Assembly (NCBI GenBank): GCA_964291675.2
Contig: OZ219866.1
Location: 1,248,001-1,312,000 of the forward strand
Reading direction: 5' to 3'
DNA: 64,000 nucleotides
Source of the DNA: Alphaproteobacteria bacterium
GTDB taxonomy: Bacteria > Pseudomonadota > Alphaproteobacteria > MPNO01
In this document: positions 1 to 64,000 of the stretch, piece by piece
Position numbering within the stretch: position 1 is the stretch's first letter
Layout: each line of letters begins with the position of its first letter
Translations under genes and position numbers: made by a program
Notes under the pieces: model-generated
What the model was told of the DNA's origin: nothing
The model's input: only the letters and a program-made list of their open reading frames with translations
Databases searched by the model: none

Positions 1-1
1 C

Positions 2-73
2 TACGTGCAGGTGGCGCGGCTGGTCGACCCGGACTGCCTGATCGAGATCGACGCGGTGGCGATTCTCGACTGA
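2..73 (+). CDS. RidA/YjgF family protein, C-terminal fragment (truncated by window edge)
   Basis: Frame 2 reads YVQVARLVDPDCLIEIDAVAILD*, matching the typical Rid C-terminus (V..L..P..L.EI.A.A). Confidence 0.7.
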   Translation, partial: YVQVARLVDPDCLIEIDAVAILD

Positions 74-91
74 ACGAATGGGAGGAAACGG

Positions 92-1102
92 ATGAAAGCG
101 CTGGTGAGGCTGTCGGTCGTTCTGGGCGCGCTGGTCGCCACGGCGAGCGCTGCGTTTGCCGCCGGGAAGGCGGCCTATATCCCCTGCGGCCAGGTCAATG
201 ACGGGTCGTGGAGCCAGGCCGGCTACGAGGCGATGCTGGTGGCGCAGAAGAGGATCGGGCTGAAGTTCGACCATGTCGAGAGCCCGGCGCCGGCGGATGT
301 CGAGAACATCGGCCGCGATTTCGCGCGCAAGGGATACAACCCCATCGTGTTCCACTGCGCCACCTTCGTGAAGGCGGCGCGCAAGATCGCCGCCGCCTTT
401 CCCAAGACCAGCATCCTCCTGTCCACCGGGACCGAGCCGGTGCCCGCCAATCTGGCGATCTACATGCCGCAGCACGAATACGCCTTCATGGGCGGGGTTC
501 TGGCCGGGCTGATGACCAGGAGCAACGTCGTCGGCGCCGTCAACAGCTTCAAGTTTCCCGAGCTGAACCGCGAAATCGAGGGCTACAAGCTCGGCGTCCG
601 CTTCGTGAACCCGAAGGCGAAGATCCTTTCGACGTTTATCAATTCATGGACCGACGTGGGCAAGGCGAAGACCGCGGCGGTCGCGCAGCTCGATCTCGGC
701 GCGGACGTGATCGCCGGCATCACCGACCGGGCGGCCATCGGCGCGATCAAGGCGGCGCAGGAACGCGGCGCCTATTCGATCGGCTTCTACGCCGATCTCA
801 ACCATGTCGCTCCCGACTCGGTGCTGACCAGCATCATCCTCTACTACACCAAGATGCTGGCCGACCTCGTGGTGACGGCCGCCGAGGGCAAGATGGAGGG
901 CAAGGTCTATCACTACACCGCGGCGGACGGCTATGTGGGGATGGCCGGATATGGCGGCACCGCGGCCAAGGTGCCGGCGGACGTGAAGGCCAGGGTCAAG
1001 GAGATCAACGACATGATCCTGGCCGGCAAGATCGAGCTGCCCTTCATGCCGGGGGAGGACGACGCCTACAAGGTCGATCTCAAGTCGATCGTCAAGCAGT
1101 AG
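92..1102 (+). CDS. BMP/PnrA-family ABC transporter substrate-binding protein (nucleoside/purine-like)
   Basis: Signal peptide, NDGSWSQAGYE and SWTDVGKAK motifs, GGAGG RBS, followed by ATPase and two permeases. Confidence 0.85.
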   Translation: MKALVRLSVVLGALVATASAAFAAGKAAYIPCGQVNDGSWSQAGYEAMLVAQKRIGLKFDHVESPAPADVENIGRDFARKGYNPIVFHCATFVKAARKIAAAFPKTSILLSTGTEPVPANLAIYMPQHEYAFMGGVLAGLMTRSNVVGAVNSFKFPELNREIEGYKLGVRFVNPKAKILSTFINSWTDVGKAKTAAVAQLDLGADVIAGITDRAAIGAIKAAQERGAYSIGFYADLNHVAPDSVLTSIILYYTKMLADLVVTAAEGKMEGKVYHYTAADGYVGMAGYGGTAAKVPADVKARVKEINDMILAGKIELPFMPGEDDAYKVDLKSIVKQ

Positions 1103-1109
1103 CAAGACG

Positions 1110-1143
1110 GGCGGAAGCGGGGTTTCCCGGCCTCGTTTCCGCC
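1110..1143 (+). terminator. Intercistronic stem-loop after substrate-binding gene
   Basis: GGCGGAAGCGGGG-N8-CCTCGTTTCCGCC imperfect inverted repeat. Confidence 0.4.
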
Positions 1144-1171
1144 GCCTGCCGGGCGGGCGTGGAATTTTTCC

Positions 1172-2703
<1,532 letters not shown>

Positions 2704-2707
<4 letters not shown>

Positions 2708-3759
2708 GCCTGGGGGCCGCCGCGAGAGAGAGACTCGTGGAGCTGCGCCCGGCCCTGGGCGCCGTCGCCGGGCCCGCGATAGCGGTCGTCGCCGCCCTCG
2801 CCGTGACCGGCCTGATCCTGCTGGCGCTCGGCGTGGACCCGGTCGCGGCCTACGGCCACGCAATTCGCGGCGCTTTCGGCGACACCATCGGGTTGACGGA
2901 AACGCTGGTAAAGACGGTCCCGCTGCTGCTCACCGGCCTTGCCGTGGCGCTCGCCTTCCGCTGCGGGTTCTGGAACATCGGCGCGGAAGGACAGCTCTTC
3001 GTGGGCGCGCTGGCGGCGGTCGGCGTGGGCATGAACGATCTTCAACTGGCACCGGCATTGCTCCTGCCCGCGGTCGTCGCGGCCGGGTTCCTGGCCGGCG
3101 GCCTGTGGGGGTCGATCGCCGGCGCCCTAAAGGTTCGTTTCGGCGCAAACGAAGTCCTCGTCACGCTGATGATGAACTACATCGCGATCTTCGGCGCGAG
3201 CTACATGATCAACGGGCCCTGGGCCGTCGGGCTCATACCGCAAAGCCGCGATATCGATCCCGCGGCCGCGCTGCCGATATTGTGGGCCGGCACCAGGCTT
3301 CACGCCGGCATTCTGATCGCCGTGGTCGGCGCCCTCCTGCTCTACGTTCTGGTCTTCCATACGCGCCTCGGGTTCGAACTGCGCGCCATCGGCTACAATC
3401 CCGACGCAAGCCGGGCCGCGGGCATGCCGGTCGGACGGAATGTCGTACTGGCGCTGTTCGTCGCCGGCGGGCTGGCCGGGCTCGCCGGCGTCGGCGAGGT
3501 GGCGGGCGTCCATCACGCCATGATGGAGAGCATTTCCCCCGGCTACGGCTATATCGGCATCGTCGTTGCCCTCATCGGCGGCCTCCATCCGCTCTGGACG
3601 ATCGTTTCCGCCTTCATGTTCTCCGCCCTGTTCATCGGAGTGGACGCCATGCAGAGGGCGGTGGGGCTGTCGACGGCGATGGTATGGCTGATCCAGGGGT
3701 CGGTCGTTCTGGCGCTGCTGGCCAGCCGCGCCTTCAACCGCTATGCCGCGAGAGGGTGA
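2704..3759 (+). CDS. ABC transporter permease
   Basis: Hydrophobic; [20 protein letters not shown] motifs. Confidence 0.9.
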
Positions 3760-3771
3760 CGGGGCGTAGCG

Positions 3772-4719
3772 ATGGAGCTCTTTCTCCAGGTCTTCTTCTG
3801 GGTGCTTCTGCTTCAGGCATCGATTTCGATCGCCGCGCCGATCCTGTTCGCCGCGCTCGGCGAGTGCGTGGCCGAACGGGCGGGGTTCATGAATATCGGG
3901 ATCGAAGGGATGATGACGGTGGGGGCCTGGGCCGCCTTCCTGGCCGCCGTGTTCACCGGCAGCTCATGGGCGGGGATCGGGGTCGGCACGCTGGGCGGCG
4001 GCCTGATCGCGCTGCTGGCCGCCTGGATCTGCGTGAGCCGGGGCGCCGACCAGATCGTGACCGGCATCATGCTCAACCTGTTCTGTCTCGGGCTGACCAG
4101 CGTTTCGTTCAGCGCGATCTTCGTCGCGCCGAGGCCGGTTCCGACGCTGGACCCCATGGCGGTCTACCGGATCCCGTTTCTGTCCGACCTGCCCTATGTC
4201 GGCAAGATACTGTTCAGCCACAGCCCGCCGGTATATGTCGCGTTCGCCCTGGTCGTGCTGCTCTTCGTCCTGCTCAACAGGACGACGCTCGGTCTCCAGA
4301 TCCGCGCGGTCGGCGAGAAACCGGAGGCGGCGGAGGCCGCGGGAGTCGACGTGTTCCGAGTCCGCTATTTCGCGATCGTGGTCGGCGGCGCTCTGGCCGG
4401 GCTCGGCGGCGCCGTGCTGTCGGTCGGCCAGCTCGGCCTGTTCTCCGACTTCATGACCGGCGGGCGCGGGTTCATCGCGCTCGCGGTCGTCGTCTTCGCG
4501 CGCTGGGATCCGGTCAAGATACTCGGCGCCAGCATCCTGTTCGGGCTGGCGGAGGCCTTGCAGGCGCGCCTGCAGGCGGTCGGCGCACCGGTGCCGCACG
4601 AGTTCCTGCTCATGCTGCCCTACGCGCTGACCATCGTCGTCCTGCTGGGCGTGGCCGGAAAATCGTCCTACCCGAGCGCCGTGGGGCTGCCCTTCGTCAG
4701 GGGCACGCGGAGAGACTGA
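3772..4719 (+). CDS. ABC transporter permease
   Basis: ERAG.MNIGIEG, RAVGE.P.AA, GRGFIALA, LPY.LT motifs. Confidence 0.9.
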   Translation: MELFLQVFFWVLLLQASISIAAPILFAALGECVAERAGFMNIGIEGMMTVGAWAAFLAAVFTGSSWAGIGVGTLGGGLIALLAAWICVSRGADQIVTGIMLNLFCLGLTSVSFSAIFVAPRPVPTLDPMAVYRIPFLSDLPYVGKILFSHSPPVYVAFALVVLLFVLLNRTTLGLQIRAVGEKPEAAEAAGVDVFRVRYFAIVVGGALAGLGGAVLSVGQLGLFSDFMTGGRGFIALAVVVFARWDPVKILGASILFGLAEALQARLQAVGAPVPHEFLLMLPYALTIVVLLGVAGKSSYPSAVGLPFVRGTRRD

Positions 4720-4807
4720 TGTTCGGGCGGGTCGGGAACGCGCCGGGTTGCGCCCGGGGTGCCGCAGAAGCTATGCAGGCCGGGCAGTCTGCGATCCGGG
4801 AGGCATC

Positions 4808-5848
4808 ATGAAGATCGGCGTGACCATCGGCTATTCGGGCGCGAGCTTCTCGGTGCCGCCCGACGAGCTCAGGGAGATCGAGAGCCTGGGCTACGACTCG
4901 GTCTGGACGTCGGAAGCCTACGGCTCGGATGCGCTGACGCCGGCCGCCTGGGCGCTCGCCCACACCTCGCGGATCACCGTCGGCACGGCGATCGTCCAGA
5001 TGGGGGCGCGCACGCCGACTGCCGCGGCGATGGCGGCGATGACCCTGCAGGCGCTGTCGGGCGACCGCTTCGTGCTCGGTATCGGCCCGTCGGGGCCGCA
5101 GGTGATCGAGGGCTGGTACGGCGTCCCCTACGGCAAGCCGCTGACCCGGACCCGCGAGTACATCGCGATCGTGCGCAAGATCCTCGCCCGCGAGGCGCCG
5201 CTGACGCATGAGGGCGAGCACTACGCCATCCCCGCCGCCGGCCCCGGCACCACCGGGCTCGGGCGGCCACTGAAGAGCATCCTGCACGCGAAGCCGGGGC
5301 TAAAAATCTTCACCGGCGCCTTCACCCCGGCCGGGGTGCGGATTGCGGCCGAGCTCGCCGACGGGTTCTTTCCGGTATTCATGAACCCCGAACGCTTCGA
5401 CCTGTTCGAGGTGCCGCTCGCCGATGGTTTCGCCGCTTCGGGCGGCGGCAAGAGCCTCGCCGATTTCGAGATCGCGCCCTTCGTCCCGGTCCATGTCGGC
5501 GACGATTTGGAGGCCTGCCGCATGGAGGTCAAGCACCACCTCGCCCTCTATGTCGGCGGGATGGGCGCGCGGTCGAAGAACTTTTACAACGACTACGCCA
5601 TCCGGCTCGGCTACCCGGACGCGGCGGCCGAGGTGCAGGACCTGTTCCTCGGCGGCAAGCGCAAGGAGGCGGCCGCCGCGATCCCCGATTCCTTCGTCGA
5701 CGACATCGCCCTGGTCGGCCCGCGCGAGCGCATCCGCGACCGGCTCTCGGTGTGGAAGGAGGCAGCCGCCAGGGGCCACGTGTCGACCCTGATCGCCAAC
5801 CGCTCGGACGCACAGGCGCTCCGCGTGCTCGCCGAAGAGGCGCTGTAA
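4808..5848 (+). CDS. LLM-class (luciferase-like) flavin/F420-dependent oxidoreductase
   Basis: VWTSEAYGSDA, RFVLGIGPSGPQVIEGW; start set at ATG 4808 after GGAGG. Confidence 0.85.
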   Translation: MKIGVTIGYSGASFSVPPDELREIESLGYDSVWTSEAYGSDALTPAAWALAHTSRITVGTAIVQMGARTPTAAAMAAMTLQALSGDRFVLGIGPSGPQVIEGWYGVPYGKPLTRTREYIAIVRKILAREAPLTHEGEHYAIPAAGPGTTGLGRPLKSILHAKPGLKIFTGAFTPAGVRIAAELADGFFPVFMNPERFDLFEVPLADGFAASGGGKSLADFEIAPFVPVHVGDDLEACRMEVKHHLALYVGGMGARSKNFYNDYAIRLGYPDAAAEVQDLFLGGKRKEAAAAIPDSFVDDIALVGPRERIRDRLSVWKEAAARGHVSTLIANRSDAQALRVLAEEAL

Positions 5849-5858
5849 GGGCGCAGCG

Positions 5859-6311
5859 ATGGAGCTGACCGACGAGGACGTGCGCGAGATCCTCGAGCTG
5901 ATCGACAAGTCCGGCTTCGACTATTTCGAGATCGACTATCGCGGCCTCAGGCTCACGGTCAGCAAGAGCCCCCTCGCCGCGCCCGCGCCCGCCGCTTCGC
6001 CCGCACCCGCAGAGGGGCCGGAGCCCGCGCCCGGCAAGCGGTCCGGGCGCGACATCCCGGACGGGCTCGTGGCCGTCCCGGCGCCGATGGTCGGCACCTT
6101 CTACCCCGCGCCGCGCCCGGGCGCCCAGCCCTTCGTCAGCCCGGGCGACCGGGTCGAGCCCGACACCACGGTCGGGCTGATCGAGGTGATGAAGGTGTTC
6201 GCGGCCGTCGCCGCCGGGGTGAGCGGCATCGTCGAGGAGGCGCTGGCCGGCGAGGCCGAGGGCGTGGAATACGGCCAGCCCCTGTTCCTGGTCCGCCCCG
6301 ACGCTTCCTAG
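5859..6311 (+). CDS. Biotin carboxyl carrier protein (AccB-like)
   Basis: APMVGTFY, IEVMKVF biotinyl-Lys motif, VEYGQPLF. Confidence 0.88.
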   Translation: MELTDEDVREILELIDKSGFDYFEIDYRGLRLTVSKSPLAAPAPAASPAPAEGPEPAPGKRSGRDIPDGLVAVPAPMVGTFYPAPRPGAQPFVSPGDRVEPDTTVGLIEVMKVFAAVAAGVSGIVEEALAGEAEGVEYGQPLFLVRPDAS

Positions 6312-6313
6312 CC

Positions 6314-7771
6314 ATGGCCAAGATCCGCTTCGTCGACACCACGATCCGCGACGGGCATCTGAGCCTGTGGGCGTCGGGGATGACGACGGGCATGATGCTG
6401 CCGGTCATCCAGCGGCTGGACGATGCCGGGTTCGAGGCGATCGAGATCCTGTCCGACGGCCAGATGGGGAAGGCCGTCCGCGAGCTGAAGGACGATCCGT
6501 TCGAGCGCATGCGGCTCGCCGCCGAGCGGGCGAAAAACACGCCGCTTCGCCTGATCGCGGGCCGCATCGCCACCTTCGAGTACGAGCCGCCCGAGGCGTT
6601 CGCCCTGTTCCTCCTTCTCGCGGCGCGGAACGGCGTCTCCGAGGTCAGGATTTCCGACCCGTGGAACGAATACGCCGGCTGGAAGCGCCGGGTCGAGGCC
6701 GCGCACGCCGCAGGGCTCAGGGTGATCCTCAACCTGGTCTACTCGATCTCGCCCGTCCATACCGACGCCTACTATGCCGAGCGCTGCCGCGAGGCCGCCT
6801 CGCTCGGCGTCTGGCGGCTCTGCTTCAAGGACCCGGGCGGGCTGCTGACGCCGGAACGCACCAGGGCGCTGGTCCCGGTCATGCTGGAAAATGCCGGTTC
6901 CACCCCGGTCGAGTTCCACACCCACTGCACCACCGGGGTCGGCCCGCTGTGCTGCCTGGAGGCCATCGCGGGCGGCATGACCATCGTCAACACCGCCTTG
7001 CCGCCGCTCGCCGACGGCTCGTCCAACCCGTCCGCCTTCGATGTCGCGGCGAATGCGCAAGCGCTCGGCCACGAGCCCGCTCTCGATCTCGATGCGCTCC
7101 GCCCCGTCTCGGCGCATTTCGAGACCGTGGCCCGGCGCGAGGGCTTCCCGGTCGGCCGGCCGGTCGCCTTCGACGCCGCCCAGCACCGCCACCAGGTGCC
7201 GGGCGGGATGATCTCCAATCTCGCCTTCCAGCTCCGCAAGGTGGGGATGGAGGACCGGCTGGCCGACGTGCTGGAGGAGACGGTGCGGGTGCGCGCCGAG
7301 CTCGGCTACCCGGTCATGGTCACGCCGCTCTCGCAATTCGTCGGCAGCCAGGCGGCGATCAACGTGATCGCGGGCGAGCGCTACCGCGAGGTCACCGACC
7401 AGGCGATCGAGTACGCGCTCGGCCGTTACGGCGAGACCGCGATCCGGGCGATGGACCCCGACATCCGCGCCCGCATCCTGGAACGCAAGCGCGCCGACGA
7501 GGTCAGGCGCCGCGACGAGCCCTCGCTCGACGACCTCCGCGAGCGCTTCGGCGGGGCTGGCGTTGCGGAGGAGGAGATGATGCTGCGCTGGCTGTTCGGC
7601 ATCGACGCGGTCGCGGCGCAGCGCAGCGCCGGCCCGCCCACCCCCTATGCGAGCGGCCGCCACCCCGTGGTCGCGCTGGTCGACCGCCTCTGCCGGCGCG
7701 ACGACAGGGCGCTGATCGCAATCGATCGGCCCGGGCTCTCGCTCAGGCTGGAGCGGCGCTGCGCGAGTTGA
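6314..7771 (+). CDS. Pyruvate carboxylase B / oxaloacetate decarboxylase alpha-like carboxyltransferase
   Basis: DTTIRDG, FKDPGG, HTH, HQVPGGMISN, GYPVMVTPLSQFVG. Confidence 0.82.
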   Translation: MAKIRFVDTTIRDGHLSLWASGMTTGMMLPVIQRLDDAGFEAIEILSDGQMGKAVRELKDDPFERMRLAAERAKNTPLRLIAGRIATFEYEPPEAFALFLLLAARNGVSEVRISDPWNEYAGWKRRVEAAHAAGLRVILNLVYSISPVHTDAYYAERCREAASLGVWRLCFKDPGGLLTPERTRALVPVMLENAGSTPVEFHTHCTTGVGPLCCLEAIAGGMTIVNTALPPLADGSSNPSAFDVAANAQALGHEPALDLDALRPVSAHFETVARREGFPVGRPVAFDAAQHRHQVPGGMISNLAFQLRKVGMEDRLADVLEETVRVRAELGYPVMVTPLSQFVGSQAAINVIAGERYREVTDQAIEYALGRYGETAIRAMDPDIRARILERKRADEVRRRDEPSLDDLRERFGGAGVAEEEMMLRWLFGIDAVAAQRSAGPPTPYASGRHPVVALVDRLCRRDDRALIAIDRPGLSLRLERRCAS

Positions 7772-7813
7772 CATCGCCGCGGCGGTGACGCACCTCTGCC
7801 GGCGGAGGTGTCC

Positions 7814-9190
7814 ATGGCTGGCTACGACTACGATCTGTTCGTCATCGGCGCGGGCTCCGGCGGGGTCCGGGCGGCGCGGATGTCGGCATCCTACGGGGCG
7901 CGGGTGGGCATCGCCGAGGAGCGCTTCCTGGGCGGGACCTGCGTCAATGTCGGCTGCATCCCCAAGAAGCTCTTCGCCTACGGCGCGCATTACCGCGAGG
8001 ACGCCGACGACGCGGCGGCGTTCGGCTGGACCTTCGCGGAGCCGGCCCTGCACTGGCCGACCCTGATCGCCAACAAGAACCGGGAGATCGAGCGCCTCAA
8101 CGGCATCTACCGGCGCATTCTGGAGAGCAACGACGTCCGCATCCACGAGAGCCGCGCGCGGCTGGTCGACGCCCACACGCTCGATGTCGGCGGCGAGCGT
8201 GTGACCGCGGAGACCGTGCTGATCGCGGTCGGCGGGCGGCCGCAGCGCCCGGCGATCCCGGGCGGCGAGCACGCGATCACCTCGGAGGAGGCGTTCTATC
8301 TCGAACGGCGGCCCGACCGGGTGCTGATCGTCGGCGGCGGCTATATCGCGGTCGAGTTCGCCGGCATCTTCAACGGCTACGGCGCGGAGGTCGTCCAGGC
8401 CTATCGCGGCCCGCTGTTCATGCGCGGCTTCGACATGGACATCCGCACCCACCTCGCCGAGGAGATGGCGAAGAAGGGCGTCGACCTCCGCTGGCGCACC
8501 ACGGTGGAGCGCATCGACCGCGCGGACGGACGGCTCGCCTGCGCGCTGTCTTCGGGCGAGACGGTCACGGTCGACCGGGCGATGTACGCGATCGGCCGGG
8601 TGCCCAACGTCGCCGATCTCGGGCTGGAGGCGGTGGGCGTCGAGACGCGGGAGAACGGCGCGATCCGGGTCGACGACCGGTTCCGCACCAGCGTCGACAA
8701 CATCTACGCGCTGGGCGACGTGACCGACCGGCTGCAGCTCACCCCGGTCGCCATCGCCGAGGCCATGGTGCTCGCCGCCAACCTCTATGACGGCGGGGAC
8801 CTGGCCATGGACTATGCCGACGTCGCGACCGCGGTGTTCTCCAACCCCAATGTCGGCACCGTCGGGCTGACCGAGGAGCAGGCGCGCGAGCGCTACGGCG
8901 CGATCGACGTCTATCGCGAGGCGTTTCGCCCGCTCAAGCACACGCTGACGGAGGCCCAGGACCGCACCATGATGAAGCTCGTCGTCGATCGCGCCTCGGA
9001 CCGGGTCCTCGGCTGCCACATGGTGGGGCCGGACGCCGCCGAGATCACCCAGGGGCTCGGCATCGCGCTCAAATGCGGCGCCACCAAGGCGCAGTTCGAC
9101 GCCACCGTCGGCATCCACCCGACCGCGGCCGAGGAGTTCGTCACCATGCGCAGCCCGGCCCCCGAGCCCGAGGCGCAGGCGGCGGAGTAG
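7814..9190 (+). CDS. gor: Glutathione-disulfide reductase
   Basis: GAGSGG, GGTCVNVGCIPKK, GGGYIAVEFA, GIHPTAAEE. Confidence 0.95.
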   Translation: MAGYDYDLFVIGAGSGGVRAARMSASYGARVGIAEERFLGGTCVNVGCIPKKLFAYGAHYREDADDAAAFGWTFAEPALHWPTLIANKNREIERLNGIYRRILESNDVRIHESRARLVDAHTLDVGGERVTAETVLIAVGGRPQRPAIPGGEHAITSEEAFYLERRPDRVLIVGGGYIAVEFAGIFNGYGAEVVQAYRGPLFMRGFDMDIRTHLAEEMAKKGVDLRWRTTVERIDRADGRLACALSSGETVTVDRAMYAIGRVPNVADLGLEAVGVETRENGAIRVDDRFRTSVDNIYALGDVTDRLQLTPVAIAEAMVLAANLYDGGDLAMDYADVATAVFSNPNVGTVGLTEEQARERYGAIDVYREAFRPLKHTLTEAQDRTMMKLVVDRASDRVLGCHMVGPDAAEITQGLGIALKCGATKAQFDATVGIHPTAAEEFVTMRSPAPEPEAQAAE

Positions 9191-9199
9191 GGGGCCGCC

Positions 9200-9427
9200 T
9201 CAGCCGTTCCCGGCGTGGTGGCGGTCGAGCGCGTCGAGCAGCGCGAGCCCCCGCGCGGCGTCGCCCCGGGCCGCCCGCGCCCGGAAGCGCAGCTCGGTGT
9301 CGTGCTCGGCGAGCGCGCGCGCCGACAGCTCCTGCATCAGCTTGTTGAGGCTCACCCCGCGCCGCGCTGCCAGCGCCGCCAGGCGGTCGCGCTGGGCGTC
9401 GGGTAGCCGGATCGTCATCGTCGCCAT
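9200..9427 (-). CDS. Ribbon-helix-helix (HicB-like) antitoxin
   Basis: MATMTIRLPD...GVSLNKL; directly downstream of a PIN toxin remnant. Confidence 0.75.
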   Translation of the reverse strand: MATMTIRLPDAQRDRLAALAARRGVSLNKLMQELSARALAEHDTELRFRARAARGDAARGLALLDALDRHHAGNG

Positions 9428-9428
9428 G

Positions 9429-9660
9429 TCAGCCGCTCTCCTTCAGCCAGTCGCCGGGGGCGAGCACCCGCAAGCCCGGGAAGCGCAGCTCGCCGGCCGC
9501 GACGTCCCGCGCATTGCCGGTCACGATGCAGCCCGCGTTGCCGGCGACCGCAAGCTCGACGACGTGGTTGTCCGACTCGTCGGGCAGGTTCGGGCGCCAC
9601 AGGAACGCGATCTCGACCCACTCGCAGGCGGCGAGAAAGGCGTCCAGCAGAGCCGCCCGG
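9429..9660 (-). pseudogene. PIN-family toxin, only the C-terminal half remains
   Basis: WRPNLPDESDNHVVELAVAGNA..IVT.N.RD is the C-terminal half of a PIN toxin; no N-terminal DTN motif or plausible start in frame. Confidence 0.7.
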
Positions 9661-9669
9661 TCGGAGTGA

Positions 9670-9683
9670 CAGCATATACGCTG
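9670..9683. promoter_or_regulatory. Candidate TA operator palindrome
   Basis: CAGCATATACGCTG near-palindrome immediately upstream of the PIN remnant. Confidence 0.4.
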
Positions 9684-9743
9684 GCTTTGGACGGGCAAAA
9701 GGCGAACGCGAGCGCCCTGCCCCGGGCTCTCGATGCACTACCC

Positions 9744-10165
9744 ATGGATGCCCGGATCAAGTCCGGGCATGACGGGAGGGAGGCATGGCGATGGGTCGGG
9801 CCTCATCCGGCTCTCCCTGCTCCTCCACCGCCACCACCACCCCGTCATGGCCGGACTTGATCCGGCCACCCATGCGCGGACTCGATCCGCGCAACCACTG
9901 GCGCCACCGGTACAACGCCCCGTCGGGAGAGGCGGCGGCGCCAGTGGATGCCCGGATCACCCCCGGACTTGATCCGGGGGCCGGGGCATGACGATGGGGG
10001 GAGGCATGGCGCTGGGCGGGGAACGCCGGGCGCGACCCGCGTCGAAGGCTAAACCGGACAGCAGTGGACTCGATCCGGCCATCCATGCCGTCCGTCGCCG
10101 GAAAGGCGACCGGGGAGGGCGCGTCCTTCGATACGCGCGCCTGCGGCGGGCTGCTCGGGATGAGG
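9744..10165. repeat. Cluster of alphaproteobacterial palindromic (REP-like) elements
   Basis: ATGGATGCCCGGATCAAGTCCGGGCATGAC (9744-9773), inverted copy 9844-9873, further degenerate/nested copies to ~10090, and a second family CTTCGATACG...CTCGGGATGAGG at 10121-10165. Confidence 0.8.
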
Positions 10166-10261
10166 GATTTGAACGCGCCACGATTTGCTGGCAATTTCGG
10201 CGGGACTGGCGTATAGGGCGGCCCTTCCGGAAAACCGGACCGAGACAGGGAGAGAGGCGCG

Positions 10262-11653
10262 ATGAGCGGGGAGTGGACCCCCGGTACCTGGCGGTCGAAG
10301 CCGATCCGCCAGGTGCCCGAATATCCCGACCGGGCGGCGCTCGCCGAGGCGGAGGAGCGCTTGCGCGGCTACCCGCCGCTGGTCTTCGCCGGCGAGGCGA
10401 GACGCCTCAAGGCGCAGCTCGCCCAGGTGGCGAAGGGCAAGGCCTTCCTGCTGCAGGGCGGCGACTGCGCGGAGAGCTTCGCCGAGTTCCACCCCGACAA
10501 CATCCGCGACACCTTCCGCGTGATCCTGCAGATGGCGGTGGTGCTGACCTTCGGCGGCGGATGCCCGGTGGTCAAGGTGGGGCGCCTCGCCGGCCAGTTC
10601 GCCAAGCCGCGCTCGGCCGATTTCGAGACCGTCGACGGGGTCGAGCTGCCGAGCTATCGCGGCGACATGATCAACGACATGCCGTTCGACGGCGCCGCCC
10701 GCGCCCCCGACCCGGCGCGCATGGTGCGCGCCTACAACCAGTCGGCGGCGACGCTGAACCTGCTGCGCGCCTTCGCCCAGGGCGGCTATGCCGACCTCCA
10801 CCAGGTGCACAAGTGGAACCTCGACTTCGTCTCCGCCGGGCCGGAGGCGGCGCGCTACGCCGACCTCGCCGACCGGATCGACGAGACGCTGCGCTTCATG
10901 GAAGCCTGCGGGCTGACCTCGGAGACGGTTTCCCAGATCCGCGAGACCGACCTTTACACCTCGCACGAGGCGCTGCTGCTGGGCTACGAGGAGGCGATGA
11001 CCCGGGTCGATTCGACCACCGGCGACTGGTACGACACCTCGGCCCATCTGCTGTGGATCGGCGACCGCACGCGCCAGCTCGACGGCGCCCATGTCGAGTT
11101 CCTGCGCGGCGTCGCCAACCCGGTGGGGCTCAAGCTGGGGCCGAGCTCGGAGACCGACGACCTGCTGCGCCTGATCGACCGGCTCAACCCGGACGATACG
11201 CCCGGCCGGATCACCCTCTATGCGCGCATGGGGGCGGGCAGGGTCGCCGAGCTGCTGCCGCCGCTGCTGCGCGCGGTGAAGGCGGAGGGGCGAAGCGTGG
11301 TCTGGGCCTGCGATCCCATGCACGGCAACACGATCAAGGCGCAGAACGGCTACAAGACGCGGCGCTGCGAGGCGATCCTGTCGGAGGTGCGCGACTTCTT
11401 CGACATCCACCGCGCCGAGGGCACGCATGCCGGCGGCATCCATGTCGAGCTGACCGGCCAGAACGTCACCGAATGCATCGGCGGCGCGCGGGCGGTGACC
11501 GAGGCCAATTTGGCCGACCGCTACCACACCCATTGCGACCCCAGGCTGAACGCGAGCCAGTCGCTCGAGCTCGCCTTCCAGGTCGCCGAGGCGCTGAAGG
11601 CCGAGCGCGACCGGATCAACGGCAGCACCCGATCCGCCGCCGCGGCCGAATAG
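10262..11653 (+). CDS. Class II DAHP synthase
   Basis: [47 protein letters not shown]. Confidence 0.95.
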
Positions 11654-11683
11654 GCCCGACGCCGTAGCGCCGGCGGATTCGAG

Positions 11684-13345
11684 ATGACCGACGTTCTCCG
11701 CATCGCCCTCGCGCAGCTCAACCCGACCGTCGGCGACGTTCTCGGCAACGCCGCCAGGCTGCGCGGCGCCCATGGGGAGGCGGCCAGGCTCGGCGCCGAT
11801 CTGATGGTCGCCTCGGAGCTCGCGCTCTCGGGCTACCCGCCGGAGGACCTCGTGGTCCGGCCGTCCTTCCAGGAGACCGTGCGCCGCGAGCTCGACGGGC
11901 TCGCGGCTGCGACCGCGCAAGGCGGGCCCGGCATCCTGGTGGGCGCGCCCTGGGTCGAGGACGGGATCGTCTACAACGCGGCCGTGCTGCTCGACGGCGG
12001 GCGGGTCGCCGATATCCGGCGCAAATACGACCTGCCGAATTACGGCGTGTTCGACGAGAAGCGCGTCTTTTCCGCCGGCCCGCTGCCCGGGCCGGTCAAT
12101 TTCCGCGGCGTGCGGCTCGGGGTGATGATCTGCGAGGACATGTGGACCGACGAGGTCACCGAATGCCTGGAGGAGTCCGGCGCCGAGATCCTGGTGGTGA
12201 TCAACGGCTCGCCCTTCGAGGTCGACAAGGCGGATGAGCGCCTCAACCTGGCGGTCGCCCGGGTCACCGAGTCGCGCCTGCCGATCGTCTATGTCAACCA
12301 GGTCGGCGGGCAGGACGAGCTGGTGTTCGACGGCAGCTCCTTCGTGCTGGATTCCGACGCCGCGCTCAGGGGCCAGGCGCCGAGCTGGCGGGAGGACATG
12401 CTGGCCACCTCGTGGCGGCGCGAGAACGGCGCCTGGCAGTGCGCGACCGCCGACCGCCATCCGCCGCCGGAAGGGCTCGCGGCGATCTACGAGGCGATGA
12501 CGCTGGGCCTGCGCGACTACGTGACCAAGAACGGCTTCCCCGGGGTCATCATCGGGCTCTCGGGCGGCATCGATTCCGCGCTCACCGCCGCGGTCGCGGT
12601 CGACGCGCTGGGCGCGGCGCGGGTGCGCTGCGTGATGATGCCCTCGCCCTACACCTCGCCCGAGAGCCTGGAGGACGCGGCAGGGACCGCGCGGCTCCTG
12701 GGCATCGCCCTCGACGAGGTCTCGATCGAGCCCGCCATGGACGCCTTCGATACCATGCTGCGCCCGCTCTTCGGCAATGCCGAGGCCGACACCACGGAAG
12801 AGAACATCCAGGCGCGCTCGCGCGGCATGACCCTGATGGCGCTCTCCAACAAGACCGGCAGCATGGTGCTGTCGACCGGCAACAAGTCCGAGATGTCGGT
12901 CGGCTATGCGACGCTCTATGGCGACATGTGCGGCGGCTATTCGGTGCTCAAGGACGTGTACAAGACGACCGTGTTCGCGCTGGCGCGCTGGCGCAACGCC
13001 AACCTGCCGCCCGGCATGCTGGGCCCCGAGGGCCGGGCGATCCCCGAGCGCATCATCGTCAAGCCGCCCTCGGCCGAGCTCAAGCCCGACCAGCGGGACG
13101 AGGACACGCTGCCGCCCTACGAGGTGCTCGACCGCATCCTCGACGGGCTGGTCGAGCGCGACATGGGCGTCGATGCGGTGGTCGCCGAAGGCTTCGACCG
13201 GGCGCTGGTGCTCCGGGTCTGGCGCATGCTGCTCGGCGCCGAGTACAAGCGCCGCCAGGCGCCGCCGGGCGTCAAGATCACGCGCCGGGCGTTCGGCCGC
13301 GACCGCCGCTACCCGATCGTCAACGCCTTCCGGGGCCGGGACTGA
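11684..13345 (+). CDS. nadE: Glutamine-dependent NAD+ synthetase
   Basis: Nitrilase domain (LPNYGVFDEKR, ICEDMW) + SGGIDS, ENIQAR, TGNKSE, EYKRRQ. Confidence 0.95.
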   Translation: MTDVLRIALAQLNPTVGDVLGNAARLRGAHGEAARLGADLMVASELALSGYPPEDLVVRPSFQETVRRELDGLAAATAQGGPGILVGAPWVEDGIVYNAAVLLDGGRVADIRRKYDLPNYGVFDEKRVFSAGPLPGPVNFRGVRLGVMICEDMWTDEVTECLEESGAEILVVINGSPFEVDKADERLNLAVARVTESRLPIVYVNQVGGQDELVFDGSSFVLDSDAALRGQAPSWREDMLATSWRRENGAWQCATADRHPPPEGLAAIYEAMTLGLRDYVTKNGFPGVIIGLSGGIDSALTAAVAVDALGAARVRCVMMPSPYTSPESLEDAAGTARLLGIALDEVSIEPAMDAFDTMLRPLFGNAEADTTEENIQARSRGMTLMALSNKTGSMVLSTGNKSEMSVGYATLYGDMCGGYSVLKDVYKTTVFALARWRNANLPPGMLGPEGRAIPERIIVKPPSAELKPDQRDEDTLPPYEVLDRILDGLVERDMGVDAVVAEGFDRALVLRVWRMLLGAEYKRRQAPPGVKITRRAFGRDRRYPIVNAFRGRD

Positions 13346-13355
13346 GCCCGGGAAA

Positions 13356-14828
13356 ATGGCGCTCGCCCTCTACGACACGCTGAGCCGCGGCAAGCAGCCT
13401 TTCGAGCCCATCGATCCGGGCAATGTCAGGCTCTATGTCTGCGGGCCCACGGTCTACGACTTCGCCCATATCGGCAACGCGCGGCCGGTGGTCGTGTTCG
13501 ACGTGCTGTACCGGCTGCTGCGCCACCTCTACGGCGCGGGCGCGGTGAGATATGTGCGCAACATCACCGACGTGGACGACAAGATCATCGAGGCCGCGCG
13601 CAGCTCGGGCGAGCCGATCGAGGCGGTCACCGGGCGCTTCACCGCGGCGTTTCACGACGACATGGCGGCGCTCGGCGCGCTTGAGCCCGATGTCGAGCCC
13701 AGGGCGACCGGGCATATCGCCGAGATGATCGCGATGATCGAACGGCTGGTCGAGAGGGGCCATGCCTACGCGGCCGAGGGGCATGTGCTGTTCGCGGTCG
13801 CGACGATGGCCGATTACGGCCGGCTCTCGCGCCACAGCCGGGACGAGCTGGTCGCCGGCGCGCGCGTCGAGATCGCGCCCTACAAGCGCGACCCGGCCGA
13901 TTTCGTGCTGTGGAAGCCCTCGGACGCCGACCAGCCCGGCTGGTCGAGCCCGTGGGGGCGCGGCCGGCCCGGCTGGCATCTCGAATGCTCGGCGATGTCG
14001 AAGAAGCATCTCGGCGAGACCTTCGACATCCATGGCGGCGGGCAGGACCTGATCTTCCCGCACCACGAGAACGAGATCGCCCAGTCGACCTGCGCGCACG
14101 GCAAGAAGTTCGTCGGGCTCTGGATGCATAACGGCTACGTCACCGTCGGCGGCGAGAAGATGTCGAAGTCGCTCGGCAACTTCCACACCGTGCACGATTT
14201 GCTGGACCGCGCCCCGGGCGAGGCGATCCGGCTCTCGCTGCTCACGGCGCAGTACCGCCAGCCGCTCGACTTCTCGCTCGACGGGCTGGATCGGGCGAAG
14301 AGCGCGCTCGACCGGCTCTACACCGCGCTCGCCGGCGCAAGCGACGTCGCGCCGGCCGACGACATCGCCGGCGCGGACCCGGTGATCGAGGCGCTGTCCG
14401 ACGACCTCAACACGCCGAGGGCGCTGGCCGAGATGCACGCCCTCGCCGGCATCCTCAACCGGAGCGGCGATGCCGGCGAACGCGCCCGCGCCAAGGCCGG
14501 GCTGATCTTCGCCGGCGGGCTGACGGGCCTGCTCGCCCAGGAACCCGAAAGCTGGCTCAAGGGAAGGCCGCGCCACTTTCGCATCGATGCCGATGGTGTC
14601 TCCCATAACTGGACGGTCTCCGAACCCACTGTGTCCATGTCCCGTGCAACGAAGGACCGGCCAGACCCGGAAGAGTCGGCGATCGAAATCCTGGTCGACA
14701 AGCGGTCGCGGGCCCGCAGGGCGAAAAACTTCGCCGAAGCCGACCGGATCCGCGACGCGCTGATGAGCGAGTACAACGTGGTCGTCGAGGATGGACCCGA
14801 CGGCAGCAGCGAATGGCGGCGGGCATGA
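13356..14828 (+). CDS. cysS: Cysteine--tRNA ligase (with linker insertion)
   Basis: YVCGPTVY, HIGN, GRPGWHLECSAM, KMSKS; start ATG 13356. Confidence 0.95.
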   Translation: MALALYDTLSRGKQPFEPIDPGNVRLYVCGPTVYDFAHIGNARPVVVFDVLYRLLRHLYGAGAVRYVRNITDVDDKIIEAARSSGEPIEAVTGRFTAAFHDDMAALGALEPDVEPRATGHIAEMIAMIERLVERGHAYAAEGHVLFAVATMADYGRLSRHSRDELVAGARVEIAPYKRDPADFVLWKPSDADQPGWSSPWGRGRPGWHLECSAMSKKHLGETFDIHGGGQDLIFPHHENEIAQSTCAHGKKFVGLWMHNGYVTVGGEKMSKSLGNFHTVHDLLDRAPGEAIRLSLLTAQYRQPLDFSLDGLDRAKSALDRLYTALAGASDVAPADDIAGADPVIEALSDDLNTPRALAEMHALAGILNRSGDAGERARAKAGLIFAGGLTGLLAQEPESWLKGRPRHFRIDADGVSHNWTVSEPTVSMSRATKDRPDPEESAIEILVDKRSRARRAKNFAEADRIRDALMSEYNVVVEDGPDGSSEWRRA

Positions 14829-16417
14829 GCGAGCGCATCTGGCTCTTCGACTCCACGCTGCGCGACGGCGCGCAGACGCAGGGCGTCGATTTCGGGGTCG
14901 CCGACAAGGCCGCGGTGGCGCGCGCGCTCGACCGGCTCGGCATCGACTATGTCGAGGGCGGCTGGCCCGGCGCCAACCCGACCGACGATGCGTTCTTCGC
15001 CGAGCCGCCGGCGCTCAAGCGGGCCCGCTTCACCGCCTTCGGGATGACGCGCAGGCAGGGGCGGAGCGCCGAGAACGATCCGGGGCTCGCCGCGCTGGTC
15101 GACGCCCGCGCACCGGTCGTCTGCATCGTCGGCAAGACCTGGGACTTCCACGTCCGCACCGCGCTCGGCGTGGAGCTGGACGAGAACGTGGCCATGATCG
15201 CCGACTCGATCGCCCATCTCGCGCGGACCAAGGACGAGGCGATGTTCGACGCCGAGCATTTCTTCGACGGCTACAAGGCGAATCCCGGGTTCGCGCTCGA
15301 CTGCGTGAAGGCGGCGCACGGGGCGGGCGCGCGCTGGGTGGTGCTGTGCGACACCAACGGCGGCACGCTCCCCCACGAGGTCGAGCGCATCACGGGCGAG
15401 GTCGCCCGGCACGTCCCCGGAGCCGCGCTCGGCATCCACTGCCACAACGACACCGAGAACGCGGTCGCCAACTCGCTCGCCGCGGTGCGCGCCGGCGCGC
15501 GCCAGGTGCAGGGCACGCTCAACGGGCTCGGCGAGCGCTGCGGCAACGCCAATTTGATCTCGCTGATCCCGAGCCTGGTGCTCAAGATGGGCTACGAGAC
15601 CGGCATCGACGAGGCGGGGCTGGCGGAGCTCACGCCCACCTCGCGGCTGCTCGACGAGCGGCTCAACCGGGCGCCCTTGCGCAACGCCGCCTATGTCGGC
15701 GCCTCCGCCTTCGCCCACAAGGGCGGGCTGCACGTCTCGGCGATCGAGAAGGACCCCCGCACCTACGAGCACATCGACCCGGCGCTGGTCGGCAACGAGC
15801 GTCAGATCGTCGTCTCCGACCAGGCCGGGCGGTCCAACATCCTTGCCAGATTTCGCAAGATCGGGCTCGACATCGACCCGAAGAACCCGAAGCTTCCGCG
15901 CCTGCTGGAAGAGGTGAAGCGGCGCGAGTTCGAGGGCTACGCCTATGACGGGGCGGGCGCCAGCTTCGAGCTCCTGGCGCGGCGCACCCTGGGCTCGGTG
16001 CCGGAGTTCTTCCGCCTGCACAGCTTCCGGGTGTTCGACGAGCGGCGCTGGAACGCGCGCGGCGAGCTGATCACGCTCTCGGAGGCCACCGTCAAGGTCG
16101 ACATGGGCAACGACCGCCACATGGCGGTGGCCGAGGGCAACGGGCCGGTCAACGCGCTCGACGGGGCGCTGCGCAAGGTGCTGATCCCGTTCTATCCCGG
16201 GCTCGGCGCGCTCCGGCTGGTCGACTACAAGGTGCGCATCCTCACCCCCGGCGACGGCACCGCCGCGGTCACCCGGGTGATGATCGAGAGCGGCGACGGC
16301 GAGAGCGAGAGCTGGAGCGCGGTCGGCGTGTCGACCAACGTGATCGACGCCTCGTTCAACGCGCTCTACGACTCGATCACCTACAAGCTGATGCGCGACG
16401 GCGTCGGCCCCGCCTGA
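14825..16417 (+). CDS. cimA: Citramalate synthase
   Basis: DSTLRDGAQ, EGGWPGANP, FDAEHFFDG, AFAHKGGLH, GNGPVNAL; ATGA overlap with cysS. Confidence 0.9.
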   Translation: MSERIWLFDSTLRDGAQTQGVDFGVADKAAVARALDRLGIDYVEGGWPGANPTDDAFFAEPPALKRARFTAFGMTRRQGRSAENDPGLAALVDARAPVVCIVGKTWDFHVRTALGVELDENVAMIADSIAHLARTKDEAMFDAEHFFDGYKANPGFALDCVKAAHGAGARWVVLCDTNGGTLPHEVERITGEVARHVPGAALGIHCHNDTENAVANSLAAVRAGARQVQGTLNGLGERCGNANLISLIPSLVLKMGYETGIDEAGLAELTPTSRLLDERLNRAPLRNAAYVGASAFAHKGGLHVSAIEKDPRTYEHIDPALVGNERQIVVSDQAGRSNILARFRKIGLDIDPKNPKLPRLLEEVKRREFEGYAYDGAGASFELLARRTLGSVPEFFRLHSFRVFDERRWNARGELITLSEATVKVDMGNDRHMAVAEGNGPVNALDGALRKVLIPFYPGLGALRLVDYKVRILTPGDGTAAVTRVMIESGDGESESWSAVGVSTNVIDASFNALYDSITYKLMRDGVGPA

Positions 16418-17211
16418 TGGCGGGCACCGACCGCAGCCGCCGCGCGGTCGCCGCCGCCGACCCGCACGCCCCGGTTGTCGTCCTGGTCGAGCCGCAGCTC
16501 GGCGAGAATATCGGCGCGGCGGCCCGCGCGATGCTCAATTTCGGCCTGACCGACCTGCGCCTGGTGGCGCCGCGCGGCGACTGGCCCAGCCGGAAGGCGA
16601 TCGCCACCGCCTCGGGGGCGGAGGCGGTGCTGGACCGGGCGAGGCTGTTCCCGACCGCCGAGGCGGCTGTCGGCGACATCCGCCACGTCTTCGCCACCAC
16701 CGCGCGGGTGCGCGACATGGTGAAGCCGGTGCTGACTCCGCGCGCGGCGGCCCGCCGGCTGCGCGACTGCCACGCCGCGGGGGAGCGTTCGGCCCTCCTG
16801 TTCGGGCGCGAGAAGAGCGGGCTCCACAACGACGACGCCGCGCGCGCCGAGGCGCTGGTGATCGTGCCGGCCAACCCGGCCTATTCGTCGATCAACCTCG
16901 CCCAGGCGGTGCTGCTGATCGGCTATGAATGGTTCCAGGCCGACCCGTCCCTCGCGGACGGCGCCGACCGGCTGACGCGGAAGGGCGCGCAGGCCGCGAC
17001 CCAGCGGGAGATCCAGGACCTGTTCGACCATCTCGAAGCCGAGCTCGATGCCTGCGGCTTCCTCTACCCGCCCGACAAGCGGCCCAGGATGGTGCGCAAC
17101 ATCCGCAACATCTTCACCCGCGCCGACCTCACCGACCAGGAGGTGCGCACGCTCCGGGGCATCATAGTCGGGCTGACCGGCAGGCGCGCCGGCGAGGCCG
17201 GCGATGAGTGA
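16417..17211 (+). CDS. trmJ: tRNA methyltransferase TrmJ/LasT (SPOUT)
   Basis: VLVEPQLGENIGAAARAM.NFGL, LFGRE..GL, SINLAQAV. Confidence 0.85.
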   Translation: MAGTDRSRRAVAAADPHAPVVVLVEPQLGENIGAAARAMLNFGLTDLRLVAPRGDWPSRKAIATASGAEAVLDRARLFPTAEAAVGDIRHVFATTARVRDMVKPVLTPRAAARRLRDCHAAGERSALLFGREKSGLHNDDAARAEALVIVPANPAYSSINLAQAVLLIGYEWFQADPSLADGADRLTRKGAQAATQREIQDLFDHLEAELDACGFLYPPDKRPRMVRNIRNIFTRADLTDQEVRTLRGIIVGLTGRRAGEAGDE

Positions 17212-17377
17212 GCTCGCGCCCGGCATGCGGGTGCGCCACCCGGCGCTCCCCGATTGGGGGCTGGGCCAGGTGCAGTCGGTCGACGGCGCGCGCGTGACCG
17301 TCAATTTCGAGCACGCCGGCAAGCAGCTCATCAACACCGAGGCGGTCGCGCTGGAGGCGGTGGACTTGCCGCCCTGA
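17204..17377 (+). CDS. DUF3553-family small protein (57 aa; absent from ORF track)
   Basis: MSELAPGMRVRHPALPDWGLGQVQSVDGARVTVNFEHAGKQLIN... matches the recalled DUF3553 pattern (PG..VRHP..PDWG.GQVQS....VTVNFEH.GK..IN). Confidence 0.8.
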   Translation: MSELAPGMRVRHPALPDWGLGQVQSVDGARVTVNFEHAGKQLINTEAVALEAVDLPP

Positions 17378-17379
17378 AC
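17284..17379 (+). repeat. 96-bp direct repeat, copy 1 (3' end of DUF3553 gene)
   Basis: Identical to 18358-18453 except CAG/CTG. Confidence 0.95.
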
Positions 17380-17457
17380 GACGGCCTTCGGCCGCGGCTT
17401 GCTTTACCGGGGCACCGCTCTGGCGTAGCATCGCCGCCCGGGCTGGAGGACCGCGCG

Positions 17458-18126
17458 ATGGCGAAGGGCGAGGAGGCCCGCGTTGCCCTGACCTTGAAAC
17501 TCGGGCCTGACAAAGTGCCGGCCCAGGTGTTTCTCAAGGCGGTTCGCACCTTTGCCGACATGCTGGCCGATCTCGCGCGCGAGGCGAGGACGGACGCACG
17601 GACCGTGGGGTGGGAGATTTCCGTCGAGCAGGGCAGCCAGATCCTGAGAGCCGAAATAGGTCGGGACGCCGCAATCGATGTCGCGCGAAGCGTTCTCGCC
17701 ACCATCGAGCGTCCACCTGCCCGGGTGAAGCGACGGTTCCGGGAATTGTCCAGGCTTCCCATCGAAGACACGAAGCTGTGGGCAGGAGAAAACCGCAACG
17801 ACCTGTTGCAGGAGGTCGACGCGGAACCGCCCGAGCCCTTCCACGAATACGGAACCGTCGAAGGCGAGCTTTCCACCCTGAGCAACAGGGGAGGGCCGCA
17901 CTTCACGATCTACGAGCCGATCTGGGATACCGGCGTGCGCTGCACCGTTCCCGATGAGCTCGTCGCCTCGATGCAGGAAATGTGGACCAGGCGCGTGGCG
18001 GCGCACGGCCTGATCCACTACGACGCCGAAGGCCACCCACTCAGCATCAGGGCCGAACGGGTCGAGGCCTATCCGTGCGACGAGACACCCTTGGAAGAAT
18101 ATCGCGGGCTGCTCTCCACGGATTGA
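17458..18126 (+). CDS. Hypothetical protein, PIN-toxin-associated (possible C-terminal OB-like domain)
   Basis: GGAGG RBS, lower GC, GTVEGEL...F.IY......VRC; stop overlaps start of PIN remnant. Confidence 0.65.
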   Translation: MAKGEEARVALTLKLGPDKVPAQVFLKAVRTFADMLADLAREARTDARTVGWEISVEQGSQILRAEIGRDAAIDVARSVLATIERPPARVKRRFRELSRLPIEDTKLWAGENRNDLLQEVDAEPPEPFHEYGTVEGELSTLSNRGGPHFTIYEPIWDTGVRCTVPDELVASMQEMWTRRVAAHGLIHYDAEGHPLSIRAERVEAYPCDETPLEEYRGLLSTD

Positions 18127-18305
18127 TGGTCGAGCGCAGGTATTGGGACTCCGACTGTTTCCTCGGCTGGCTGCAGGACGAGCCGGGGAAGGCCGATGTT
18201 CTCAATACCTTCGACAAGGCGCTGATAGGCAAGAGCAGACGGACGGGCGACTCGCTGGCGATCGCGGAGCCGAGCGTGCCGGAACCGGAGCTCGACCTTG
18301 AATGA
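18126..18305 (+). pseudogene. PIN-domain (VapC-like) protein with large in-frame internal deletion
   Basis: N-terminal RYWDSDCFLGWL joined directly to C-terminal LNTFD..LIGKS; only 59 aa. Confidence 0.65.
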
Positions 18306-18357
18306 CTGCCCGCAATGCTGGCATGGACACCTGCGAGAAGGAGTTCGGTCGCGTGAT

Positions 18358-18453
18358 CGGCGCGCGCGTGACCGTCAATTTCGAGCACGCCGGCAAGCTG
18401 CTCATCAACACCGAGGCGGTCGCGCTGGAGGCGGTGGACTTGCCGCCCTGAAC
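18358..18453 (+). repeat. 96-bp direct repeat, copy 2 (DUF3553 3' fragment, att-like)
   Basis: Copy of 17284-17379 at offset 1074 bp. Confidence 0.95.
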
Positions 18454-18464
18454 CGGAGCCTTGG

Positions 18465-18493
18465 TTGACAATCGTCATAGTGCTTATTACAGT
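18465..18493 (+). promoter_or_regulatory. Sigma70 promoter of higBA with internal operator; probably leaderless
   Basis: TTGACA-N17-TACAGT, 5 nt before ATG; GTCATA-N5-TATTAC imperfect palindrome inside. Confidence 0.6.
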
Positions 18494-18498
18494 CTGCC

Positions 18499-18777
18499 AT
18501 GATACGAGGCTTCCGAAGCAGGGCGCTCAGGCGGTTCATGGAACGCGGCGAAGGGCGGCGGATCCTGCCCGAGCACCGCGAGGCCGTGGCTGACATTCTG
18601 GCGCGGCTGAATGCGTCGAGCGGTCCGGCCGACATGGATCTGCCCGGCTTTCGGCTTCACCGGCTCAAGGGAGACCTCGCCGGGCTATGGGCCGTGACGG
18701 TGCGCGCCAACTGGCGCATCGTCTTTCGCTTCGAAGACGGCCATGCGGTCGATGTGGACTATCTCGACTATCACTGA
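18499..18777 (+). CDS. higB: HigB (RelE/ParE-superfamily) toxin
   Basis: MI..FR..L..F, LPG.RLH.LKG...G.WAV.V.ANWRI.FRF, DVDY.DYH. Confidence 0.9.
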   Translation: MIRGFRSRALRRFMERGEGRRILPEHREAVADILARLNASSGPADMDLPGFRLHRLKGDLAGLWAVTVRANWRIVFRFEDGHAVDVDYLDYH

Positions 18778-18789
18778 AGGGGGGCCTCG

Positions 18790-19098
18790 ATGCTCATGCA
18801 CAACCCGCCCCATCCCGGCGGCGTTATCCGGCGCCAGTGCCTGGAGCCCCTGGGACTGACGGTCACCGAGGCGGCGAAGGGCCTCGGGGTCTCGCGCAAC
18901 ACGCTCTCGATGCTGCTCAACGGCAGGCTCGGCATCTCGCCCGAGATGGCGATCCGGCTCTCCGAGGCATTCGGCGGCAGCCCGGAGAGCTGGCTGCAGC
19001 AGCAGATGCAGTACGATCTGTGGCACGCGCAGCAGAACCGCGAGGGCGTCCCGGTCCGCAGATTCGCCGCCGCGGAACGCATCGCTCCTACGTTCTGA
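18790..19098 (+). CDS. higA: HigA antitoxin (XRE HTH)
   Basis: [31 protein letters not shown]. Confidence 0.92.
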
Positions 19099-19185
19099 GC
19101 CCGGACAATATTTTGACGGCGGCCCGTGCGAACCGCTAGGTTCGCGGCGGGACGAGTTTCGAGGCTGCGGCAGCCGGGAGAGGTC

Positions 19186-20895
19186 ATGGCGGAAGGCGCG
19201 CGCGTGGTTCGCGCATACGGGCATCCCGGCTCGGCCCGCACCAGGGCGCGGCCCCTGACCAAGGGCCGCCAGCTCGACCCGGCGGCGGTCGAGCGCGTGC
19301 GCGCGCTGCTCGGCGACCGGCCGCGCCGGCGCGACCTGCTGATCGAGCATCTGCACCTGATCCAGGACTCGCAAGGCTGCCTCGCGCCCGACGACATGGC
19401 GGCGCTCGCCGACGAGATGAAGCTCGCGCTCACCGAAATCTACGAGACGGCGACGTTCTACGCCCATTTCGACGTGCTCGACGACGGGGAGGCGCGCCCG
19501 CCGCCGCTGACCGTCCGGGTCTGCGACTCGCTCACCTGCGAGATGATGGGCGCGGACGCGCTGATCGCGGCTCTGGAGGGGAGCGCGGGCGAGGGCGTGC
19601 GCATCGTTCGCGCGCCCTGCATCGGCGCCTGCGACCGCGCGCCGGCGGCGGAAGTCGGCCACAACCAGATGTCGAACGCGACCGCAGACCGGGTCGTCGC
19701 CGCGCTCTCGGACGGCAGGACCGAGCCGGAAATTCCCGACTATGTCGGGTTCGACGACTATGTCGCGGGCGGCGGCTATGCGGTGCTCCGCGAGTGCCGC
19801 GACGGGTCCCGGCCGGTCGAGGGGGTGATCGAGGCGCTGGAGAGCTCCAGCCTGCGCGGGCTCGGCGGCGCCGGCTTCCCGACCGGGCGCAAATGGACCT
19901 TCGTCCGCGCCGAGCCGGGCCCCCGCTATCTCGCGGTCAACGCCGACGAGGGCGAGCCCGGCACCTTCAAGGACCGCTATTTCCTCGAGACCGACCCGCA
20001 CCGCTTCCTCGAAGGCATGCTGATCGCCGACTGGGCGGTCGAGGCGGAAGAGACCTATGTCTATCTGCGCGACGAGTACCCGGTCGTCCGAGAAATCCTG
20101 ATCGAGGAGATCGCCCGGCTGGAGCGGGAAGGCCTGGCTGCGCCCGGCTCCATCGTGCTCCGGCGCGGCGCCGGCGCCTATATCTGCGGCGAGGAATCGG
20201 CGATGCTCGAAAGCATCGAGGGCAAGCGCGGCCTGCCGCGCCACAAGCCGCCCTTCCCGGCCCAGGTCGGGCTGTTCGGCCAGCCGACGCTGATCAACAA
20301 CGTCGAGACGCTGTACTGGGTGCCCGACATCCTGGCCAACGGGCCGGACTGGTTCGCCGGCAAGGGCCGCAACGGGCGCAAGGGCCTGCGCACCTTCTCG
20401 GTCTCCGGCCGGGTGAAGGAGCCCGGCGTCAAGATCGCCGAGGCCGGAATCACCGCGCGCGAGCTGATCGACGAGTATTGCGGCGGCATGGCGGACGGCC
20501 ACGTCTTCAAGGGCTATTTGCCGGGCGGCGCCTCGGGCGGCATCCTGCCGGCCCACATGGCGGACATCCCGCTCGATTTCGGCACGCTGGAAGAGCATGG
20601 CTGCCTGATCGGCTCGGCCGCGGTGATCGTGCTGTCGGACCGCGACTCGGCGGCCGATGCGGCGCTCAACCTGATGCGCTTCTTCGAGGACGAGAGCTGC
20701 GGCCAGTGCACGCCGTGCCGCGCCGGCTGCGAGAAATCGGTCGGGCTGATGCGCCGGCCGAGATGGGACGAGCCGTTGCTGCGCGAGCTCAGCCGGGCGA
20801 TGATCGACGCCTCGATCTGCGGCCTGGGCCAGGCGGCGCCCAACGGGCTGTTATCGGCGCTCAAACACTTCCCCCAGGACATACCGGACGGTTAG
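19186..20895 (+). CDS. NAD-linked formate dehydrogenase beta subunit (NuoE-NuoF-like fusion)
   Basis: ATFY.HF, VCDSL.C, LRGLGGAGFPTG.KW, NADEGEPGTFKDR, YICGEE, ESCGQCTPCR. Confidence 0.88.
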   Translation: MAEGARVVRAYGHPGSARTRARPLTKGRQLDPAAVERVRALLGDRPRRRDLLIEHLHLIQDSQGCLAPDDMAALADEMKLALTEIYETATFYAHFDVLDDGEARPPPLTVRVCDSLTCEMMGADALIAALEGSAGEGVRIVRAPCIGACDRAPAAEVGHNQMSNATADRVVAALSDGRTEPEIPDYVGFDDYVAGGGYAVLRECRDGSRPVEGVIEALESSSLRGLGGAGFPTGRKWTFVRAEPGPRYLAVNADEGEPGTFKDRYFLETDPHRFLEGMLIADWAVEAEETYVYLRDEYPVVREILIEEIARLEREGLAAPGSIVLRRGAGAYICGEESAMLESIEGKRGLPRHKPPFPAQVGLFGQPTLINNVETLYWVPDILANGPDWFAGKGRNGRKGLRTFSVSGRVKEPGVKIAEAGITARELIDEYCGGMADGHVFKGYLPGGASGGILPAHMADIPLDFGTLEEHGCLIGSAAVIVLSDRDSAADAALNLMRFFEDESCGQCTPCRAGCEKSVGLMRRPRWDEPLLRELSRAMIDASICGLGQAAPNGLLSALKHFPQDIPDG

Positions 20896-20898
20896 GCC

Positions 20899-23682
20899 AT
20901 GCCAAAAGACCAGGAAGCCGCGGTCGCCTTCACCCTCAACGGCGAGACCGTCGCCGCCCAGCCGGGCGAGACCATCTGGCAGGTCGCCGAGCGCCAGGGC
21001 GTCGAGATCCCGCATCTCTGCTATTCGCCGGAGCCGGGCTACCGCGCCGACGGCAATTGCCGCGCCTGCATGGTCGAGATCGAGGGCGAGCGGGTGCTCG
21101 CCGCCTCCTGCATCCGCACTCCGAGCGAGGGGATGGTGGTGGACACCGCGAGCGAGCGCGCGGCCTCGGCGCGGCGCATGGTGTTCGAGCTGCTGATCGC
21201 CGACCAGCCGGGGCGCGCCGACGCGCATGACGCCGATTCGAAGCTGTGGCGCTGGGCCGACCGGATCGGCATCGCCGACAGCCGCTTCGACGCCAAATCC
21301 ATGCCCGCCGCCGATCCCAGCCACCCGGCGATGGCGGTCAATCTCGATGCCTGCATCAACTGCACGCTCTGCGTCCGCGCCTGCCGCGAGGTCCAGGTCA
21401 ACGACGTGATCGGCATGGCGCATCGCGGGTCGCACGCGAAGATCGTCTTCGACTTCGACGATCCGATGGGCGAGTCCACCTGCGTCGCCTGCGGCGAATG
21501 CGTCCAGGCCTGTCCCACCGGCGCGCTGATGCCGGCGGCGATGATGCAGGCGGACCGGCCGGGCGCCGTCACCCCCGACCGCACGGTCGACAGCCTCTGC
21601 CCCTATTGCGGCGTCGGCTGCCAGCTCACCTACCACATCAAGGACGACAAGCTGGTCAAGGTCGAGGGCCGGGACGGCCCGGCCAATCACGGCAGGCTCT
21701 GCGTCAAGGGACGGTTCGGCTTCGACTACGTGCACCACAAGCAGCGCATCGTCACGCCGATGATCCGCCGCGACGGGGTCGGCAAGGACGACCTCGCGAG
21801 CCTGGACGCGGCCAACCCGCTCGCGCTGTTCCGCGAGGCGAGCTGGGAGGAGGCGCTGGACGTTGCCGCCGCCGGGCTCGCCCGCATCCGCGACGCCGAT
21901 GGCGGCAAGGCGCTCGCCGGGTTCGGCTCGGCCAAGGGCTCCAACGAGGAGGCCTATCTGTTCCAGAAGCTGGTGCGGGCGGGCTTCGGCACCAACAACG
22001 TCGATCACTGCACCAGGCTGTGCCACGCGTCCTCCGTCGCGGCGCTGATGGAGACCATCAACTCCGGCGCGGTGACCGCGCCGTTCTTCGAATGCGCCAA
22101 CTCGGACACGATCGTCGTCATCGGCGCCAACCCGGCGGTGAACCACCCGGTCGCGGCGACCTTCTTCAAGAACGCCGCCAAGGCCGGCAAGACCCTGATC
22201 GTCATGGACCCGCGCGGCCAGGCGCTCAGCCGCCACGCGACCCACATGCTCCAGTTCAAGTCGGGCACCGACGTGGCGCTGCTGAACGCGATGATGAACA
22301 CCATCGTCGCCGAGGGGCTGCACGACCCGGCCTATATCGAGCGCCACACCGAGGGGTTCGAGGCGCTGAAGGCGCATGTCGCGCCGTTCACGCCGGAGGA
22401 GATGGCGCCGATCTGCGGCATCGACGCCGAGACCATCCGCACCGTCGCGCGCAAATACGCCACCGCGCCGGCCTCGATCATCTTCTGGGGCATGGGCATC
22501 TCGCAGCACATCCACGGCACCGACAACGCGCGCTGCCTGATCTCGCTCGCCCTGATGACCGGCCAGGTCGGAAGGCCGGGCACCGGGCTGCACCCGCTGC
22601 GCGGGCAGAACAACGTGCAGGGCGCCTCGGATGTCGGGCTGATCCCGATGTTCTACCCCGACTACCGCTCGGTGGCGGGGGCCGACATCCGCGAGACCTT
22701 CGAGGCGGCCTGGAAGACCTCGCTCGACCCCGAGCGCGGGCTCACCGTGGTCGAGATCATGAACGCGGTCCACGCCGGCGAGATCCGCGGCATGTACATC
22801 ATGGGCGAGAACCCGGCGATGTCGGACCCCGATGTGGGCCATGCCCGCGAGGCGCTCGCCATGCTCGACCATCTCGTCGTGCAGGAGCTGTTCCTCACCG
22901 AGACCGCCTATTTCGCCGACGTGCTGCTGCCGGCCTCGGCGTTCCCCGAGAAGGACGGCTCCTACACCAACACCAACCGCCAGGTGCAGATCGGCCGCGC
23001 CGCGCTGCCCCTGCCGGGCGAGGCGCGCCAGGATCTGTGGATCGTCCAGGAGATCGCGCGCCGCCTCGGCCTCGACTGGTCCTATGACGGTCCGGCCGAC
23101 GTGTTCGCCGAGATGCAGCAACTCATGCCCTCGCTCAACGGCATATCCTGGGAGCGGCTGGAGCGCGAGGACTCGGTGACCTACCCCACCGCGTCGTTCG
23201 ACGTGCCGGGCGACGACGTGATCTTCGGCGACGGCTTCCCCACCGCGAGCGGGCGCGGCAAGTTCGTGCCCGCCTCGATCGCCCCGCCGGACGAGGTGCC
23301 GGATGCCGACTTCCCGATGATCCTGACCACCGGCCGCGTGCTGGAGCACTGGCACACCGGCGCGATGACCCGCCGCGCCGGCGTGCTCGACGCCATCGAG
23401 CCCGAGGCGATCGCCCATCTCGCGCCGGCCGATCTCGACCGCATGGGGCTCGCCCCCGGGGCGAAGATCCGGGTCGAGACCAGGCGCGGGGCGATCGAGC
23501 TGATCGGCCGGGTCGACCGGGACGTGCCCGCGGGCGTGGTGTTCATCCCGTTCTGCTTCGCCGAGGCGGCGGCCAATCTGCTGACCAACGACGCCCTCGA
23601 CCCGTTCGGCAAGATCCCCGAGTTCAAGTTCTGCGCCGCGAAGGTGGAGGCGGCGCCGTCGAACGAGCCCGCCGCGGCCTGA
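20899..23682 (+). CDS. fdhF: Formate dehydrogenase alpha subunit (Mo/W-bisPGD, Cys ligand)
   Basis: N-terminal 2Fe-2S and 4Fe-4S motifs, CPYCGVGC, DHCTRLCHASS, LRGQNNVQG. Confidence 0.92.
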   Translation: MPKDQEAAVAFTLNGETVAAQPGETIWQVAERQGVEIPHLCYSPEPGYRADGNCRACMVEIEGERVLAASCIRTPSEGMVVDTASERAASARRMVFELLIADQPGRADAHDADSKLWRWADRIGIADSRFDAKSMPAADPSHPAMAVNLDACINCTLCVRACREVQVNDVIGMAHRGSHAKIVFDFDDPMGESTCVACGECVQACPTGALMPAAMMQADRPGAVTPDRTVDSLCPYCGVGCQLTYHIKDDKLVKVEGRDGPANHGRLCVKGRFGFDYVHHKQRIVTPMIRRDGVGKDDLASLDAANPLALFREASWEEALDVAAAGLARIRDADGGKALAGFGSAKGSNEEAYLFQKLVRAGFGTNNVDHCTRLCHASSVAALMETINSGAVTAPFFECANSDTIVVIGANPAVNHPVAATFFKNAAKAGKTLIVMDPRGQALSRHATHMLQFKSGTDVALLNAMMNTIVAEGLHDPAYIERHTEGFEALKAHVAPFTPEEMAPICGIDAETIRTVARKYATAPASIIFWGMGISQHIHGTDNARCLISLALMTGQVGRPGTGLHPLRGQNNVQGASDVGLIPMFYPDYRSVAGADIRETFEAAWKTSLDPERGLTVVEIMNAVHAGEIRGMYIMGENPAMSDPDVGHAREALAMLDHLVVQELFLTETAYFADVLLPASAFPEKDGSYTNTNRQVQIGRAALPLPGEARQDLWIVQEIARRLGLDWSYDGPADVFAEMQQLMPSLNGISWERLEREDSVTYPTASFDVPGDDVIFGDGFPTASGRGKFVPASIAPPDEVPDADFPMILTTGRVLEHWHTGAMTRRAGVLDAIEPEAIAHLAPADLDRMGLAPGAKIRVETRRGAIELIGRVDRDVPAGVVFIPFCFAEAAANLLTNDALDPFGKIPEFKFCAAKVEAAPSNEPAAA

Positions 23683-24716
23683 TGGCGAACGCCATGTATC
23701 TGCGCGATTGCTGGTACGTCGCCGCCTGGGACCGCGAGGTGGGGCGCGAGCCCATGTCCCGGACCCTGCTCGGCGAGGCGGTGATGCTCTACCGCCGCGC
23801 GGACGGCACCCCGGTCGCGCTGGAGGACCGCTGCTGCCACCGCAACCTGCCGCTCTCGATGGGCCGCGTGCGGGGCGACGACATCCAGTGCGGCTATCAC
23901 GGTCTCACCTTCGATCCGAGCGGCGCCTGCATCTCGATTCCCGGCCAGTCGACGATCCCGCCGGGCGCCCGGGTGCGGCGCTATCCGGTCGTCGAACGGC
24001 ACCGCTGGATCTGGATCTGGATGGGCGACCCGGCCCGCGCCGACGACGCCCTGATCCCGGATCTGTCCTGGAACGACGGTGCGGCGTGGCGGACCACGGG
24101 CGACTACCACCCGGTCGCGGCCGAGTACCGGCTGCTGACCGACATCCAGCTCGACGCGACGCATGTCACCTTCGTCCATCCCGACACGCTGGGCAGCGAC
24201 GCCGTCCAGGACACCCCGCCCAGGGTCGAGCGCAAGGACGGGCGGATCGCGATCTCGCGCTGGCTGCTGGGCGTCGAGGCGCCGCCGATCTGGAAGGTCG
24301 CGGGCGGCTTCGCCGGGCCGGTCGACCGCTGGATCCTCGCCACCTTCGTGCCGCCGACGGGGTGCATCTTCGACATCGGCGCGGCCGAGGCCGGGACCGG
24401 CGCGCCGGAGGGCGACCGGAGCCGGGGCATCACCAACCGGACCTCGCATTTCTCGACCCCGGAGGGCGAGTCGTCCTGCCACTATTTCTGGCTGTTCGCG
24501 CGCAACTACCGGCTCGACGACGAGGACCTCGATTCCCGCCTGCATCCCGGCGTCCACCAGACCTTCCGGGAGGATGTCGACGCGGTGGAGGCGCAGCAGC
24601 GCGGCATCGACGCCCGCCCCGGCGCGCCGCAGATCGACGTCAACGCCGACCGCCCCACCATCCAGGTCCGCCGCCTGCTCGCCAGCCTGATCGCGGCGGA
24701 CGCGGCCGCCGCATAG
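23682..24716 (+). CDS. Rieske oxygenase, VanA/demethylase-like
   Basis: WYVAAW, CCHR..L....CGYHG Rieske motif, D.THV..VH, F.ED...EAQQ. Confidence 0.85.
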   Translation: MANAMYLRDCWYVAAWDREVGREPMSRTLLGEAVMLYRRADGTPVALEDRCCHRNLPLSMGRVRGDDIQCGYHGLTFDPSGACISIPGQSTIPPGARVRRYPVVERHRWIWIWMGDPARADDALIPDLSWNDGAAWRTTGDYHPVAAEYRLLTDIQLDATHVTFVHPDTLGSDAVQDTPPRVERKDGRIAISRWLLGVEAPPIWKVAGGFAGPVDRWILATFVPPTGCIFDIGAAEAGTGAPEGDRSRGITNRTSHFSTPEGESSCHYFWLFARNYRLDDEDLDSRLHPGVHQTFREDVDAVEAQQRGIDARPGAPQIDVNADRPTIQVRRLLASLIAADAAAA

Positions 24717-24766
24717 CTGTCCCCGGCGGCCGCGGAAAGGCGACGCCCCCGGCCCGTATTTCGATA

Positions 24767-24970
24767 CGCGGCTCCGCCGCTACTCAGGACGAGGTTGGGG
24801 CGCGGCTCCGCCGCTACCCGGGTCGAAGGTAAAGCGTGGCTACGCCGCTACCCCGTACAAATGTGAAGCGTGGCTACGCTGCTACCCGGGACAAGGGTGA
24901 AGCGTGGCTCCGCCGCCGGCCGGGGCGAGGGCGGGGCGCGGCTCCGCCGCTACCGGGGATGAGGCGTGGG
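24767..24970 (+). repeat. Tandem array of six 34-bp units (17-bp hairpin core + 17-bp semi-variable part)
   Basis: Core CG(C/T)GGCT(C/A)CGC(C/T)GCTAC at 24767, 24801, 24835, 24869, 24903 (3' end degenerate), 24937. Confidence 0.9.
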
Positions 24971-24981
24971 CGAGGGACGCC

Positions 24982-25563
24982 TCACAGCACGATCGACGGG
25001 TTCCTGAGGTTCTGGTCGTAGTCGATCAGGTTGACCTGCTTGACCAGGATGCGCCAATGCGTGGTCGCATCGCGCAGCCGGTGGCCCGCCCAGCCGGCCC
25101 AGATCCGGGTCTCGCCGGCGCGGAACTCGACGGTGAGGAAGTTGGAGCGCGTCATCACGATGCCGGGGTCGGCGGTCGAGAACAGCTCGATGTTGGAGAC
25201 CATGCGCGTGGTCCGCGAGCCCGGGCGCTGCGACCAGGCCTCGCCGGTCTTGAGGCGGAAGATGCGGTCCTCCAGCCGGCGGCGGTCGTCGAAGGCGATG
25301 GCGATCTCGCGCCTGGGATCGCCGTCGCGCGTGCCCGGCACCCAGTAGATGCATTCGGGGGCGAACAAAGCGAGCCAGTCGTCGAAGCGGTCCCGGTCGA
25401 GGAGCCGCGCCTCCTCGGCCAGGAAGCGGGCGCAGGACTCGCGCAGCGCCGCGTCCGAGATCGCGCGCTCCGGGGTCTGCCAGTCGGCGAATTCCTCGAC
25501 CAGCGCGGCGTAATAGTCGTCGCTGACGTAGTACGAGCTGGTCGACGGGTCGGGCGCGTCCAC
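24982..25563 (-). CDS. Ring-hydroxylating dioxygenase beta subunit
   Basis: FL..EARLLD..RFDDWL.LF....YWVP, R..RL.DRI.RL, K.V.LID. Confidence 0.88.
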   Translation of the reverse strand: MDAPDPSTSSYYVSDDYYAALVEEFADWQTPERAISDAALRESCARFLAEEARLLDRDRFDDWLALFAPECIYWVPGTRDGDPRREIAIAFDDRRRLEDRIFRLKTGEAWSQRPGSRTTRMVSNIELFSTADPGIVMTRSNFLTVEFRAGETRIWAGWAGHRLRDATTHWRILVKQVNLIDYDQNLRNPSIVL

Positions 25564-25572
25564 CTGGGCCCC

Positions 25573-26928
25573 TCAGACCGCCCGGGCGATCGCGATGCGG
25601 GGTTCCGCCGTCATCAGGCGCTTCCACACCTTCATGTGCTCGCGCATGAACACCTCGTCGGTCGGCGGCCCGGTGATGACGCCGTCCTCGTCCACCTGCA
25701 AGCGGCCCGGGATTCCGAGCCCGCGATGCATGTAGACCCATTCGTCCTCCTCGGCCAGGAAGCCCAGCTGGATCTGCTCGAAATTGGCGAGGTCGTCGAC
25801 CTCGCCGAAATTGGGGAAGGACTCCTGGGTGCGCATGCGCAGCGCGTTGATCGCATCGACCGTCCCTTCCAGCTCGCCGTCGTCGTCGACCACGGCGGTG
25901 CCGTACCAGGTCGTGTCGGTCTCGTCGACGGCGACCGGCGTCGAGACCTGCACGTGGTTGCCAAGGATGTGGAGGTTGGGGAAGACGTTGATGTTCACCG
26001 GCTCCGACGAGGCGAGGTCGAGCGCCCGGTCGGCCCGGTCGCCGAGGCGCTGGCGCAGCGAGGCCTCGAAATGCTCCATGCCCGGGTGCGGGCCCTCGAT
26101 CTCCCACAGCGCGCCCGGCCGGTCCTCGACATTGGGGCGCTTGTCCTTGAAGTGGTGGCCGTTGCCGAAGCAGCGGACATACATCGGCGCCGAGTCGGGG
26201 CTCGTGCGGTAGAACGCCATCCCCTTGTCGGCGTCCGCATCGAAGCGGTTCTCCATGGCGAGCAGCGAGCGATGCGAGAACACGACGTGGTAGCCGTCGG
26301 CCGAGTTGTCGTAGAGCAGCTTCCAGTTGCCCTTGAACTTGAGCCGGTTGGCCTCGCACAGCGCGACCTTGCCGCCGGGGTGGCGGTCGAGCCATTCGTC
26401 GAGCGGGCCGGCGACGCCGCCGAGATAGTCGATCAGCGAAGGCGCATCGAGGTTGAGCGTGCCGAAGACGAAGCCGCGATAGCTCTCGACCCGGGGCACC
26501 TGGGCGAGGTTGAACTTCTCGTCCGCGAAATTGTCCGCGTAGCCGTCCGGCCAGGGCACGCCGTTGAGCTTGCCCGAGTTCAGGAAGGTCCAGCCGTGAT
26601 AGCCGCACTGGAAGGACTTCGCCGAGCCGCGCGCCTCGCGGCAGACGGTCGAGCCGCGATGGGTGCAGCGATTGTAGAGCGCGCGCAGCACGCCCCGGGA
26701 ATCGCGCACCAGGATGATCGGCCGGCGCCCGAGCCTGGCGGTCACGAAATCGTCGGGTTGCGGGATCTGGCTCTCGTGGCCGAGATAGACCCAGACCGCG
26801 CCGAAGATCCTGGTCATCTCCTGGTCGAAGATCCGGGGATCGGTGTAGAGCACGCGGTGCACCCGATCCTCGAACACCAGCCGGTCGTAATCGTAGGCCG
26901 CGCCGTCGATCGATGGCCGCTCGGTCAT
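25573..26928 (-). CDS. Ring-hydroxylating dioxygenase alpha subunit, aniline-dioxygenase (TdnA1/AtdA3)-like
   Basis: CTHRG...CGYHGW, NWKL..DN..DGYHV.FSH, NALRMRTQE.FP..GEVDD.ANFE. Confidence 0.85.
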   Translation of the reverse strand: MTERPSIDGAAYDYDRLVFEDRVHRVLYTDPRIFDQEMTRIFGAVWVYLGHESQIPQPDDFVTARLGRRPIILVRDSRGVLRALYNRCTHRGSTVCREARGSAKSFQCGYHGWTFLNSGKLNGVPWPDGYADNFADEKFNLAQVPRVESYRGFVFGTLNLDAPSLIDYLGGVAGPLDEWLDRHPGGKVALCEANRLKFKGNWKLLYDNSADGYHVVFSHRSLLAMENRFDADADKGMAFYRTSPDSAPMYVRCFGNGHHFKDKRPNVEDRPGALWEIEGPHPGMEHFEASLRQRLGDRADRALDLASSEPVNINVFPNLHILGNHVQVSTPVAVDETDTTWYGTAVVDDDGELEGTVDAINALRMRTQESFPNFGEVDDLANFEQIQLGFLAEEDEWVYMHRGLGIPGRLQVDEDGVITGPPTDEVFMREHMKVWKRLMTAEPRIAIARAV

Positions 26929-26952
26929 CGCCTCTCTCCCGCCTGCGGGCGT

Positions 26953-28455
26953 TCAGAAGAAGTCAAAATACTCGTTCTGTTCCCACTCGGTCACCTGGTT
27001 GGTCTCGCGGTGGCCGCCCCGGTCGATACCGTATTGCCGGAACCGGCCGAGCTCGGCGCGCTTCAGCGCGAGGAAGTAGTCGACGAACGGATCGCCGAAC
27101 TCGCGGCGGAACAGGGCGGAGGCGTCGAGCGCCCCGAGCGCGGCGTCGAGATCGGCGGGCAGCCTCTCGCGCTCGGCCTCGTAGGGGGCGAGGTCCTCGG
27201 CGGGCGCGGCGAGGTTGCGGTCGATGCCGTCGAGCGCGGCGGCGATCTGCGAGGCGGCATAGAGATAGGGGTTGGCGGCGGGCTCGCCGGCGCGGTTCTC
27301 CAGCCGCGTGGCGGCATCGCCGGCGCCGCCGATCACCCGGATCATCGCGCCCCTCTGGTCGACCCCCCAGCCCGCCCGGTCGGGCGCGAGCGAGTTGGGG
27401 CGGAAGCGGCGATAGCCGTTGATCGTCGGCGTGACGAAGGCCGAGGCGGCGCCGGCGTGCCCGATCAGCCCGGCGAGGGCCGAAAGCCCCAGCGGCGACA
27501 GCGCGTGGTCGCCGTCCGCCGGCATGAACAGGTTCTCGCCCGTCGCTTCATCCACGAACGACTGGTGGAGGTGCCAGCCGCTCGCGAAATGGCCCTCGAA
27601 GGCGGGCCGGCAGATGAAGCTCGCCGCGTAGCCGAGGCGGCGGCAGACCTGCCGCGCCGCCGTGCGGAACAGCGCGGCATCGTCCGCCGCGCGCCCCGCA
27701 TCGTCGGCCGCGAAGGTGCATTCGACCTGTCCCGGGCCGAACTCGTTCTCCAGCGAGCGCAGCTTTAGCCCGAGCCCGGCAAACGCATCGGCCAGCGCAT
27801 CGAAGACCGGCTGCATGATGTCGAGATTGGTTTCGGAGTGGTAGGAGAAGCCGGGCTCGACGGCGCTGGTCGCCAGCGGGCGGCCGCGCCGCCCCTGATG
27901 CGCGACCTCCGCATCGCCCAGCCGGTCCCCGTCGATGCGCCGCAGATACCACTCGATCTCGATGCCGACCAGCATGCGCCAGCCGCGCCCGGCGAGCCGC
28001 GCGCGCTGGCCGGCCAGGACCCCGCGGGTCGAGAAGGTAAAGGGCTTGCCGTTGCGGAAATACGGATCGCCCAGCATCCAGCCCACCCCCGGCGCCCAGG
28101 GGAGCGTGCGGAAGGTCCCCGGATCCGGGACCAGGACCAGGTTGGGCGAGCCGGTCATCTCGTCGATGCCCATGCCGCCGCCCGGGGTGAAGGAGGCGAA
28201 GACCCGCCCGCCCGACGCATCGAGGGTCGAGGTGGCGACGTTGATGTTGTAGCCGTCGAGAAGCGCGGAGCGGAGCGCCGGCGGGGTGACCGCCTTGGCC
28301 CTGACGGCGCCGTGGCTGTCGACCCAGGCGAGCCGGATCAGCCGCAGCCCGTCGGCCTCGACGCGGCGCAGGATCTCGGCCGCGGCCTCTTCCTGCCCGT
28401 CGCCCCACAGACCGTGGCGGGCGATGAACCCCTCAGATGAAGCTCGACCCGCCAT
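26953..28455 (-). CDS. Glutamine-synthetase-like gamma-glutamyl-amine ligase (TdnQ/AtdA1-like)
   Basis: FI..HG.W, GSPN.V.VPDP.TFR.LPW, EIEWYL, ASGWHLHQS, TPTINGYRR, RLENR.GEPAANPYL, EYF.. C-terminus. Confidence 0.85.
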   Translation of the reverse strand: MAGRASSEGFIARHGLWGDGQEEAAAEILRRVEADGLRLIRLAWVDSHGAVRAKAVTPPALRSALLDGYNINVATSTLDASGGRVFASFTPGGGMGIDEMTGSPNLVLVPDPGTFRTLPWAPGVGWMLGDPYFRNGKPFTFSTRGVLAGQRARLAGRGWRMLVGIEIEWYLRRIDGDRLGDAEVAHQGRRGRPLATSAVEPGFSYHSETNLDIMQPVFDALADAFAGLGLKLRSLENEFGPGQVECTFAADDAGRAADDAALFRTAARQVCRRLGYAASFICRPAFEGHFASGWHLHQSFVDEATGENLFMPADGDHALSPLGLSALAGLIGHAGAASAFVTPTINGYRRFRPNSLAPDRAGWGVDQRGAMIRVIGGAGDAATRLENRAGEPAANPYLYAASQIAAALDGIDRNLAAPAEDLAPYEAERERLPADLDAALGALDASALFRREFGDPFVDYFLALKRAELGRFRQYGIDRGGHRETNQVTEWEQNEYFDFF

Positions 28456-29254
28456 CGACGACGAGGTTCTGACCGGTGATGTAGCCCGCCTCGTCGGAGC
28501 AGATGAACAGCATCGCCTTGGCGAGGTCGTGGATCGTCCCCTGGCGGGGCAGCGCCTGCGCCCGGGTCATGGTCTTGAACATGTGCCGGGGCACCGACGG
28601 GCGCTCGATCTCGGTCTGCATCACCCCGGGCCAGAAGGTGTTGACGGTGATCCCGTGCGGCCCGAGCTCGCGCGCCATCGAGCGCGACATGCCGACCATC
28701 GCCGACTTGGAGGTGATGTAGTGGAGGTAGTTGGGCCGCCCCTTCACATGGGTGCCCGACGAGACGTTGACGATCCGCCCCCAGCCCGCCTCCATCATCG
28801 CCGGCGCCACGGCACCGGCGCACAGCATCGAGCCGGTGATGTTGACCCGCATCGCCGCCTTCCACTCCTCGACCGGGAGCTCCCAGAACGGCGCCATGGT
28901 GATCTTCGAGAACACGGCGGCGTTGTTGATCAGGATGTCGATCCGCCCGAAGGCCTCCAGCGTCCGCGCCGCCATCGCCGCCACCGAGTCCTCGTCGCCG
29001 ACATCGGTGGCGAGCGCGAGCGCCCGGCCGTGGTCCCGCTCGATTTCGGCGGCGACGCGGCTTGCGTTCTCGCCGTCGATCTCGGCGATGACGGGGACCG
29101 CACCCTGGGCGGCGAAGTAATGCGCGTAGCCGCGCCCGATCCCCTGCCCGCCGCCGGTGACGACGACGACCCGGCCGGCGAGGCTCGCATAGCTCGCCGT
29201 CCTGTCGACGTCGATGCGGGCATAATCGATATGGCCGATCCCGGCGTCCGTCAT
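28433..29254 (-). CDS. SDR family oxidoreductase
   Basis: TGGGQGIG, NNAA, YxxSK, TGQ.L.VDGG. Confidence 0.9.
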   Translation of the reverse strand: MTDAGIGHIDYARIDVDRTASYASLAGRVVVVTGGGQGIGRGYAHYFAAQGAVPVIAEIDGENASRVAAEIERDHGRALALATDVGDEDSVAAMAARTLEAFGRIDILINNAAVFSKITMAPFWELPVEEWKAAMRVNITGSMLCAGAVAPAMMEAGWGRIVNVSSGTHVKGRPNYLHYITSKSAMVGMSRSMARELGPHGITVNTFWPGVMQTEIERPSVPRHMFKTMTRAQALPRQGTIHDLAKAMLFICSDEAGYITGQNLVVDGGSSFI

Positions 29255-29883
29255 GCGTCGTTTTCCGCGCGCCGCCGGGCGCCGATCTCGGTCAGGAATT
29301 TGTCCAGCGTCTCGTAGGGCTGCGCGCCGACCACGCCGTACCCGCCGGCGACGAAGGTGGGAACGCCGCTCACCCCGATCTTGCGCGAGCGCGCCCAGTC
29401 GGCATCGACCGCGTCCCTGAAGCGCCGCTCGTCCAGCACCGCGCGCGCCTCGTCCGCCGGCAGCCCCGCCTCCCCGACGATGCCGAGCAGCGCGTCGGGG
29501 TCGCCGATATTCCTGCCGTCCACGAAATAGGCCCGGTACAGCGCATCGTGCAGCGCCGCGCCGCCGTCGACCGTGTCGGCCCAGGCGCCGAGCTCCTGCG
29601 CGAGCCGGCTGTTATAGGTGTGGGTGCGCCGGGCGTAGTCGAGCCCTTCCCCGTCCATCAGGCCCTTCATGCGCGCATAGGACGCCTCGAGGTCGTAGTC
29701 CCGCCCGGCGAACAGCGCCTCCAGCGTCAGCCCCTCCGCCGGGGTCTCGGGGTGCAGCGGGAAGTGCACCCATTTGATCTCGATGTCGAACTTCCGCCTG
29801 AGCTTCTCGATACGCACGGTACTGAGATAGCACCAGGGTCAGACGTAGTCGGTGAACACCTCAAGCACGATCGGCTCGCTCAT
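29251..29883 (-). CDS. DsbA/FrnE-family thiol-disulfide oxidoreductase, predicted selenoprotein (Sec15, UPWC)
   Basis: GGAGG-ATG MSEPIVLEVFTDYV-TGA-PWCYLSTVRIEKL continues in frame into the 188-aa ORF (FPLHPETP, GVSGVPTF). Confidence 0.85.
29797..29837 (-). promoter_or_regulatory. Candidate bacterial SECIS hairpin
   Basis: CCUGGUGCUAUCUCAGUAC-CGUGC-GUAUCGAGAAGCUCAGG forms an extended imperfect stem right after UGA. Confidence 0.65.
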
Positions 29884-29969
29884 CGGAGGCCTCCTTCGGG
29901 TTGGGCGGGCATTGTAGCTGGGGGCGTTGACGGAAGCGATCAGGTATCCGCACGAGCCGGGCCGGCCCC

Positions 29970-30013
29970 TTGACCGATTCGACAAGGTGCTGTATCTTAA
30001 CCGAAGTGGTTGA
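29970..30013 (+). promoter_or_regulatory. Sigma70 promoter and overlapping operator of the XRE gene
   Basis: TTGACC-N17-TATCTT; TTAACC-N5-GGTTGA imperfect palindrome at 29997-30013. Confidence 0.55.
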
Positions 30014-30063
30014 TTCTATTTTCTTTGGGATATAGTGAATGAACAGAAGGAGGAGAAACAGGC

Positions 30064-30420
30064 ATGACCACGGCTATCGGCAAGGAGCTTCGCAAGCTGC
30101 GCATCGATCGCGAGGAGCGTCTTTTGGACATGGCGGCACAACTGAACAAATCGGCCGCGTTCGTCTCCGCCGTGGAGACCGGGAAGAAATCGCCTCCGGT
30201 CGAGTTCGAAGAACTCGTAATTGACCGTTACGGTTTGAAGCAGGAAGCCGCGAATGCCATGCGCCAAGCAGCGGATCAGTCCCGCGACAGTTTTGTTCTC
30301 CGGCCCTACACGGCCTCGGCACGCGATACCGCGGGCCTGCTTGCGAGAAAGATGAACAAGCTTTCAGAGGCAGAACTTGAGCAAATCCGAACAATACTGA
30401 CCGATGGTGGAAAAACATGA
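30064..30420 (+). CDS. XRE-family HTH regulator (ImmR-like)
   Basis: GKELRKLRI...L.DMA..L..S.AF.SAVE.GKK..P; strong RBS; lower GC. Confidence 0.85.
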   Translation: MTTAIGKELRKLRIDREERLLDMAAQLNKSAAFVSAVETGKKSPPVEFEELVIDRYGLKQEAANAMRQAADQSRDSFVLRPYTASARDTAGLLARKMNKLSEAELEQIRTILTDGGKT

Positions 30421-30947
30421 ACGGTACGGATTACATGGTTCCTCCCCTGTCGTGGGGAAGAATAGGCGAGATCACTGAGAAAGTGCGGTCGGTGCTGGGG
30501 TTGACCGAGGAGCCGTATTTCCCGGTCATGCACGTTACTGAGCTTGTATTGGACCAAGAATTAGACTTGGTCCGCCTTGAAATCGGCTCACGTGACGAGA
30601 TGGACGACGCGGAGGGCCTTACCTGCCCGGACGGCAAATTCATACGGCTGCGGGAGGACGTCTACGAGAAGGGCTGGGCTGGGGAGGGAAGGGCGCGGTT
30701 TACGGCGGCGCACGAGCTTGGACATTTCGTTTTGCACGCCGGGCTACCACTTGCTCGAATCGAGCGACAAGAAAAGTTGCCTCCGTTTCGGCGAGCGGAG
30801 GCCCAAGCGAATCGCTTCGCCGCCGAGATCTTGATGCCGTTGCGTTTCATCGGACGAACCGACAGCGTCCGCGCGATCATGAAGCGTCACGGTGTCTCCC
30901 GCGTCGCCGCGCAAACTCGGCTTGATGGCATGGGAGCGAATGAATGA
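30417..30947 (+). CDS. ImmA/IrrE family metallo-endopeptidase
   Basis: RARFTAAHELGHF.LH and E.QAN.FAAEILMP; ATGA overlap with XRE. Confidence 0.9.
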   Translation: MNGTDYMVPPLSWGRIGEITEKVRSVLGLTEEPYFPVMHVTELVLDQELDLVRLEIGSRDEMDDAEGLTCPDGKFIRLREDVYEKGWAGEGRARFTAAHELGHFVLHAGLPLARIERQEKLPPFRRAEAQANRFAAEILMPLRFIGRTDSVRAIMKRHGVSRVAAQTRLDGMGANE

Positions 30948-30984
30948 AGGACCCGAGCGTCCACTCGGGTCCTTCTGTCTTTTC
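30946..30984 (+). terminator. Perfect 12-bp hairpin with T-rich tail
   Basis: GAAGGACCCGAG-CGTCCA-CTCGGGTCCTTC-TGTCTTTT. Confidence 0.65.
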
Positions 30985-31116
30985 TGCGTTGGGCACTAGG
31001 GGCTTGCCGATGCAGAGCCTTGCTAACGATCCAACCACAGCTTGCGACAACTGGTTGTGGCCAACATACGGGTTGAATGTCAAGGAAAACCGCGCCCCAG
31101 AGAAGGGCCTTTCAAT

Positions 31117-31248
31117 ATGAACAGGCAAAGTAAGCGAGACCGGTATCGGCTCATATTCCGCGCATGGCGTAGGTGTCCGAAAACCGGCAAGAAGCTCTAC
31201 GCTAAAACGTACGGTTTCAAAGCATGGCCCATTTGGGTTCGCGTCTAG
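31117..31248 (+). CDS. Small basic/aromatic protein (43 aa)
   Basis: MNRQSKRDRYRLIFRAWRRCPKTGKKLYAKTYGFKAWPIWVRV; AGAAGGG upstream, hairpin downstream. Confidence 0.6.
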   Translation: MNRQSKRDRYRLIFRAWRRCPKTGKKLYAKTYGFKAWPIWVRV

Positions 31249-31253
31249 GGTGG

Positions 31254-31281
31254 GGAGGGGCAGCGCAAGCGTTGCCCCTCC
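31254..31281 (+). terminator. Hairpin after the small ORF
   Basis: GGAGGGGCAGCG-CAAG-CGTTGCCCCTCC. Confidence 0.55.
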
Positions 31282-31476
31282 TTGTCATGGGATCAGAGCC
31301 GTCATGGCCGGGTCGTTGTGTTTGCTCCATCTACTGTGGAGACAAGGGTACCGGCAACTCCGCTATACGTCACCAAGTGTCGCGTGAGGCCGGCATCGTA
31401 AAGCTGCAAGTTCGCCCGTTGGCGGCCCGGGCCACGCGGGTACAATCGGCCAGCCCACGCCGCACCGGGAGGAGCC

Positions 31477-32580
31477 ATGTCCGGGACCGACTACGACGCC
31501 CCATACCGCGTCCGCGAATCGCTGGTCGCGGCGCAACGCTTGGCCTGGCGCCGCATCGCCGAGCCGGGCGCCTGGCTCGACGGGGAGCGGCGCGTGGCGG
31601 TGGCGGGCGAGGTTCGCGCGGCTGGCGACTGCCCGCTCTGCCGCGCGCGCAAGCAGGCGCTCGCGCCCTTCGCGGTCGCCGGCGAGCACGAGGCGAGCGG
31701 GCCTCTGAGCGCGGCGGAGGTCGAGCTGATCCACCGCCTGACCACCGACCCGGGCCGGCTCCGCCGGTCCTGGGCCGAGGAAATACTCGCCGCCGGGGTG
31801 AGCGAGGAGGTCTATGTCGAGATCGTAAGCGTCGTCTGCATGGTCATGATCGTCGACACCTTCCGCCGCGCGCTCGGCCTGGCGCGGCTCGACCTGCCCG
31901 CGCCGGCGGCGGGGACGCAATCGGGCTACCGCGCCCCGGGCGCCCGGCGCCACGACGCGTGGATCAGCCTGGTGCAGCCGGACGACGTGGTGGAGAGCGA
32001 CGGCGACCTCTACGGCGCCGCCGCCTCGCCGGTGGTCAAGGCGCTGTCGCTGGTGCCGGAAGCCAAGCGGGCCTATTGGGACCTCGCCGAGGAGCACTAT
32101 TTGCCGGGCAGCGAGATGACCGACTTCGCGACCGGGGTCCGTGCCATCGACCGCATGCAGATGGAGCTGGTCGCGGGCCGGGTGTCGGCGCTCCATCAAT
32201 GCGTCTACTGAACCAGCGCCCATGCGTTCATGCTCCGTGCGAGCACAGAGGTTTCGGGCGCCGATTTCGACCTGGGGGCCGTCACCGGCGAAGCGACGGA
32301 TGACGGCGGCATCGCCGGCGGGGTGCTGCTGCACGGCTTCGCCGAGGCGGTCACGCTCGGCGACGCGGCGCGGACGGCCGAGCTGAGGGACGCGCTGGTC
32401 GACCGGCTGGGCGAGGCGGCGATGATCGACGCGGCGGCGACCGCGGCGGCGTTCCACGGCTTCGTCCGGGTGGTCGACGCCACCGGCGCCCCGGTGGCGG
32501 GAGCGGCGGGCGGACGGGTGACCCCCGAATTCCGCCAGGCGCTCGGCATCGACGAGTTCTACGGCGCGCGCAACCCCTGA
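31477..32580 (+). CDS. AhpD-like alkylhydroperoxidase-related protein, predicted selenoprotein (CVYU, 367 aa by UGA readthrough)
   Basis: ORF 31477-32211 ends QMELVAGRVSALHQCVY-TGA; frame continues TSAHAF into ORF 32230-32580, giving AhpD-type CxxUxxxH. Confidence 0.8.
32231..32245 (+). promoter_or_regulatory. Candidate SECIS apical hairpin
   Basis: UGCUC-CGUGC-GAGCA, loop 24 nt after UGA; same loop as the DsbA hairpin. Confidence 0.6.
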
Positions 32581-32586
32581 CGCGGT

Positions 32587-33456
32587 TCAGAAGAGCGACG
32601 GCGCCTCCGGGTCGTGGCGCGCGTGGCGCGCCCTGGCGGCGCGGGGGCTGGCCACCGCGTAGCAGTAGATGCAGCCATGCGGGCAGCTGTCATAGGCGCC
32701 GATGTCGCGCGCCTCGTGGCAGGCGCAGCCCGGCCGGTTGCCCTTCTCCCTGGCCGCGATCGGCCGGCCCGCCACGTCGCCGAGCCGCCCCGCGTCGATG
32801 CAGCGCGCCTCCCTCGCGCCGCCGGCGGCGAGGTCGGGCTGGGCGCAGATCGTGGCCTGCATCCCGAACGCCCTTGCAGTGGCGGCGAGCTCGGCGACCG
32901 TCGCCCGCTTGCGCTCGACCGCGGGGTCCTCCCAGGTCAGCCCCGACGCCCGCCCGGCGGCGGCGAGGTTGCGGCGCGTCTTGCGATAAAGGCTCGCGAA
33001 CGACAGCACCGCCTCGTCGACCGCCCCGGCGAGCGCCTCGGCGAGGCGGGCGAAGCGTTCGACATGGGAGCAGAGCGGCGTGGCGCCGGTCACGATGATC
33101 GGGTCGCAGCGCCAGACCGCGGCGCGCGGGCCGAAATCCCGGGCGATCGCATGCACCTGTTCGGCGGCCCGCGCGGCGTCGATCACCGAGGTTTCGAGCA
33201 GCCGCGGATAGCCGGTGATCGTGTAGTGGACGACGAAGGGGATGCCGTCCGATGCCAGGCGTTCGAGCACCGGGAGGAACGGCGCCGCGTTGCGCGTCCA
33301 GAACACGAAGCCGGAGACCGACTCCCGGTCGAGGCGGACGGTGTAGGGCTTGCCGTAGGGGTTTCGCACCGTGCAAAACCCGGCCGCCAGGCGTCGTTCG
33401 AACCACGCGCCGTAAAAGGCCGGGATATCGGTGCGGTAGCTCGCGGATACGATCAT
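32587..33456 (-). CDS. DUF1848 family protein
   Basis: MIVSASYRTDIPAFY, FVFWTRN, C.C....DIGAYDSCPHGC.YCYA. Confidence 0.85.
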   Translation of the reverse strand: MIVSASYRTDIPAFYGAWFERRLAAGFCTVRNPYGKPYTVRLDRESVSGFVFWTRNAAPFLPVLERLASDGIPFVVHYTITGYPRLLETSVIDAARAAEQVHAIARDFGPRAAVWRCDPIIVTGATPLCSHVERFARLAEALAGAVDEAVLSFASLYRKTRRNLAAAGRASGLTWEDPAVERKRATVAELAATARAFGMQATICAQPDLAAGGAREARCIDAGRLGDVAGRPIAAREKGNRPGCACHEARDIGAYDSCPHGCIYCYAVASPRAARARHARHDPEAPSLF

Positions 33457-33486
33457 CGGCCATACCCCTGCGGGACGCGGCGAGCG

Positions 33487-33517
33487 GTTGTACCGCCGGT
33501 TCCCCGACCCTATATAT
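33487..33517 (+). promoter_or_regulatory. RpoH (sigma32)-type promoter of dnaK
   Basis: GTTG-N18-CCTATAT resembles the alphaproteobacterial RpoH consensus CTTG-N17/18-CCTATAT. Confidence 0.55.
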
Positions 33518-33612
33518 CCGCAATCGCAGTTGCGTTTCGGGCGTGAGACTTTCGGGGATGCCGCGGGCGCCGTCACGGGCCCTTGGCGTCCGCTGCAATA
33601 ACGGGGATTGAA

Positions 33613-35529
<1,917 letters not shown>

Positions 35530-35628
35530 GCCCGCCTGCGCGCCAGCACGGTGGCTCCGCGTTGAGTTGCCCACTGCGCCCTCGGCCGGGATGCCGCTCC
35601 CGGCGGTCGCGGCAACGGGTCTGACCGC

Positions 35629-36759
35629 ATGGCCAAAGAGGACTATTACGACACGCTCGGTGTGGCCCGCGGCGCCGACGCGGATGCGCTGAAGCAGGCC
35701 TACCGCAAGCTCGCCATGCAGTATCACCCGGACCGCAACCCGGGCGATGCCGCCGCGGAGCAGAAGTTCAAGCAGATCAACGAGGCCTACGACGTCCTCA
35801 AGGACGACCAGAAGCGCGCGGCCTATGACCGGTTCGGCCACGCCGCCTTCGAAGGCGGCGCGGCGGGCGGCCAGCCCGGCGGCTTCGACTTCGGTTCCGG
35901 CTTCGCCGACATCTTCGACGAGATGTTCGGCGACTTCATGGGCGGGCGCCGCGGCGGGCGGGCGCGCGGCGACGACCTGCGCTACAACATGGAGATCTCG
36001 CTGGAGGAAGCCTACAAGGGCTCGGAGACGCGGATCAAGATCCCGGCATCGGTCGGCTGCGAGACCTGCGACGGCTCGGGTGCCGCGCCCGGCAGCGGGC
36101 CGACCACCTGCGCCACCTGCCACGGCCACGGCAAGGTCCGGGCGCAGCAGGGCTTCTTCTCCATCGAGCGCACCTGCCCCGGCTGCCAGGGCGCCGGAAG
36201 AACGATCGAGAACCCGTGCCGCGACTGCGCCGGCACCGGGCGGACCCGCAGGGAGAAGACCCTCGCCGTCACCATTCCCCGCGGGGTCGAGGACGGCACC
36301 CGCATCCGCCTCGCCGGCGAGGGCGAGGCCGGCATGCAGGGGGCGGGCCCCGGCGATCTCTACATCTTCGTCTCGGTGAGGGCGCACCGCCTGTTCGAGC
36401 GCGACGGGACGACGCTGTTCTGCCGCGTGCCGATCCCGATGACCACCGCGGCGCTCGGCGGCACCGTCGAGATGCCGACCATCGACGGCACGCTCGCCAA
36501 GGTGACCGTCCCGCAGGGGACCCAGTCCTCGCGCCAGTTCCGGCTGCGCGGCAAGGGCATGACCGGGCTGCACGGGCGCGGTCGCGGCGACATGCTGGTC
36601 GAGATCCAGGTGGAGACCCCGGTCAACCTGTCGCAGCGCCAGCAGGAGCTGCTGCGGGAGTTCGAGGACGCGGGGAAGGGCGCCAAGCACGCCACCAGCC
36701 CCGAATCGGAAGGCTTCTTCGCCAGGGTCAAGGGGCTCTGGGAAGACCTGACGGATTAG
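35629..36759 (+). CDS. dnaJ: Chaperone DnaJ
   Basis: HPD J-domain, G/F region, four CxxCxGxG repeats. Confidence 0.98.
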
Positions 36760-36770
36760 CCCGGGCCGGG

Positions 36771-37937
36771 ATGGAAGCCAGGCGCGGGCGGATCCTCACC
36801 ACCCATGTCGGCAGCCTGCCGCGCGGCGAGCGGCTGGCCGACCTGCTGGTCGCCAAGGCGCATGGCGAAGCCGTCGACGCCGATGCCCTCGGCGATGCGA
36901 TCGCGCAGGCGCTCGACAGGGTGATCCGGCGGCAGATCGAGGCCGGCATCGATATCGGCAATGACGGCGAGGTCCCGCGCACCGATTTCATCTCCTACGT
37001 CACCGACCGGATCGGCGGGTTCGGCCGGGGCGACGGGCCGGGCCGCCGGCTGCCGCTGGACGCGAAGGCCTTTCCGGTCTGGTTCGAGCTGCTCGGCAGG
37101 AGCGGAAGGCGGCGCATCAGCCCCTACGGGCTGCCCCAGGCGATCGGGCCGCTGGTCTACCGCGATCCCGGCCCCATCGACGCGGAGTGCAGCGGATTCC
37201 GGAAGGCGCTCGCAGCCGCCGGGGACGGCTTTGCCGGGACCTTCATGACCGCGGTCTCGCCCGGCTTCGCCGCGACGGCGATGGTCAATCTCCACTACGA
37301 CCGCTTCGAGGACTACGTCTTCGCCCTGGCGCGGGCGCTCAAGCACGAATACCGGCGCATCGTCGAGCACGGCTTCCTGCTGCAGATCGATTCCCCCGAC
37401 CTCGGCATGGAACGGGCCGGCTTCTACCAGGAGAGCAGCCTCGCGGAATTCATCGCGGCGATGGAGATGCACATCGCCGCGCTGAACGAGGCGATCGCCG
37501 GCATACCGCCCGAGCGGGTGCGCCTGCACGCCTGCTGGGGGAACCGGGACGGCCCGCATGTCCATGACGTGCCCTGCCCGGATGTCCTGCCGGCGATGTA
37601 CCGGGCGAAGGTCGGCGCGCTCGTCCTGCCATTCGCCAATCCGCGGCACAGCCACGAGATCGAGGCCTTCCGCCACCTGCCCCTGCCCGACGGCATGTCG
37701 CTCTGCGTCGGCGCCGTCGAGACCACCAACAACTATGTCGAGCACCCGCAGGTGGTCGCCGAACGGCTGGTCCGCGCGGCCCGCTGCGTGGGCGATGCGT
37801 CGCGCATCGTGGCTGCGACCGATTGCGGCTTCGGCACCTTCGCCGGCGACAGCTTCACCGCCGAGGACGTGGTCTGGGCCAAGCTCGACGCGCTCGCGCA
37901 AGGCGCGCGGATCGCCAGCCGGCTGCTCTGGGGCTAG
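36771..37937 (+). CDS. Cobalamin-independent methionine synthase II family protein
   Basis: TTHVGSLPR, NDGE, LQID.PDL, HACWGN, TDCGF. Confidence 0.85.
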   Translation: MEARRGRILTTHVGSLPRGERLADLLVAKAHGEAVDADALGDAIAQALDRVIRRQIEAGIDIGNDGEVPRTDFISYVTDRIGGFGRGDGPGRRLPLDAKAFPVWFELLGRSGRRRISPYGLPQAIGPLVYRDPGPIDAECSGFRKALAAAGDGFAGTFMTAVSPGFAATAMVNLHYDRFEDYVFALARALKHEYRRIVEHGFLLQIDSPDLGMERAGFYQESSLAEFIAAMEMHIAALNEAIAGIPPERVRLHACWGNRDGPHVHDVPCPDVLPAMYRAKVGALVLPFANPRHSHEIEAFRHLPLPDGMSLCVGAVETTNNYVEHPQVVAERLVRAARCVGDASRIVAATDCGFGTFAGDSFTAEDVVWAKLDALAQGARIASRLLWG

Positions 37938-39583
37938 CCGGGGCCGGCCGGGGCCACCGCCTCGCTCTCGCCGCCGGGCGCGGCGACCGCCGAGCTGTCC
38001 TCCGACAGCGACTTCAGGAGCCCCCAGGCCATGAAGACCATGATCACCGAGATCGGCAGCGCCGCCGCGATGGACGCGGTCTGAAGCGCCTTCAGCCCGC
38101 CCGCGAGCAGCAGCACCCCGGCGACCAAGCCCTCGCCCAAGCCCCAGACGATGCGGAAGCGCTGCGGCGGGTCGTCGTCACCCATCGAGAGCATGGTGGT
38201 GATCACCAGCGTGCCGGAGTCCGACGAGGTGATGAACCAGGTGGCCAGCAGGAGCGTGGCGAGCGCCGACATCACCCATTGCAGGGTGGAGAAGTCGGTC
38301 AGGCGCTCGATGGTGCCGTAGAGCGCCGCCGGCAGGTTCCACGCCTTCACCAGCTCGACGATGCCCGCCGTGCCGACGCCGCCCTGGGCGTTGAGCTCCA
38401 TGTAGATCGCGTTGCCGCCGAACATGCAGAGCCAGAAGAAGGCGATCGTGGTGGGGACGAACATCACGCCCACCATGAACTCGCGGATCGTCCGGCCGCG
38501 GCTGATGCGCGCGATGAACAGCCCGACGAAGGGCGCCCAGGAAATCCACCAGCCCCAGTAGAAGATCGTCCAGCCGCCCTGCCAGGCGATCTCCTTCTCG
38601 GTGCCGGCGGTCCAGAACCCCATCGGGATCACGTTCCAGATGTAGTCGCCGAGCGAGGTGACGAAGAAGCCCATCAGCCACTTGAACGGCCCGCCGAACA
38701 GGAAGAAGGCGAGGAGGACGAGCGACAGCCAGATATTCCATTCCGAGATGATGCGGATGCCGTTGCCGACCCCGGACACCGCCGAGACCGTCGCGATGAG
38801 CGAGATGACGACGATCAGGATGATCTGCGTCCATATCCCGGGATCGACGCCGAACAGAACGTTGAGCCCGGTCGCCATCTGGTTGACCCCGAGGCCGAGC
38901 GAGGTGGCGACGCCGAAGATGGTGCCGAACACCGCGAGCAGGTCGACGCCGTGCCCGATGGGACCGTAGATCCGATCCCCGATGATCGGGTGGAGCGCCG
39001 AGCGCATGGTGAACGGCAGCTTCTTGCGGAAGCCGAAATAGGCGAGGCAGAGGCCGACCACCACGTAGACCGCCCAGCCGTGGAATCCCCAGTGGAAATA
39101 GGTGACCCGCATCGCGTGGATCGCGCGGGTGAGATCCATCGAGGTCGCGCCGGCGACATCGGCATGCGGGTTGTTGGGGTAGCCGAAGGCGCCCGAGTTG
39201 TCGAAATAGAAGACCGGCTCGGCGACGCCGAAGAACAGGATGCCGATCCCGACCCCGGCGGAGAACAGCATGGCGAACCAGGAGAAATTGCTGAATTCGG
39301 GGCGCGAATCGTCGTCGCCCAGGCGGATCGAGCCGAATCTCGAGAACATCATGATGAGGCAGAACAGCACCAGCCCCATGACGATGATGATGTAGTACCA
39401 GCTCAGCGACGCCTCGATCCAGCCGCGGATCGCGGTGTAGACGCTGTTGGCGAATTCCACGTTGAGGATCGTGAAGACGACGAAGGCGACCACCATGCCC
39501 TTGGCCGCCAGGCCCATGCCGCTGTGCAGCCCCTGCATAAGCCCGCTTCCGGCGATCAGGTCTTCCCGGTTTCTGGTCGACAA
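37934..39583 (-). CDS. BCCT family transporter (betaine/choline/carnitine)
   Basis: SWFAMLFSAG.GIG, FHWGFHGWA, WTIFYWGWWISWAPFVG.FIARISRGRT. Confidence 0.93.
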   Translation of the reverse strand: MSTRNREDLIAGSGLMQGLHSGMGLAAKGMVVAFVVFTILNVEFANSVYTAIRGWIEASLSWYYIIIVMGLVLFCLIMMFSRFGSIRLGDDDSRPEFSNFSWFAMLFSAGVGIGILFFGVAEPVFYFDNSGAFGYPNNPHADVAGATSMDLTRAIHAMRVTYFHWGFHGWAVYVVVGLCLAYFGFRKKLPFTMRSALHPIIGDRIYGPIGHGVDLLAVFGTIFGVATSLGLGVNQMATGLNVLFGVDPGIWTQIILIVVISLIATVSAVSGVGNGIRIISEWNIWLSLVLLAFFLFGGPFKWLMGFFVTSLGDYIWNVIPMGFWTAGTEKEIAWQGGWTIFYWGWWISWAPFVGLFIARISRGRTIREFMVGVMFVPTTIAFFWLCMFGGNAIYMELNAQGGVGTAGIVELVKAWNLPAALYGTIERLTDFSTLQWVMSALATLLLATWFITSSDSGTLVITTMLSMGDDDPPQRFRIVWGLGEGLVAGVLLLAGGLKALQTASIAAALPISVIMVFMAWGLLKSLSEDSSAVAAPGGESEAVAPAGPG

Positions 39584-39697
39584 TTTTCCCTCCCCGTTGG
39601 GAACGCGCGCTTGCCCGATTCCGCGATCGGCCGAGGAAACCCTAGCAGACGGGACCTAACATGCAAGCGAGGCATGGCCTTGAAGGGCGGGGGTATC

Positions 39698-40561
39698 TCA
39701 GAGACCCGCGACGTCGATCAGCGTCCGGCCCGCTTCGCGCTGACGGCGCTGGTTCTCCTCGACCGACTTCTGAAGCTCCGGCGGCACCGAGACCTCGCGG
39801 GCGAACGCGTCCCGTGCGCGCAGCGGCCCGAACCACGCGAACAGGCGGGGATGCAGCCGCTCCATCGGGTAGCCGCAGCGGATCAGCCGGTTGACGTAGA
39901 TGAACCAGGCGATGTCGGCGATGCTCAGCCGCTCGCCCAGGACATAGGGGCGGTCGGCCAGCTTGCGGTCGAGGTCCTCGAAGGCTCGCCGGAACTTTCC
40001 CGCCGAAACCCGAATCGCCTCGTCGGTGATCCCGTCGCGCGCGATGCGCTCCCAGAAGGCGATCTCGGCGTCCTTGTTGGGGTCGGGCGCGCCCAGCACC
40101 GTGCCGCTTCCGCCGGCGCGGTACTCGGCGAGCGCATCGGCCGATTTGGGCTCGCGCGGCCGCTTATGGGTGAAGCGGAAGGAGATCGTCCGCAGATCGT
40201 GGTGCAGGTCGTCCTCGTGGCGCAGCAGGCCGGCCATCTCGGCTTCGCGCCCCTCCGGGATCAGGCGGGGCTCGGGGAACCGCGAATCGAGCAGCGAGAC
40301 GATATCGTTGCTCTCGATATGCACCGCCCCGTCGATCACCAGCACCGGCACCAGCCCGCGCGGGTTGATGCCGAGAAACCACGCGTTCAGGTTCTCGTCC
40401 CGCGATATGTCGACCGGATGGGGCTGCCAGTCGACGCCCTTGAGGTTGAGCACGATCCGCGTCTTCTGCGAGCACGACGAGTTGTGGAAGTGGAACAGGT
40501 GCAGGCCCTTCCAGCCGAGCACCTCGGTCGTGTGGATATCGCCTTCCAGAAGCTGGACCAT
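39698..40561 (-). CDS. Glutathione S-transferase family protein (long form)
   Basis: SSCSQK.R, INPRGLVPVL, ESNDI, SIADI. Confidence 0.85.
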   Translation of the reverse strand: MVQLLEGDIHTTEVLGWKGLHLFHFHNSSCSQKTRIVLNLKGVDWQPHPVDISRDENLNAWFLGINPRGLVPVLVIDGAVHIESNDIVSLLDSRFPEPRLIPEGREAEMAGLLRHEDDLHHDLRTISFRFTHKRPREPKSADALAEYRAGGSGTVLGAPDPNKDAEIAFWERIARDGITDEAIRVSAGKFRRAFEDLDRKLADRPYVLGERLSIADIAWFIYVNRLIRCGYPMERLHPRLFAWFGPLRARDAFAREVSVPPELQKSVEENQRRQREAGRTLIDVAGL

Positions 40562-40569
40562 GCCGCCCG

Positions 40570-41169
40570 CTACCCCTCCGCGGCCTGCGCCGCCTCGACG
40601 CTCGCGCGGGAGGAGAACCGTTCGTGGAACGCGGCCACGTTGGGGTGCTGGCCGAGGTCGTACTTGGCGGGCCGGGTCCAGTTGAGGATGGCGCCGCAAT
40701 AGACGTCGGCGACGGTGAAGCGGTCGCCCATGAGCCAGTCCTTGCCCTCCAGCGCCCGGTCGAGGAAGCCCAGCCTGAGCTCGATCCGCGCCCGGGCGAT
40801 GGGCCGCATGGCATCCGGAATATGCGGCAGGAACATGGGCGGCAGGCCCTTGTGCAGCTCGCCGCCGACGAAGCTCAGCCATTCCTGCACCCGGTAGCGC
40901 TCGTCCGTCCCGGCCGCCGGCAGCAGGCCGGAATCCGGCACCCGGTCGCCGATCCATTGCAGGATCACCGCGCATTCCGACAGCGTGCTCCCGTCGTCGC
41001 GCTCCAGCAGCGGCACGTAGCCGCGCGGGTTGACCGCGAGATAGTCGCTGCCGTCGGCGAGCGTCTTCTCGCGCAGGTCTACCGACGCAAGGTCGAAGTC
41101 GAGCCCGGCCTCCCTGAGCCCGACATGCGGCGCGAAAGAGCACGTGCCCTTGGCGAAATAGAGTTTCAT
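40570..41169 (-). CDS. gstA: Glutathione S-transferase, beta class
   Basis: MKLYF..G.CS.APH, NP.GYVP.L, ELHK, FTVAD.Y. Confidence 0.88.
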   Translation of the reverse strand: MKLYFAKGTCSFAPHVGLREAGLDFDLASVDLREKTLADGSDYLAVNPRGYVPLLERDDGSTLSECAVILQWIGDRVPDSGLLPAAGTDERYRVQEWLSFVGGELHKGLPPMFLPHIPDAMRPIARARIELRLGFLDRALEGKDWLMGDRFTVADVYCGAILNWTRPAKYDLGQHPNVAAFHERFSSRASVEAAQAAEG

Positions 41170-41202
41170 CGCTTCTCCTTGGGTTGGGGGAAGTCCGCCG
41201 GG

Positions 41203-42174
41203 TCAGGCCGCGGCGGCGAAACGGTCCCGGTCATGCGGCCGGGCGAGGTCGACCACGGGGCCGCGCGGCACGACGCCGTTGGCGCCGATCGGCCCGGCGT
41301 TCGAGAAGGTCTGGCGTTTCATCGCCGCCACGTCGCTGACCCTTGCGATGCCCGGCGTCGCGTAGAGATCGCGCAGGTAGTTCGCCAGGTGATGGTAGTC
41401 CTCCAGGCGGCGCAGATTGCACTTGTAGCCGACATAGTAGATGGGATCGAAGCGGAGCAGGCTGGGATAGAGCCGCCAGTCGGCCTCGGTCTGGACGTCG
41501 CCGCAGAGATAGCGCCGATGCGCGAGCAGGTCGTCGAGCCCGTCGAGCGTGCCGAACAGGCGGTCGACGGATCGCTCATAGGCCTCTTGGGCGGTGGAGC
41601 GGCCGCACTCGTTGACGGCGTTGTTGACGCCCCTCAGCACCCTCTCGTTCATCGCGTCGATCTCGCCGCGCAGGGCCGCGGGGTAGAAATCGGGGCTCGG
41701 CTCGGCGATGGCGTCGAATTCGCTGTTGAACATGCGGAGGATCTCGGAGGATTCGTTGCTCACGACCGTCTTGGTCTCGCTGTCCCACAGCATCGGCACG
41801 GTCACCCGCGTGGTGCAGCCGGGCGCGCCCATCGCGTAGATCTGGTGCAGGTAGTCCACCTGCCGGTCGCTGCCCGGGACGGTGTGCGGGCCGTCCGGGA
41901 AGGCCCAGCCCTGCCGGTCGGCCGACTGCTCGGTGTCGACCAGCGCGATCGCGCCTTCGAGCTTCTTGAGCACGCGGAATATCGCCGTGCGGTGCGCCCA
42001 CGGACAGCCGACCGACGAGTAGAGCACATAGCGCCCCGCCCGCGCCGGATAGGGGGAGGACCCGTCGGCGGCGATCCGGTTGCGGAACCGCGCCGGCTTC
42101 TTGACGTAGAGACCGGCTTCGCTCTCGGTGAGAACGTCGTCGAAGGTCCATGTCCCGTTGAGCAGATGACCCAA
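41203..42174 (-). CDS. Glutathionyl-hydroquinone reductase (YqjG/ECM4-like)
   Basis: GRY.LY....CPWAHR, RVTVP.LWD, SNESSEI.RM, TEAD.RL; TTG start 42174. Confidence 0.85.
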   Translation of the reverse strand: MGHLLNGTWTFDDVLTESEAGLYVKKPARFRNRIAADGSSPYPARAGRYVLYSSVGCPWAHRTAIFRVLKKLEGAIALVDTEQSADRQGWAFPDGPHTVPGSDRQVDYLHQIYAMGAPGCTTRVTVPMLWDSETKTVVSNESSEILRMFNSEFDAIAEPSPDFYPAALRGEIDAMNERVLRGVNNAVNECGRSTAQEAYERSVDRLFGTLDGLDDLLAHRRYLCGDVQTEADWRLYPSLLRFDPIYYVGYKCNLRRLEDYHHLANYLRDLYATPGIARVSDVAAMKRQTFSNAGPIGANGVVPRGPVVDLARPHDRDRFAAAA

Positions 42175-42318
42175 GCCTTTTCTCCCTCTTCCCGGACGGA
42201 ACGGAGAACCGTCGCCGCGCCGAACGAGCGCCCGGCAGAATACGCCAGGATCGGGACAGCCGCACGCGCGTGCGGCGGCGCTGTTGACCGGTCCCGGGCG
42301 CGGCACCATGGTCGCGGC

Positions 42319-43545
42319 ATGGTGGGCAAGCCATCCGACATACTCATCGTCGGCGGCGGGATCGGCGGGCTCGCGCTCGCGCTTGCGCTGCACGACCGCG
42401 GCCTGTCGTGCCGGGTCTACGAGGCCGCGCCGGAATTCCAGCCGCTCGGCGTCGGCATCAACATGCTGCCCCACGCGATCCGCGAGCTGACCGCGCTCGG
42501 CCTCCAGCCCGCTCTGGAGTCGTATGGGGTGGAGGCGCGCGAGTTCGCCTATTTCAACCGGCACGGCCAGGCCGTCTTCGCCGAGCCCTGCGGCCGCTTC
42601 GCGGGGTACGAGTATCCGCATTTCTCGATCCACCGGGCGGACCTCCATCGGGTGCTGTTCGACGCGGCGATCGACCGGCTGGGGCCGGGCGCGGTGCATC
42701 TCGGACATCGCTGCGTCGCCGTCCAGCAGGACGCGGCGGGCGTCGAATTGCGGTTCGACGGCGCGGCGCCCGCGACCGGCGCCGTCGCCGTCGGCGCGGA
42801 CGGCTTCCATTCGGCCGTGCGGCGCCAGCTCCACCCCGCGGAGGGCGAACCCCATTTCGGCGGCATCAACATGTGGCGCGGGGTCACAAGGCGGCAGCCA
42901 TTCCTCACCGGCGCCAGCGTCATCCGCGTGGGCACGGTGGCGCGCGGCAAGATGGTGATCTACCCCATCCGGCGGTTCGACGACGGCACCCAGCTGATCA
43001 ACTGGGTGACCGAGCAGCCCACCGACACCCGAAAGCCCAATGACTGGGCGACGCCCGGGCGAATGGCGGATTTCATCGCTCCCTTCGCGGGCTGGAAATT
43101 CGACTGGCTGGACATTCCGGCGCTGATCGCCGATGCCGAGTTCATTCTCGAATATCCCATGGTCGACCGCGACCCGATCCGCCGATGGAGCTTCGGCCGG
43201 GTGACGCTGCTGGGGGATGCGGCGCATCCGATGTACCCGCGCGGCGGCAATGGCGGGGCGCACGCGATCCTCGACGCCGAGGCGCTGGCCAGGCGGCTCG
43301 CCGGGCTCGACGACCCGCCGGCCGCGCTCAGGGCCTATGAGGACGAACGCCTGGACGTGGCCAACCGAATCGTGCTGACCAACCGCGAGCAGCCGCCGGA
43401 TCACATCATCGAGATCGTCGAGTCGCTGACCGGGGGCGAGCCGTTCCACCGGATCGAGGACGTGATCGATCCGGCCGAGCTGGCGGCGATATCCGATCGC
43501 TACAAGCAAATCGCGCGATACAGCCTCGACGCGGTCGGAGACTGA
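42319..43545 (+). CDS. FAD-dependent monooxygenase
   Basis: GGGIGGL, GVGINMLP, GADG.HS.VR, LLGDAAHPMYP. Confidence 0.88.
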   Translation: MVGKPSDILIVGGGIGGLALALALHDRGLSCRVYEAAPEFQPLGVGINMLPHAIRELTALGLQPALESYGVEAREFAYFNRHGQAVFAEPCGRFAGYEYPHFSIHRADLHRVLFDAAIDRLGPGAVHLGHRCVAVQQDAAGVELRFDGAAPATGAVAVGADGFHSAVRRQLHPAEGEPHFGGINMWRGVTRRQPFLTGASVIRVGTVARGKMVIYPIRRFDDGTQLINWVTEQPTDTRKPNDWATPGRMADFIAPFAGWKFDWLDIPALIADAEFILEYPMVDRDPIRRWSFGRVTLLGDAAHPMYPRGGNGGAHAILDAEALARRLAGLDDPPAALRAYEDERLDVANRIVLTNREQPPDHIIEIVESLTGGEPFHRIEDVIDPAELAAISDRYKQIARYSLDAVGD

Positions 43546-43547
43546 CG

Positions 43548-44480
43548 CTACTGCCCGGAGAGCGGATCGGCCGCGAGGCCGTACCCCTCGACCCGCAGCC
43601 GCCGCGCGAGCTCCGCCATATGGGCGGGCCCGATCTCGCAGCAGCCGCCCAGGATCGTCGCGCCCGATGCCGCCCAGCGCAGCGCATGGTCGGCGTAGGT
43701 CGCCGGGTCCAGATCCGCGCGCGCCTCCAGCACGTCCGCGGTTCCGCCGGGTTCGAGGACATCGACCGTGACGAACCCGTTGGCATAGGCGCCGAACGGG
43801 ACGCCGGTCCGCGCGAGCGCCGGTAGCGCGTCGGCGGTCGCCTCCGGGCGGGAACAGTTGATCAGCAGCGCCGCCGCACCCGCTTCCAGAGCCGCATGCG
43901 CGCCTTCCGCGACGGGTTCGCCGGAACGCAGCACCGAGCCGTTCGAGTCGTCCACCGTCAGCGCGGTCCACACCGTCCGTCCGCTCTCGCGCGCGGCGAC
44001 GGTCGCGATGCGCGCCTCGGCGACCGAAGCAAGGGTCTCGCAGAGGAACAGGTCCACATGGTCGGCCTGGGCGGCCACGATCCTGCGGTAGTCCGAGAGG
44101 CAGGTTTCCTCCGGCGGCGTCAGATCGGGTCTGTAGCTGTCGACCAAGGGCGGCAGGCAGCCGGCGATCCGGATCTCCCGCCCGCTCTGCTCCCGAGCCG
44201 CGTTCGCCGCGCTCACGGCGGCTTCGTGCACCTCATCGAACATGCCGGCCCGGCCGGCGCGCGCGAGCTGGCTCGGGGTCGCGGTGTAGGCGTTCAACGT
44301 GATCACCCGGGCGCCGGCCTCGATGAAGTCGAGATGGACCGCCTCGACGAGCTCGGGCTCGTCCATCATGACCTGGACCGACCAGAGCGGCGACGGCGGG
44401 AGCGCGCTCCGCCGGTGCAACTCCTGGCCCAAACCGCCGTCCAGGACGACGATTTCCGCGCTGCGCTGTGGAACGGACAT
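43548..44480 (-). CDS. Homocysteine S-methyltransferase family protein
   Basis: LDGG.GQEL, INCS, GAYANG, GGCCEIGP. Confidence 0.88.
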   Translation of the reverse strand: MSVPQRSAEIVVLDGGLGQELHRRSALPPSPLWSVQVMMDEPELVEAVHLDFIEAGARVITLNAYTATPSQLARAGRAGMFDEVHEAAVSAANAAREQSGREIRIAGCLPPLVDSYRPDLTPPEETCLSDYRRIVAAQADHVDLFLCETLASVAEARIATVAARESGRTVWTALTVDDSNGSVLRSGEPVAEGAHAALEAGAAALLINCSRPEATADALPALARTGVPFGAYANGFVTVDVLEPGGTADVLEARADLDPATYADHALRWAASGATILGGCCEIGPAHMAELARRLRVEGYGLAADPLSGQ

Positions 44481-44492
44481 CCGGACCTCCGG

Positions 44493-45845
44493 CTAGGAAA
44501 CGAGGCGGGCGACCCTGCGGCGCGCCGTCTCGGCGAGCGCGACCGGATCGACCGTGGTCAAGCCGCCGTCGCGCACCACCGGGCGTCCCTCGACCAGCAG
44601 GTCGCGGACGGCAAACGGGCCGCACAGCACGAGGGCGGCGACCGGGTCCCAGGCCCCGGCGGCGCCGAGCCCCGATACGTCCCAGATCGCCAGATCCGCC
44701 CGCTTGCCGATCTCGATCGAGCCGATCTCGCCGGCGCGTCCGAGGACTTGCGCCCCGCCCAGGGTCGCGATCTCAAGGGCCTCGCGCACGGCCATCGCGT
44801 CCGCGCCATGGAGCGCCCGCTGCATCAGCATCGCCTGGCGGGCTTCCGGCAGGAGGCTCCCCGAATCGTTGCTGGCCGAGCCGTCGACCCCCAGCCCGAC
44901 GGCGATCCCGGAATCGCGCATCGCGCGCACCGGCGCGATCCCCGACCCCAGCCGGCAGTTCGACGACGGGCAATGCGCCACCCCGGTGCCGGTGCGGGCG
45001 AACAGCGCGATCTCGCTCGCGTCGAGCTCGACGCAATGGGCGTGCCACACATGTTCGCCCAGCCAGCCGAGCGACTCGGCGTAGTCGCCGGGCCGGCAGC
45101 CGAAGGTCTCCAGCGAGAAGGCGACATCCTCGGCGTTCTCCGCCAGATGGGTGTGCAGCCGCACCCCCTTGTCCGCGGCCAGCAGGGCGGCATCGCGCAT
45201 CAGCTCGCGCGAGACCGAGAACGGGGAGCAGGGGGCGATGCCCACCCGCACCATCGCGCCGGGGGACGGATCGTGGAAGGCATCGACCACCCGGATGCAG
45301 TCCTCGACGATGTCGGCCTCGCGCTCCACCAGGCGGTCGGGCGGCAGGCCGCCGGCGCTCTCGCCGACGCTCATCGCGCCGCGCGTCGCATGGAACCGCA
45401 GGCCGATCGTGGCCGCGGCCTCGATGGTGTCCTCCAGCCGGACGCCGTCGGGATAGAGATAGAGGTGGTCGGCGCTCGTCCCGCAGCCCGAGAGGGCGAG
45501 CTCGGCAAGGCCGAGCTGGGCGGAGACGAACATGTCCTCGGGCCGCATGCGCGCCCAGACCGGGTAGAGCGCCCCGAGCCAGGCGAACAGCAGCGCATCC
45601 TGGCAGGCCGGCACCGCGCGCGTCAGCGTCTGGAACAAATGGTGGTGCGTGTTGACCAGCGCCGGCGTCACCACGCAGCCGGCGGCGTCGATCGTTTCCC
45701 AGCCGGCGGGGTCCCCGGGACCGGCGCCGAGGGCCGCGATCCGTCCGTCCTCGACGAGGATGTCCACCCCCGCGAGCTCGCTGCGGTCGGCATCCATCGT
45801 GACCACAGCCAAGGCGTCGCGGATCCACCGCTTTTCCGCCGCCAA
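44493..45845 (-). CDS. 8-oxoguanine deaminase-like amidohydrolase
   Basis: NTHHHLFQTLTR, HTHLAE, HCPSSN.RL.SG, GVDGSASND. Confidence 0.85.
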   Translation of the reverse strand: MAAEKRWIRDALAVVTMDADRSELAGVDILVEDGRIAALGAGPGDPAGWETIDAAGCVVTPALVNTHHHLFQTLTRAVPACQDALLFAWLGALYPVWARMRPEDMFVSAQLGLAELALSGCGTSADHLYLYPDGVRLEDTIEAAATIGLRFHATRGAMSVGESAGGLPPDRLVEREADIVEDCIRVVDAFHDPSPGAMVRVGIAPCSPFSVSRELMRDAALLAADKGVRLHTHLAENAEDVAFSLETFGCRPGDYAESLGWLGEHVWHAHCVELDASEIALFARTGTGVAHCPSSNCRLGSGIAPVRAMRDSGIAVGLGVDGSASNDSGSLLPEARQAMLMQRALHGADAMAVREALEIATLGGAQVLGRAGEIGSIEIGKRADLAIWDVSGLGAAGAWDPVAALVLCGPFAVRDLLVEGRPVVRDGGLTTVDPVALAETARRRVARLVS

Positions 45846-45923
45846 CCCGTCCCTCCTGTCCGAACCGAAGCGCAGCCGGGAGTATCGTCCAAATCGGCGG
45901 AGATTTCAGGGTTTCGGGCGGCC

Positions 45924-46835
45924 CTAGACGCAGTCTTCCAGGAAGGCCAGGCAGCTATGCGCGATCGGCCTGTTGCGCCCCCGTTCGGTCAGGTAGCCGC
46001 AATACCGGCTGTGGAACTCGACGAAGTCGTCGGTCACCAGGGTCAGCGCGCCGCGTTCGATATACGGATCGACGAAATGCCGCCAGCCGAGCGCGATGCC
46101 GCGATCCGCGGCCGCGGACTCCAGCACGTAGGCGTAGCTGTCGAAACCCATGAAGCGCGGCCCGCTGTCGGGCCGGCCCACGAGGCGGAACCAGTCGTCC
46201 CAGGACGCCGATCCCGTAGCGCTGCCGATCTGCTGGAGGAAGGTCAAGCCTCCCCAGGAGCTGACCGGCCGCTCCAGGGTTGCCGCATGGGTCGCGGCGT
46301 AGCCGGGCGAGCAGACCGGCGCCACCGCTTCCCCGCAAACCACGACGTAATCCTGCTCCTCCGTACGCGGGTCCCAGGCGAGCACCAGATCGGCGATCGG
46401 ATCGAGCGGGAGCTGGCGCGCGTCGTATTGAAAGGTGAGCACCCGTATCGTGACATTCTCGCCGAGCGCGCCCTGGAGCGCCTCGTATCGCGGCAGCAGG
46501 AAGAATTGCGATGCATCGTGGGAGCAGGCGATCACCACCTGTTCGGCCTGCGGACCGCTGGAGGCATCGACGATCGCCGTGCGGATGATGCCGAGCCCGG
46601 TGACGACGGCTTCGCAAAATCGCCGCCCCGCATCGGTCAGGACCACCCCTTTGCGGGAGCGTTCGAAGAGCTGCGTACCCAGATGCTCTTCGAGGCTCGC
46701 GATATGGCGGCTGATCGCCGGCTGTGTCGCCCCGAGCTCCAGGGCCGCTCGCGAAAAGCTCCCGTGGCGCGCGGCGCATTCGAAAGCGGCCAACGCGCTC
46801 ATCGACGGAACCCGCTGAGGCGATTGTCGAGCCAT
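45924..46835 (-). CDS. LysR-family regulator (GcvA-like)
   Basis: L.AFE.AARHGSF..AA.EL..TQPAISRHI..LE. Confidence 0.9.
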   Translation of the reverse strand: MARQSPQRVPSMSALAAFECAARHGSFSRAALELGATQPAISRHIASLEEHLGTQLFERSRKGVVLTDAGRRFCEAVVTGLGIIRTAIVDASSGPQAEQVVIACSHDASQFFLLPRYEALQGALGENVTIRVLTFQYDARQLPLDPIADLVLAWDPRTEEQDYVVVCGEAVAPVCSPGYAATHAATLERPVSSWGGLTFLQQIGSATGSASWDDWFRLVGRPDSGPRFMGFDSYAYVLESAAADRGIALGWRHFVDPYIERGALTLVTDDFVEFHSRYCGYLTERGRNRPIAHSCLAFLEDCV

Positions 46836-46950
46836 AGTGCATCAAATACATGTATAACCAGATCGTTACAACCGAGACGCTTAATTTTGAAGAAATGATT
46901 GGAATATTACTTTATCCTACAAATATATGCCTTTTGGTTATATGCATGAA
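46836..46950. promoter_or_regulatory. AT-rich LysR control region
   Basis: Sharp AT-rich patch with TAAC-N6-GTTA box and ATGTATAACC / GGTTATATGCAT inverted motifs. Confidence 0.5.
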
Positions 46951-47101
46951 TGCGTGACCCGTCGCTCGTCCGGGAAATACCCGTGGCTGGCGGACGGGAC
47001 CCGGCCGGCGCGGCGTTTGCCGGGCTTGCCGGGGCGCGGATTTGCGGCGGATTGGACGCCGCCGCGGCCCGGCCCGGGACTCTGACGGAATCCGCCCGCG
47101 C

Positions 47102-48247
47102 TCATCCCGTGAGGTCGGCGAACAGCGCGGCGAAGCGCGGGTCGCGTTCGAAGCCGACGCCGGGCGCATCGCCGGGCCGGGCATGGCCGTCCGAGACTTC
47201 GAGACCCAGCGGAATCGGGCCGAGCGGCGCCGCCTCGTGGCCGCCCAGGCCGAGCCCCGCGGCGACGTTGAAAGCGAGCAGATGCCCGGCATGCGGCAGG
47301 CATTGGCGGCGCGGCCAGCCATGCGCCTCGACGATATCGAGGATGCGCAGATATTCGACGATGCCGTAGCTCAGCGAGATGTCCATCTGCAGCAGGTCAC
47401 GGTCCGGGCGGAGCCCGCCATAGCGCAGGAGATTGAGCGTGTCCGCCGCCGAGAACAGGTTCTCGCCGGTGGCAAGCGGAAGCGGCGAGGATCGGGCGAG
47501 CGCGCTCAGGGCCTCGAAGTCCAGCGGATCGACCGGTTCCTCGACCCATGCCGGATCGCGGCCGGCCACCTCGGAGATGAAGGTCGATGCCTCGGATCGA
47601 CCCATCGCGCCGTTGCAATCGACCGCGAGGGCACCGTCGGCGCCCAGATTGTCGAGAGCGGCGTCGATTCTGCGCAGATCTTCCCGAACGGGCGCCCCGC
47701 CGGCCTTGATCTTGACCGTGCGGAACCCGAGATCGACGCACGCGCGCACCTCGCCCGCGAGCCGCGCGAGGTCGTTCTCCTCGTGGTAGTGGCCGCAGCT
47801 CGCATAGACCGGCACGCGGCCTTCCCCGCCACCGTCGCCGAACCGTTCGGCAAGCAGCCGCCAGAGCGGCTTGTCCTCGAGCTTGGCGGCGAGATCCCAG
47901 CAGGCGGCGTCGATCAGCCCGACCGCGCCGGATCGTTCGCCGTGCCCGCCGGGTTTCTCGTCCCGCATGGCGATTTCCCAGACCCGGAACGGATCGGGAC
48001 CCCGCTCGCCGGCATAGTCATCCGGGTCGGCCGCCAGCACCCGCGGAACAAAGCGTTCGCGCAGCAGACCTCCGTGGCCGTAGCGCCCGACCGAGTCGAA
48101 GGCCAGCCCGATCGCGGGCTTGCCGCCGCGGGTCGCGTCGGAGACCATCGCGAGCGCGCTTGCGGTCATCCCGCGGAAGCCGATACTGGCGTTGCGCACG
48201 CCCGATGAGAGCGCGACGGTCTTTTCCCGTATGGCGACGATGCGCAT
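47102..48247 (-). CDS. Enolase-superfamily acid dehydratase, D-tartrate dehydratase-like
   Basis: MRIV.IREKT......RNA.I.F..MT.S, EKPGGHGERS.AVG..D.A.WD, KxK, EEP, GEN. Confidence 0.8.
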   Translation of the reverse strand: MRIVAIREKTVALSSGVRNASIGFRGMTASALAMVSDATRGGKPAIGLAFDSVGRYGHGGLLRERFVPRVLAADPDDYAGERGPDPFRVWEIAMRDEKPGGHGERSGAVGLIDAACWDLAAKLEDKPLWRLLAERFGDGGGEGRVPVYASCGHYHEENDLARLAGEVRACVDLGFRTVKIKAGGAPVREDLRRIDAALDNLGADGALAVDCNGAMGRSEASTFISEVAGRDPAWVEEPVDPLDFEALSALARSSPLPLATGENLFSAADTLNLLRYGGLRPDRDLLQMDISLSYGIVEYLRILDIVEAHGWPRRQCLPHAGHLLAFNVAAGLGLGGHEAAPLGPIPLGLEVSDGHARPGDAPGVGFERDPRFAALFADLTG

Positions 48248-48325
48248 GCCGGCAGTGCCCCGGATCAGGCTGGCGTCGCCTCATCGTGCGGCGCGGGGCG
48301 GAGCGCGGCAAGTCGTTGGAAGGAT

Positions 48326-48402
48326 TGGCGCGCCCGGGAAGATTCGAACTCCCAACCTCCTGATCCGTAGTCAGGTGCTCTATCCAGTTGAGCTACGGGC
48401 GC
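48326..48402 (-). tRNA. tRNA-Arg(ACG)
   Basis: GCGCCCGTAGCTCAACTGGATAGAGCACCTGACTACGGATCAGGAGGTTGGGAGTTCGAATCTTCCCGGGCGCGCCA, 77 nt cloverleaf with CCA. Confidence 0.97.
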
Positions 48403-48454
48403 ACGGGGTCGCCGATATACCGCCTGTCGGGTGGCGTGGCAACGGCTATTCGGG

Positions 48455-49129
48455 CTACTCGGCCGCTTCCGCCTTGGGCTCGCCGGCCATGCCGCGACGC
48501 AGATGCTCCGCGTCGGGTCCGCCCGGCGCCATGGTGAACAGGCTGTCGACGGCGGTGTAGTCGTGATAGCCGAGCCGCGCCAGCGGGCGCAGCCGGGCGA
48601 TGTCGAGCTTGCCGTCGGCGGTCAGCGCATCGTCGGCGATGTGCACGCCGATCACCCGCCCGACCACCACGTATGAGGTGTTCTCGACCGTGCGGCCGGG
48701 CAGCACCATCGTGGCGTGGTAGAGGCATTCGAGATGAACCGGCGAGGCCGCGACCCTGGGCGGCTTCACCAGCCTCGACGGCGCGGGCTCCAGCCCCGCA
48801 AGCGCCATCTCGTCGACCTCCGCATCGACGAACTGGGCCGTCGTGTTGACCGCCTCGCGCAGCGCCCAGGTCGCCATGTTGCACACGAACTCGCCGGTCT
48901 GCATGGCGTTGCGCGCGCTGTCCTTGGGATCCCCGCCCGGTTTCGGGCTGGCCGAGAACATCACATAGGGCGGGTCGTAGCCCAAATTGTTGAACTGGCT
49001 GTACGGCGCGAGATTGGGCACGCCGTCGGGGTCGAGGGTGGAGACCCAACCGATCGGCCGCGGCACGACGATCGACTTGTAGGGGTTGAAGGGCAGGCCG
49101 TGATCGGTCTTCCCGGGCTCGTAGAACAT
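48455..49129 (-). CDS. Flavin reductase family protein
   Basis: VVPRPIGWVST, NLAPYS.FN, KDS..N...TGEF, PLARLG. Confidence 0.88.
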   Translation of the reverse strand: MFYEPGKTDHGLPFNPYKSIVVPRPIGWVSTLDPDGVPNLAPYSQFNNLGYDPPYVMFSASPKPGGDPKDSARNAMQTGEFVCNMATWALREAVNTTAQFVDAEVDEMALAGLEPAPSRLVKPPRVAASPVHLECLYHATMVLPGRTVENTSYVVVGRVIGVHIADDALTADGKLDIARLRPLARLGYHDYTAVDSLFTMAPGGPDAEHLRRGMAGEPKAEAAE

Positions 49130-49225
49130 GGGGGCATCTCTCCGCCGTCGCCGACCGCCATTCTTCCACATCGCGGCATCCGCAAACAGCAGGGGGGAGG
49201 CGGCGAACCGGGCGGCCGCCTGCGG

Positions 49226-50110
49226 TCAGCCCGGCCGCGATCTCCGTCCCGGGGGCGGCACCGCGACGTTGTCGATCAACCGGGCCTTGCCGAGCCAGGC
49301 GGCGGCGAGCGCCCGCGCCTCCTGCCGGATCGGCGGGTCCGCCGGCCGCAGCGTCTCGCGGTCGACCACGGCGACATAATCGACGCGCCGGAACCCGGCG
49401 GCGAGGATGCTGCGCCCGGCCTCCCCGATCGCCCGGGCGAGATCGGCGCCGGGGGCGACCGCGCGTTCGGCGAGCGCGAGAAGCGCCCGGTGAAGCGCCG
49501 GCGCCGCTGCGCGCTCTTCCGCGCCCAGATAGACATTGCGCGAGGACAGCGCGAGGCCGTCCGCCTCCCGCACCGTGGGCACGCCGTGGACCGCGACTCC
49601 GAGATCGAGGTCCCGGGCGAGCCGGCGGACGACCTGTAGCTGCTGGAAATCCTTCTCGCCGAACCAGGCGGCGTCGGGCCGCACCATGTTGAACAGCTTG
49701 GCGACCACCGTGGCGACGCCCTCGAAATGGCCCGGCCTGAAGGCGCCGCACAGCCCTTCGCTCAGCTCGCCGACGGAGACCGCGGTCGAAAAGCCCTCGG
49801 GATAGACCGCCTCTCCGGGGGGCGCGAACAGGAGGTCTCCGCCGGCCGAGGCGATCAGCTCGGCATCCCTCGCCTGGTCGCGCGGATAGGCGGCGTAATC
49901 CTCGCCCGGCGCGAATTGTTTCGGGTTGACGAACAGGCTCGCGACCACCCGGTCCGATGCCGCCGCCGCTTCCCTGACCAGCGCCAGATGGCCGTCGTGG
50001 ACGGCGCCCATGGTGGGCACCAGCCCGACCGAGAGCCCGTCGGCGTGCCAGCCGGCGACCCGGCGCCGGACGTCTTCGGTCGCGTGCAGGATCTCGAGGC
50101 CCGGGGGCAC
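49226..50110 (-). CDS. panC: Pantoate--beta-alanine ligase
   Basis: VPTMGA.HDGH, FVNP.QF, RPGHF.GV, FGEKDFQQ, GLALSSRN, RLIDN. Confidence 0.95.
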   Translation of the reverse strand: MPPGLEILHATEDVRRRVAGWHADGLSVGLVPTMGAVHDGHLALVREAAAASDRVVASLFVNPKQFAPGEDYAAYPRDQARDAELIASAGGDLLFAPPGEAVYPEGFSTAVSVGELSEGLCGAFRPGHFEGVATVVAKLFNMVRPDAAWFGEKDFQQLQVVRRLARDLDLGVAVHGVPTVREADGLALSSRNVYLGAEERAAAPALHRALLALAERAVAPGADLARAIGEAGRSILAAGFRRVDYVAVVDRETLRPADPPIRQEARALAAAWLGKARLIDNVAVPPPGRRSRPG

Positions 50111-50142
50111 GTCGTCCTCGTCCGCAAGGGGGCGCGGCGGGC

Positions 50143-50979
50143 TCAGGCGAGCTTGGCGCGCTTGGGCACGCCGAAGCAGTGTTCCGGTCCGGGGAAGCGG
50201 CGCGCCCGCACGTCCTCGGCATAGGCCGCCACGGCCTCGCCGAGAGCATCGCCGAGCTCGGCATAGCGTCGGACGAAGCGCGGCGTGAACTCGGCGAACA
50301 GCCCGGCCATGTCCTCGGTGACCAGAACCTGTCCGTCGCAGCTCGGCGACGCGCCGATGCCGATGGTCGGCACCGGCACGCTGCCGGTGATCTCGCGCCC
50401 GACCGGCTCGATGACGCCTTCCACCACCATCGAGAAGGCCCCGGCCCCGGCGATCGCCCTGGCGTCCTCGACGATGGCGCGCCCGTCCGCCTCGCCGCGC
50501 CCCTGCACCCGGAACCCGCCATAGGCGTGAACCGATTGCGGCATCAGTCCGACATGCCCCATCACCGGGATCGAGCGCTTCACCAGGAATTCGACCGTCG
50601 GCGCCATCTCGACCCCGCCCTCCAGCTTGACCCCGGCGCATCCGGTCTCGGCCATTACCCTGGCGGCGTTGCGATAGGCCTGGGCAGGCGATTCCTGGTA
50701 GCTGGCGAACGGCATGTCGACGATGACGCAGCCATGCCCGGAGCCGCGGACGACCGCGGCGCCGTGCGCGATCATCATGTCCAGCGTCACGCCGAGGGTG
50801 TCCTGGAGCCCGTAGATCACCATGCCGAGGGAATCGCCCACCAGCAGCACGTCGACATGGGGGTCGAGGATCTTCGCCTGCGGCGCGGTATAGGCGGTCA
50901 GCACGACGATCGGCTCGGCGCCCTTGCGGGCGCGGAGCTCGGGCACGGTCACCCGCCGATCCCTGCTCGCCACGCTCAT
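50143..50979 (-). CDS. panB: 3-methyl-2-oxobutanoate hydroxymethyltransferase
   Basis: [32 protein letters not shown]. Confidence 0.95.
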
Positions 50980-51126
50980 CTCGCCCTCTTGCGTCGCCCG
51001 CGCCGCCGCGTGCAATAACCGGCGGGCCGCGACGGGCTAGTTGTAGACCTTTTTCGGGCCGCGCGAAACGTTGTCGGCGGACCGCCGGTTCCGCGGCGCG
51101 CCGGCAAATGCGTTATTGTCCCCGCC

Positions 51127-52338
51127 ATGGCAACGCTCGCGATCGACGATATCGGCGACCGGCCGGCGATCCGCTTGGCGCCCGGACGCCACAAGCGGCT
51201 GCGCGCGGGCCATCCCTGGGCCTATTCCAACGAGGTCGCGATGTCCCGCGAGGCCAGGGCGTTGCCGCCGGGCGCGATCGTCCGCCTGGAAGACAGCGCC
51301 GGCGGGGCGCTGGGCGCGGCGATGTTCAACCCGCGGCCGCTGATCAGCGCCCGGATTCTGTCGCGCGACCCGGATGCTGCGATCGACCGGGACTTCCTCG
51401 CCGCCCGCCTCTCCCGGGCGCTGGCGCTCCGCGAACGGCTCTACGACACCCCCTATTACCGGCTCGCCTGGTCGGAGGCGGACGGGCTGCCCGGCCTGGT
51501 GCTGGACCGCTACGGCCACGCGGCGGCCGCGCAGATCAACACCGCCGGCATGGACCGCCTCGCCGGGGTGCTGACCGAGGCGATATTCGAAGCGATCGGG
51601 CTGCGCTCCATCGTCTGGCGCAACGACACCGCGGCGCGCGGCCTCGAAGGCCTGGAGTCGGGCACGGCGCAGGCGGGTGCACCCATCGACTCCCCGGTCG
51701 AGATCGCGGAGAACGGGGTGCGGTTCCTGGTCGATCTGGGCCAGGGCCAGAAGACCGGCTGGTTCTACGACCACCGCGAGAACCGCGCCCGGGTGGCGGC
51801 GCTGGCGCGCGGCGCGGACGTGCTGGATGCGTACAGCTATCTCGGCGGCTTCGGGCTGCAGGCCGCAGCAGCCGGCGCCCGCTCGGTGCTCTGTCTGGAC
51901 CGGTCGGAGCCGGCGCTCGCGCTCGGCGCCGCGGCGGCGCGGCTGAACGGACTCGCCGGCTCCTGCGCGTTTCAGCGCGGCGAGGTGTTCGCCACGCTGG
52001 AGGCGTTCGCCCGGGACGGGCGAAGCTTCGACGTCGCGGTCTGCGACCCGCCCGCCTTCGTCAAATCGAAGAAGGACCTGGCGGCGGGGCTCAAGGGCTA
52101 CCGCAAGCTGATCCGCCTCGCCGCGGGCTGCGTGCGCCCGGGCGGGTTCCTGTTCGCGGCGTCCTGCTCGCACCATGTCGACGCCAGCCAGTTCGCCGAG
52201 GCGGTGCGCGGCGCGCTGCGCGGGCTCGGGCGTACAGGGCGGGTGCTGCATCGCGGCGGCGCCGGCCCGGACCACCCGGTCCACCCCTTCCTGCCCGAGA
52301 GCGCCTATCTGAAATCGGCGCTCCTGCAACTCGACTGA
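51127..52338 (+). CDS. rlmI: 23S rRNA m5C1962 methyltransferase-like
   Basis: GHPW.YSNE, EADGLPGL..DRY, GQKTG.F.D.R.NR, DPPAF, SCS, YLK. Confidence 0.85.
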   Translation: MATLAIDDIGDRPAIRLAPGRHKRLRAGHPWAYSNEVAMSREARALPPGAIVRLEDSAGGALGAAMFNPRPLISARILSRDPDAAIDRDFLAARLSRALALRERLYDTPYYRLAWSEADGLPGLVLDRYGHAAAAQINTAGMDRLAGVLTEAIFEAIGLRSIVWRNDTAARGLEGLESGTAQAGAPIDSPVEIAENGVRFLVDLGQGQKTGWFYDHRENRARVAALARGADVLDAYSYLGGFGLQAAAAGARSVLCLDRSEPALALGAAAARLNGLAGSCAFQRGEVFATLEAFARDGRSFDVAVCDPPAFVKSKKDLAAGLKGYRKLIRLAAGCVRPGGFLFAASCSHHVDASQFAEAVRGALRGLGRTGRVLHRGGAGPDHPVHPFLPESAYLKSALLQLD

Positions 52339-52351
52339 CACGGAGGAAACC

Positions 52352-52975
52352 ATGCTCAGGATTCTCGGCCGCGCCACCTCGTCCAACGTCCAGAAAGTGG
52401 TCTGGCTGTGCGAGGAGGTGGGCCTTGCCTACGAGCGCGAGGATATCGGCGGGCCGTTCGGCGGCAACGACCGGCCGGACTACCTCGCCCTCAACCCCAA
52501 CGGCAGGGTGCCGACGCTGATCGACGGCGATTTCGTGATCTGGGAATCGAACGCCTGCGTCCAGTACCTCGCCTCCGGCCACGCCGCTGGAAGCTGGTAC
52601 CCGGACGACCTGCAGGCGCGCGCCCGCGCCGTGCAGTGGATGGACTGGTCGCTGGGCACGCTGGCGCCGACCCATGTGCCGGCCTTCCAGGGGCTGATCC
52701 GCACGCCGCCCGAGCAGCGCGACCCCGACGCCATCGCGCGCAGCCGCGACGCCTGGTCGAAGCTGATGGCGATGCTGGATGCCCATCTCGCCGACCGGGC
52801 CTATATCGCGGGCGAGACGATCACCATGGGCGACATGCCGCCGGCGGTGATCGCCTTCCGCTGGTTCAACCTCGACTTCGAGCGCGAGGACTATCCCAAC
52901 GCCAAGCGCTGGTTCGACACCGTCGCGGCGCGCCCCGCCTTCGCCCGGCACGTGGTCGATATCGGCCTCGCCTGA
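52352..52975 (+). CDS. Glutathione S-transferase (GstB-like), copy 1
   Basis: GR.TSSNVQKV, NPNG.VPTL, WESN. Confidence 0.9.
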   Translation: MLRILGRATSSNVQKVVWLCEEVGLAYEREDIGGPFGGNDRPDYLALNPNGRVPTLIDGDFVIWESNACVQYLASGHAAGSWYPDDLQARARAVQWMDWSLGTLAPTHVPAFQGLIRTPPEQRDPDAIARSRDAWSKLMAMLDAHLADRAYIAGETITMGDMPPAVIAFRWFNLDFEREDYPNAKRWFDTVAARPAFARHVVDIGLA

Positions 52976-53595
52976 TGCTCAGGATCCTCGGACGCGACAC
53001 CTCGTCCAACGTGCAGAAGGTGCTGTGGGCGGCGGGCGAGCTCGGGCTCGATTTCGAGCGCGAGGATATCGGCGGGAGGTTCGGCGGCAACGACACGCCG
53101 GACTATCTCGCGCTCAACCCGAACGGCTACGTGCCGACCCTGATCGACGGCGACTACACGCTGTGGGAGTCGAACTCGATCGTCCGCTACCTCGCCGCCA
53201 GCCATGGGGCGGGGACGCTGTGGCCCGCCGATGCGCGCATCAGGGGCAGCGCCGAACGCTGGATGGACTGGCAGATCGCGACGCTGAGCCCGACCATGGT
53301 GACCGTGTTCCGCGGCCTGGTAAGGACCCCGCCCGAAGAGCGCGACATGGCGGTGATCGCCGCCGCGCGCGACCGCACCGCCCGGCTGTTCGCCATGCTC
53401 GATGCCGCGCTCGCGGGATCGGACTTCGTCGCGGGACGGGACTTCACCATGGGCGACATCCCCGTCGGCATCGCGGCCTGGCGCTGGTACCACCTCGACA
53501 TCGAGCGCGAGGACTTCCGCAACCTGCAACGCTGGTACCGCCGGCTCGCGGAACGCCCGGCCTACCGGGAGCACATCATGAAGCCGCTCGCCTGA
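52975..53595 (+). CDS. Glutathione S-transferase (GstB-like), copy 2
   Basis: MLRILGRDTSSNVQKV paralog; TGATG overlap with copy 1. Confidence 0.9.
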   Translation: MLRILGRDTSSNVQKVLWAAGELGLDFEREDIGGRFGGNDTPDYLALNPNGYVPTLIDGDYTLWESNSIVRYLAASHGAGTLWPADARIRGSAERWMDWQIATLSPTMVTVFRGLVRTPPEERDMAVIAAARDRTARLFAMLDAALAGSDFVAGRDFTMGDIPVGIAAWRWYHLDIEREDFRNLQRWYRRLAERPAYREHIMKPLA

Positions 53596-53609
53596 GCGCG
53601 ACCCCGCCC

Positions 53610-54479
53610 GTGACGGGCTATCCGCCGGCCGTCCGGGGCGCCGTCTACATGACGCTGGCGGCGCTCTGCTGGACGGCGATGATGATTTTGGTCCGCGCGC
53701 TGGGCGGGGGATACTCGGTCTTCGAGATCCTGTTCGTCCGCAACCTGGTCACGGTGGCGGTCATCGTCCCGCTGTTGCTGGGAAGCCCGGGCGCGGCGTT
53801 CCGCACGCGCCGGCCGGGGCTTCACTGCACCCGCGTCGGCTTCGCCTATATCGGCATTTTGGGGCTGTTCTACGGCCTCATCCACATCCCGGTCGCCGAC
53901 GTGGTGGCGTTGAGCTTCACCCAGCCGCTGTTCATCGCCCTGCTCGCCGCCATCCTGCTGGGCGAGGCGGTGGGTATGCCGCGCTGGCGGGCGGTCGCGA
54001 TCGGCTTCGCCGGCGTGCTGGCGATCCTGCGCCCCGGCTTCGCCGAGATCGGCTTGGCCACGCTGGCCGTGCTGGCCTCGGCGGCCGCCTACGGGGCGTC
54101 CAATATCTGCATCAAGAAGCTGATGACCACCGACACCCCGGCCCAGAGCACGCTGTACGGCAACCTCCTGATGCTGCCGCTCTCCGCCCTGCCGGCCGCC
54201 TTCGTCTGGGTCACGCCGGGATGGTGGGACGCGCTGGCGATGATCGGCGTCGGGCTCGGCGGGATGGGCGGGATCTACTTTGTCTCGCGCGCCTATGCGG
54301 CGGCCGATGCGAGCGCGGTCGTGCCCTATGACTTCCTGCGCCTGCCGCTCGCGGCCGGCGCCGCCTGGCTGCTGTTCGGCGAGACCAGCGACGTCTGGAT
54401 GCTGGCGGGCGCGGCGATCATCTTCGCAAGCTCCTACGCGCTGGTCAGGATCGAGGCGCGGGAGGCGAGGGCGGGGTAG
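53610..54479 (+). CDS. DMT/EamA family transporter
   Basis: ~10 TM segments, FTQPLF...LA..LLGE, ILRPG; start uncertain. Confidence 0.85.
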   Translation: MTGYPPAVRGAVYMTLAALCWTAMMILVRALGGGYSVFEILFVRNLVTVAVIVPLLLGSPGAAFRTRRPGLHCTRVGFAYIGILGLFYGLIHIPVADVVALSFTQPLFIALLAAILLGEAVGMPRWRAVAIGFAGVLAILRPGFAEIGLATLAVLASAAAYGASNICIKKLMTTDTPAQSTLYGNLLMLPLSALPAAFVWVTPGWWDALAMIGVGLGGMGGIYFVSRAYAAADASAVVPYDFLRLPLAAGAAWLLFGETSDVWMLAGAAIIFASSYALVRIEAREARAG

Positions 54480-54482
54480 GTT

Positions 54483-55127
54483 CTACCGTGCCGGCAACTG
54501 GCCGCGGAGCTCGTTCAGCGTCTCGGCGAAACGGGCAAGATCGGAGGCGTCCACCGGCATGTTCAAGGACCCGTGGATGAAACGATTTCGATTGTCGGCG
54601 AGCGAGCGGAGGAGATCCGCTTCGTCCGGCGTTATGTTCCCTTCGAAGGCGAGGACCTCGATGAGGCGGCCCGGCGTCTGGGCGCGTTCGAACTTCCCCG
54701 GCAGCAGCTTGCGTCCCAGCGCCTCCAGTGTCGCCCAGGCTCTGAGCAGGGCAAGCTGCTCTTGCCCGTTCCCGCTCAATTTTTCGACTTCGCGGATCGA
54801 GGCATCGATGCTCTCGACCGGCACCGGTTCGACCGGTTCCGCCCTTCCTTTGGGTCGGGCGTAGTAGACCCGCAAGTCCCAGGCGGAGTCCCGCTCGAAG
54901 CGGCGCCGCAGTTCCTCGGACGCCGACTTGCCCTTCATACCTTCCAGGGTCACCTCGATCGCCAGATTCCTGGGCGTTCCGAGCGCGATGGCGTCCGGGC
55001 GGTACTCGCCCACGAAGGGAGGAAGATGCTCGGCCAGCGACTCCGTATGAACCTCGTAATCCTCCGCCTCCAGATCGCGGAGGATCCCGACCAGGAGCAG
55101 CCGGGCCTCGCTGTGGGAACGGATCAT
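54483..55127 (-). CDS. Hypothetical protein: REase-like N-terminus + HEPN-like C-terminus
   Basis: YRPDAIA......AIEV and RNRFIH motifs; atypical codon usage. Confidence 0.55.
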   Translation of the reverse strand: MIRSHSEARLLLVGILRDLEAEDYEVHTESLAEHLPPFVGEYRPDAIALGTPRNLAIEVTLEGMKGKSASEELRRRFERDSAWDLRVYYARPKGRAEPVEPVPVESIDASIREVEKLSGNGQEQLALLRAWATLEALGRKLLPGKFERAQTPGRLIEVLAFEGNITPDEADLLRSLADNRNRFIHGSLNMPVDASDLARFAETLNELRGQLPAR

Positions 55128-55160
55128 GTCAGCTCCTCGAACGGGTCGTCGGATACCGCC

Positions 55161-56375
55161 CTACACGATCCCGGCTTCGGCGAGGCGGCTGCGCTCGGCC
55201 TCGTCGATGCCGAGCAGGCCGCCGAGGATCTCCGCGTTGTGCTCGCCGAGCGCGGGGCCGGTCCTGAGCACGGCGCCCGGCGTGTCGGAGAGCCTGGGCG
55301 CGACGTTCTGCATGCGCATCGGACCGAGCACGGGGTCGGCGATGCGCACGATCGCCTCGCGCGCCCTGAAATGGGCATCGGCCAGCATCTCCGGCGCGCG
55401 GTAGATGTCGCCGTTGGGGATGCCGTGCGCGTTCAGCCGCCCGATCAGCGCCGGCGCGTCCAGCGTGGCGGTCCAGGCGGCGATGCGCGCATCCAGCTCG
55501 GCCTGGTTGTTGCCGCGCGCGATGTGGGTGGCGTAGCGCTCGTCCGCCGCGAGCCCGGGCTCGTCCATCGCCTCGGTGAGGCGGGCGAACACGCTGTCCT
55601 GGTTGGCGCCGATCAGCACCATCTTGCCGTCCTTGGTCGGATAGACGTTGGACGGCGCGATCATCGGCAGGATCGAGCCGGTGCGCTCGCGCACATAGCC
55701 GCCGATATCGTATTCGGTGACCAGGCATTCCATCACCGCGAGCACCGCCTCGTAGATCGCGCTGTCGACCACCTGGCCGCGCCCGGTGCGCCGGCGGCTG
55801 TGGATCGCCATCACCGCGCCCAGCGCGGCGAAGGTGGCGGCCAGCGTATCGCCGATCGATATTCCGGTGCGGCTCGGCGGGGTCGCGGGGTCGCCCACCA
55901 CGTAGCGCAGCCCGCCCATCGCCTCGCCGATCGCGCCATACCCGGCGCGCTGCGCGTAGGGCCCGGTCTGGCCATAGCCCGAGACGCGGACCATGACGAT
56001 GCCCGGGTTGAGCTCCGCGAGCCTGTCATAGCCGAGATTCCAGCGCTCCATCGTGCCGGGGCGGAAGTTCTCGACGACGATGTCGGATTGCGCGGCGAGG
56101 CGCCGGACGATCGCCTGGCCCTCGGGCTCGCGCGCGTTCACCGTCACCGACTTCTTGTTGCGCGCCAGCACCGGGAACCAGAGCTTCTTGCCGTGCGGCT
56201 TCTCCGCCCCCCATTCGCGCATCGGATCGCCCTTGCCGGGCTGTTCGAGCTTGATCACCTCGGCGCCGAAATCGGCGAGCAGCTGGCCGCAGAACGGCCC
56301 GGCGATGAGCTGGCCCATCTCCAGCACGCGCAAGTCGTTGAGCGGCCCCTGTCGGTCTGCGGGATCGATCGGCAT
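55161..56375 (-). CDS. CaiB/BaiF family (class III) CoA transferase
   Basis: IAGPF....LADFGAEVIK.E.PG.GD, RNKKS, VENFRPG, GD.... Confidence 0.92.
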   Translation of the reverse strand: MPIDPADRQGPLNDLRVLEMGQLIAGPFCGQLLADFGAEVIKLEQPGKGDPMREWGAEKPHGKKLWFPVLARNKKSVTVNAREPEGQAIVRRLAAQSDIVVENFRPGTMERWNLGYDRLAELNPGIVMVRVSGYGQTGPYAQRAGYGAIGEAMGGLRYVVGDPATPPSRTGISIGDTLAATFAALGAVMAIHSRRRTGRGQVVDSAIYEAVLAVMECLVTEYDIGGYVRERTGSILPMIAPSNVYPTKDGKMVLIGANQDSVFARLTEAMDEPGLAADERYATHIARGNNQAELDARIAAWTATLDAPALIGRLNAHGIPNGDIYRAPEMLADAHFRAREAIVRIADPVLGPMRMQNVAPRLSDTPGAVLRTGPALGEHNAEILGGLLGIDEAERSRLAEAGIV

Positions 56376-56442
56376 GGTCACCATTCCTGAACGGGGTCGG
56401 GAATCCTGGTTGCGCCCCGGCGCGGGTGTCAACGGCGCCCGG

Positions 56443-57111
56443 TCAGGCAGCGTTCCCCAGGCGGGAGACGAGAAACCGCCGGCCGATCTCGATCCCCGTC
56501 TCGTCGATGCCGTGGCCGAGCCCGGGCCTGACATGGGCGGCGACGTCGAAACCGTTCTCCGCGAGCGCCGCCTCCGCGTGGTGCAGGATGTGGAGCGGCA
56601 GCAGCTCGTCCGAATCGCCATGCACCAGGACCACCGGCGGGCGCGAGACCGTCTCCGCGGCCAGCAGATCCGCCCCTTCGAGCCGCCCGGAATAGCCGAG
56701 CACGCCGGCGCATTGCTCCGCTCGCCTGGGTGCCACGAACAGCGACATCATCGTCCCCTGGCTGAACCCGAGCAGCGCGAGCCGGTCCTCGGCGATGCCG
56801 AGGGCGGCGATGCGCTCGTCGATGAAGCCGTCCAGGATCGCCGCGGCGCGGCGGATCTCCGCGAGACGGGAGACCGGGTCCTCGTTCCAGACGTTGAACC
56901 ACTGGCGGCCGAACGGCGCCATCTCGCAGCGGTAGGGGGCGTGCGGCGAGACGAAGGCGGTGTCGGGCAGGGCCTGCGCGAAATGCGGCGCGAGACCGAT
57001 CAAATCGTTGCCGTCCGCGCCATAGCCGTGCGCCAGCACGATCAGCGAATCCGGCGTTCCGCCCGATGCCGGCCCCGCCTCCGGCCCTTCCAGCGCGATG
57101 AGATCGGCCAT
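56443..57111 (-). CDS. Phospholipase/carboxylesterase (alpha/beta hydrolase)
   Basis: HGYGADGNDL, GFSQG, HG..D, GH.I. Confidence 0.88.
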   Translation of the reverse strand: MADLIALEGPEAGPASGGTPDSLIVLAHGYGADGNDLIGLAPHFAQALPDTAFVSPHAPYRCEMAPFGRQWFNVWNEDPVSRLAEIRRAAAILDGFIDERIAALGIAEDRLALLGFSQGTMMSLFVAPRRAEQCAGVLGYSGRLEGADLLAAETVSRPPVVLVHGDSDELLPLHILHHAEAALAENGFDVAAHVRPGLGHGIDETGIEIGRRFLVSRLGNAA

Positions 57112-57248
57112 TCCGCCCCCGTCCCCCCAGTGTCGCCGGGTGTCTACAGCCGCGAGAGGGCCGTTTCAAGCGATACCGCGCCGAGCTCGGATCGGTTAGG
57201 GTCGCTTCCACCGTCCAGAGCGCAGCGACTCAGACGGAAACCCTTGGC

Positions 57249-57893
57249 TTGACCGATCCGGCCGATCCATCCTCGCCGCGTCGACGGGGCCTGCCGCGCC
57301 GAAAGGGCGCCCCGGTTTCGCGCTCGAAGGCGATCCGGCTCGGGTTGATTTGCCTCATCCTGAGCCCGGTCGGCGTATGGGCGATCTACAAGCCCGCCCG
57401 GGTGCTCGCACCGGAATGGGCGGGCGTCTCCTGCGTGAGCGAGCTGATCTGCACCGACGATACGTCCCGTACCGAGGAAGCCGCCGCCCTGTACGACGAG
57501 GCGTATGGCTTTGTCGCCTCCTCGGTCGGAACCATCGAAGCCAGGCCTCGGGTGATCTTCTGCGCCTCGCGGGCGTGCTTCCGGTCCTTCGGGTTCGACA
57601 AGGCGGCCGCCCACACCGTCGGGGTCTCCGGCATCGTGCTGGCCCCGCGCGGCTGGCGGGACTACATCCTGCGCCACGAGATGATCCACCATCTTCAGGC
57701 CGAGCGGCTGGGCGTCATCCGCCAGTGGCGCATGCCCGTCTGGTTCTCCGAGGGCATGGCCTACGCGCTCGGCGGAGACCCGCGGCCCGAGCTCGGCGAG
57801 CCCTGGCAGGGACACCGCGAGCGGTTCAAGCGCTGGTACCGGTCGGTCGGCAGGGAGAATCTGTGGGCGGAGGCGCGCAAGCTCTGGCCGTGA
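57249..57893 (+). CDS. Membrane-anchored putative gluzincin metallopeptidase (start uncertain)
   Basis: N-terminal TM, HEMIH plus downstream PVWFSEG.A. Confidence 0.6.
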   Translation: MTDPADPSSPRRRGLPRRKGAPVSRSKAIRLGLICLILSPVGVWAIYKPARVLAPEWAGVSCVSELICTDDTSRTEEAAALYDEAYGFVASSVGTIEARPRVIFCASRACFRSFGFDKAAAHTVGVSGIVLAPRGWRDYILRHEMIHHLQAERLGVIRQWRMPVWFSEGMAYALGGDPRPELGEPWQGHRERFKRWYRSVGRENLWAEARKLWP

Positions 57894-57898
57894 ACGGT

Positions 57899-58540
57899 CT
57901 ACGCCGCCGCCCGCCCCCGCCGCTTCGTGTTGAGGTAGTGGTGCCAGAGGATGCGCGCGGCAACCGACCGCCAGGGCCGCCACGCCTCGCCGATGGCCTG
58001 CATCGCCTTCTCGTCGGGGCGGGCATCGAGCTCCTTGATCGCCCGCGCCGCCTCCTGCAGGGCGAGGTCGCGGGCGGGCCATATGTCCGGCCGCTGGAGT
58101 GCGGTCAGCAGGTAGATATCGACCGTCCAGTCGCCGATGCCCTTGATCGGGATCAGGGCGGCGCGCACCGCCTCGTCCGCCGCGCGGCCGAGCTTGTGGA
58201 AATCGATCTCCCCGGAGGCCGCCGCCGCGGCCAGACCATGGACGTAGCGGGCCTTCTGGCGCGACAGCCCGGCCTCCCTCATCCGTTCCTCGCCGAGCGC
58301 GAGGATCGCGCCGGGCTCGATCGTGCCGGCGCGCTCTTCGAGCCTGGCGAAGGTCGCCTCGGCGGAGGCGAGCGAGACCTGCTGTTCGAGGATCAGCAGC
58401 ACCAGGGTGGCGAAGCCCTGCTTCCGCTTCCAGCGCGGCGGGGCGCCGTAGTCTGCCACCACCCGGCCGAGCGCCGGATCGCGCGCGGCGAGCTCGGCGA
58501 TCGCCGCCGCGTAGGATGCGCGGGTGAGGGCCATACCCAT
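57899..58540 (-). CDS. DNA-3-methyladenine glycosylase II (AlkA-like, HhH-GPD)
   Basis: ILEQQVS.ASA, GLSRQK, IKGIG.WT, D..P..D, W.PWRS.A. Confidence 0.88.
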   Translation of the reverse strand: MGMALTRASYAAAIAELAARDPALGRVVADYGAPPRWKRKQGFATLVLLILEQQVSLASAEATFARLEERAGTIEPGAILALGEERMREAGLSRQKARYVHGLAAAAASGEIDFHKLGRAADEAVRAALIPIKGIGDWTVDIYLLTALQRPDIWPARDLALQEAARAIKELDARPDEKAMQAIGEAWRPWRSVAARILWHHYLNTKRRGRAAA

Positions 58541-58571
58541 CTCCGGCGCTCTATGGCATAGAACCGCGGCC

Positions 58572-59411
58572 ATGGCAAAACGCGGCGCCGTCACCCGTTT
58601 CGCGCCGAGCCCGACCGGGCTCCTGCATCTCGGGCACGCCCATTCGGCGCTCTTTGCCCACGCGCTGGCCGGAGAAGGCGGCCGGTTCCTGCTCCGCATC
58701 GAGGACATCGACCGCGGCCGCTGCCGGCCCGAATTCGAGGCGGCGATCCACCAGGACCTCGCCTGGCTGGGCTTGCGCTGGGACGCCCGCGTCCGGCGCC
58801 AGTCGGAGCACATGGCGGATTACGCCCGCGCGCTCGATGCCCTCGACGGGATGGGGCTGGTCTACCCGTGTTTCTGCACTCGCGCGGAAATCAGGGCGGA
58901 GATCGCGCGCTCGGGCGCCGCGCCGCACGGGCCGGACGGGGCGCTCTATCCCGGCACCTGCCGCGGGCTCGCCGACGCTGCGGCGCGCGCAGCCGCCGGG
59001 GAGAGCCATGCGCTCCGCCTCGACATGAGCCGCGCCGTGGCGCGCGCCGGCCCGCTCGCCTGGCACGACCGCGAGACCGGCCGGGTCGCGGCGCGGCCCG
59101 AAATCTTCGGCGACGCGGTGCTGGCCCGCAAGGACACGCCCACCAGCTACCACCTCGCGGTCACGGTCGACGACGCCATCCAGGGGGTGAGCCTGGTGAC
59201 CCGCGGCGCCGATCTGTTCCAGGCGACCCATGTGCACCGCCTGCTACAGGCGCTGCTCGGTCTCGGCGTGCCGGAATACCGCCACCACCGCCTGCTCGCC
59301 GACGAGCGTGGACGGCGCCTCGCCAAGCGCCACGACAGCCTGGCGATCCGGCACTTGCGCGAACGCGGCCACACGGCCGACGAGGTCCGCGCGATGGCCG
59401 GATTCGGCTAG
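58572..59411 (+). CDS. gluQ: Glutamyl-Q tRNA(Asp) synthetase
   Basis: RFAPSPTG.LHLGH, LRIEDID, CFCTR, YHLAV.VDD, RLAKR; no anticodon domain. Confidence 0.9.
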   Translation: MAKRGAVTRFAPSPTGLLHLGHAHSALFAHALAGEGGRFLLRIEDIDRGRCRPEFEAAIHQDLAWLGLRWDARVRRQSEHMADYARALDALDGMGLVYPCFCTRAEIRAEIARSGAAPHGPDGALYPGTCRGLADAAARAAAGESHALRLDMSRAVARAGPLAWHDRETGRVAARPEIFGDAVLARKDTPTSYHLAVTVDDAIQGVSLVTRGADLFQATHVHRLLQALLGLGVPEYRHHRLLADERGRRLAKRHDSLAIRHLRERGHTADEVRAMAGFG

Positions 59412-60865
59412 GTGGGCAGCCCCCCGCGCTCGATCAGTTGGCGCAGGGCGCGCCGGTCCGCCTTGCCGGTGCGCCCGGTCGGCAGGGCATCGCCGACATG
59501 GACGGCGTCGGGGCGCTTATAGCCGTCGATGCGGCCCTCGGCCCAGGCGCGGAGCTCGCGCGCGGTCGGCGCGGCGCCCGGAAGCGGGACGATCAGCAGG
59601 TGGATCGCTTCGCCGAGCCGCGCGTCAGCGACGCCGGTCGCCAGCGCGTTGCCGACATCGGGGTGCTCCAGATAGAGCCGTTCCACCTCGAGCGGCGAAA
59701 TCTTGTGGCCGCCGCGGACGATCAGCTCCTTCGCCCGGCCGATCAGCTCGACGAGCCCGTCGGCGCGTTCCCGCGCCAGGTCGCCGGTGAGGAAATAGCC
59801 GTCCGCGTCATAGCTCGCCGCGGTCAGCTCGGGCTCATCGAGGTAGCCGAGCATGTGGTAGGGCGAGCGCAGCGCGAGCTCGCCGTCCGCCGCGATGCGG
59901 TACTCGATGCCCTGGCCGGGCCGGCCGATGCTGCCGGCGGCCGCGTCGTAGTCGTCGGGCCGGACGTAGAAATCGCCGGTCCCGCACTCGGTCATGCCGT
60001 ACACGTCCCAGAGCCGCACGCCCGGAAAGGCGCGGCGCAGCCGGCGTGCCAGAACGGCGGGCAACACCTCGCCGCCCGACATCATGTGTCCGGCCCAGGG
60101 ATGAAGCGCCGCGCCCCGCTCCGCCAGCATCGCGCGCAGCATCGTCGGCACGAACGGCGCCCGGTCGATGCCGCCATCGGCGAGATCGCCCAGCAGACCG
60201 GCCGCGTCGAAGCGCTGGCGCAGATGGACGGTGCCGCCGTGGCGCAGGGTGATCTGCGCCACCCATTGGGCGAAGGCGAAGTTGAGCTGCAGCGGCACCA
60301 GGCTCCGCGTGCCGTCTTCGAAGCCGAGCTCGCCGTCGATCCGGTCGAGCTTGGCGGAAAACCGCCGGTGTCCGACCACCATGGCCTTGGGCTCGCCGGT
60401 GGTGCCGGAAGAGAACAGGATGAAGCCCGCACCTTCCAGCAGCGGCCGTGCGGGCGGCGGCTCCGGGCCGAGCAGCCGGACCGTGGCCGGGGCTTGCAGG
60501 GAGGCCGGCGCGGCAAGCTCCGGGTTGGCGTTGACGACGATGCGCGCGCCGATCTTGCGCAGCGCGCCCGCGGCCGAAATCTCCACCGAATTTCGATGAA
60601 CCGGCGCCGCGACGCCGCCCGCGAGCCAGACCGCGAGAAGGGCGATCACGTCGCGCGCCCGGTTGGAGGTCGCGACGGCCGCCGGCTCGTTGGGCGCGAG
60701 GCCCGCCGCCCGCAGCTCCCCGGCCAGCGTTTCGGCCCCGGCCCGCAGATCGGCATAGGCGAACACCTCGGCCCCGTCATCGAGCGCGGGCCGGTCCGGA
60801 TAGGCGCGGCAGGCCTCCAGGAGTCGGGCCGCCAGCGCGCCCGGAACCGCATGCTCCTTCGCCAC
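59408..60865 (-). CDS. Class I adenylate-forming enzyme (acyl-CoA ligase-like)
   Basis: FSSGTTG.PK, YGMTE, TGDL, GR.KELI.RGG; start uncertain. Confidence 0.85.
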   Translation of the reverse strand: MAKEHAVPGALAARLLEACRAYPDRPALDDGAEVFAYADLRAGAETLAGELRAAGLAPNEPAAVATSNRARDVIALLAVWLAGGVAAPVHRNSVEISAAGALRKIGARIVVNANPELAAPASLQAPATVRLLGPEPPPARPLLEGAGFILFSSGTTGEPKAMVVGHRRFSAKLDRIDGELGFEDGTRSLVPLQLNFAFAQWVAQITLRHGGTVHLRQRFDAAGLLGDLADGGIDRAPFVPTMLRAMLAERGAALHPWAGHMMSGGEVLPAVLARRLRRAFPGVRLWDVYGMTECGTGDFYVRPDDYDAAAGSIGRPGQGIEYRIAADGELALRSPYHMLGYLDEPELTAASYDADGYFLTGDLARERADGLVELIGRAKELIVRGGHKISPLEVERLYLEHPDVGNALATGVADARLGEAIHLLIVPLPGAAPTARELRAWAEGRIDGYKRPDAVHVGDALPTGRTGKADRRALRQLIERGGLPT

Positions 60866-60947
60866 TGCTATAGTCTCCGTCGAAGCGGCGACACCGGCGC
60901 GGGAGCTTCCCACCCGACCGCCGGACGCGCAAGCGAGGGGCGAGACC

Positions 60948-61775
60948 GTGGCCTACCGGCACCTGATCCTCGAACGGCGGGACGACGTGGCCGTCATCAC
61001 GCTCAACCGCCCGGCGCGCGCCAACGCGATGCACCGGCCCCTGCTGGGCGAGATGGCGGATGCCTGCGCCAAGGTCGAAGCCGATGACGGCGTCCGCGTC
61101 GTCGTGCTGACCGGCGCCGGCAACGCCTTCTCCTCGGGCTTCGACCTGAAGGAGCAGGCCGAGAACCCGCCGGTGGGCGTCGCCGGCTGGCGGGCCGTAT
61201 TGCGGCAGGATTTCGACGCGGTGATGCGGTTCTGGCACCTGGGCAAGCCGTCGATCGCCGCCGTGCAGGGTCCGGCGCTGGCCAGCGGCTTCGAGCTCGC
61301 CTGCGCCTGCGACATCACCATCGCCGGCGAAGACGCGGTGTTCGGCGAGCCGGAGCTGAAATTCGGCGCCGGCATCGTGGTCATGCTGCTGCCGTGGCTC
61401 GCCGGCCCGAAGCTCGCCAAGGAGATATTCTTCACCGGCGCCGACCGGATCCCGGCCCGGCGCGCCTACGAGATGGGGCTGGTCAACCGCGTCGTGCCGG
61501 CGGGCGAGGAGCTCGAGAGCGCGCTGGCGATGGCGCGCGAGATCGCCGTCATCGACCCCAACCTGGTGCGCCAGACCAAGCTCGCCGTGAACCGCTCGAT
61601 GGAGCTGATGGGCATGGGCGAGGCGCTGGAAATGGCGCTCGACATCGACCTGCACATCGAGGCGGAGGGCTCGCCGGACAAGCGCGCCTTCCTGGAGGTC
61701 GCCCGCCGCGACGGGCTGCGCGCCGCGCTCGCCTGGCGCGACGCCCGCTTCGCGGCGGCGCGCGGGGCCGGCTGA
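60948..61775 (+). CDS. Enoyl-CoA hydratase/isomerase family
   Basis: LNRP..ANA, AFSSG.DL, G.ELA..CD, FGEPE. Confidence 0.9.
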   Translation: MAYRHLILERRDDVAVITLNRPARANAMHRPLLGEMADACAKVEADDGVRVVVLTGAGNAFSSGFDLKEQAENPPVGVAGWRAVLRQDFDAVMRFWHLGKPSIAAVQGPALASGFELACACDITIAGEDAVFGEPELKFGAGIVVMLLPWLAGPKLAKEIFFTGADRIPARRAYEMGLVNRVVPAGEELESALAMAREIAVIDPNLVRQTKLAVNRSMELMGMGEALEMALDIDLHIEAEGSPDKRAFLEVARRDGLRAALAWRDARFAAARGAG

Positions 61776-61807
61776 CGGCGCTATCGCGTGCGTTGCAGCG
61801 GACCCGA

Positions 61808-62608
61808 TTAAGGTGTCTGGCGCCGCAGCCAGTCGACGATCGTGCGCATCGCCTTGTCGGCTTCCTCGATCAGGAAAAAGTGGCTGCTACGCTCGAAGAC
61901 GACGGTCTCGGCGTCGGGCATCCGTTCCTGCATCCAGCGCGTCGCGGTCATCGAGCAGACCGGGTCCAGCGCGCCGGCCATGATCAGCGTGGGACAGGCG
62001 ATCTCGCCCAGGCGGTCCAGCGTGTCGTGCGCGATGCAGGCCTTGTTGAGGTTGACGTATGAGATCTTGCTGCGCGCCTCGTCGCCGATGATCGCCGTCA
62101 TCTGGGCGACCGCCTCGGGGTTGTCGTTGTAGAACCCGGGTGCGAAGAACAACCATGCGCCGTGCCGCGCCCAGTCGGCCCAGTTGTCGCGCCATTCCAG
62201 GATCTCGCGCATATTGGTCAGGACGCGCGCGCCAAGCGGGTCGAGCCTGGCGAACGAGGCGGCCATCGCGATGGACTGCACCTTGTGCGGCGCGAGCAGG
62301 GCCATGTGCTGGGCGATCGACCCGCCCATCGACCGCCCGACCACGTGAGCGCGCTCGATGCCGAGCCCGTCCATCAGCGACAGCGTCGCCCGCGCCAGCT
62401 CCTCGGTGGTCGCCGGCGCGTCCACGTCGCTGCTCTCGCCCGAGCCCGGATTGTCGAACGCGACGACCCGGTAGTCGACTTTGAGCGCGGCGATCTGCGG
62501 CATCCATGCCCTGTGGTCCCCGGCGAGACCGTGGATCAGCACGACCGGGAAGCCTGTCCCCTCTTCGACGTAGTGCAGCTTGAAACGGCCGGTGTCCAGC
62601 GACGGCAT
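61808..62608 (-). CDS. Alpha/beta hydrolase (RutD/PcaD-like)
   Basis: LIHGLAG, G.SMGG nucleophile elbow, G..D, SSH. Confidence 0.85.
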   Translation of the reverse strand: MPSLDTGRFKLHYVEEGTGFPVVLIHGLAGDHRAWMPQIAALKVDYRVVAFDNPGSGESSDVDAPATTEELARATLSLMDGLGIERAHVVGRSMGGSIAQHMALLAPHKVQSIAMAASFARLDPLGARVLTNMREILEWRDNWADWARHGAWLFFAPGFYNDNPEAVAQMTAIIGDEARSKISYVNLNKACIAHDTLDRLGEIACPTLIMAGALDPVCSMTATRWMQERMPDAETVVFERSSHFFLIEEADKAMRTIVDWLRRQTP

Positions 62609-62634
62609 TTCCACCTCCTCCCCGGAGCGGCGAC

Positions 62635-63363
62635 TCAGTCGTTGAGCGCGCGCCCTTCCTCGAGCTTCTGCTTGAATTCCTCGTTGGTCAGCACCCAGCC
62701 CAGGCAGCGCGAGACCTGCTGCAACCCGAAGACATGCAGGTCGTCGCCGTACATGCTGGCCACGCAGTCCGAAAGCACGATCGTGCGGTAGTTGTTGTTG
62801 AAGGCGGTGAACGCGGTGTTGAGGATGCAGGTATTGGTGTTGATGCCCATCAGGCAGATCGTCTTGGCGCCGACATTGCGCAGCAGCAGTTCGAGGTCCG
62901 TGCCCATGAAGCAGTCGAGCCGCTTCTTGTTGTTGATGACGTAATCGCCCTCCGCGTAGAGCTCGGGGATGATCTGCGTCTGCGGCGTCCCTTCGATGTT
63001 GTGGTCGTTGACCGTGCTCTTGCGGCCCGGGGTGAGGCGGTTCTCCGCCTCGGTGATCTCGGTCATGCAGACCCAGAACGGCTGGGTCATCCATTCGCTG
63101 CCGAGGCCCGGGATCTTGCGCAGGATGAGGATGACGTGGATCACTGGAACGCCTTGGCTCCGCGCGTGATCGAGGAGGTCCTTTCCGCTGGCGATAACCC
63201 GCGCGCAGTCCTCGCGGCTCGCCGGCAGCGTCGCGATCTCGGGATCGAGATGGCCGCGATGCATGTCAATGGCGACGATCGCGGTCTCGCGCGGCCGGAG
63301 TTCCAGCATGTCCATCATCTTGCTGGTCATGTTGGAGCGATCGACGATTTCCACCGTGGTCAT
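62635..63363 (-). CDS. Isochorismatase-family cysteine hydrolase
   Basis: IDM, K.R..CF.GT.L..LLR, G..TN.CI, LSDC.AS. Confidence 0.87.
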   Translation of the reverse strand: MTTVEIVDRSNMTSKMMDMLELRPRETAIVAIDMHRGHLDPEIATLPASREDCARVIASGKDLLDHARSQGVPVIHVILILRKIPGLGSEWMTQPFWVCMTEITEAENRLTPGRKSTVNDHNIEGTPQTQIIPELYAEGDYVINNKKRLDCFMGTDLELLLRNVGAKTICLMGINTNTCILNTAFTAFNNNYRTIVLSDCVASMYGDDLHVFGLQQVSRCLGWVLTNEEFKQKLEEGRALND

Positions 63364-63541
63364 GGCTGGCTTCCCTCTCTCGTTGCGCCGTCGGCATCTC
63401 GACGTCGAAACCGCGGCCTCGCGGGCGGGCCGAAGCGCGGGATACGCCGGTTCGACGGCTCGCGGGACCGCGCCTTGACCGGCACGATTCCCGGCCTTTA
63501 GCATAGCCCGCCAGACAACGAAATAAACAGGGGAGGAGAGG

Positions 63542-64000
63542 GTGATACACAAGAGGAGCCCGGCAATTGCGCTGGGCGCAATCTTCGCCGCATCGATCCT
63601 GGCGCTCTCGGCGCCCGCGGGCGCGAAGAGCATGGTCGAGCAATGGCTGGATGGCGAGCTGGCCCAGGCCGGCCCGAAGCTGACCTACCAGGGCAAGCCG
63701 ATCACCATCCGCATATCCACGTTTCTCGGCGCCGGCAATCCGCTGACCAGCGTCTGGGCGCGGGCGGTCAAGCGCCTGAATGCGGAGGCCGGCGGCAAGA
63801 TCCGGGTCAAGATCTTTTATGGCAACTCGCTGGCCGACGCCCAGCGCGGCGCGTTCGAGGCCGTCTCCTCCGGTGTGGCGGACGTCTCGAGCTGCTATTC
63901 GTTCATCAACCCGGGGTTCTTCGACCTGCAGCTCGGCTTGCGGCTCCCCTTCCTGTTCGAGAGCACGACCGTCGGATCGCACGCGATCCTTCAGATCTAC
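63542..64000 (+). CDS. TRAP transporter substrate-binding protein DctP (partial)
   Basis: GGAGG-GTG, signal peptide, GGKI.VKIF....L......EAV.SG.AD......LPFLF. Confidence 0.75.
   Translation, partial: MIHKRSPAIALGAIFAASILALSAPAGAKSMVEQWLDGELAQAGPKLTYQGKPITIRISTFLGAGNPLTSVWARAVKRLNAEAGGKIRVKIFYGNSLADAQRGAFEAVSSGVADVSSCYSFINPGFFDLQLGLRLPFLFESTTVGSHAILQIY

Follow-up and report, generated by a model that had tools for sequence, protein, structure and literature searches.

In the described aniline and chloroaniline oxidation systems, TdnQTA1A2B, AtdA1-A5, DcaQTA1A2B (pTB30) and AdoQTA1A2B (Sphingobium YBL2), a GS-like (glutamine synthetase-like) gene precedes the genes for the alpha and beta subunits of the oxygenase. 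In the aniline dioxygenase studied by Takeo et al. in 2013, the diol reportedly rearomatises by loss of its nitrogen substituent, with no dehydrogenase taking part. The 1-naphthylamine system NpaA1-A5 of Pseudomonas sp. JS3066 (PDB 8WWU, 8WWV and 8X6Z) provides experimental evidence that a ligase and an oxygenase suffice: according to PMC11335346, NpaA1A3A4A5 still converts its substrate without the amidotransferase NpaA2. The amidotransferase is thus dispensable even in known systems. Here, we describe a locus with the same GS-alpha-beta order, located in a 64-kb stretch of alphaproteobacterial DNA (the window, meaning the whole sequence analysed). We consider it likely, with a probability of about 0.62, that its genes encode a minimal module that deaminates a polar or anionic arylamine in the order "glutamylate, then dioxygenate", which would resemble the opening steps of bacterial aniline and naphthylamine oxidation. 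The GS-like ligase would use ATP to join the gamma-carboxyl of L-glutamate to the amine. An alpha3beta3-type Rieske oxygenase would then dihydroxylate the gamma-glutamylated ring at the nitrogen-bearing carbon, and the unstable diol would rearomatise, expelling the nitrogen substituent and leaving a catechol-type product. Electrons would have to be supplied by a reductase or ferredoxin encoded elsewhere in the genome.

The locus is a minus-strand run of five close-set genes, in the order DsbA-like, SDR, GS-like, Rieske alpha and beta (Table 1). As the original prediction had it, the GS-like gene is directly followed by the alpha and beta genes, with gaps of 24 nt (GS to alpha) and 9 nt (alpha to beta), and the SDR gene is coupled upstream of it, the two overlapping by 23 nt. 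That prediction overlooked the fifth gene, encoding the DsbA-like protein, which likely opens the operon and whose stop codon shares 4 nt (ATGA) with the SDR start. The intergenic region further upstream separates the operon from a divergent XRE-like/ImmA-like gene pair; a consensus scan of this region gave no promoter on the operon strand, so that its promoter role is presumed from position.

Table 1. Operon features, in order of transcription after the upstream region
Feature	Coordinates	Strand	Basis
180-nt upstream intergenic region, presumed promoter region	29884..30063	-	position only
DsbA/FrnE-like thiol-disulfide oxidoreductase, likely operon gene 1	29251..29883	-	PF01323
SDR, 273 aa	28433..29254	-	PF13561, E 2.2e-62
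GS-like glutamyl-organic-amine ligase (GoaS type), 500 aa	26953..28455	-	PF00120, E 8e-71
Rieske non-haem-iron oxygenase large (alpha) subunit, 451 aa	25573..26928	-	PF00355 + PF00848
Oxygenase small (beta) subunit, 193 aa	24982..25563	-	PF00866, E 8.4e-35

What kind of ligase does the GS-like gene encode? The GS motifs on which the original prediction relied (FIARHGLW, GSPNLVLVPDPGTFRTLPW and ASGWHLHQS) are present in the translation, and its grouping of the protein with TdnQ/AtdA1/NpaA1 ligases, rather than with PuuA/GlnA, is supported. The best solved-structure match is NpaA1 itself (PDB 8WWU, as identified in PMC11335346), with 437 bits (E 8.5e-130) over residues 6-499, versus at most 150 bits for the other glutamine synthetase structures in the PDB comparison. 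Identity is 43–47% to DcaQ, AdoQ, NpaA1, SadB-like proteins and a Nostoc protein, versus 28–29% to E. coli GlnA and PuuA. In the careful tree, the protein and the TdnQ/AtdA1/NpaA1-type ligases form a superclade split from PuuA/GlnA with support 97/98; these two distant glutamine synthetases are the only outgroups of that tree, the further organic-amine ligases GlnA3, GmaS and PA5508 having been compared by PDB scores alone. The 11 ligands checked for metal, ATP and glutamate are all retained (E166, E168, E238, E245, H295, H297, R350, R368, R373, E386 and R388). The ammonium-site residues are gone, with Asp50′ replaced by Ala87 and Glu327 of the flap by Leu356, and they are missing likewise in NpaA1 and DcaQ; such losses are described in PMC11335346, in the paper's own numbering, as typical of GoaS. 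Judged by its sequence, the protein is an organic-amine glutamyl ligase.

Nevertheless, all the reference enzymes, including the aniline, naphthylamine and sulfanilate types, fall in a 100/100 clade that excludes the ligase, which may thus be more divergent in function than assumed; the monophyly of the group to which the ligase belongs has no clear support in the GS tree. The amine-pocket loop also sets it apart. This loop is hydrophobic and F-rich in aniline enzymes, Dca and Ado included, whereas here it is polar and carries an Arg (R84), found in 60/60 family rows and in 0/9 reference rows. R84 occupies the position of M81, a tunnel residue of NpaA1; according to PMC11335346, both M81 and the loop have a role in the amine pocket. 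The loop, GYNINVATxTLD...RxFxSF, is near-invariant in the family, across genomes whose records name Rhodospirillales, Xanthobacteraceae and Betaproteobacteria. A polar, almost invariant loop with Arg at the M81 position points to one conserved natural arylamine as the probable substrate, polar or anionic, for instance aminobenzoate-like, and not aniline, an assignment drawn from this one loop and from heterogeneous neighbourhoods. The original claim of a different amine is therefore plausible, given the polar loop and the position outside the characterised clade. Alternatively, the operon might encode a common aniline or chloroaniline dioxygenase, with the genes for its amidotransferase, reductase and regulator simply placed at other sites in the genome. 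This would fit the sharing of both specificity-determining components with DcaQ/DcaA1, AdoQ/AdoA1 and NpaA1/NpaA3 (43–47% for GS, 43–44% for alpha), the agreement of the amine-contacting E236 and E238, and of Y205, with aniline-type enzymes, and the dispensability of the amidotransferase reported in PMC11335346. We regard it as unlikely, because the protein lies outside the reference clade, the invariant Arg and polar loop replace the hydrophobic one, and the near-invariance of the loop across these genomes fits a natural substrate better than a pollutant. In addition, the helper genes are missing clade-wide and not only in the window, and the window has no transposase or IS genes flanking the operon, unlike the IS-flanked plasmid clusters.

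The alpha and beta subunits lead to a similar picture. The alpha subunit carries the expected motif RMRTQESFPNFGEVDDLANFE, the Rieske motif C88-x-H90...C108-x2-H111 and the 2-His-1-carboxylate iron motif D211-x2-H214-x4-H219. It shares 53% identity with the Nostoc alpha, 51% with that of R. gordoniae, 43–44% with DcaA1, AdoA1 and NpaA3, and 36% with XylX, and it scores far below the cut-offs of the NCBIfam models for BenA (228 bits, cut-off 781) and AntA (187 bits, cut-off 672). It thus groups with GS-linked oxygenases, as had been proposed, and not with benzoate or anthranilate dioxygenases. Its best plasmid matches all adjoin GS-like genes, and beyond these identity is at most 38%. Like the ligase, it falls outside the group formed by the characterised aniline, naphthylamine and sulfanilate enzymes. 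In the alpha tree the window clade has SH-aLRT 100, and a quick tree gave just 89 for the grouping of all GS-linked alphas. The beta subunit is 46% identical to that of R. gordoniae, 41–44% to AdoA2/DcaA2 and 36%, over 113 residues, to XylY.

Is this gene set peculiar to the window? The original prediction called it unusual, a view that does not hold, since the same set is the norm in a large clade. Alpha comes next after GS in 70 of 80 related loci, with beta completing the row in 67, so the arrangement is not due to chance; median identity to the window proteins is 60% for GS, 69% for alpha and 59% for beta. By sequence comparison, the three-gene core is a distinct, widespread branch outside the clade of characterised enzymes. 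It is found on MAG contigs and chromosomes, mostly of Alpha- and Betaproteobacteria, with no transposase genes seen nearby, and it normally comes without an amidotransferase, reductase or LysR gene. The predicted absence of TdnT-like, TdnB-like and adjacent LysR genes was confirmed: Pfam searches of 73 ORFs and tblastn with 16 reference proteins gave no class-I amidotransferase, ferredoxin or reductase in the 64-kb window, whose sole LysR gene (45924-46835) is about 17 kb away. When the 16 amidotransferase (GAT), reductase and ferredoxin queries were run against the window and the 80 loci, one weak match was obtained, in a single locus (L076). With no electron-transfer partner in the window or near 79 of the 80 loci, activity would depend on unlinked genes. 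The neighbourhoods of the 80 loci are of at least four unrelated types, which could mean differing substrates or a general role. Some neighbours are hints of an aromatic acid, namely TctC (near 14/80 loci), an AMP-ligase (10/80), a PcaB-like cycloisomerase downstream (6/80) that passes the TIGR02426 cut-off (363 versus 356 bits), and a UbiD-like decarboxylase upstream (2/80).

The two upstream genes are lineage-specific accessory additions. The original prediction was that the SDR may be a dihydrodiol dehydrogenase, in which case the dioxygenase step would bring no deamination, the glutamylated compound would yield a stable cis-dihydrodiol and the co-transcribed SDR would rearomatise it. Translational coupling within the operon (through the 23-nt and 4-nt overlaps) and the SDR fold shared with XylL-type cis-diol dehydrogenases (33% identity) speak for this. 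SDR homologues of 79–88% identity also occur on contigs equal in size to those with DsbA-like and GS-like homologues (8800; 1904718; 3868867), a hint that the pair recurs in close relatives, with the size match, not adjacency, as its sole basis. Against it, the SDR was found upstream of the GS-like gene in 0/80 related loci, and its identity is only 33% to XylL and 27% to HcaB. None of the cis-diol dehydrogenase equivalogs matches it; its top NCBIfam models are generic ones, and the only subfamily passed is PRK07231 (222.8 bits, cut-off 215). The aniline dioxygenase chemistry cited above, which reportedly involves no dehydrogenase, also speaks against this role. The dehydrogenase role is thus not supported, and we give such a route little credence.

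In the DsbA-like gene, the codon at the position of the first Cys of CPWC is an in-frame TGA (29839-29841), which makes the gene product probably a selenoprotein, with UPWC in place of CPWC. Reading through the TGA lifts the PF01323 score, 82.6 bits otherwise, to 115.4 bits, with the match spanning positions 2-190 of the 191 in the profile, and a ribosome binding site, GAAGGAGG, precedes the ATG at 29883. The same TGA is found at the related locus L001, with identical bases up to the TGA and about 30 nt past it. Among the 120 matches listed, 48 have CPWC at the TGA position and 68 are gene calls starting just past it.

Two other roles for the module deserve mention. The ligase and the oxygenase could act on a non-aromatic amine, with the glutamyl group added as a handle before hydroxylation, in the manner of the isopropylamine route IpuC/IpuD, or the ligase could serve a polyamine-type detoxification independent of the oxygenase. 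The polar pocket loop would suit this, as would amidase and aldehyde-dehydrogenase genes directly upstream in 9–10/80 loci, a gene content resembling that of Puu-type pathways. However, the ligase has only 29% identity to PuuA and reaches 209 bits with the gamma-glutamylputrescine synthetase model, whose cut-off is 650, the alpha/beta oxygenase is of the ring-hydroxylating kind with nearest relatives all paired with arylamine ligases, and the very tight GS-oxygenase linkage argues against independent functions, so we find this role improbable, slightly more so than those weighed above. More remote still is a biosynthetic module, making for example an N-oxygenated or glutamyl-carried natural-product intermediate. 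GS-like ligases and Rieske N-oxygenases are present in some biosynthetic clusters; however, no biosynthetic core genes were found in the window or the 80 neighbourhoods, where the surrounding genes encode transporters, amidases, dehydrogenases and housekeeping functions.

How does the proposed arylamine deamination module compare with the known systems? The aniline and chloroaniline systems have the same GS ligand set and have also lost the ammonium-site residues; identity to the window proteins is 46% for DcaQ/AdoQ, 44% for DcaA1/AdoA1 and 41–44% for beta. The window differs from Dca and Ado in that no amidotransferase gene separates GS from alpha and that reductase and LysR genes are lacking, as is any IS or plasmid context. 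NpaA1 and NpaA3 are each 43% identical to their window counterparts. In the pocket, M81, V201 and W235 of NpaA1 correspond to R84, Y205 and F239, and polar residues stand where its loop has A69, I70, G71, P72 and F75; the reductase NpaA5 and NpaA2 have no equivalent in the window. The nearest annotated alphas belong to R. gordoniae and to Nostoc UHCC 0926. The pDND3A locus of the former is similar to sktABCDEF, the six-component aniline dioxygenase of the actinobacterium Rhodococcus ruber R1 (bioRxiv 10.1101/2024.12.29.630347), and, unlike the window, the Rhodococcus locus includes two amidotransferase-like genes along with a ferredoxin, a reductase and catA. The Nostoc locus likewise consists of a bare triad, beta-alpha-GS, and homologues of amidotransferases or electron-transfer proteins are absent within 15 kb; the same preprint notes that cyanobacterial systems have no electron-transfer chain nearby. 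Gene order in these actinobacterial and Nostoc loci differs from that of the window, and their GS proteins lie inside the reference clade that excludes it. Finally, SadABC(D), the 4-aminobenzenesulfonate 3,4-dioxygenase of Hydrogenophaga, combines a GS-like protein with a Rieske oxygenase, has no adjacent amidotransferase and acts on an anionic arylamine (PMC5632844). Its oxygenase is of a different, alpha-only type without beta (about 25% identity, over only some 200 residues), and Sad-type loci encode a ferredoxin and a reductase nearby, both absent at the window. Look-alike loci occur on pSA3 of Novosphingobium resinovorum SA1, presumably a sulfanilate degrader, and on pMNOD01 of Methylobacterium nodulans. 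The Sad-type GS-like proteins are 44–46% identical to that of the window, and their pocket loop also carries an Arg, one alignment column from the window's.

The operon is real and aniline-dioxygenase-like. Gene calls and Pfam matches place a gene resembling glutamine synthetase (GS-like) and genes for Rieske alpha and beta subunits in one operon, as the original prediction had it, and every motif string that it had quoted is found in the translations of the GS-like and alpha genes. It had overlooked the DsbA-like gene that heads the operon. Following the operon from its first gene, the first two junctions are overlaps of 4 and 23 nt and the last two are gaps of 24 and 9 nt. The G+C content of the window is about 70%, and third-position GC is high in all five genes.

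Genes of the operon and of the convergent cluster beside it (window coordinates)
Feature	Coordinates	Strand	Remarks
DsbA-like	29883-29251	-	210 codons including one TGA read through; Pfam DSBA
SDR	29254-28433	-	273 aa; Pfam adh_short
GS-like	28455-26953	-	500 aa; Pfam Gln-synt_C (PF00120, E 8e-71)
Rieske alpha	26928-25573	-	451 aa; Pfam Rieske + Ring_hydroxyl_A
Rieske beta	25563-24982	-	193 aa; Pfam Ring_hydroxyl_B
HigB-like toxin (PF05015), then XRE-type HTH protein	18499-19098	+	convergent to operon
Fused NuoE/NuoF-like protein	19126-20895	+	convergent to operon
Formate-dehydrogenase (FDH) alpha subunit	20899-23682	+	TIGR01591, 727 bits vs cut-off 666
VanA-like Rieske oxygenase	23682-24716	+	translationally coupled to FDH; start overlaps FDH stop (ATGA at 23682)

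Among all PDB chains, the best match of the GS-like protein is 8wwu_A (437 bits, E 8.5e-130, residues 6-499), and the other glutamine synthetase chains score at most 150 bits (next glutamine synthetase 150, glutamate-methylamine ligase 137, PA5508 (4hpp) 69). The 8WWU structure is that of NpaA1, a 1-naphthylamine gamma-glutamyl ligase, according to PMC11335346. Comparison with reference genes of annotated plasmids and of E. coli K-12 gave 47% identity to a Nostoc protein, 46% to the DcaQ-type (pTB30) and AdoQ-type (Sphingobium YBL2) ligases, 44-46% to SadB-like proteins and 43% to NpaA1, against no more than 29% (PuuA) and 28% (GlnA). All 11 metal, ATP and glutamate ligand positions checked in the alignment are identical to those of E. 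coli GlnA and NpaA1; the positions follow StGS numbering, and the residue letters were verified in the alignment. The ammonium-site Asp50' is replaced by Ala87 and the Glu327 flap residue by Leu356. Both sites are likewise lost in NpaA1 and DcaQ, NpaA1 carrying Asn and Leu there. Loss of such residues, in the paper's own numbering, is described in PMC11335346 as typical of GoaS, the GS-like glutamyl-organic-amine ligases. Because the ligands are kept, the two ammonium-site residues are lost and both identities and bit scores favour arylamine ligases, the GS-like protein is assigned, from its residues and relatives, as a GoaS-type organic-amine ligase and not a glutamine synthetase.

The phylogeny agrees with this assignment. 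A careful IQ-TREE analysis, in which the window protein was joined by 17 of the family's 61 full-length sequences, 9 references and the outgroups PuuA and GlnA (29 rows in all), grouped the GS-like protein with TdnQ-type ligases in an arylamine-ligase superclade supported at 97/98 against PuuA and GlnA. Within it, a 100/100 clade of 10 rows holds DcaQ, AdoQ, NpaA1, the Rhodococcus, Shinella, SadB-like and Nostoc proteins and two actinobacterial MAG proteins, and this clade of biochemically characterised enzymes excludes the window protein. The latter pairs at 100/99 with its counterpart from L001, the closest related locus, among MAG sequences without resolved joint monophyly. For the alpha subunit, a quick tree of 27 of the 29 rows was used. 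The two rows dropped are SadA-like alphas that a first tree had placed inside the window clade, on a branch of length 10; this is a long-branch artefact, the SadA-like alphas being of an unrelated type (25% identity). In the quick tree, the window alpha clade (17 rows) reaches an SH-aLRT of 100, the GS-linked alphas as a whole come together with a support of 89, and XylX, HcaE and two alphas without GS linkage fall outside. The alpha subunit thus stands apart from the benzoate/anthranilate dioxygenases, since XylX (36% identical) lies outside the GS-linked alphas and the BenA/AntA models are far from their cut-offs (TIGR03229, 228 bits vs 781; TIGR03228, 187 vs 672); its NCBIfam score as HcaE is also far below cut-off. 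Both comparisons on which the homology claim could have failed, that of the ligase with PuuA/GlnA and that of the alpha subunit with benzoate/anthranilate dioxygenases, thus went in its favour.

How widespread is this branch? Of 8000 candidates scored in the search with the GS-like protein, 3221 matched at E <=1e-20. Identity is 60-100% in the best 120 of these 3221, and the named ones among them are Rhodospirillales, Alphaproteobacteria, Rhodospirillaceae and Xanthobacteraceae MAG proteins. A scan of species-representative genomes returned at least 600 pattern matches, of which at least 590 encode a relative (the known clade included), and the best 80 of these at least 590 loci were kept; counts per 80 below refer to them. 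The alpha gene follows the GS gene in 70/80, and alpha plus beta in 67/80. At least 3.6 kb past the GS start was available in 72/80, and six loci had room and no adjacent alpha (L039, L044, L058 and three actinobacterial ones). The surroundings of the triad vary: TctC is found in 14/80 neighbourhoods and TctA in 7/80, a PcaB-like cycloisomerase passing TIGR02426 lies downstream in 6/80, and the same 80 include amidases (9 plus 5), aldehyde dehydrogenase (10), AMP-ligase (10), class II aldolase (6) and a UbiD-like decarboxylase (2). These contexts fall into at least four unrelated types: one has an amidase and then an aldehyde dehydrogenase upstream, a second has genes of the TcuA-like, CoxG, Tct and PcaB-like kinds, a third combines AMP-ligase and class II aldolase, and a fourth has LysR, MBL, MarR, TctC and IlvD. 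With contexts this varied, the substrate cannot be read from context alone. SadAB-like loci (L083, 5615-8437; L087, 6634-9458) differ in that a ligase 44-46% identical to that of the window accompanies a Rieske alpha unrelated to the alpha/beta type (about 25% identity over about 200 residues), with no beta subunit. Hence, two distinct lineages of oxygenase have each recruited the ligase.

The noted absence of TdnT, TdnB and an adjacent LysR was confirmed by Pfam and tblastn in the window. Pfam found no class-I amidotransferase, ferredoxin or oxygenase reductase among its 73 ORFs, and the sole LysR in the window, at 45924-46835, does not adjoin the operon; a divergent LysR is present in 6/80 related loci. 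With tblastn, 16 reference proteins (7 of amidotransferase (GAT)/PuuD type and 9 reductases or ferredoxins of four kinds) were compared with the window and the best 80 of the at least 590 loci. The seven GAT/PuuD-type queries found no TdnT/AtdA2-type amidotransferase in the window or in these 80 loci, and the other nine no TdnB/AtdA5-type reductase or ferredoxin in the window. The sole match of all 16 queries was a weak reductase-like stretch, 31% identical, in L076. Since these searches were nearly empty and the Nostoc locus is likewise bare of helper genes, their absence is a property of the whole branch. It is also mechanistically acceptable, because NpaA1A3A4A5 without the amidotransferase still converts its substrate (PMC11335346) and cyanobacterial and Bacillota systems have no electron-transfer chain nearby (bioRxiv 10.1101/2024.12.29.630347).

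A role of the SDR as dihydrodiol dehydrogenase, which had been proposed as a possibility, is not supported, if still conceivable in the window's own lineage. The protein shares 33% identity with XylL and 27% with HcaB, passes a generic NCBIfam subfamily model only, and has no diol-dehydrogenase model among its best 25 NCBIfam matches. Moreover, the SDR lies upstream of the triad in 0/80 loci (best 80 of at least 590), with no linkage outside the window's lineage. SDR homologues of 79-88% identity lie on contigs equal in size to those with DsbA-like and GS-like homologues, which hints weakly that close relatives, too, have the DsbA-SDR pair. A further SDR (P0349, 68% identical) is on a contig of 3,656,460 bp, the same size as that recorded for the window's own DsbA-like protein (P0125), and may be a paralogue in the window's own genome.

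The DsbA-like gene has a strong ribosome binding site before the ATG at 29883, and its codon 15 is TGA (29839-29841; context FTDYV-TGA-PWCY). This TGA occupies the first Cys position of the CPWC redox motif of the DsbA/FrnE-like gene, so that the motif would read U15-P-W-C18, and with read-through the DSBA score increases to 115.4 bits from 82.6, the profile then being fully covered. The DsbA-like gene of L001 (7023-7660, plus strand) has the same TGA, with bases identical up to and about 30 nt past it; this is the only one of the 80 loci (best 80 of at least 590) with a DsbA-like gene upstream. Among the 120 homologues listed, 48 have CPWC, 2 have R and 2 have W at the Sec/Cys position, and the other 68 are short gene calls starting just after the TGA position. 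P0149 and P0243 are full-length homologues with R or W there; in the case of W, the gene call may have read TGA as Trp. Because TGA is the stop codon of each of the five operon genes, this triplet is not a general sense codon in the genome. A hairpin with apical loop CGUGC is predicted about 21 nt after the UGA in the window and L001, with z-scores of -0.62 and -0.94, no better than shuffled sequences. An Rfam search of 24500-30300 at E up to 1 gave five chance-level matches only, with no SECIS, riboswitch or leader. Knowledge of DsbA-like UxxC selenoproteins (COG2761) dates from the Sargasso Sea study (PMC1088965), and the gene probably encodes a UxxC selenoprotein of this known DsbA-like family, one that is routinely miscalled as a 188-aa protein.

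Around the operon, several features deserve mention. The NuoE/F and FDH genes were considered as the missing electron donor and discarded, as they are transcribed convergently and have no link to the operon. It is unusual for an NAD-FDH to be coupled to a demethylase-type oxygenase (19126-24716, plus strand); in L001, L008, L011 and L043, too, the GS gene has a VanA- or LigXa-like oxygenase nearby. The HigB-like and XRE-type genes make up a toxin-antitoxin pair of type II rather than a regulator of the FDH genes next to them. A divergent region upstream of the operon (30064-30947) encodes an unassigned 118-aa ORF and an ImmA/IrrE-like M78 peptidase (30417-30947), followed by dnaK (33583-35529; HSP70, 920 bits) and dnaJ. 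The GC content drops to 0.62-0.65 (against about 0.70) at 30000-32600, where ORFs without family match lie at 31224-32580, and this stretch directly upstream of the operon may be a mobile-element remnant. A 1367-aa ORF (32587-36690, minus strand) matches PF10712, "NAD-specific glutamate dehydrogenase", with 658 bits in a part that is antisense to dnaK; this looks like a shadow-ORF family, and a real gene is likely in the 3' part alone (about 32655-33450, DUF1848). The only tRNA gene in the window is a tRNA-Arg. A promoter and terminator scan of 24600-30200 gave one plus-strand promoter-like site and chance-level terminator-like sites, and is uninformative for the minus-strand operon.

What could then be the substrate of the ligase? 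In NpaA1, the hydrophobic amine pocket is formed by the loop V68'-M81' of the neighbouring subunit, and M81, W235 and V201 tune specificity (PMC11335346). Their counterparts in the window protein are R84, F239 and Y205 by alignment. The large hydrophobic pocket of GoaS is not matched: the N-terminal loop ("motif 15", NINVATSTLDASGGR) is present but polar. G68, L78, R84, F86, S88 and F89 are found in 60/60 family rows and N70 in 57/60; R84 is found in 0/9 reference-clade rows. Two SadB-like proteins have an Arg one column from that of R84, and characterised SadB relatives act on an anionic sulfonate (PMC5632844). We infer a conserved, polar, probably anionic aromatic amine, with aminobenzoate as a leading guess held at low confidence. 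The near-invariance of the polar pocket suggests that the substrate is a natural one and that the role is physiological, a biogenic arylamine serving as a source of either carbon or nitrogen. In its fullest form, to which we give roughly one chance in five, the triad would be widespread in Alpha- and Betaproteobacteria of soils and the sea as a device for natural-product catabolism and nitrogen scavenging, acting on one conserved anionic arylamine (e.g. 4-aminobenzoate or a related aminobenzoate) and coupled, in this lineage, to a DsbA-like selenoprotein. After gamma-glutamylation of the amine, dioxygenation would yield a (carboxy)catechol, and the nitrogen would leave already joined to glutamate, that is, as glutamine. 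If true, this glutamylation-dioxygenation route to such aminobenzoate-type compounds has not been previously described.

Altogether, the operon is a minimal variant from a widespread, uncharacterised branch, with no mobile-element genes seen around it, and its enzyme probably acts on a different, polar arylamine, judging by the pocket residues. The literature searched assigns no function to this branch. Were the substrate identified, the handling of aromatic amines by common environmental bacteria would be better understood, and a ligase family already of bioremediation interest would gain a new specificity class. The operon is worth an enzyme assay, though the module is not categorically new. 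To our knowledge, nearly all known arylamine dioxygenases that depend on glutamylation come from pollutant-degrading clusters borne on plasmids, and the stripped-down form of the module recurs in many uncultured Alpha- and Betaproteobacteria.

What the first reader, a model, noticed from the sequence alone, without database searches (positions are those of the whole stretch)
29251..32580. Two divergent hidden selenoprotein genes share an identical SECIS-like apical loop (C-CGUGC-G)
Seen: two unrelated redox genes each have an in-frame TGA at a catalytic Cys position (DsbA UPWC, AhpD-like CVYU). Each TGA is followed by a hairpin closed by C-G around the loop CGUGC (GUAC-CGUGC-GUAU, loop 20 nt after UGA; UGCUC-CGUGC-GAGCA, loop 24 nt after UGA). 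The loop falls in different reading frames in the two genes, so amino-acid constraint does not explain it. Known: bacterial SECIS elements lie just 3' of UGA and present an apical G/GU to SelB. Inference: this is the lineage's SECIS signature and could be used to find its whole selenoproteome.
Basis: partly seen in the sequence, partly recalled or inferred. Interest (0 to 1): 0.85.

Follow-up and report, generated by a model that had tools for sequence, protein, structure and literature searches.

The report
Two known-family selenoprotein genes with SECIS hairpins
Two neighbouring redox genes in a Defluviicoccus-like bacterium really do encode selenocysteine at an in-frame UGA followed by a conserved RNA hairpin, but both belong to selenoprotein families described in 2005, and their shared hairpin loop fits the published bacterial rule and is not a marker unique to this lineage.

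Summary
Gene 1 (29251-29883, minus strand) is a DsbA-like protein with UPWC. Gene 2 (31477-32580, plus strand) is an AhpD-related protein with CVYU. Each UGA is followed by a hairpin with loop CGUGC closed by C-G, 20 and 24 nt downstream, in different reading frames.

Both are genuine selenoprotein genes of known families: DsbA-like form 1, and NCBIfam NF041238 (425 bits, cut-off 175). In 80 related loci, 79 keep TGA in the DsbA gene. Codons under its hairpin are nearly fixed at synonymous sites, and two stem pairs covary. All 8 closest relatives keep the divergent gene pair, the TGA in gene 2 and its hairpin.

The "lineage signature" reading is only partly supported.
- **For:** loop identity is not explained by base composition (9 of 43,144 background hairpins). 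The same apex occurs in a SelW-like gene beside selA, selB, tRNA-Sec and selD in one relative.
- **Against:** the DsbA loop occurs in loci labelled as several phyla and varies (CGGGC in 20 of 80). One genome with a CGUGC DsbA loop has a Prx-like selenoprotein with loop UGUAU.

The invariant core (C-G closure, G then U/G at loop positions 2-3) matches the published bacterial SECIS model. Sec machinery in this genome could not be checked.

The parts
29251..29883 (-). DsbA-like (FrnE-type) selenoprotein gene, 210 codons, UPWC motif. Its stop TGA (29251-29253) overlaps the ATG (29252-29254) of the downstream SDR gene.
   Evidence: Translation with TGA=U. Pfam DSBA 115.4 bits. U aligns with the first Cys of CPWC in full-length homologues. 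tblastn matches in 80 loci run through the TGA from residue 1.
29839..29841 (-). Sec codon UGA (codon 15) of the DsbA-like gene.
   Evidence: TGA in 79 of 80 related loci and TGC in 1 (L043). The 14 upstream codons are conserved: ATG in 93%, and F10, D12 and Y13 in 100%.
29802..29831 (-). SECIS hairpin of the DsbA-like gene (RNA nt 11-40 counted from the U of UGA). The apical loop CGUGC lies at window 29814-29818.
   Evidence: Present in the MFE fold. On 80 sequences, 89.7% of cells are paired. Pair 21-31 is U-A in 53 and C-G in 11. Pair 12-39 is C-G in 31 and U-A in 26. The covariation score is 0.149 against a shuffle mean of 0.093, reached by 0 of 500 shuffles. Synonymous fixation of codons 20-24.
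31477..32580 (+). AhpD-related selenoprotein gene (NF041238 family), 367 codons, CVYU motif.
   Evidence: NCBIfam NF041238 at 425.3 bits against a cut-off of 175, covering profile positions 1-356 of 357. Translation.
32209..32211 (+). Sec codon UGA (codon 245) of the AhpD-related gene.
   Evidence: TGA in all 8 related loci that hold the gene. All 120 listed database homologues are 221-400 aa and cover 51-67% of the query, which fits gene calls that stop at the TGA.
32216..32261 (+). SECIS hairpin of the AhpD-related gene. The apical stem is UGCUC/GAGCA (32231-32235 and 32241-32245) and the loop CGUGC lies at 32236-32240.
   Evidence: Present in the MFE fold and in the RNAalifold consensus of 9 sequences. 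Identical apex in 8 of 8 relatives. Synonymous codon identity is 0.83 in codons 246-263 against 0.68 elsewhere, one-sided Mann-Whitney p = 0.019. No compensatory changes are available.

Best explanation
Both genes are genuine bacterial selenoprotein genes in a chromosome of a Defluviicoccus-like alphaproteobacterium.

Inferred mechanism: when a ribosome reaches either UGA, the hairpin that starts about 12 nt downstream stays folded outside the mRNA channel. It presents a 5-nt loop closed by C-G, with G and U at loop positions 2 and 3. The elongation factor SelB, carrying Sec-tRNA(Sec), binds that loop and inserts selenocysteine. The products are a UPWC thiol-selenol oxidoreductase (DsbA-like form 1) and a CVYU AhpD-related protein (NF041238).

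Why the two hairpins share the loop CGUGC: both are under the same SelB-binding constraint. Part of that constraint is the general bacterial rule, a small loop with G then G/U near its 5' side. The remaining identity (C1, G4, C5 and the C-G closure) probably reflects a preferred apex among these Alphaproteobacteria. It is not an exclusive or lineage-diagnostic signature.

Shown: gene families, Sec position, conservation of the TGA, RNA-level constraint and covariation.
Inferred: SelB binding, Sec insertion, and any clade-level preference.
For: Family and motif:
- Pfam DSBA 115.4 bits.
- NF041238 at 425.3 bits against a cut-off of 175.
- U aligns with the first Cys of CPWC in full-length homologues.

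Conservation of the TGA:
- 79 of 80 loci for gene 1. The single TGC locus, L043, does not keep the hairpin sequence.
- 8 of 8 loci for gene 2.
- Database homologues of both genes are mostly truncated at the TGA.

RNA-level constraint in gene 1:
- Codon usage among sequences with the majority residue is CTC 1.00, AGT 0.84, ACC 0.96, GTG 0.97 and CGT 0.99 for codons 20-24. Other Leu, Arg and Thr codons in the gene run at about 0.4-0.8.
- Stem covariation is reached by 0 of 500 shuffles.
- The loop residue switches between Val (GUG) and Gly (GGG), which keeps G[U/G]G.

Fit to the published bacterial SECIS model (PMC13188914, passage):
- Loop 5 nt, upper stem >=4 bp, G at loop position 2 followed by U, spacing 20 and 24 nt, MFE -17.3 and -22.5 kcal/mol.
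- E. coli fdhF, read from NC_000913.3, has GCA-GGUC-UGC 18 nt after its UGA, again with G then U at loop positions 2 and 3.

Sec machinery in a relative:
- Locus L079 carries selA (502.8 bits), selB (421.9 bits), tRNA-Sec (ARAGORN, and Rfam RF01852 at 73.2 bits) and selD (363.8 bits), 3-9 kb from its DsbA-like TGA gene.
- A SelW-like gene in the same locus has the apex CUCUC-CGUGC-GAGAG.

TGA is an ordinary stop here: 21 of 38 family-supported genes in the window end in TGA.
Against: - No selA, selB, selD or tRNA-Sec lies in the 64 kb window. The rest of the genome could not be searched.
- Fold energies are not distinguishable from shuffles (z = -0.45 and -1.45).
- RNAalifold on the 80 gene 1 sequences prefers a different, mutually exclusive hairpin at nt 7-13/19-25 with loop AUCUC. 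It is 99.6% paired but shows no change on both sides of any pair.
- The gene 2 hairpin has no compensatory changes, because the 9 sequences are too similar.
- No Rfam family matched either hairpin at E <= 10.
- There is no experimental evidence for selenium incorporation.
Confidence: 0.85

Rival explanations
1. One reading: C-CGUGC-G is this lineage's own SECIS signature. It would be shared by all its selenoprotein mRNAs and would be enough to find the whole selenoproteome.
For: - Two unrelated genes in the window carry it in different frames.
- A third family, SelW-like in L079, carries it too.
- Base composition gives it in only 9 of 43,144 model-compliant hairpins.
- Pattern plus upstream in-frame TGA returned 76 hits in 1.40 Mb. 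Of these, 67 were real selenoprotein sites (57 DsbA, 9 AhpD-related, 1 SelW-like) and 9 were spurious. The loci had been chosen for the DsbA gene.
Against: - The loop is not confined to the lineage. It occurs in DsbA-like genes of loci titled Rokubacteria/Methylomirabilota and Burkholderiales.
- It is not invariant: CGGGC in 20 of 80, plus UGGGC, GGUCC and GGUUC.
- In L067 the same genome has a CGUGC DsbA loop and a UGUAU Prx-like loop.
- Only two SECIS elements from the window's own clade could be examined.
Confidence: 0.15
2. The loop identity has no biological meaning beyond the generic bacterial SECIS rule. Two SECIS elements that both need a small G-U loop on a C-G closure simply came to the same five letters.
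For: - The invariant features across 80 DsbA sequences and the Prx-like element are only the C-G closure, G at position 2 and U/G at position 3. That is the published consensus.
- The sample is small: four gene families.
Against: Three of the four families seen share all five loop letters and the closure. Loop positions 1 and 4 in the DsbA gene are synonymous third positions, yet they are 96-97% fixed.
Confidence: 0.35
3. The TGAs are true stops. On this view the real products are a 188-aa DsbA fragment starting at GTG 29817, and separate 244-aa and 116-aa proteins from gene 2, as most databases annotate them. Alternatively, the genes are pseudogenes.
For: Automatic gene calls in public data give exactly these fragments.
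Against: - The 14 codons before the DsbA TGA and the UPWC motif are conserved across 79 loci at 65-91% protein identity.
- A DsbA fold without its CxxC motif has no redox site.
- NF041238 is matched end to end across the TGA.
- The TGA and downstream hairpin are conserved together, and the hairpin is lost in the one Cys form.
Confidence: 0.02
4. In gene 1 the functional RNA structure is the alternative hairpin at nt 7-25 (GGUGCU-AUCUC-AGUACC), not the CGUGC hairpin. It might act as a pausing or regulatory element.
For: It is the RNAalifold consensus and is 99.6% paired in 80 sequences. It appears in many single-sequence MFE folds.
Against: - No pair changes on both sides, and its covariation score equals that of the shuffles.
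- Its loop has no G, and it starts 3 nt after the UGA, so it would be melted by a ribosome decoding the UGA (inference).
- It does not explain the fixed CGT/ATT/GAA codons 3' of nt 25, or the 21-31 and 12-39 covariation.
- The two hairpins may alternate.
Confidence: 0.08

Closest known systems
DsbA-like selenoprotein, form 1 (PF01323, UxxC). First reported from the Sargasso Sea metagenome (Zhang, Fomenko and Gladyshev 2005, PMC1088965) and listed in the 2026 review PMC13188914.
   Same: DSBA domain. Sec replaces the first Cys of CxxC. A hairpin with a G in a small apical loop lies just 3' of the UGA.
   Different: Nothing essential differs. Here it sits in a Defluviicoccus-like chromosome, overlaps an SDR gene by ATGA, and is divergent from an AhpD-related selenoprotein gene.
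AhpD-related (seleno)protein, NCBIfam NF041238 'AhpD_rel_CFYUT' ('hypothetical protein 1' of the Sargasso Sea study).
   Same: Full-length match well above the cut-off, with a CxxU motif. The closest database homologue already bears this name in a Defluviicoccus MAG.
   Different: The motif is CVYUT instead of the CFYUT in the family's name.
Bacterial SECIS element and SelB. The consensus model is the one behind bSECISearch, as summarised in PMC13188914. The archetype is E. coli fdhF.
   Same: The element lies in the coding region directly 3' of the UGA, with a small apical loop carrying G then U at loop positions 2-3. Spacing falls within 16-37 nt.
   Different: The loop here is 5 nt (CGUGC) on a C-G closure. 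E. coli fdhF has a 4-nt GGUC loop on an A-U closure, 18 nt after the UGA. No Rfam family matched. SelB binding is inferred, not shown.
Clustering of selenoprotein genes, for example Prx-like with AhpD-like (mentioned in PMC13188914, passage).
   Same: Two redox selenoprotein genes sit side by side. In L067 a Prx-like and a DsbA-like gene are in tandem.
   Different: The DsbA-like/AhpD-related divergent pair is kept only in the 8 closest loci of 80. At least two further genomes appear to hold both genes far apart. This rests on matching contig lengths.

Membership tests
DsbA-like selenoprotein form 1 | DSBA-like thioredoxin-fold domain | tested here: met
   PF01323 at 115.4 bits, residues 7-197, profile positions 2-190 of 191.
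DsbA-like selenoprotein form 1 | UxxC motif with Sec aligned to the first Cys of CxxC in Cys homologues | tested here: met
   UPWC in the window. Of the 9 full-length homologues aligned, 7 have CPWC at the same columns and 2 have RPWC.
DsbA-like selenoprotein form 1 | In-frame TGA conserved in orthologues, with coding sequence conserved on both sides | tested here: met
   TGA in 79 of 80 loci. Matches run from residue 1 to about 205.
AhpD-related (seleno)protein NF041238 | Score above the curated cut-off over the full profile | tested here: met
   425.3 bits against 175, profile positions 1-356 of 357.
AhpD-related (seleno)protein NF041238 | CxxU motif encoded by an in-frame TGA that is conserved in relatives | tested here: met
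   CVYU. TGA in 8 of 8 loci that hold the gene.
Bacterial SECIS (consensus model quoted in PMC13188914) | Apical loop of 3-9 nt on an upper stem of 4-16 bp | tested here: met
   Both loops are 5 nt. The upper stem is 4 bp, then a mismatch, then 4 bp in gene 1, and 5 bp in gene 2.
Bacterial SECIS (consensus model quoted in PMC13188914) | G in one of the first two loop positions, usually followed by G or U | tested here: met
   CGUGC has G at position 2 and U at position 3. G2 is present in 80 of 80 DsbA sequences; position 3 is U in 59 and G in 21.
Bacterial SECIS (consensus model quoted in PMC13188914) | 16-37 nt between the UGA and the apical loop | tested here: met
   20 nt and 24 nt.
Bacterial SECIS (consensus model quoted in PMC13188914) | MFE <= -7.5 kcal/mol | tested here: met
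   -17.3 and -22.5 kcal/mol for 62-nt segments. Neither is better than shuffles.
Bacterial SECIS (consensus model quoted in PMC13188914) | Structure supported by compensatory changes | tested here: inconclusive
   Gene 1 is supported: 2 pairs change on both sides, and 0 of 500 shuffles reach the observed score. A competing hairpin also exists. Gene 2 has no informative variation.
Bacterial SECIS (consensus model quoted in PMC13188914) | Binds SelB and directs Sec insertion | not testable with these tools
   Needs binding or read-through assays.
Sec-decoding organism | selA, selB, selC (tRNA-Sec) and selD present in the genome | not testable with these tools
   None lies in the window. In the relative L079 all four lie within 9 kb of the DsbA-like gene.
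Rfam RNA families | Match to a curated covariance model | tested here: not met
   At E <= 10 over 29000-33000 there were only two snoRNA-model matches far below their gathering scores, taken as chance, and neither overlaps a hairpin.

The most novel reading that the evidence does not exclude
SelB in the Defluviicoccus clade and related Alphaproteobacteria may have a narrower optimum than the generic bacterial SECIS rule: a C-G-closed pentaloop CGUGC. At least three unrelated selenoprotein mRNAs (DsbA-like, AhpD-related, SelW-like) would then have converged on it, in two different reading frames and at the cost of rare codons. If so, a clade-specific SECIS model would find selenoprotein genes in these mostly uncultured genomes with far fewer false positives than the generic model. 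The generic rule gave 469 mostly spurious candidates in 1.40 Mb. The CGUGC rule with an upstream in-frame TGA gave 9 spurious among 76.
Probability: 0.3. Interest if true: 0.4.

Novelty: new member of a known kind. Interest (0 to 1): 0.25.

Why it matters
Practical value is mainly for annotation. Most public gene calls for these two families are cut at the UGA. Close homologues of gene 1 are listed at 183-190 aa, and homologues of gene 2 mostly at 234-257 aa. As called, the products lack all or part of their redox motif (the gene 1 fragment loses the whole UPWC; the gene 2 fragment stops just before the Sec).

The data also give a clean case of RNA structure overriding codon choice and even amino-acid identity inside a coding region. 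Rare AGT and CGT codons are fixed, and the loop residue switches between Val and Gly.

The recurrence of one exact loop in three families is a modest lead on SelB-SECIS co-adaptation in Alphaproteobacteria. It does not open a new class of system.

Tried and rejected
- **Rfam over 29000-33000 at E <= 10:** no SECIS-type match. The whole window at gathering thresholds gave only tRNA-Arg.
- **tblastn of gene 2 against PLSDB plasmids:** no match, so no more distant DNA was available for gene 2.
- **GC3-based scans for further in-frame-TGA genes in the window:** only the two known genes looked real. The other 13 of 15 hits were gene ends followed by an in-frame neighbour, or antisense frames.
- **The same idea over the loci, with a Cys-nearby filter:** 43 candidates, of which the only convincing new one was the Prx-like gene in L067. 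This scan missed the SelW-like gene of L079.
- **A generic bacterial SECIS scan with a Cys-nearby filter:** 549 candidates, 469 of them outside the two families. Too noisy to use.
- **tblastn of the L067 Prx-like and L079 SelW-like proteins against all held DNA:** each was found only in its own locus, so the sample of other SECIS elements stayed at two.
- **tblastn of L079 SelA, SelB and SelD against all held DNA:** found only in L079. The one other hit, in L053 at 28% identity, I take to be an unrelated GTPase.
- **An odd 99-nt 'tRNA-???' in L038:** no Rfam family reached its gathering score.
- **Genome-wide TGA reassignment:** rejected, because 21 of 38 family-supported genes end in TGA.
- **Not spent:** the last large protein search, on looking for SelD of this genome. 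Only the 120 best hits are listed, and the available query (from L079) is distant, so success was unlikely.
- **No complex or structure prediction was run,** because no binding claim is made.

Full report
**What is there**

The stretch 29251-32580 holds two divergently transcribed genes.

- **Gene 1** is on the minus strand at 29251-29883. It starts at an ATG preceded by GGAGG. Read with TGA=U it gives MSEPIVLEVFTDYVUPWCYL..., with TGA as codon 15. It is a DSBA-domain protein (PF01323, 115.4 bits).
- **Gene 2** is on the plus strand at 31477-32580. It reads ...HQCVYUTSAH... with TGA as codon 245. It matches NCBIfam NF041238, 'alkylhydroperoxidase-related (seleno)protein, AhpD_rel_CFYUT', end to end at 425.3 bits against a curated cut-off of 175.
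- **The hairpins** appear in the minimum-free-energy folds of the 62 nt that start at each UGA. Gene 1 has GUAC-CGUGC-GUAU with the loop 20 nt after the UGA. Gene 2 has UGCUC-CGUGC-GAGCA with the loop 24 nt after the UGA.
- **The frames differ.** The loop spans Thr-Val-Arg codons in gene 1 and Arg-Ala codons in gene 2.

**Where the window comes from**

The window has 69.6% G+C and carries dnaK, dnaJ and ordinary housekeeping genes. Searching species-representative genomes with gene 1 returned 80 loci. The best is a Defluviicoccus sp. MAG at 91% identity. The rest are mostly MAGs titled Alphaproteobacteria, Rhodospirillaceae or Stellaceae. A few are titled Rokubacteria, Methylomirabilota, Burkholderiales, Gammaproteobacteria or Pseudomonadales.

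In the eight closest loci (L001-L008) the order dnaK, AhpD-related gene, DsbA-like gene, SDR, glutamine-synthetase-like gene is kept. DnaK is 87-97% identical.

**Is gene 1 a selenoprotein gene?**

- Codon 15 is TGA in 79 of 80 loci and TGC in one, L043.
- The tblastn matches run from residue 1 across the TGA to the end. The 14 codons before the TGA are conserved: ATG in 93%, and F10, D12 and Y13 in 100%.
- In the protein database the closest homologues (about 70-99% identical) are 183-190 aa and begin just after the TGA. Nine full-length homologues of 206-215 aa (62-71% identical) were aligned: seven have CPWC where the window has UPWC, and two have RPWC.
- The one Cys-form locus (L043) does not keep the downstream hairpin sequence.

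**Is the gene 1 hairpin real?**

- Across 80 Sec-form sequences the codons under the hairpin are almost fixed at synonymous sites. CTC is at 1.00, AGT 0.84, ACC 0.96, GTG 0.97 and CGT 0.99. Elsewhere in the gene, Leu, Arg and Thr columns use 3-6 codons with the commonest at about 0.4-0.8. AGT and CGT are not the codons used elsewhere for Ser and Arg in these sequences.
- On the ungapped 54-column alignment A2, the hairpin at nt 11-23/29-40 is paired in 89.7% of cells.
  - Pair 21-31 is U-A in 53 distinct sequences and C-G in 11, with none broken. This couples a silent AGT-to-AGC change with an Ile-to-Val change.
  - Pair 12-39 is C-G in 31, U-A in 26, U-G in 3 and unpaired in 4.
  - The covariation score is 0.149 against 0.093 for shuffles, and 0 of 500 shuffles reach it. 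Structures with the 3' partners slid by 1-3 columns pair in only 28-51% of cells.
- A caveat: RNAalifold on the same alignment prefers a mutually exclusive hairpin at nt 7-13/19-25 with loop AUCUC. It is 99.6% paired, but no pair changes on both sides and it is no better than shuffles.
  - Its loop has no G. It starts 3 nt after the UGA, so a ribosome decoding the UGA would melt it (inference).
  - I treat it as a possible alternative conformer and not as the SECIS.
- Folding energy alone is not informative for either gene (z = -0.45 and -1.45).

**Gene 2**

- A homologue lies within 10 kb of the DsbA-like gene in 8 of 80 loci, always divergent. It is directly adjacent (about 120-165 nt apart) in L002, L004 and L008.
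- All eight have the TGA and an identical UGCUC-CGUGC-GAGCA apex.
- RNAalifold on the nine sequences recovers the hairpin, but none of its 20 pairs has a compensatory change, because the sequences are too close.
- Synonymous codon identity is 0.83 in codons 246-263 against 0.68 in the rest of the gene (13 and 175 informative columns, one-sided Mann-Whitney p = 0.019). Codons 246-249 and 253-256 are completely invariant.
- All 120 listed database homologues, down to 51% identity, cover only about two thirds of the query, consistent with gene calls that end at the TGA. The best one is already named 'alkylhydroperoxidase-related (seleno)protein [Defluviicoccus sp.]' by NCBI.

**Sec machinery**

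The window has no tRNA-Sec (ARAGORN, Rfam) and no selA, selB or selD among 43 ORFs scanned.

One relative fills the gap indirectly. In L079 the DsbA-like TGA gene at 10001-10618 is followed within 9 kb by:
- selA (TIGR00474, 502.8 bits; only profile positions 2-354 of 455 are matched in that frame);
- selB (TIGR00475, 421.9 bits);
- tRNA-Sec at 17479-17570 (ARAGORN, and RF01852 at 73.2 bits against a gathering score of 47);
- selD (TIGR00476, 363.8 bits);
- a SelT/SelW/SelH-family gene with CVQU.

TGA is a normal stop in the window. Of 38 family-supported genes, 21 end in TGA. That excludes a genome-wide reassignment.

**The shared loop**

Base composition does not explain the identity. Among hairpins that follow any TGA in 1.40 Mb of related DNA and satisfy the loose SECIS rule, 9 of 43,144 (stem >=4 bp) or 8 of 17,467 (stem >=5 bp) have CGUGC on a C-G closure. 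The two gene families themselves were left out of this count.

A pattern search for a stem of at least 4 bp, loop CGUGC, and an open in-frame TGA 16-37 nt upstream gave 76 hits. Of these, 57 were DsbA-like, 9 AhpD-related and 10 other. One of the 10 is the SelW-like gene of L079, whose apex CUCUC-CGUGC-GAGAG lies 21 nt after its UGA. So three unrelated families carry the same apex.

Three facts argue against calling it a lineage signature:
1. In the DsbA family the loop is found in loci labelled as several different phyla.
2. It varies within that family: CGUGC 57, CGGGC 20, UGGGC 1, GGUCC 1, GGUUC 1, out of 80. The C-G closure and G at loop position 2 are invariant, and position 3 is U or G.
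3. In L067, whose DsbA loop is CGUGC, a Prx-like selenoprotein gene (FRGHWUPYC) directly upstream has GCGGAGC-UGUAU-GCUCUGC. Its family assignment is weak (thiol peroxidase NF006960, 44.9 bits against a cut-off of 140).

What all of these share is a pentaloop on a C-G pair with G then U/G at positions 2-3.

**Comparison with what is known**

- The 2005 Sargasso Sea study already reported DsbA-like (UXXC, 9 sequences), AhpD-like (CXXU) and 'hypothetical protein 1' (CXXU) selenoproteins, with SECIS-like hairpins bearing a conserved loop G (PMC1088965, passages).
[quoted passage not shown] It also gives the consensus bacterial SECIS model: loop 3-9 nt, upper stem 4-16 bp, G in the first two loop positions usually followed by G or U, 16-37 nt from the UGA, and MFE <= -7.5 kcal/mol. 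It mentions clustering of selenoprotein genes as well (PMC13188914, passages).
- Both hairpins here meet every criterion of that model.
- The E. coli fdhF element, read from NC_000913.3, is GCA-GGUC-UGC 18 nt after its UGA. It has the same G-U at loop positions 2-3 but a 4-nt loop and an A-U closure.
- Using a SECIS model to find selenoproteomes is the principle of the consensus-model approach that the review describes. That the usual tool is called bSECISearch is my recollection, not a tool result.
- For PMC8124441 I saw only passages about selC nested in selB in Alphaproteobacteria. It says nothing on loop sequence.
- One search for Defluviicoccus together with selenocysteine found a single paper. 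I saw only its listing, which did not look relevant, and did not open it.
- I ran no search for the string CGUGC itself, so I cannot say whether this loop has been remarked on in print.

**Verdict**

The genes are new members of families known for two decades.

The shared loop is non-random. It is best read as the generic SelB-binding rule plus, possibly, a preferred apex among these Alphaproteobacteria. It is not a signature that defines this lineage or suffices to find its selenoproteome. The sample behind that last judgement is small: four gene families, and only two of them from the window's own clade.

Interest is low to moderate.

Noticed in passing
window 29884-31476 (XRE-type HTH gene 30064-30420; M78/ImmA-type peptidase gene 30417-30947): The 1.6-kb spacer between the two selenoprotein genes has 56-59% G+C against 69.6% for the window. 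It carries an overlapping HTH plus Peptidase_M78 gene pair. Neither protein has a match in any of the 80 related loci, and in L002, L004 and L008 the two selenoprotein genes are only about 120-165 nt apart. It looks like a recent insertion of foreign DNA into the shared promoter region.
   Followed up: partly
L079 12274-18999: A selenium gene cluster lies beside the DsbA-like gene: a thioredoxin-reductase-like gene, selA, selB, tRNA-Sec, selD and a SelW-like selenoprotein gene. selA and selB read as a single 1350-codon ORF. The selA match stops at profile position 354 of 455, so there may be a frameshift or an assembly error at the selA 3' end.
   Followed up: partly
L067 9328-9984: A Prx-like selenoprotein gene (FRGHWUPYC) sits 17 nt upstream of the DsbA-like selenoprotein gene, in tandem. 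Its SECIS loop is UGUAU on a C-G closure with an 8-bp stem.
   Followed up: partly
L014 about 7604-7825, next to tRNA-Leu 7506-7592: This is a second, truncated copy of the DsbA-like 5' end. It keeps the TGA and the first half of the hairpin, then diverges. It looks like a remnant of a duplication or rearrangement beside a tRNA gene.
   Followed up: no
proteins P0027 and P0031 (database homologues of gene 1): Two full-length homologues have Arg (RPWC) at the Sec/Cys position. No DNA was available, so I could not tell whether this is a CGA codon or an artefact of how the sequence was produced.
   Followed up: no
window 29251-29254: The stop TGA of the DsbA-like gene overlaps the ATG of the downstream SDR gene (ATGA), which suggests translational coupling. 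The DsbA-like, SDR and glutamine-synthetase-like gene order is kept in L001-L009 and L011.
   Followed up: partly
window 20899-23682: The formate dehydrogenase alpha-subunit gene (TIGR01591, 727 bits) is one uninterrupted 927-codon ORF. The best-known bacterial selenoenzyme is therefore not encoded as a selenoprotein here. I did not check the residue at the catalytic position.
   Followed up: no
window 32587 to about 33500, minus strand: the ORF listing reports a 1367-codon ORF (32587-36690) antisense to dnaK, which is an artefact of the high G+C. Only its 3' end looks like a real gene, with a Cys-rich C-terminus. That part is conserved next to gene 2 at 57-82% identity in L001, L002, L005 and L008. 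No family search was run on it.
   Followed up: no
L038 7714-7812: ARAGORN reports a 99-nt 'tRNA-???' with an odd anticodon. No Rfam family reaches its gathering score there.
   Followed up: partly

Follow-up and report, generated by a model that had tools for sequence, protein, structure and literature searches.

Two adjacent open reading frames at 31477-32580 of the window (the whole stretch of 64,000 nucleotides that was analysed) raise the question of whether they are two genes or two halves of one selenoprotein gene, divided by a TGA codon that is read as selenocysteine. A mechanical ORF listing gives two ORFs that share one frame, 31477..32211 (244 aa) and 32230..32580 (116 aa). By direct reading and translation, ATG 31477 opens the frame, which meets an in-frame TGA at 32209-32211 and then stays open to a TGA at 32578-32580. 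The context of the first TGA is E230-L-V-A-G-R-V-S-A-L-H-Q-C242 (TGC 32200-32202)-V-Y-TGA-ACC-AGC-GCC-CAT-GCG-TTC-ATG (32230). Sequence and ORF listing thus agree with the initial annotation, in which the 244-aa ORF was said to end in C-V-Y-TGA and to run on in frame into the 116-aa ORF. When the TGA is translated as selenocysteine (U), the 367-aa product carries E230-x6-S237-x4-C242-x-x-U245-x3-H249, so that the AhpD/CMD-type motif claimed for the joined sequence is indeed there. A second pair of cysteines, C52-P-L-C55, is encoded at 31630-31641. We consider it very probable that 31477-32580 is one gene for a 367-residue CxxU selenoprotein, with the TGA specifying selenocysteine, and that the gene is a genuine selenoprotein gene. 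The features of the reading frame are as follows.

31477..32580, forward strand: very probably a single coding sequence for a 367-aa AhpD-related selenoprotein (translation with TGA as U, NF041238, tblastn)
32209..32211, forward strand: TGA codon, very probably read as selenocysteine, U245 (all 56 loci have TGA in this column; 24 of the 26 non-TGA homologs have Cys)
31467..31474, forward strand: Shine-Dalgarno-like GGGAGGAG before ATG 31477 (direct reading)
31419..31446, forward strand: promoter-like TTGGCG-16 nt-TACAAT, 30 nt before the start codon (consensus scan)

The promoter-like site was the only one in its scan, against a mean of 0.1 in 50 shuffles, and is a candidate by consensus match only.

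The 367-aa product was compared with NCBIfam NF041238 (AhpD_rel_CFYUT, 'alkylhydroperoxidase-related (seleno)protein'), which is an equivalog model. It scored 425.3 bits against a cut-off of 175 (E 2e-127), with residues 12-362 matching profile positions 1-356 of 357, and a genome-level search with the same model gave 416.7 bits at the window locus. The C-x-Y-U-T motif of the family, with U encoded by TGA, appears in the window copy as C242-V-Y-TGA-T246, and C-x-Y-TGA-T-x-x-H was found in all 56 extracted loci, which comprise the five paralogs of this genome, 11 loci from the search of related genomes, and 40 picked from the tables of that search and of a class-wide sample. Taken separately, the 244-aa piece matches profile positions 1-238 and the 116-aa piece positions 246-356 of 357. 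Since the two ORF pieces match consecutive segments of NF041238, and the TGA falls in the same column in 56 of 56 aligned loci, the split-frame pattern is far beyond chance. The gene is also continuous in its relatives: in tblastn, the alignment crosses the TGA and spans residues 1-366 in seven of ten relatives' loci and at least residues 12-362 in all ten, with an identity of 79-90% across residues 1-366 within the genus.

Single-sequence scores against the broader AhpD models stayed below their cut-offs: 18.9 bits for PF02627 (CMD; cut-off 23), 22.7 bits over residues 223-255 for TIGR00778 (ahpD_dom; cut-off 27.8) and 34.3 bits for TIGR01926 (cut-off 81.8). A Pfam search of the product at E up to 1 gave no match to PA26 (Sestrin). 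Since a profile built from the family reaches solved AhpD-like proteins (see below), whilst these single-sequence scores are sub-cut-off, the product is a distant relative in the same fold superfamily and not a member of PF02627, TIGR00778 or TIGR01926.

If the TGA were a genuine stop, the locus would specify a separate 244-aa protein and a 116-aa protein initiated at ATG 32230. This is exactly how gene callers split it, and most stored relatives look the same. In a word-indexed search of 5.8 billion proteins, nearly all of the best 120 relatives are 221-257 aa long, end at the TGA and cover 60-66% of the query, the exception being P0026, which has 400 aa and bears the Pfam label DUF1848; the best match, 92% identical and bearing the family name, has a stored length of 244 aa. 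When 1.84 billion representatives were searched exhaustively with HMMER, 1390 matches reached E 0.001 or lower, and among the 150 of these that were listed most stop at query residue 244. However, short entries of this kind are the output of a caller that is unaware of selenocysteine. ATG 32230 is not preceded by a Shine-Dalgarno-like purine run on direct reading (the bases there are ACCAGCGCCCATGCGTTC), which bears out the earlier remark that the 116-aa ORF lacks an evident ribosome-binding site, and the codon aligned with M252 is Leu in four of the five paralogs of the genome. Moreover, the two pieces fall on consecutive stretches of a single profile, full-length Cys homologs exist, and the predicted C-terminal domain needs residues from either side of the TGA. 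A stop would cut H249 off from the active-site motif, and a 244-residue product ending there would be missing U245 and H249 along with half of the catalytic domain. The shortened form that the initial annotation held possible when selenium is scarce would be such a product, and the results lend no support to it or to a function for it. We therefore regard two separate proteins as very unlikely, and take the locus to be a single gene.

Within this gene, the TGA is strongly conserved. Five NF041238 matches in the genome exceed the cut-off; every one of them has a single in-frame TGA and reads C-x-Y-TGA-T-x-x-H. Their mutual identity is 34-55%, so that they are old duplicates. The family was found in 32 of 41 related genomes, where 101 of 102 matches have one TGA; the sole match without it is a contig-end fragment (profile positions 1-116) that stops short of the site, and in one match a TAG is present as well. 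Each of the 11 other genomes of the genus carries four or five copies. In an even sample of the class (301 genomes), the family occurs in 14 genomes and the TGA in 24 of 24 matches. These counts bear on the possibility that the locus is a pseudogene, in which a nonsense change turned a Cys codon (TGC or TGT) into TGA. Such a change takes one base, and Cys forms of the family exist, but the same TGA in 101 of 102 matches from relatives, throughout the class sample and in all five paralogs already contradicts this reading. The 122 codons past the TGA are open and conserved at the within-genus identity given above, and the genome has the selenocysteine machinery. We give a pseudogene practically no credence.

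The existence of Cys-containing full-length homologs had been proposed as a check on the selenoprotein reading, and the HMMER search followed by alignment provided them. From the 150 listed matches, 26 full-length homologs without the TGA (324-429 aa, with a match past residue 244) were picked by eye, two more rows that span the site (P0142 and P0210) being left out. The residue in the TGA column is Cys in 24 of the 26 and Gly in two. Judged by alignment, Cys opposite TGA is the classical signature of a selenoprotein, the Sec/Cys pair. The initial annotation had also named two observations that would speak against it, homologs consistently ending in TAA or TAG at this position and a linker that is not conserved; among the homologs examined, none ends with TAA or TAG at the TGA position, and the codons that come next are conserved. 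E230, C242, U245 and H249 are invariant in the 56 Sec forms. The N-terminal CPLC pointed out earlier is likewise real and conserved, with C52 kept in 52 of 56 Sec forms and 23 of 26 Cys forms, and C55 in 51 of 56 and 24 of 26, respectively. In a quick tree the window copy lies within a 14-row clade (SH-aLRT 100) made up wholly of the organism's own taxonomic family, and 23 of the 26 Cys forms are found in a different region of it.

The genome is equipped to make selenoproteins. The selB gene is at G000:C2:2838438-2840312 (455.7 bits) and adjoins selA (565.5 bits), selD is at C2:1869115-1870017 (314.4 bits), and all three score over their cut-offs. A tRNA-Sec, likewise above its cut-off (76.7 bits), is at C2:2837316-2837407, with the anticodon TCA according to ARAGORN. 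A genome scan for in-frame TGA codons with coding signal on both sides gave 180 candidates, mostly ordinary gene junctions; the scan was too strict to serve as a selenoproteome census, re-finding two of the five paralogs. Genes for a DsbA-like and a Prx-like selenoprotein came up in the same scan.

A hairpin of the kind expected for a bacterial selenocysteine insertion sequence (SECIS) follows the TGA.

32216..32261, forward strand: SECIS-like hairpin (in minimum-free-energy folds; 56-locus alignment)

The lower stem pairs GCGCCC (32216-32221) with GGGCGC (32256-32261), the upper stem pairs UGCUC (32231-32235) with GAGCA (32241-32245), and the UGA and the apical loop CGUGC (32236-32240) are 24 nt apart. 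Both stems are present in the minimum-free-energy fold of the window copy. In the bacterial SECIS model, a loop of 3-9 nt with G in its first two positions and an upper stem of 4-16 bp lie 16-37 nt from the UGA, with a minimum free energy of −7.5 kcal/mol or lower (PMC13188914, Fig. 2 legend). The window copy falls within each of these limits, with a 5-nt loop that has G at position 2 followed by U, an upper stem of 5 bp, a spacing of 24 nt, and a 63-nt fold holding the hairpin at −22.5 kcal/mol.

Conservation of the hairpin was examined in a gap-free alignment of the 60 nt from the TGA onwards in the 56 loci. A stem (consensus UGCUC/GAGCG) pairs columns 23-27 with 33-37 and is closed by a CGUGN loop, and three more outer pairs are possible. 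RNAalifold alone gave only the three innermost pairs, which are invariant, and for this reason a hand-drawn 8-pair helix was tested. Standard pairs make up 83.3% of its 432 cells, compared with 27-50% after the 3' partner is shifted by 1-3 columns, and 16 cells are changed on both sides, compared with a shuffled mean of 6.8; none of 500 shuffles came up to the helix in pairing or in covariation score. The five inner pairs form in at least 50 of 54 distinct sequences, whereas the outer three are weak, columns 21 and 39 being unpaired in 30 of the 54. The 101-nt stretch around the hairpin gains no stability over shuffled versions (z +1.45; 188 of 200 shuffles are equally stable or stabler), the CGUGN-loop hairpin is absent from the minimum-free-energy fold in two of the five paralogs, and Rfam, searched with 31400-32700 at E up to 10, yielded six chance-level matches and no SECIS family.

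The residues encoded at the top of the hairpin are near-invariant in the Sec forms alone: T246 is kept in 56 of 56 Sec forms but 9 of 26 Cys forms, R254 in 55 of 56 but 8 of 26, and S256 in 56 of 56 but 11 of 26. This comparison of alignments points to a constraint that acts at the RNA level rather than on the protein. The DsbA-like selenoprotein gene lies in the same window and is unrelated; 20 nt beyond its own UGA there is likewise a hairpin with a CGUGC loop.

These data also bear on whether the UGA might be read through by other means, either by near-cognate insertion of Trp or Cys or through a different genetic code. Low-level read-through of UGA by near-cognate tRNAs is known in bacteria. 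On the other hand, the gene itself terminates with TGA, and TGA closes many genes in the genome scan, its 180 junctions being mostly gene boundaries; the genetic code is therefore the standard one. The genome also possesses a dedicated tRNA-Sec together with selA, selB and selD, and the conserved hairpin is at SECIS distance. Read-through without selenocysteine thus seems highly improbable, and we infer that selenocysteine is inserted at UGA 32209-32211. With the family profile, the Cys homologs, the sel genes and tRNA-Sec, and the SECIS-like hairpin all on its side, the original proposal of one 367-aa CxxU selenoprotein stands.

Modelling of the fused protein, suggested earlier as a further check, was done with AlphaFold2 from a 27-sequence alignment. 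The model is all-helical (pLDDT 92.8, pTM 0.93) and consists of two AhpD-like domains, so that the description 'multi-domain' given by the initial annotation was apt.

31477..31880, forward strand: predicted N-terminal diverged AhpD-like domain, about residues 1-135 (AlphaFold2, PDB comparison)
32029..32535, forward strand: predicted C-terminal AhpD-like catalytic domain, about residues 185-353 (profile and structural matches)

The C-terminal domain carries E230...C242-V-Y-U245-T-S-A-H249. A profile of the family alignment matched Deinococcus radiodurans AhpD (6k40) with E 1.6e-17 over profile positions 191-351, the E...C-x-Y-C...H stretch being aligned, and also matched four other peroxidase-related AhpD-like structures, over positions 191-353 only. 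A Foldseek search of the PDB with the whole model gave no match at E 0.001 or lower (the best was 6k40_A, E 6.5e-3); structural Z scores were taken from VIA re-alignment after Foldseek. On this scale, AhpD-like chains align with residues 158-351 of the model at Z 12-13 over about 175 residues, as exemplified by 6k40_B (Z 13.2, rmsd 2.9, 174 aligned, model residues 159-349), and the debrominase Bmp8 (6ohi_A) aligns with the C-terminal half at Z 12.5. The best match to the whole model is human Sestrin2 (5t0n_A; Z 17.1, rmsd 3.5, 241 aligned, residues 1-339).

When residues 1-150 were folded alone by AlphaFold2 (pLDDT 93.7), the top eight of 48,161 PDB chains were all of AhpD/CMD fold, and unrelated chains followed at Z 4.8 or less. 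The matches include 2pfx_B (Z 8.7, rmsd 3.0, 113 aligned), Mycobacterium tuberculosis AhpD (1gu9_A, Z 6.8) and Sestrin2 (Z 5.0). The N-terminal part is assigned as a diverged AhpD-like domain because the top of this list is uniform, and not because of the Z scores themselves, which are modest for helical proteins. In the model, C52-P-L-C55 is at the N-terminus of a helix. Fold and motif together suggest that the product may have peroxidase or reductase activity.

A mechanism can be proposed along standard SelB/SECIS lines. SelB carrying Sec-tRNA(Sec) would bind the hairpin at 32216-32261 during translation, and UGA 32209-32211 would then be decoded as selenocysteine instead of stop, placing selenocysteine at the second Cys of an AhpD-type CxxC. 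The nucleophile of M. tuberculosis AhpD is the second Cys of its CxxC, with a Glu-His pair assisting it. By analogy, the target of U245 would be an oxidised partner or a hydroperoxide, after which C242 would resolve the adduct, giving a selenenylsulfide for a reductant to reopen. Thus the product is most likely, on the AhpD analogy, a selenol/thiol-based reductase that cycles via a C242-U245 selenenylsulfide; its target would be a peroxiredoxin-type partner, or directly a hydroperoxide or other electrophile. This chemistry, together with the substrate and reductant, is put forward by comparison with AhpD.

A more far-reaching idea is that the five all-Sec paralogs, 34-55% identical, are double-AhpD (Sestrin-like) reductases with different substrates, in which the conserved N-terminal CxxC would relay electrons to the C-terminal CxxU. 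The window copy would then take part in a selenium-based relay with the divergent DsbA-like or the Prx-like selenoprotein, as AhpD does for AhpC. We think this rather unlikely. If it were true, the selenocysteine trait of the lineage would be kept mainly for a redox network of double-AhpD paralogs, since a selenocysteine formate dehydrogenase of the TIGR01553 type was not found in the genome.

The AhpD-related gene stands alone and is probably transcribed on its own. A terminator-like hairpin at 30946-30975 closes the upstream HTH/ImmA-IrrE pair, with the promoter-like site coming after it, and a convergent DUF1848 gene on the minus strand (32587-33504) lies 7 nt past the AhpD-related stop, followed by dnaK. 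The DsbA-like selenoprotein gene is 1.6 kb upstream and divergent. The order SDR, DsbA-like, AhpD-related, DUF1848, dnaK is kept in six of seven same-genus loci but in none of three loci from other genera of the family, and for this reason the divergent DsbA-like/AhpD-related pair, which shows the same 6/7 and 0/3 distribution, was set aside as evidence of a functional link. The neighbourhoods of the five paralogs, searched with Pfam over 28 ORFs picked by length and GC3, have no shared partner. As single cases, a thioredoxin-reductase-like gene is near one paralog and a CMD-family gene is near another.

The selenoprotein family, its Sec codon and its motif are already known, all three being in print and in the NCBI annotation rules. 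A 2026 review equates NF041238, in a table, with 'hypothetical protein 1' of the Sargasso Sea selenoproteome (PMC13188914), of which a passage of the 2005 report describes four sequences in which CXXU is conserved and a SECIS predicted (PMC1088965). Members of that family share with the window copy their size (about 357-367 aa), the C-x-Y-U-T motif and the SECIS-like hairpin that follows the UGA. Where the NF041238 name has C-F-Y-U-T, the window copy has C-V-Y-U-T, and it belongs to the sub-clade of 14 rows found only in the organism's own taxonomic family (quick tree); otherwise nothing essential differs. A full-text literature search on NF041238 and its family names returned PMC13188914 only.

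AhpD (1gu9/1knc) and AhpD-like proteins (TIGR01926; 6k40, 2oyo, 2prr, 3c1l, 2pfx) share the all-helical fold of the C-terminal domain and the common motif E-x11-C-x-x-C/U-x3-H. In contrast to these, the window protein is about twice as long, has selenocysteine for the second Cys, and has an extra N-terminal domain with its own CxxC, which has no His four residues after it. Two selenoprotein families of marine metagenomes, 'AhpD-like 1' (COG2128/TIGR01926) and 'AhpD-like 2 / CMD' (PF02627), also have CxxU in an AhpD/CMD-type domain, according to PMC2398784 and PMC1088965, and also a bacterial SECIS directly after the UGA. They are listed under single-domain models, whereas the window protein has two domains, and the review keeps the TIGR01926 and PF02627 selenoproteins as families separate from NF041238 (PMC13188914). 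Sestrin2 (5t0n, 5dj4, 5cuf) and Escherichia coli YciW likewise have two AhpD-like lobes per chain, packed like an AhpD dimer, and a resemblance of bacterial fused double-AhpD proteins such as YciW to Sestrin is noted in a passage of PMC11429811. The sequence identity of Sestrin2 to the window protein is 9-10%, however, Sestrins lack selenocysteine, and the family-profile search of PDB sequences returned no Sestrin at E up to 10. The resemblance to Sestrin2 is structural only and may merely reflect that two AhpD-like domains are fused.

The additions made here are modest. The literature search found no account of the four-to-five-fold all-Sec paralogy in the genus (supplementary tables of selenoproteomes may list the paralogs), of a double-AhpD/Sestrin-like model for the NF041238 family, of its conserved N-terminal CxxC, or of the shared CGUGC loop. 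Our present understanding of selenoproteins is unchanged by the finding. For annotation, the locus is a textbook case of a selenoprotein gene halved by a caller that takes TGA as a stop, and even the closest public relative with the family name is stored as a 244-residue fragment. We know of no characterised member of the NF041238 family. A genus with four or five old all-Sec paralogs, together with DsbA-like and Prx-like selenoproteins, is a handy place in which to study the function of CxxU AhpD-like proteins.

The AhpD-related gene is accompanied in the window by a second split selenoprotein gene, which is DsbA-like.

Window 29251-29883, minus strand: DsbA-like selenoprotein gene, split at a TGA at 29839-29841.

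Its ATG start lies at 29883 and is preceded by GAAGGAGG, and with the TGA read as U the N-terminus becomes M-S-E-P-I-V-L-E-V-F-T-D-Y-V-U-P-W-C-Y. The read-through product scores 115 bits against Pfam DSBA, covering profile positions 2-190 of 191; the 188-aa ORF by itself scores 82.6 bits, from profile position 19. The hairpin 3′ of the UGA carries the loop CGUGC, which is also the apical loop of the SECIS-like hairpin of the AhpD-related gene, and the TGA with an identical hairpin was found in 6 of the 10 relatives' loci fetched, all six from the same genus.

Between the divergent DsbA-like and AhpD-related genes sit two further genes and a terminator-like hairpin of 12 pairs.

Window 30064-30975, plus strand: HTH (HTH_31) gene and overlapping ImmA/IrrE M78 peptidase gene, then the hairpin.

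The two selenoprotein genes are spaced by only 118 and 165 nt in two same-genus relatives (loci L085 and L088, respectively) and by 2-2.7 kb in four others. The region between them appears to be a variable insertion site.

Elsewhere in the genome, a Prx-like (AhpC/TSA) gene also has an in-frame TGA.

L083:292-759 (C2 about 1949991-1950458), minus strand: Prx-like gene, TGA at C2:1950324-1950326.

It reads F-Y-R-G-H-W-U-P-F-C around the TGA, and the read-through product covers Pfam AhpC-TSA positions 1-122 of 124; its post-UGA hairpin is of a different kind, with the loop GCC. Besides the window copy, the AhpD-related family has four more paralogs, with a TGA in every one.

C2:580921-581970: paralog.
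C2:2502342-2503397, minus strand: paralog.
C1:738871-739923: paralog.
C2:951686-952723: paralog.

Their neighbours, each a single case, include a thioredoxin-reductase-like gene together with an Lrp/AsnC regulator (stretch L079), panB downstream (L080), an EamA transporter encoded immediately upstream in the same orientation (L081), and a CMD-family gene and GST (L082).

The selA, selB and tRNA-Sec genes are clustered, and the Rfam tRNA-Sec model has a second match, at 48.1 bits against a gathering score of 47, which may be an ordinary long-arm tRNA.

C2:2837316-2841709, minus strand: selA, selB and tRNA-Sec.
C1:575087-575172, plus strand: second tRNA-Sec match.

In some Alphaproteobacteria, according to a review (PMC13188914), tRNA-Sec is nested in selB, whereas here it does not look nested, because it starts ∼1 kb past the end of the selB profile match.

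A search of the whole genome with TIGR01553 gave no match over the cut-off and none with a TGA. One open frame in the window, free of in-frame stops, matches the formate dehydrogenase alpha model weakly and in separate pieces.

Window 21568-23643 (C2:1269568-1271643), plus strand: molybdopterin-oxidoreductase-like open frame, 928 aa.

Among the relatives listed, the closest public relative of the window's AhpD-related protein is the protein-collection entry P0002 (92% identity), named a ‘(seleno)protein’ of the family, yet with 244 residues, stopping at the UGA. Public annotation of the AhpD-related family is truncated in at least this record.
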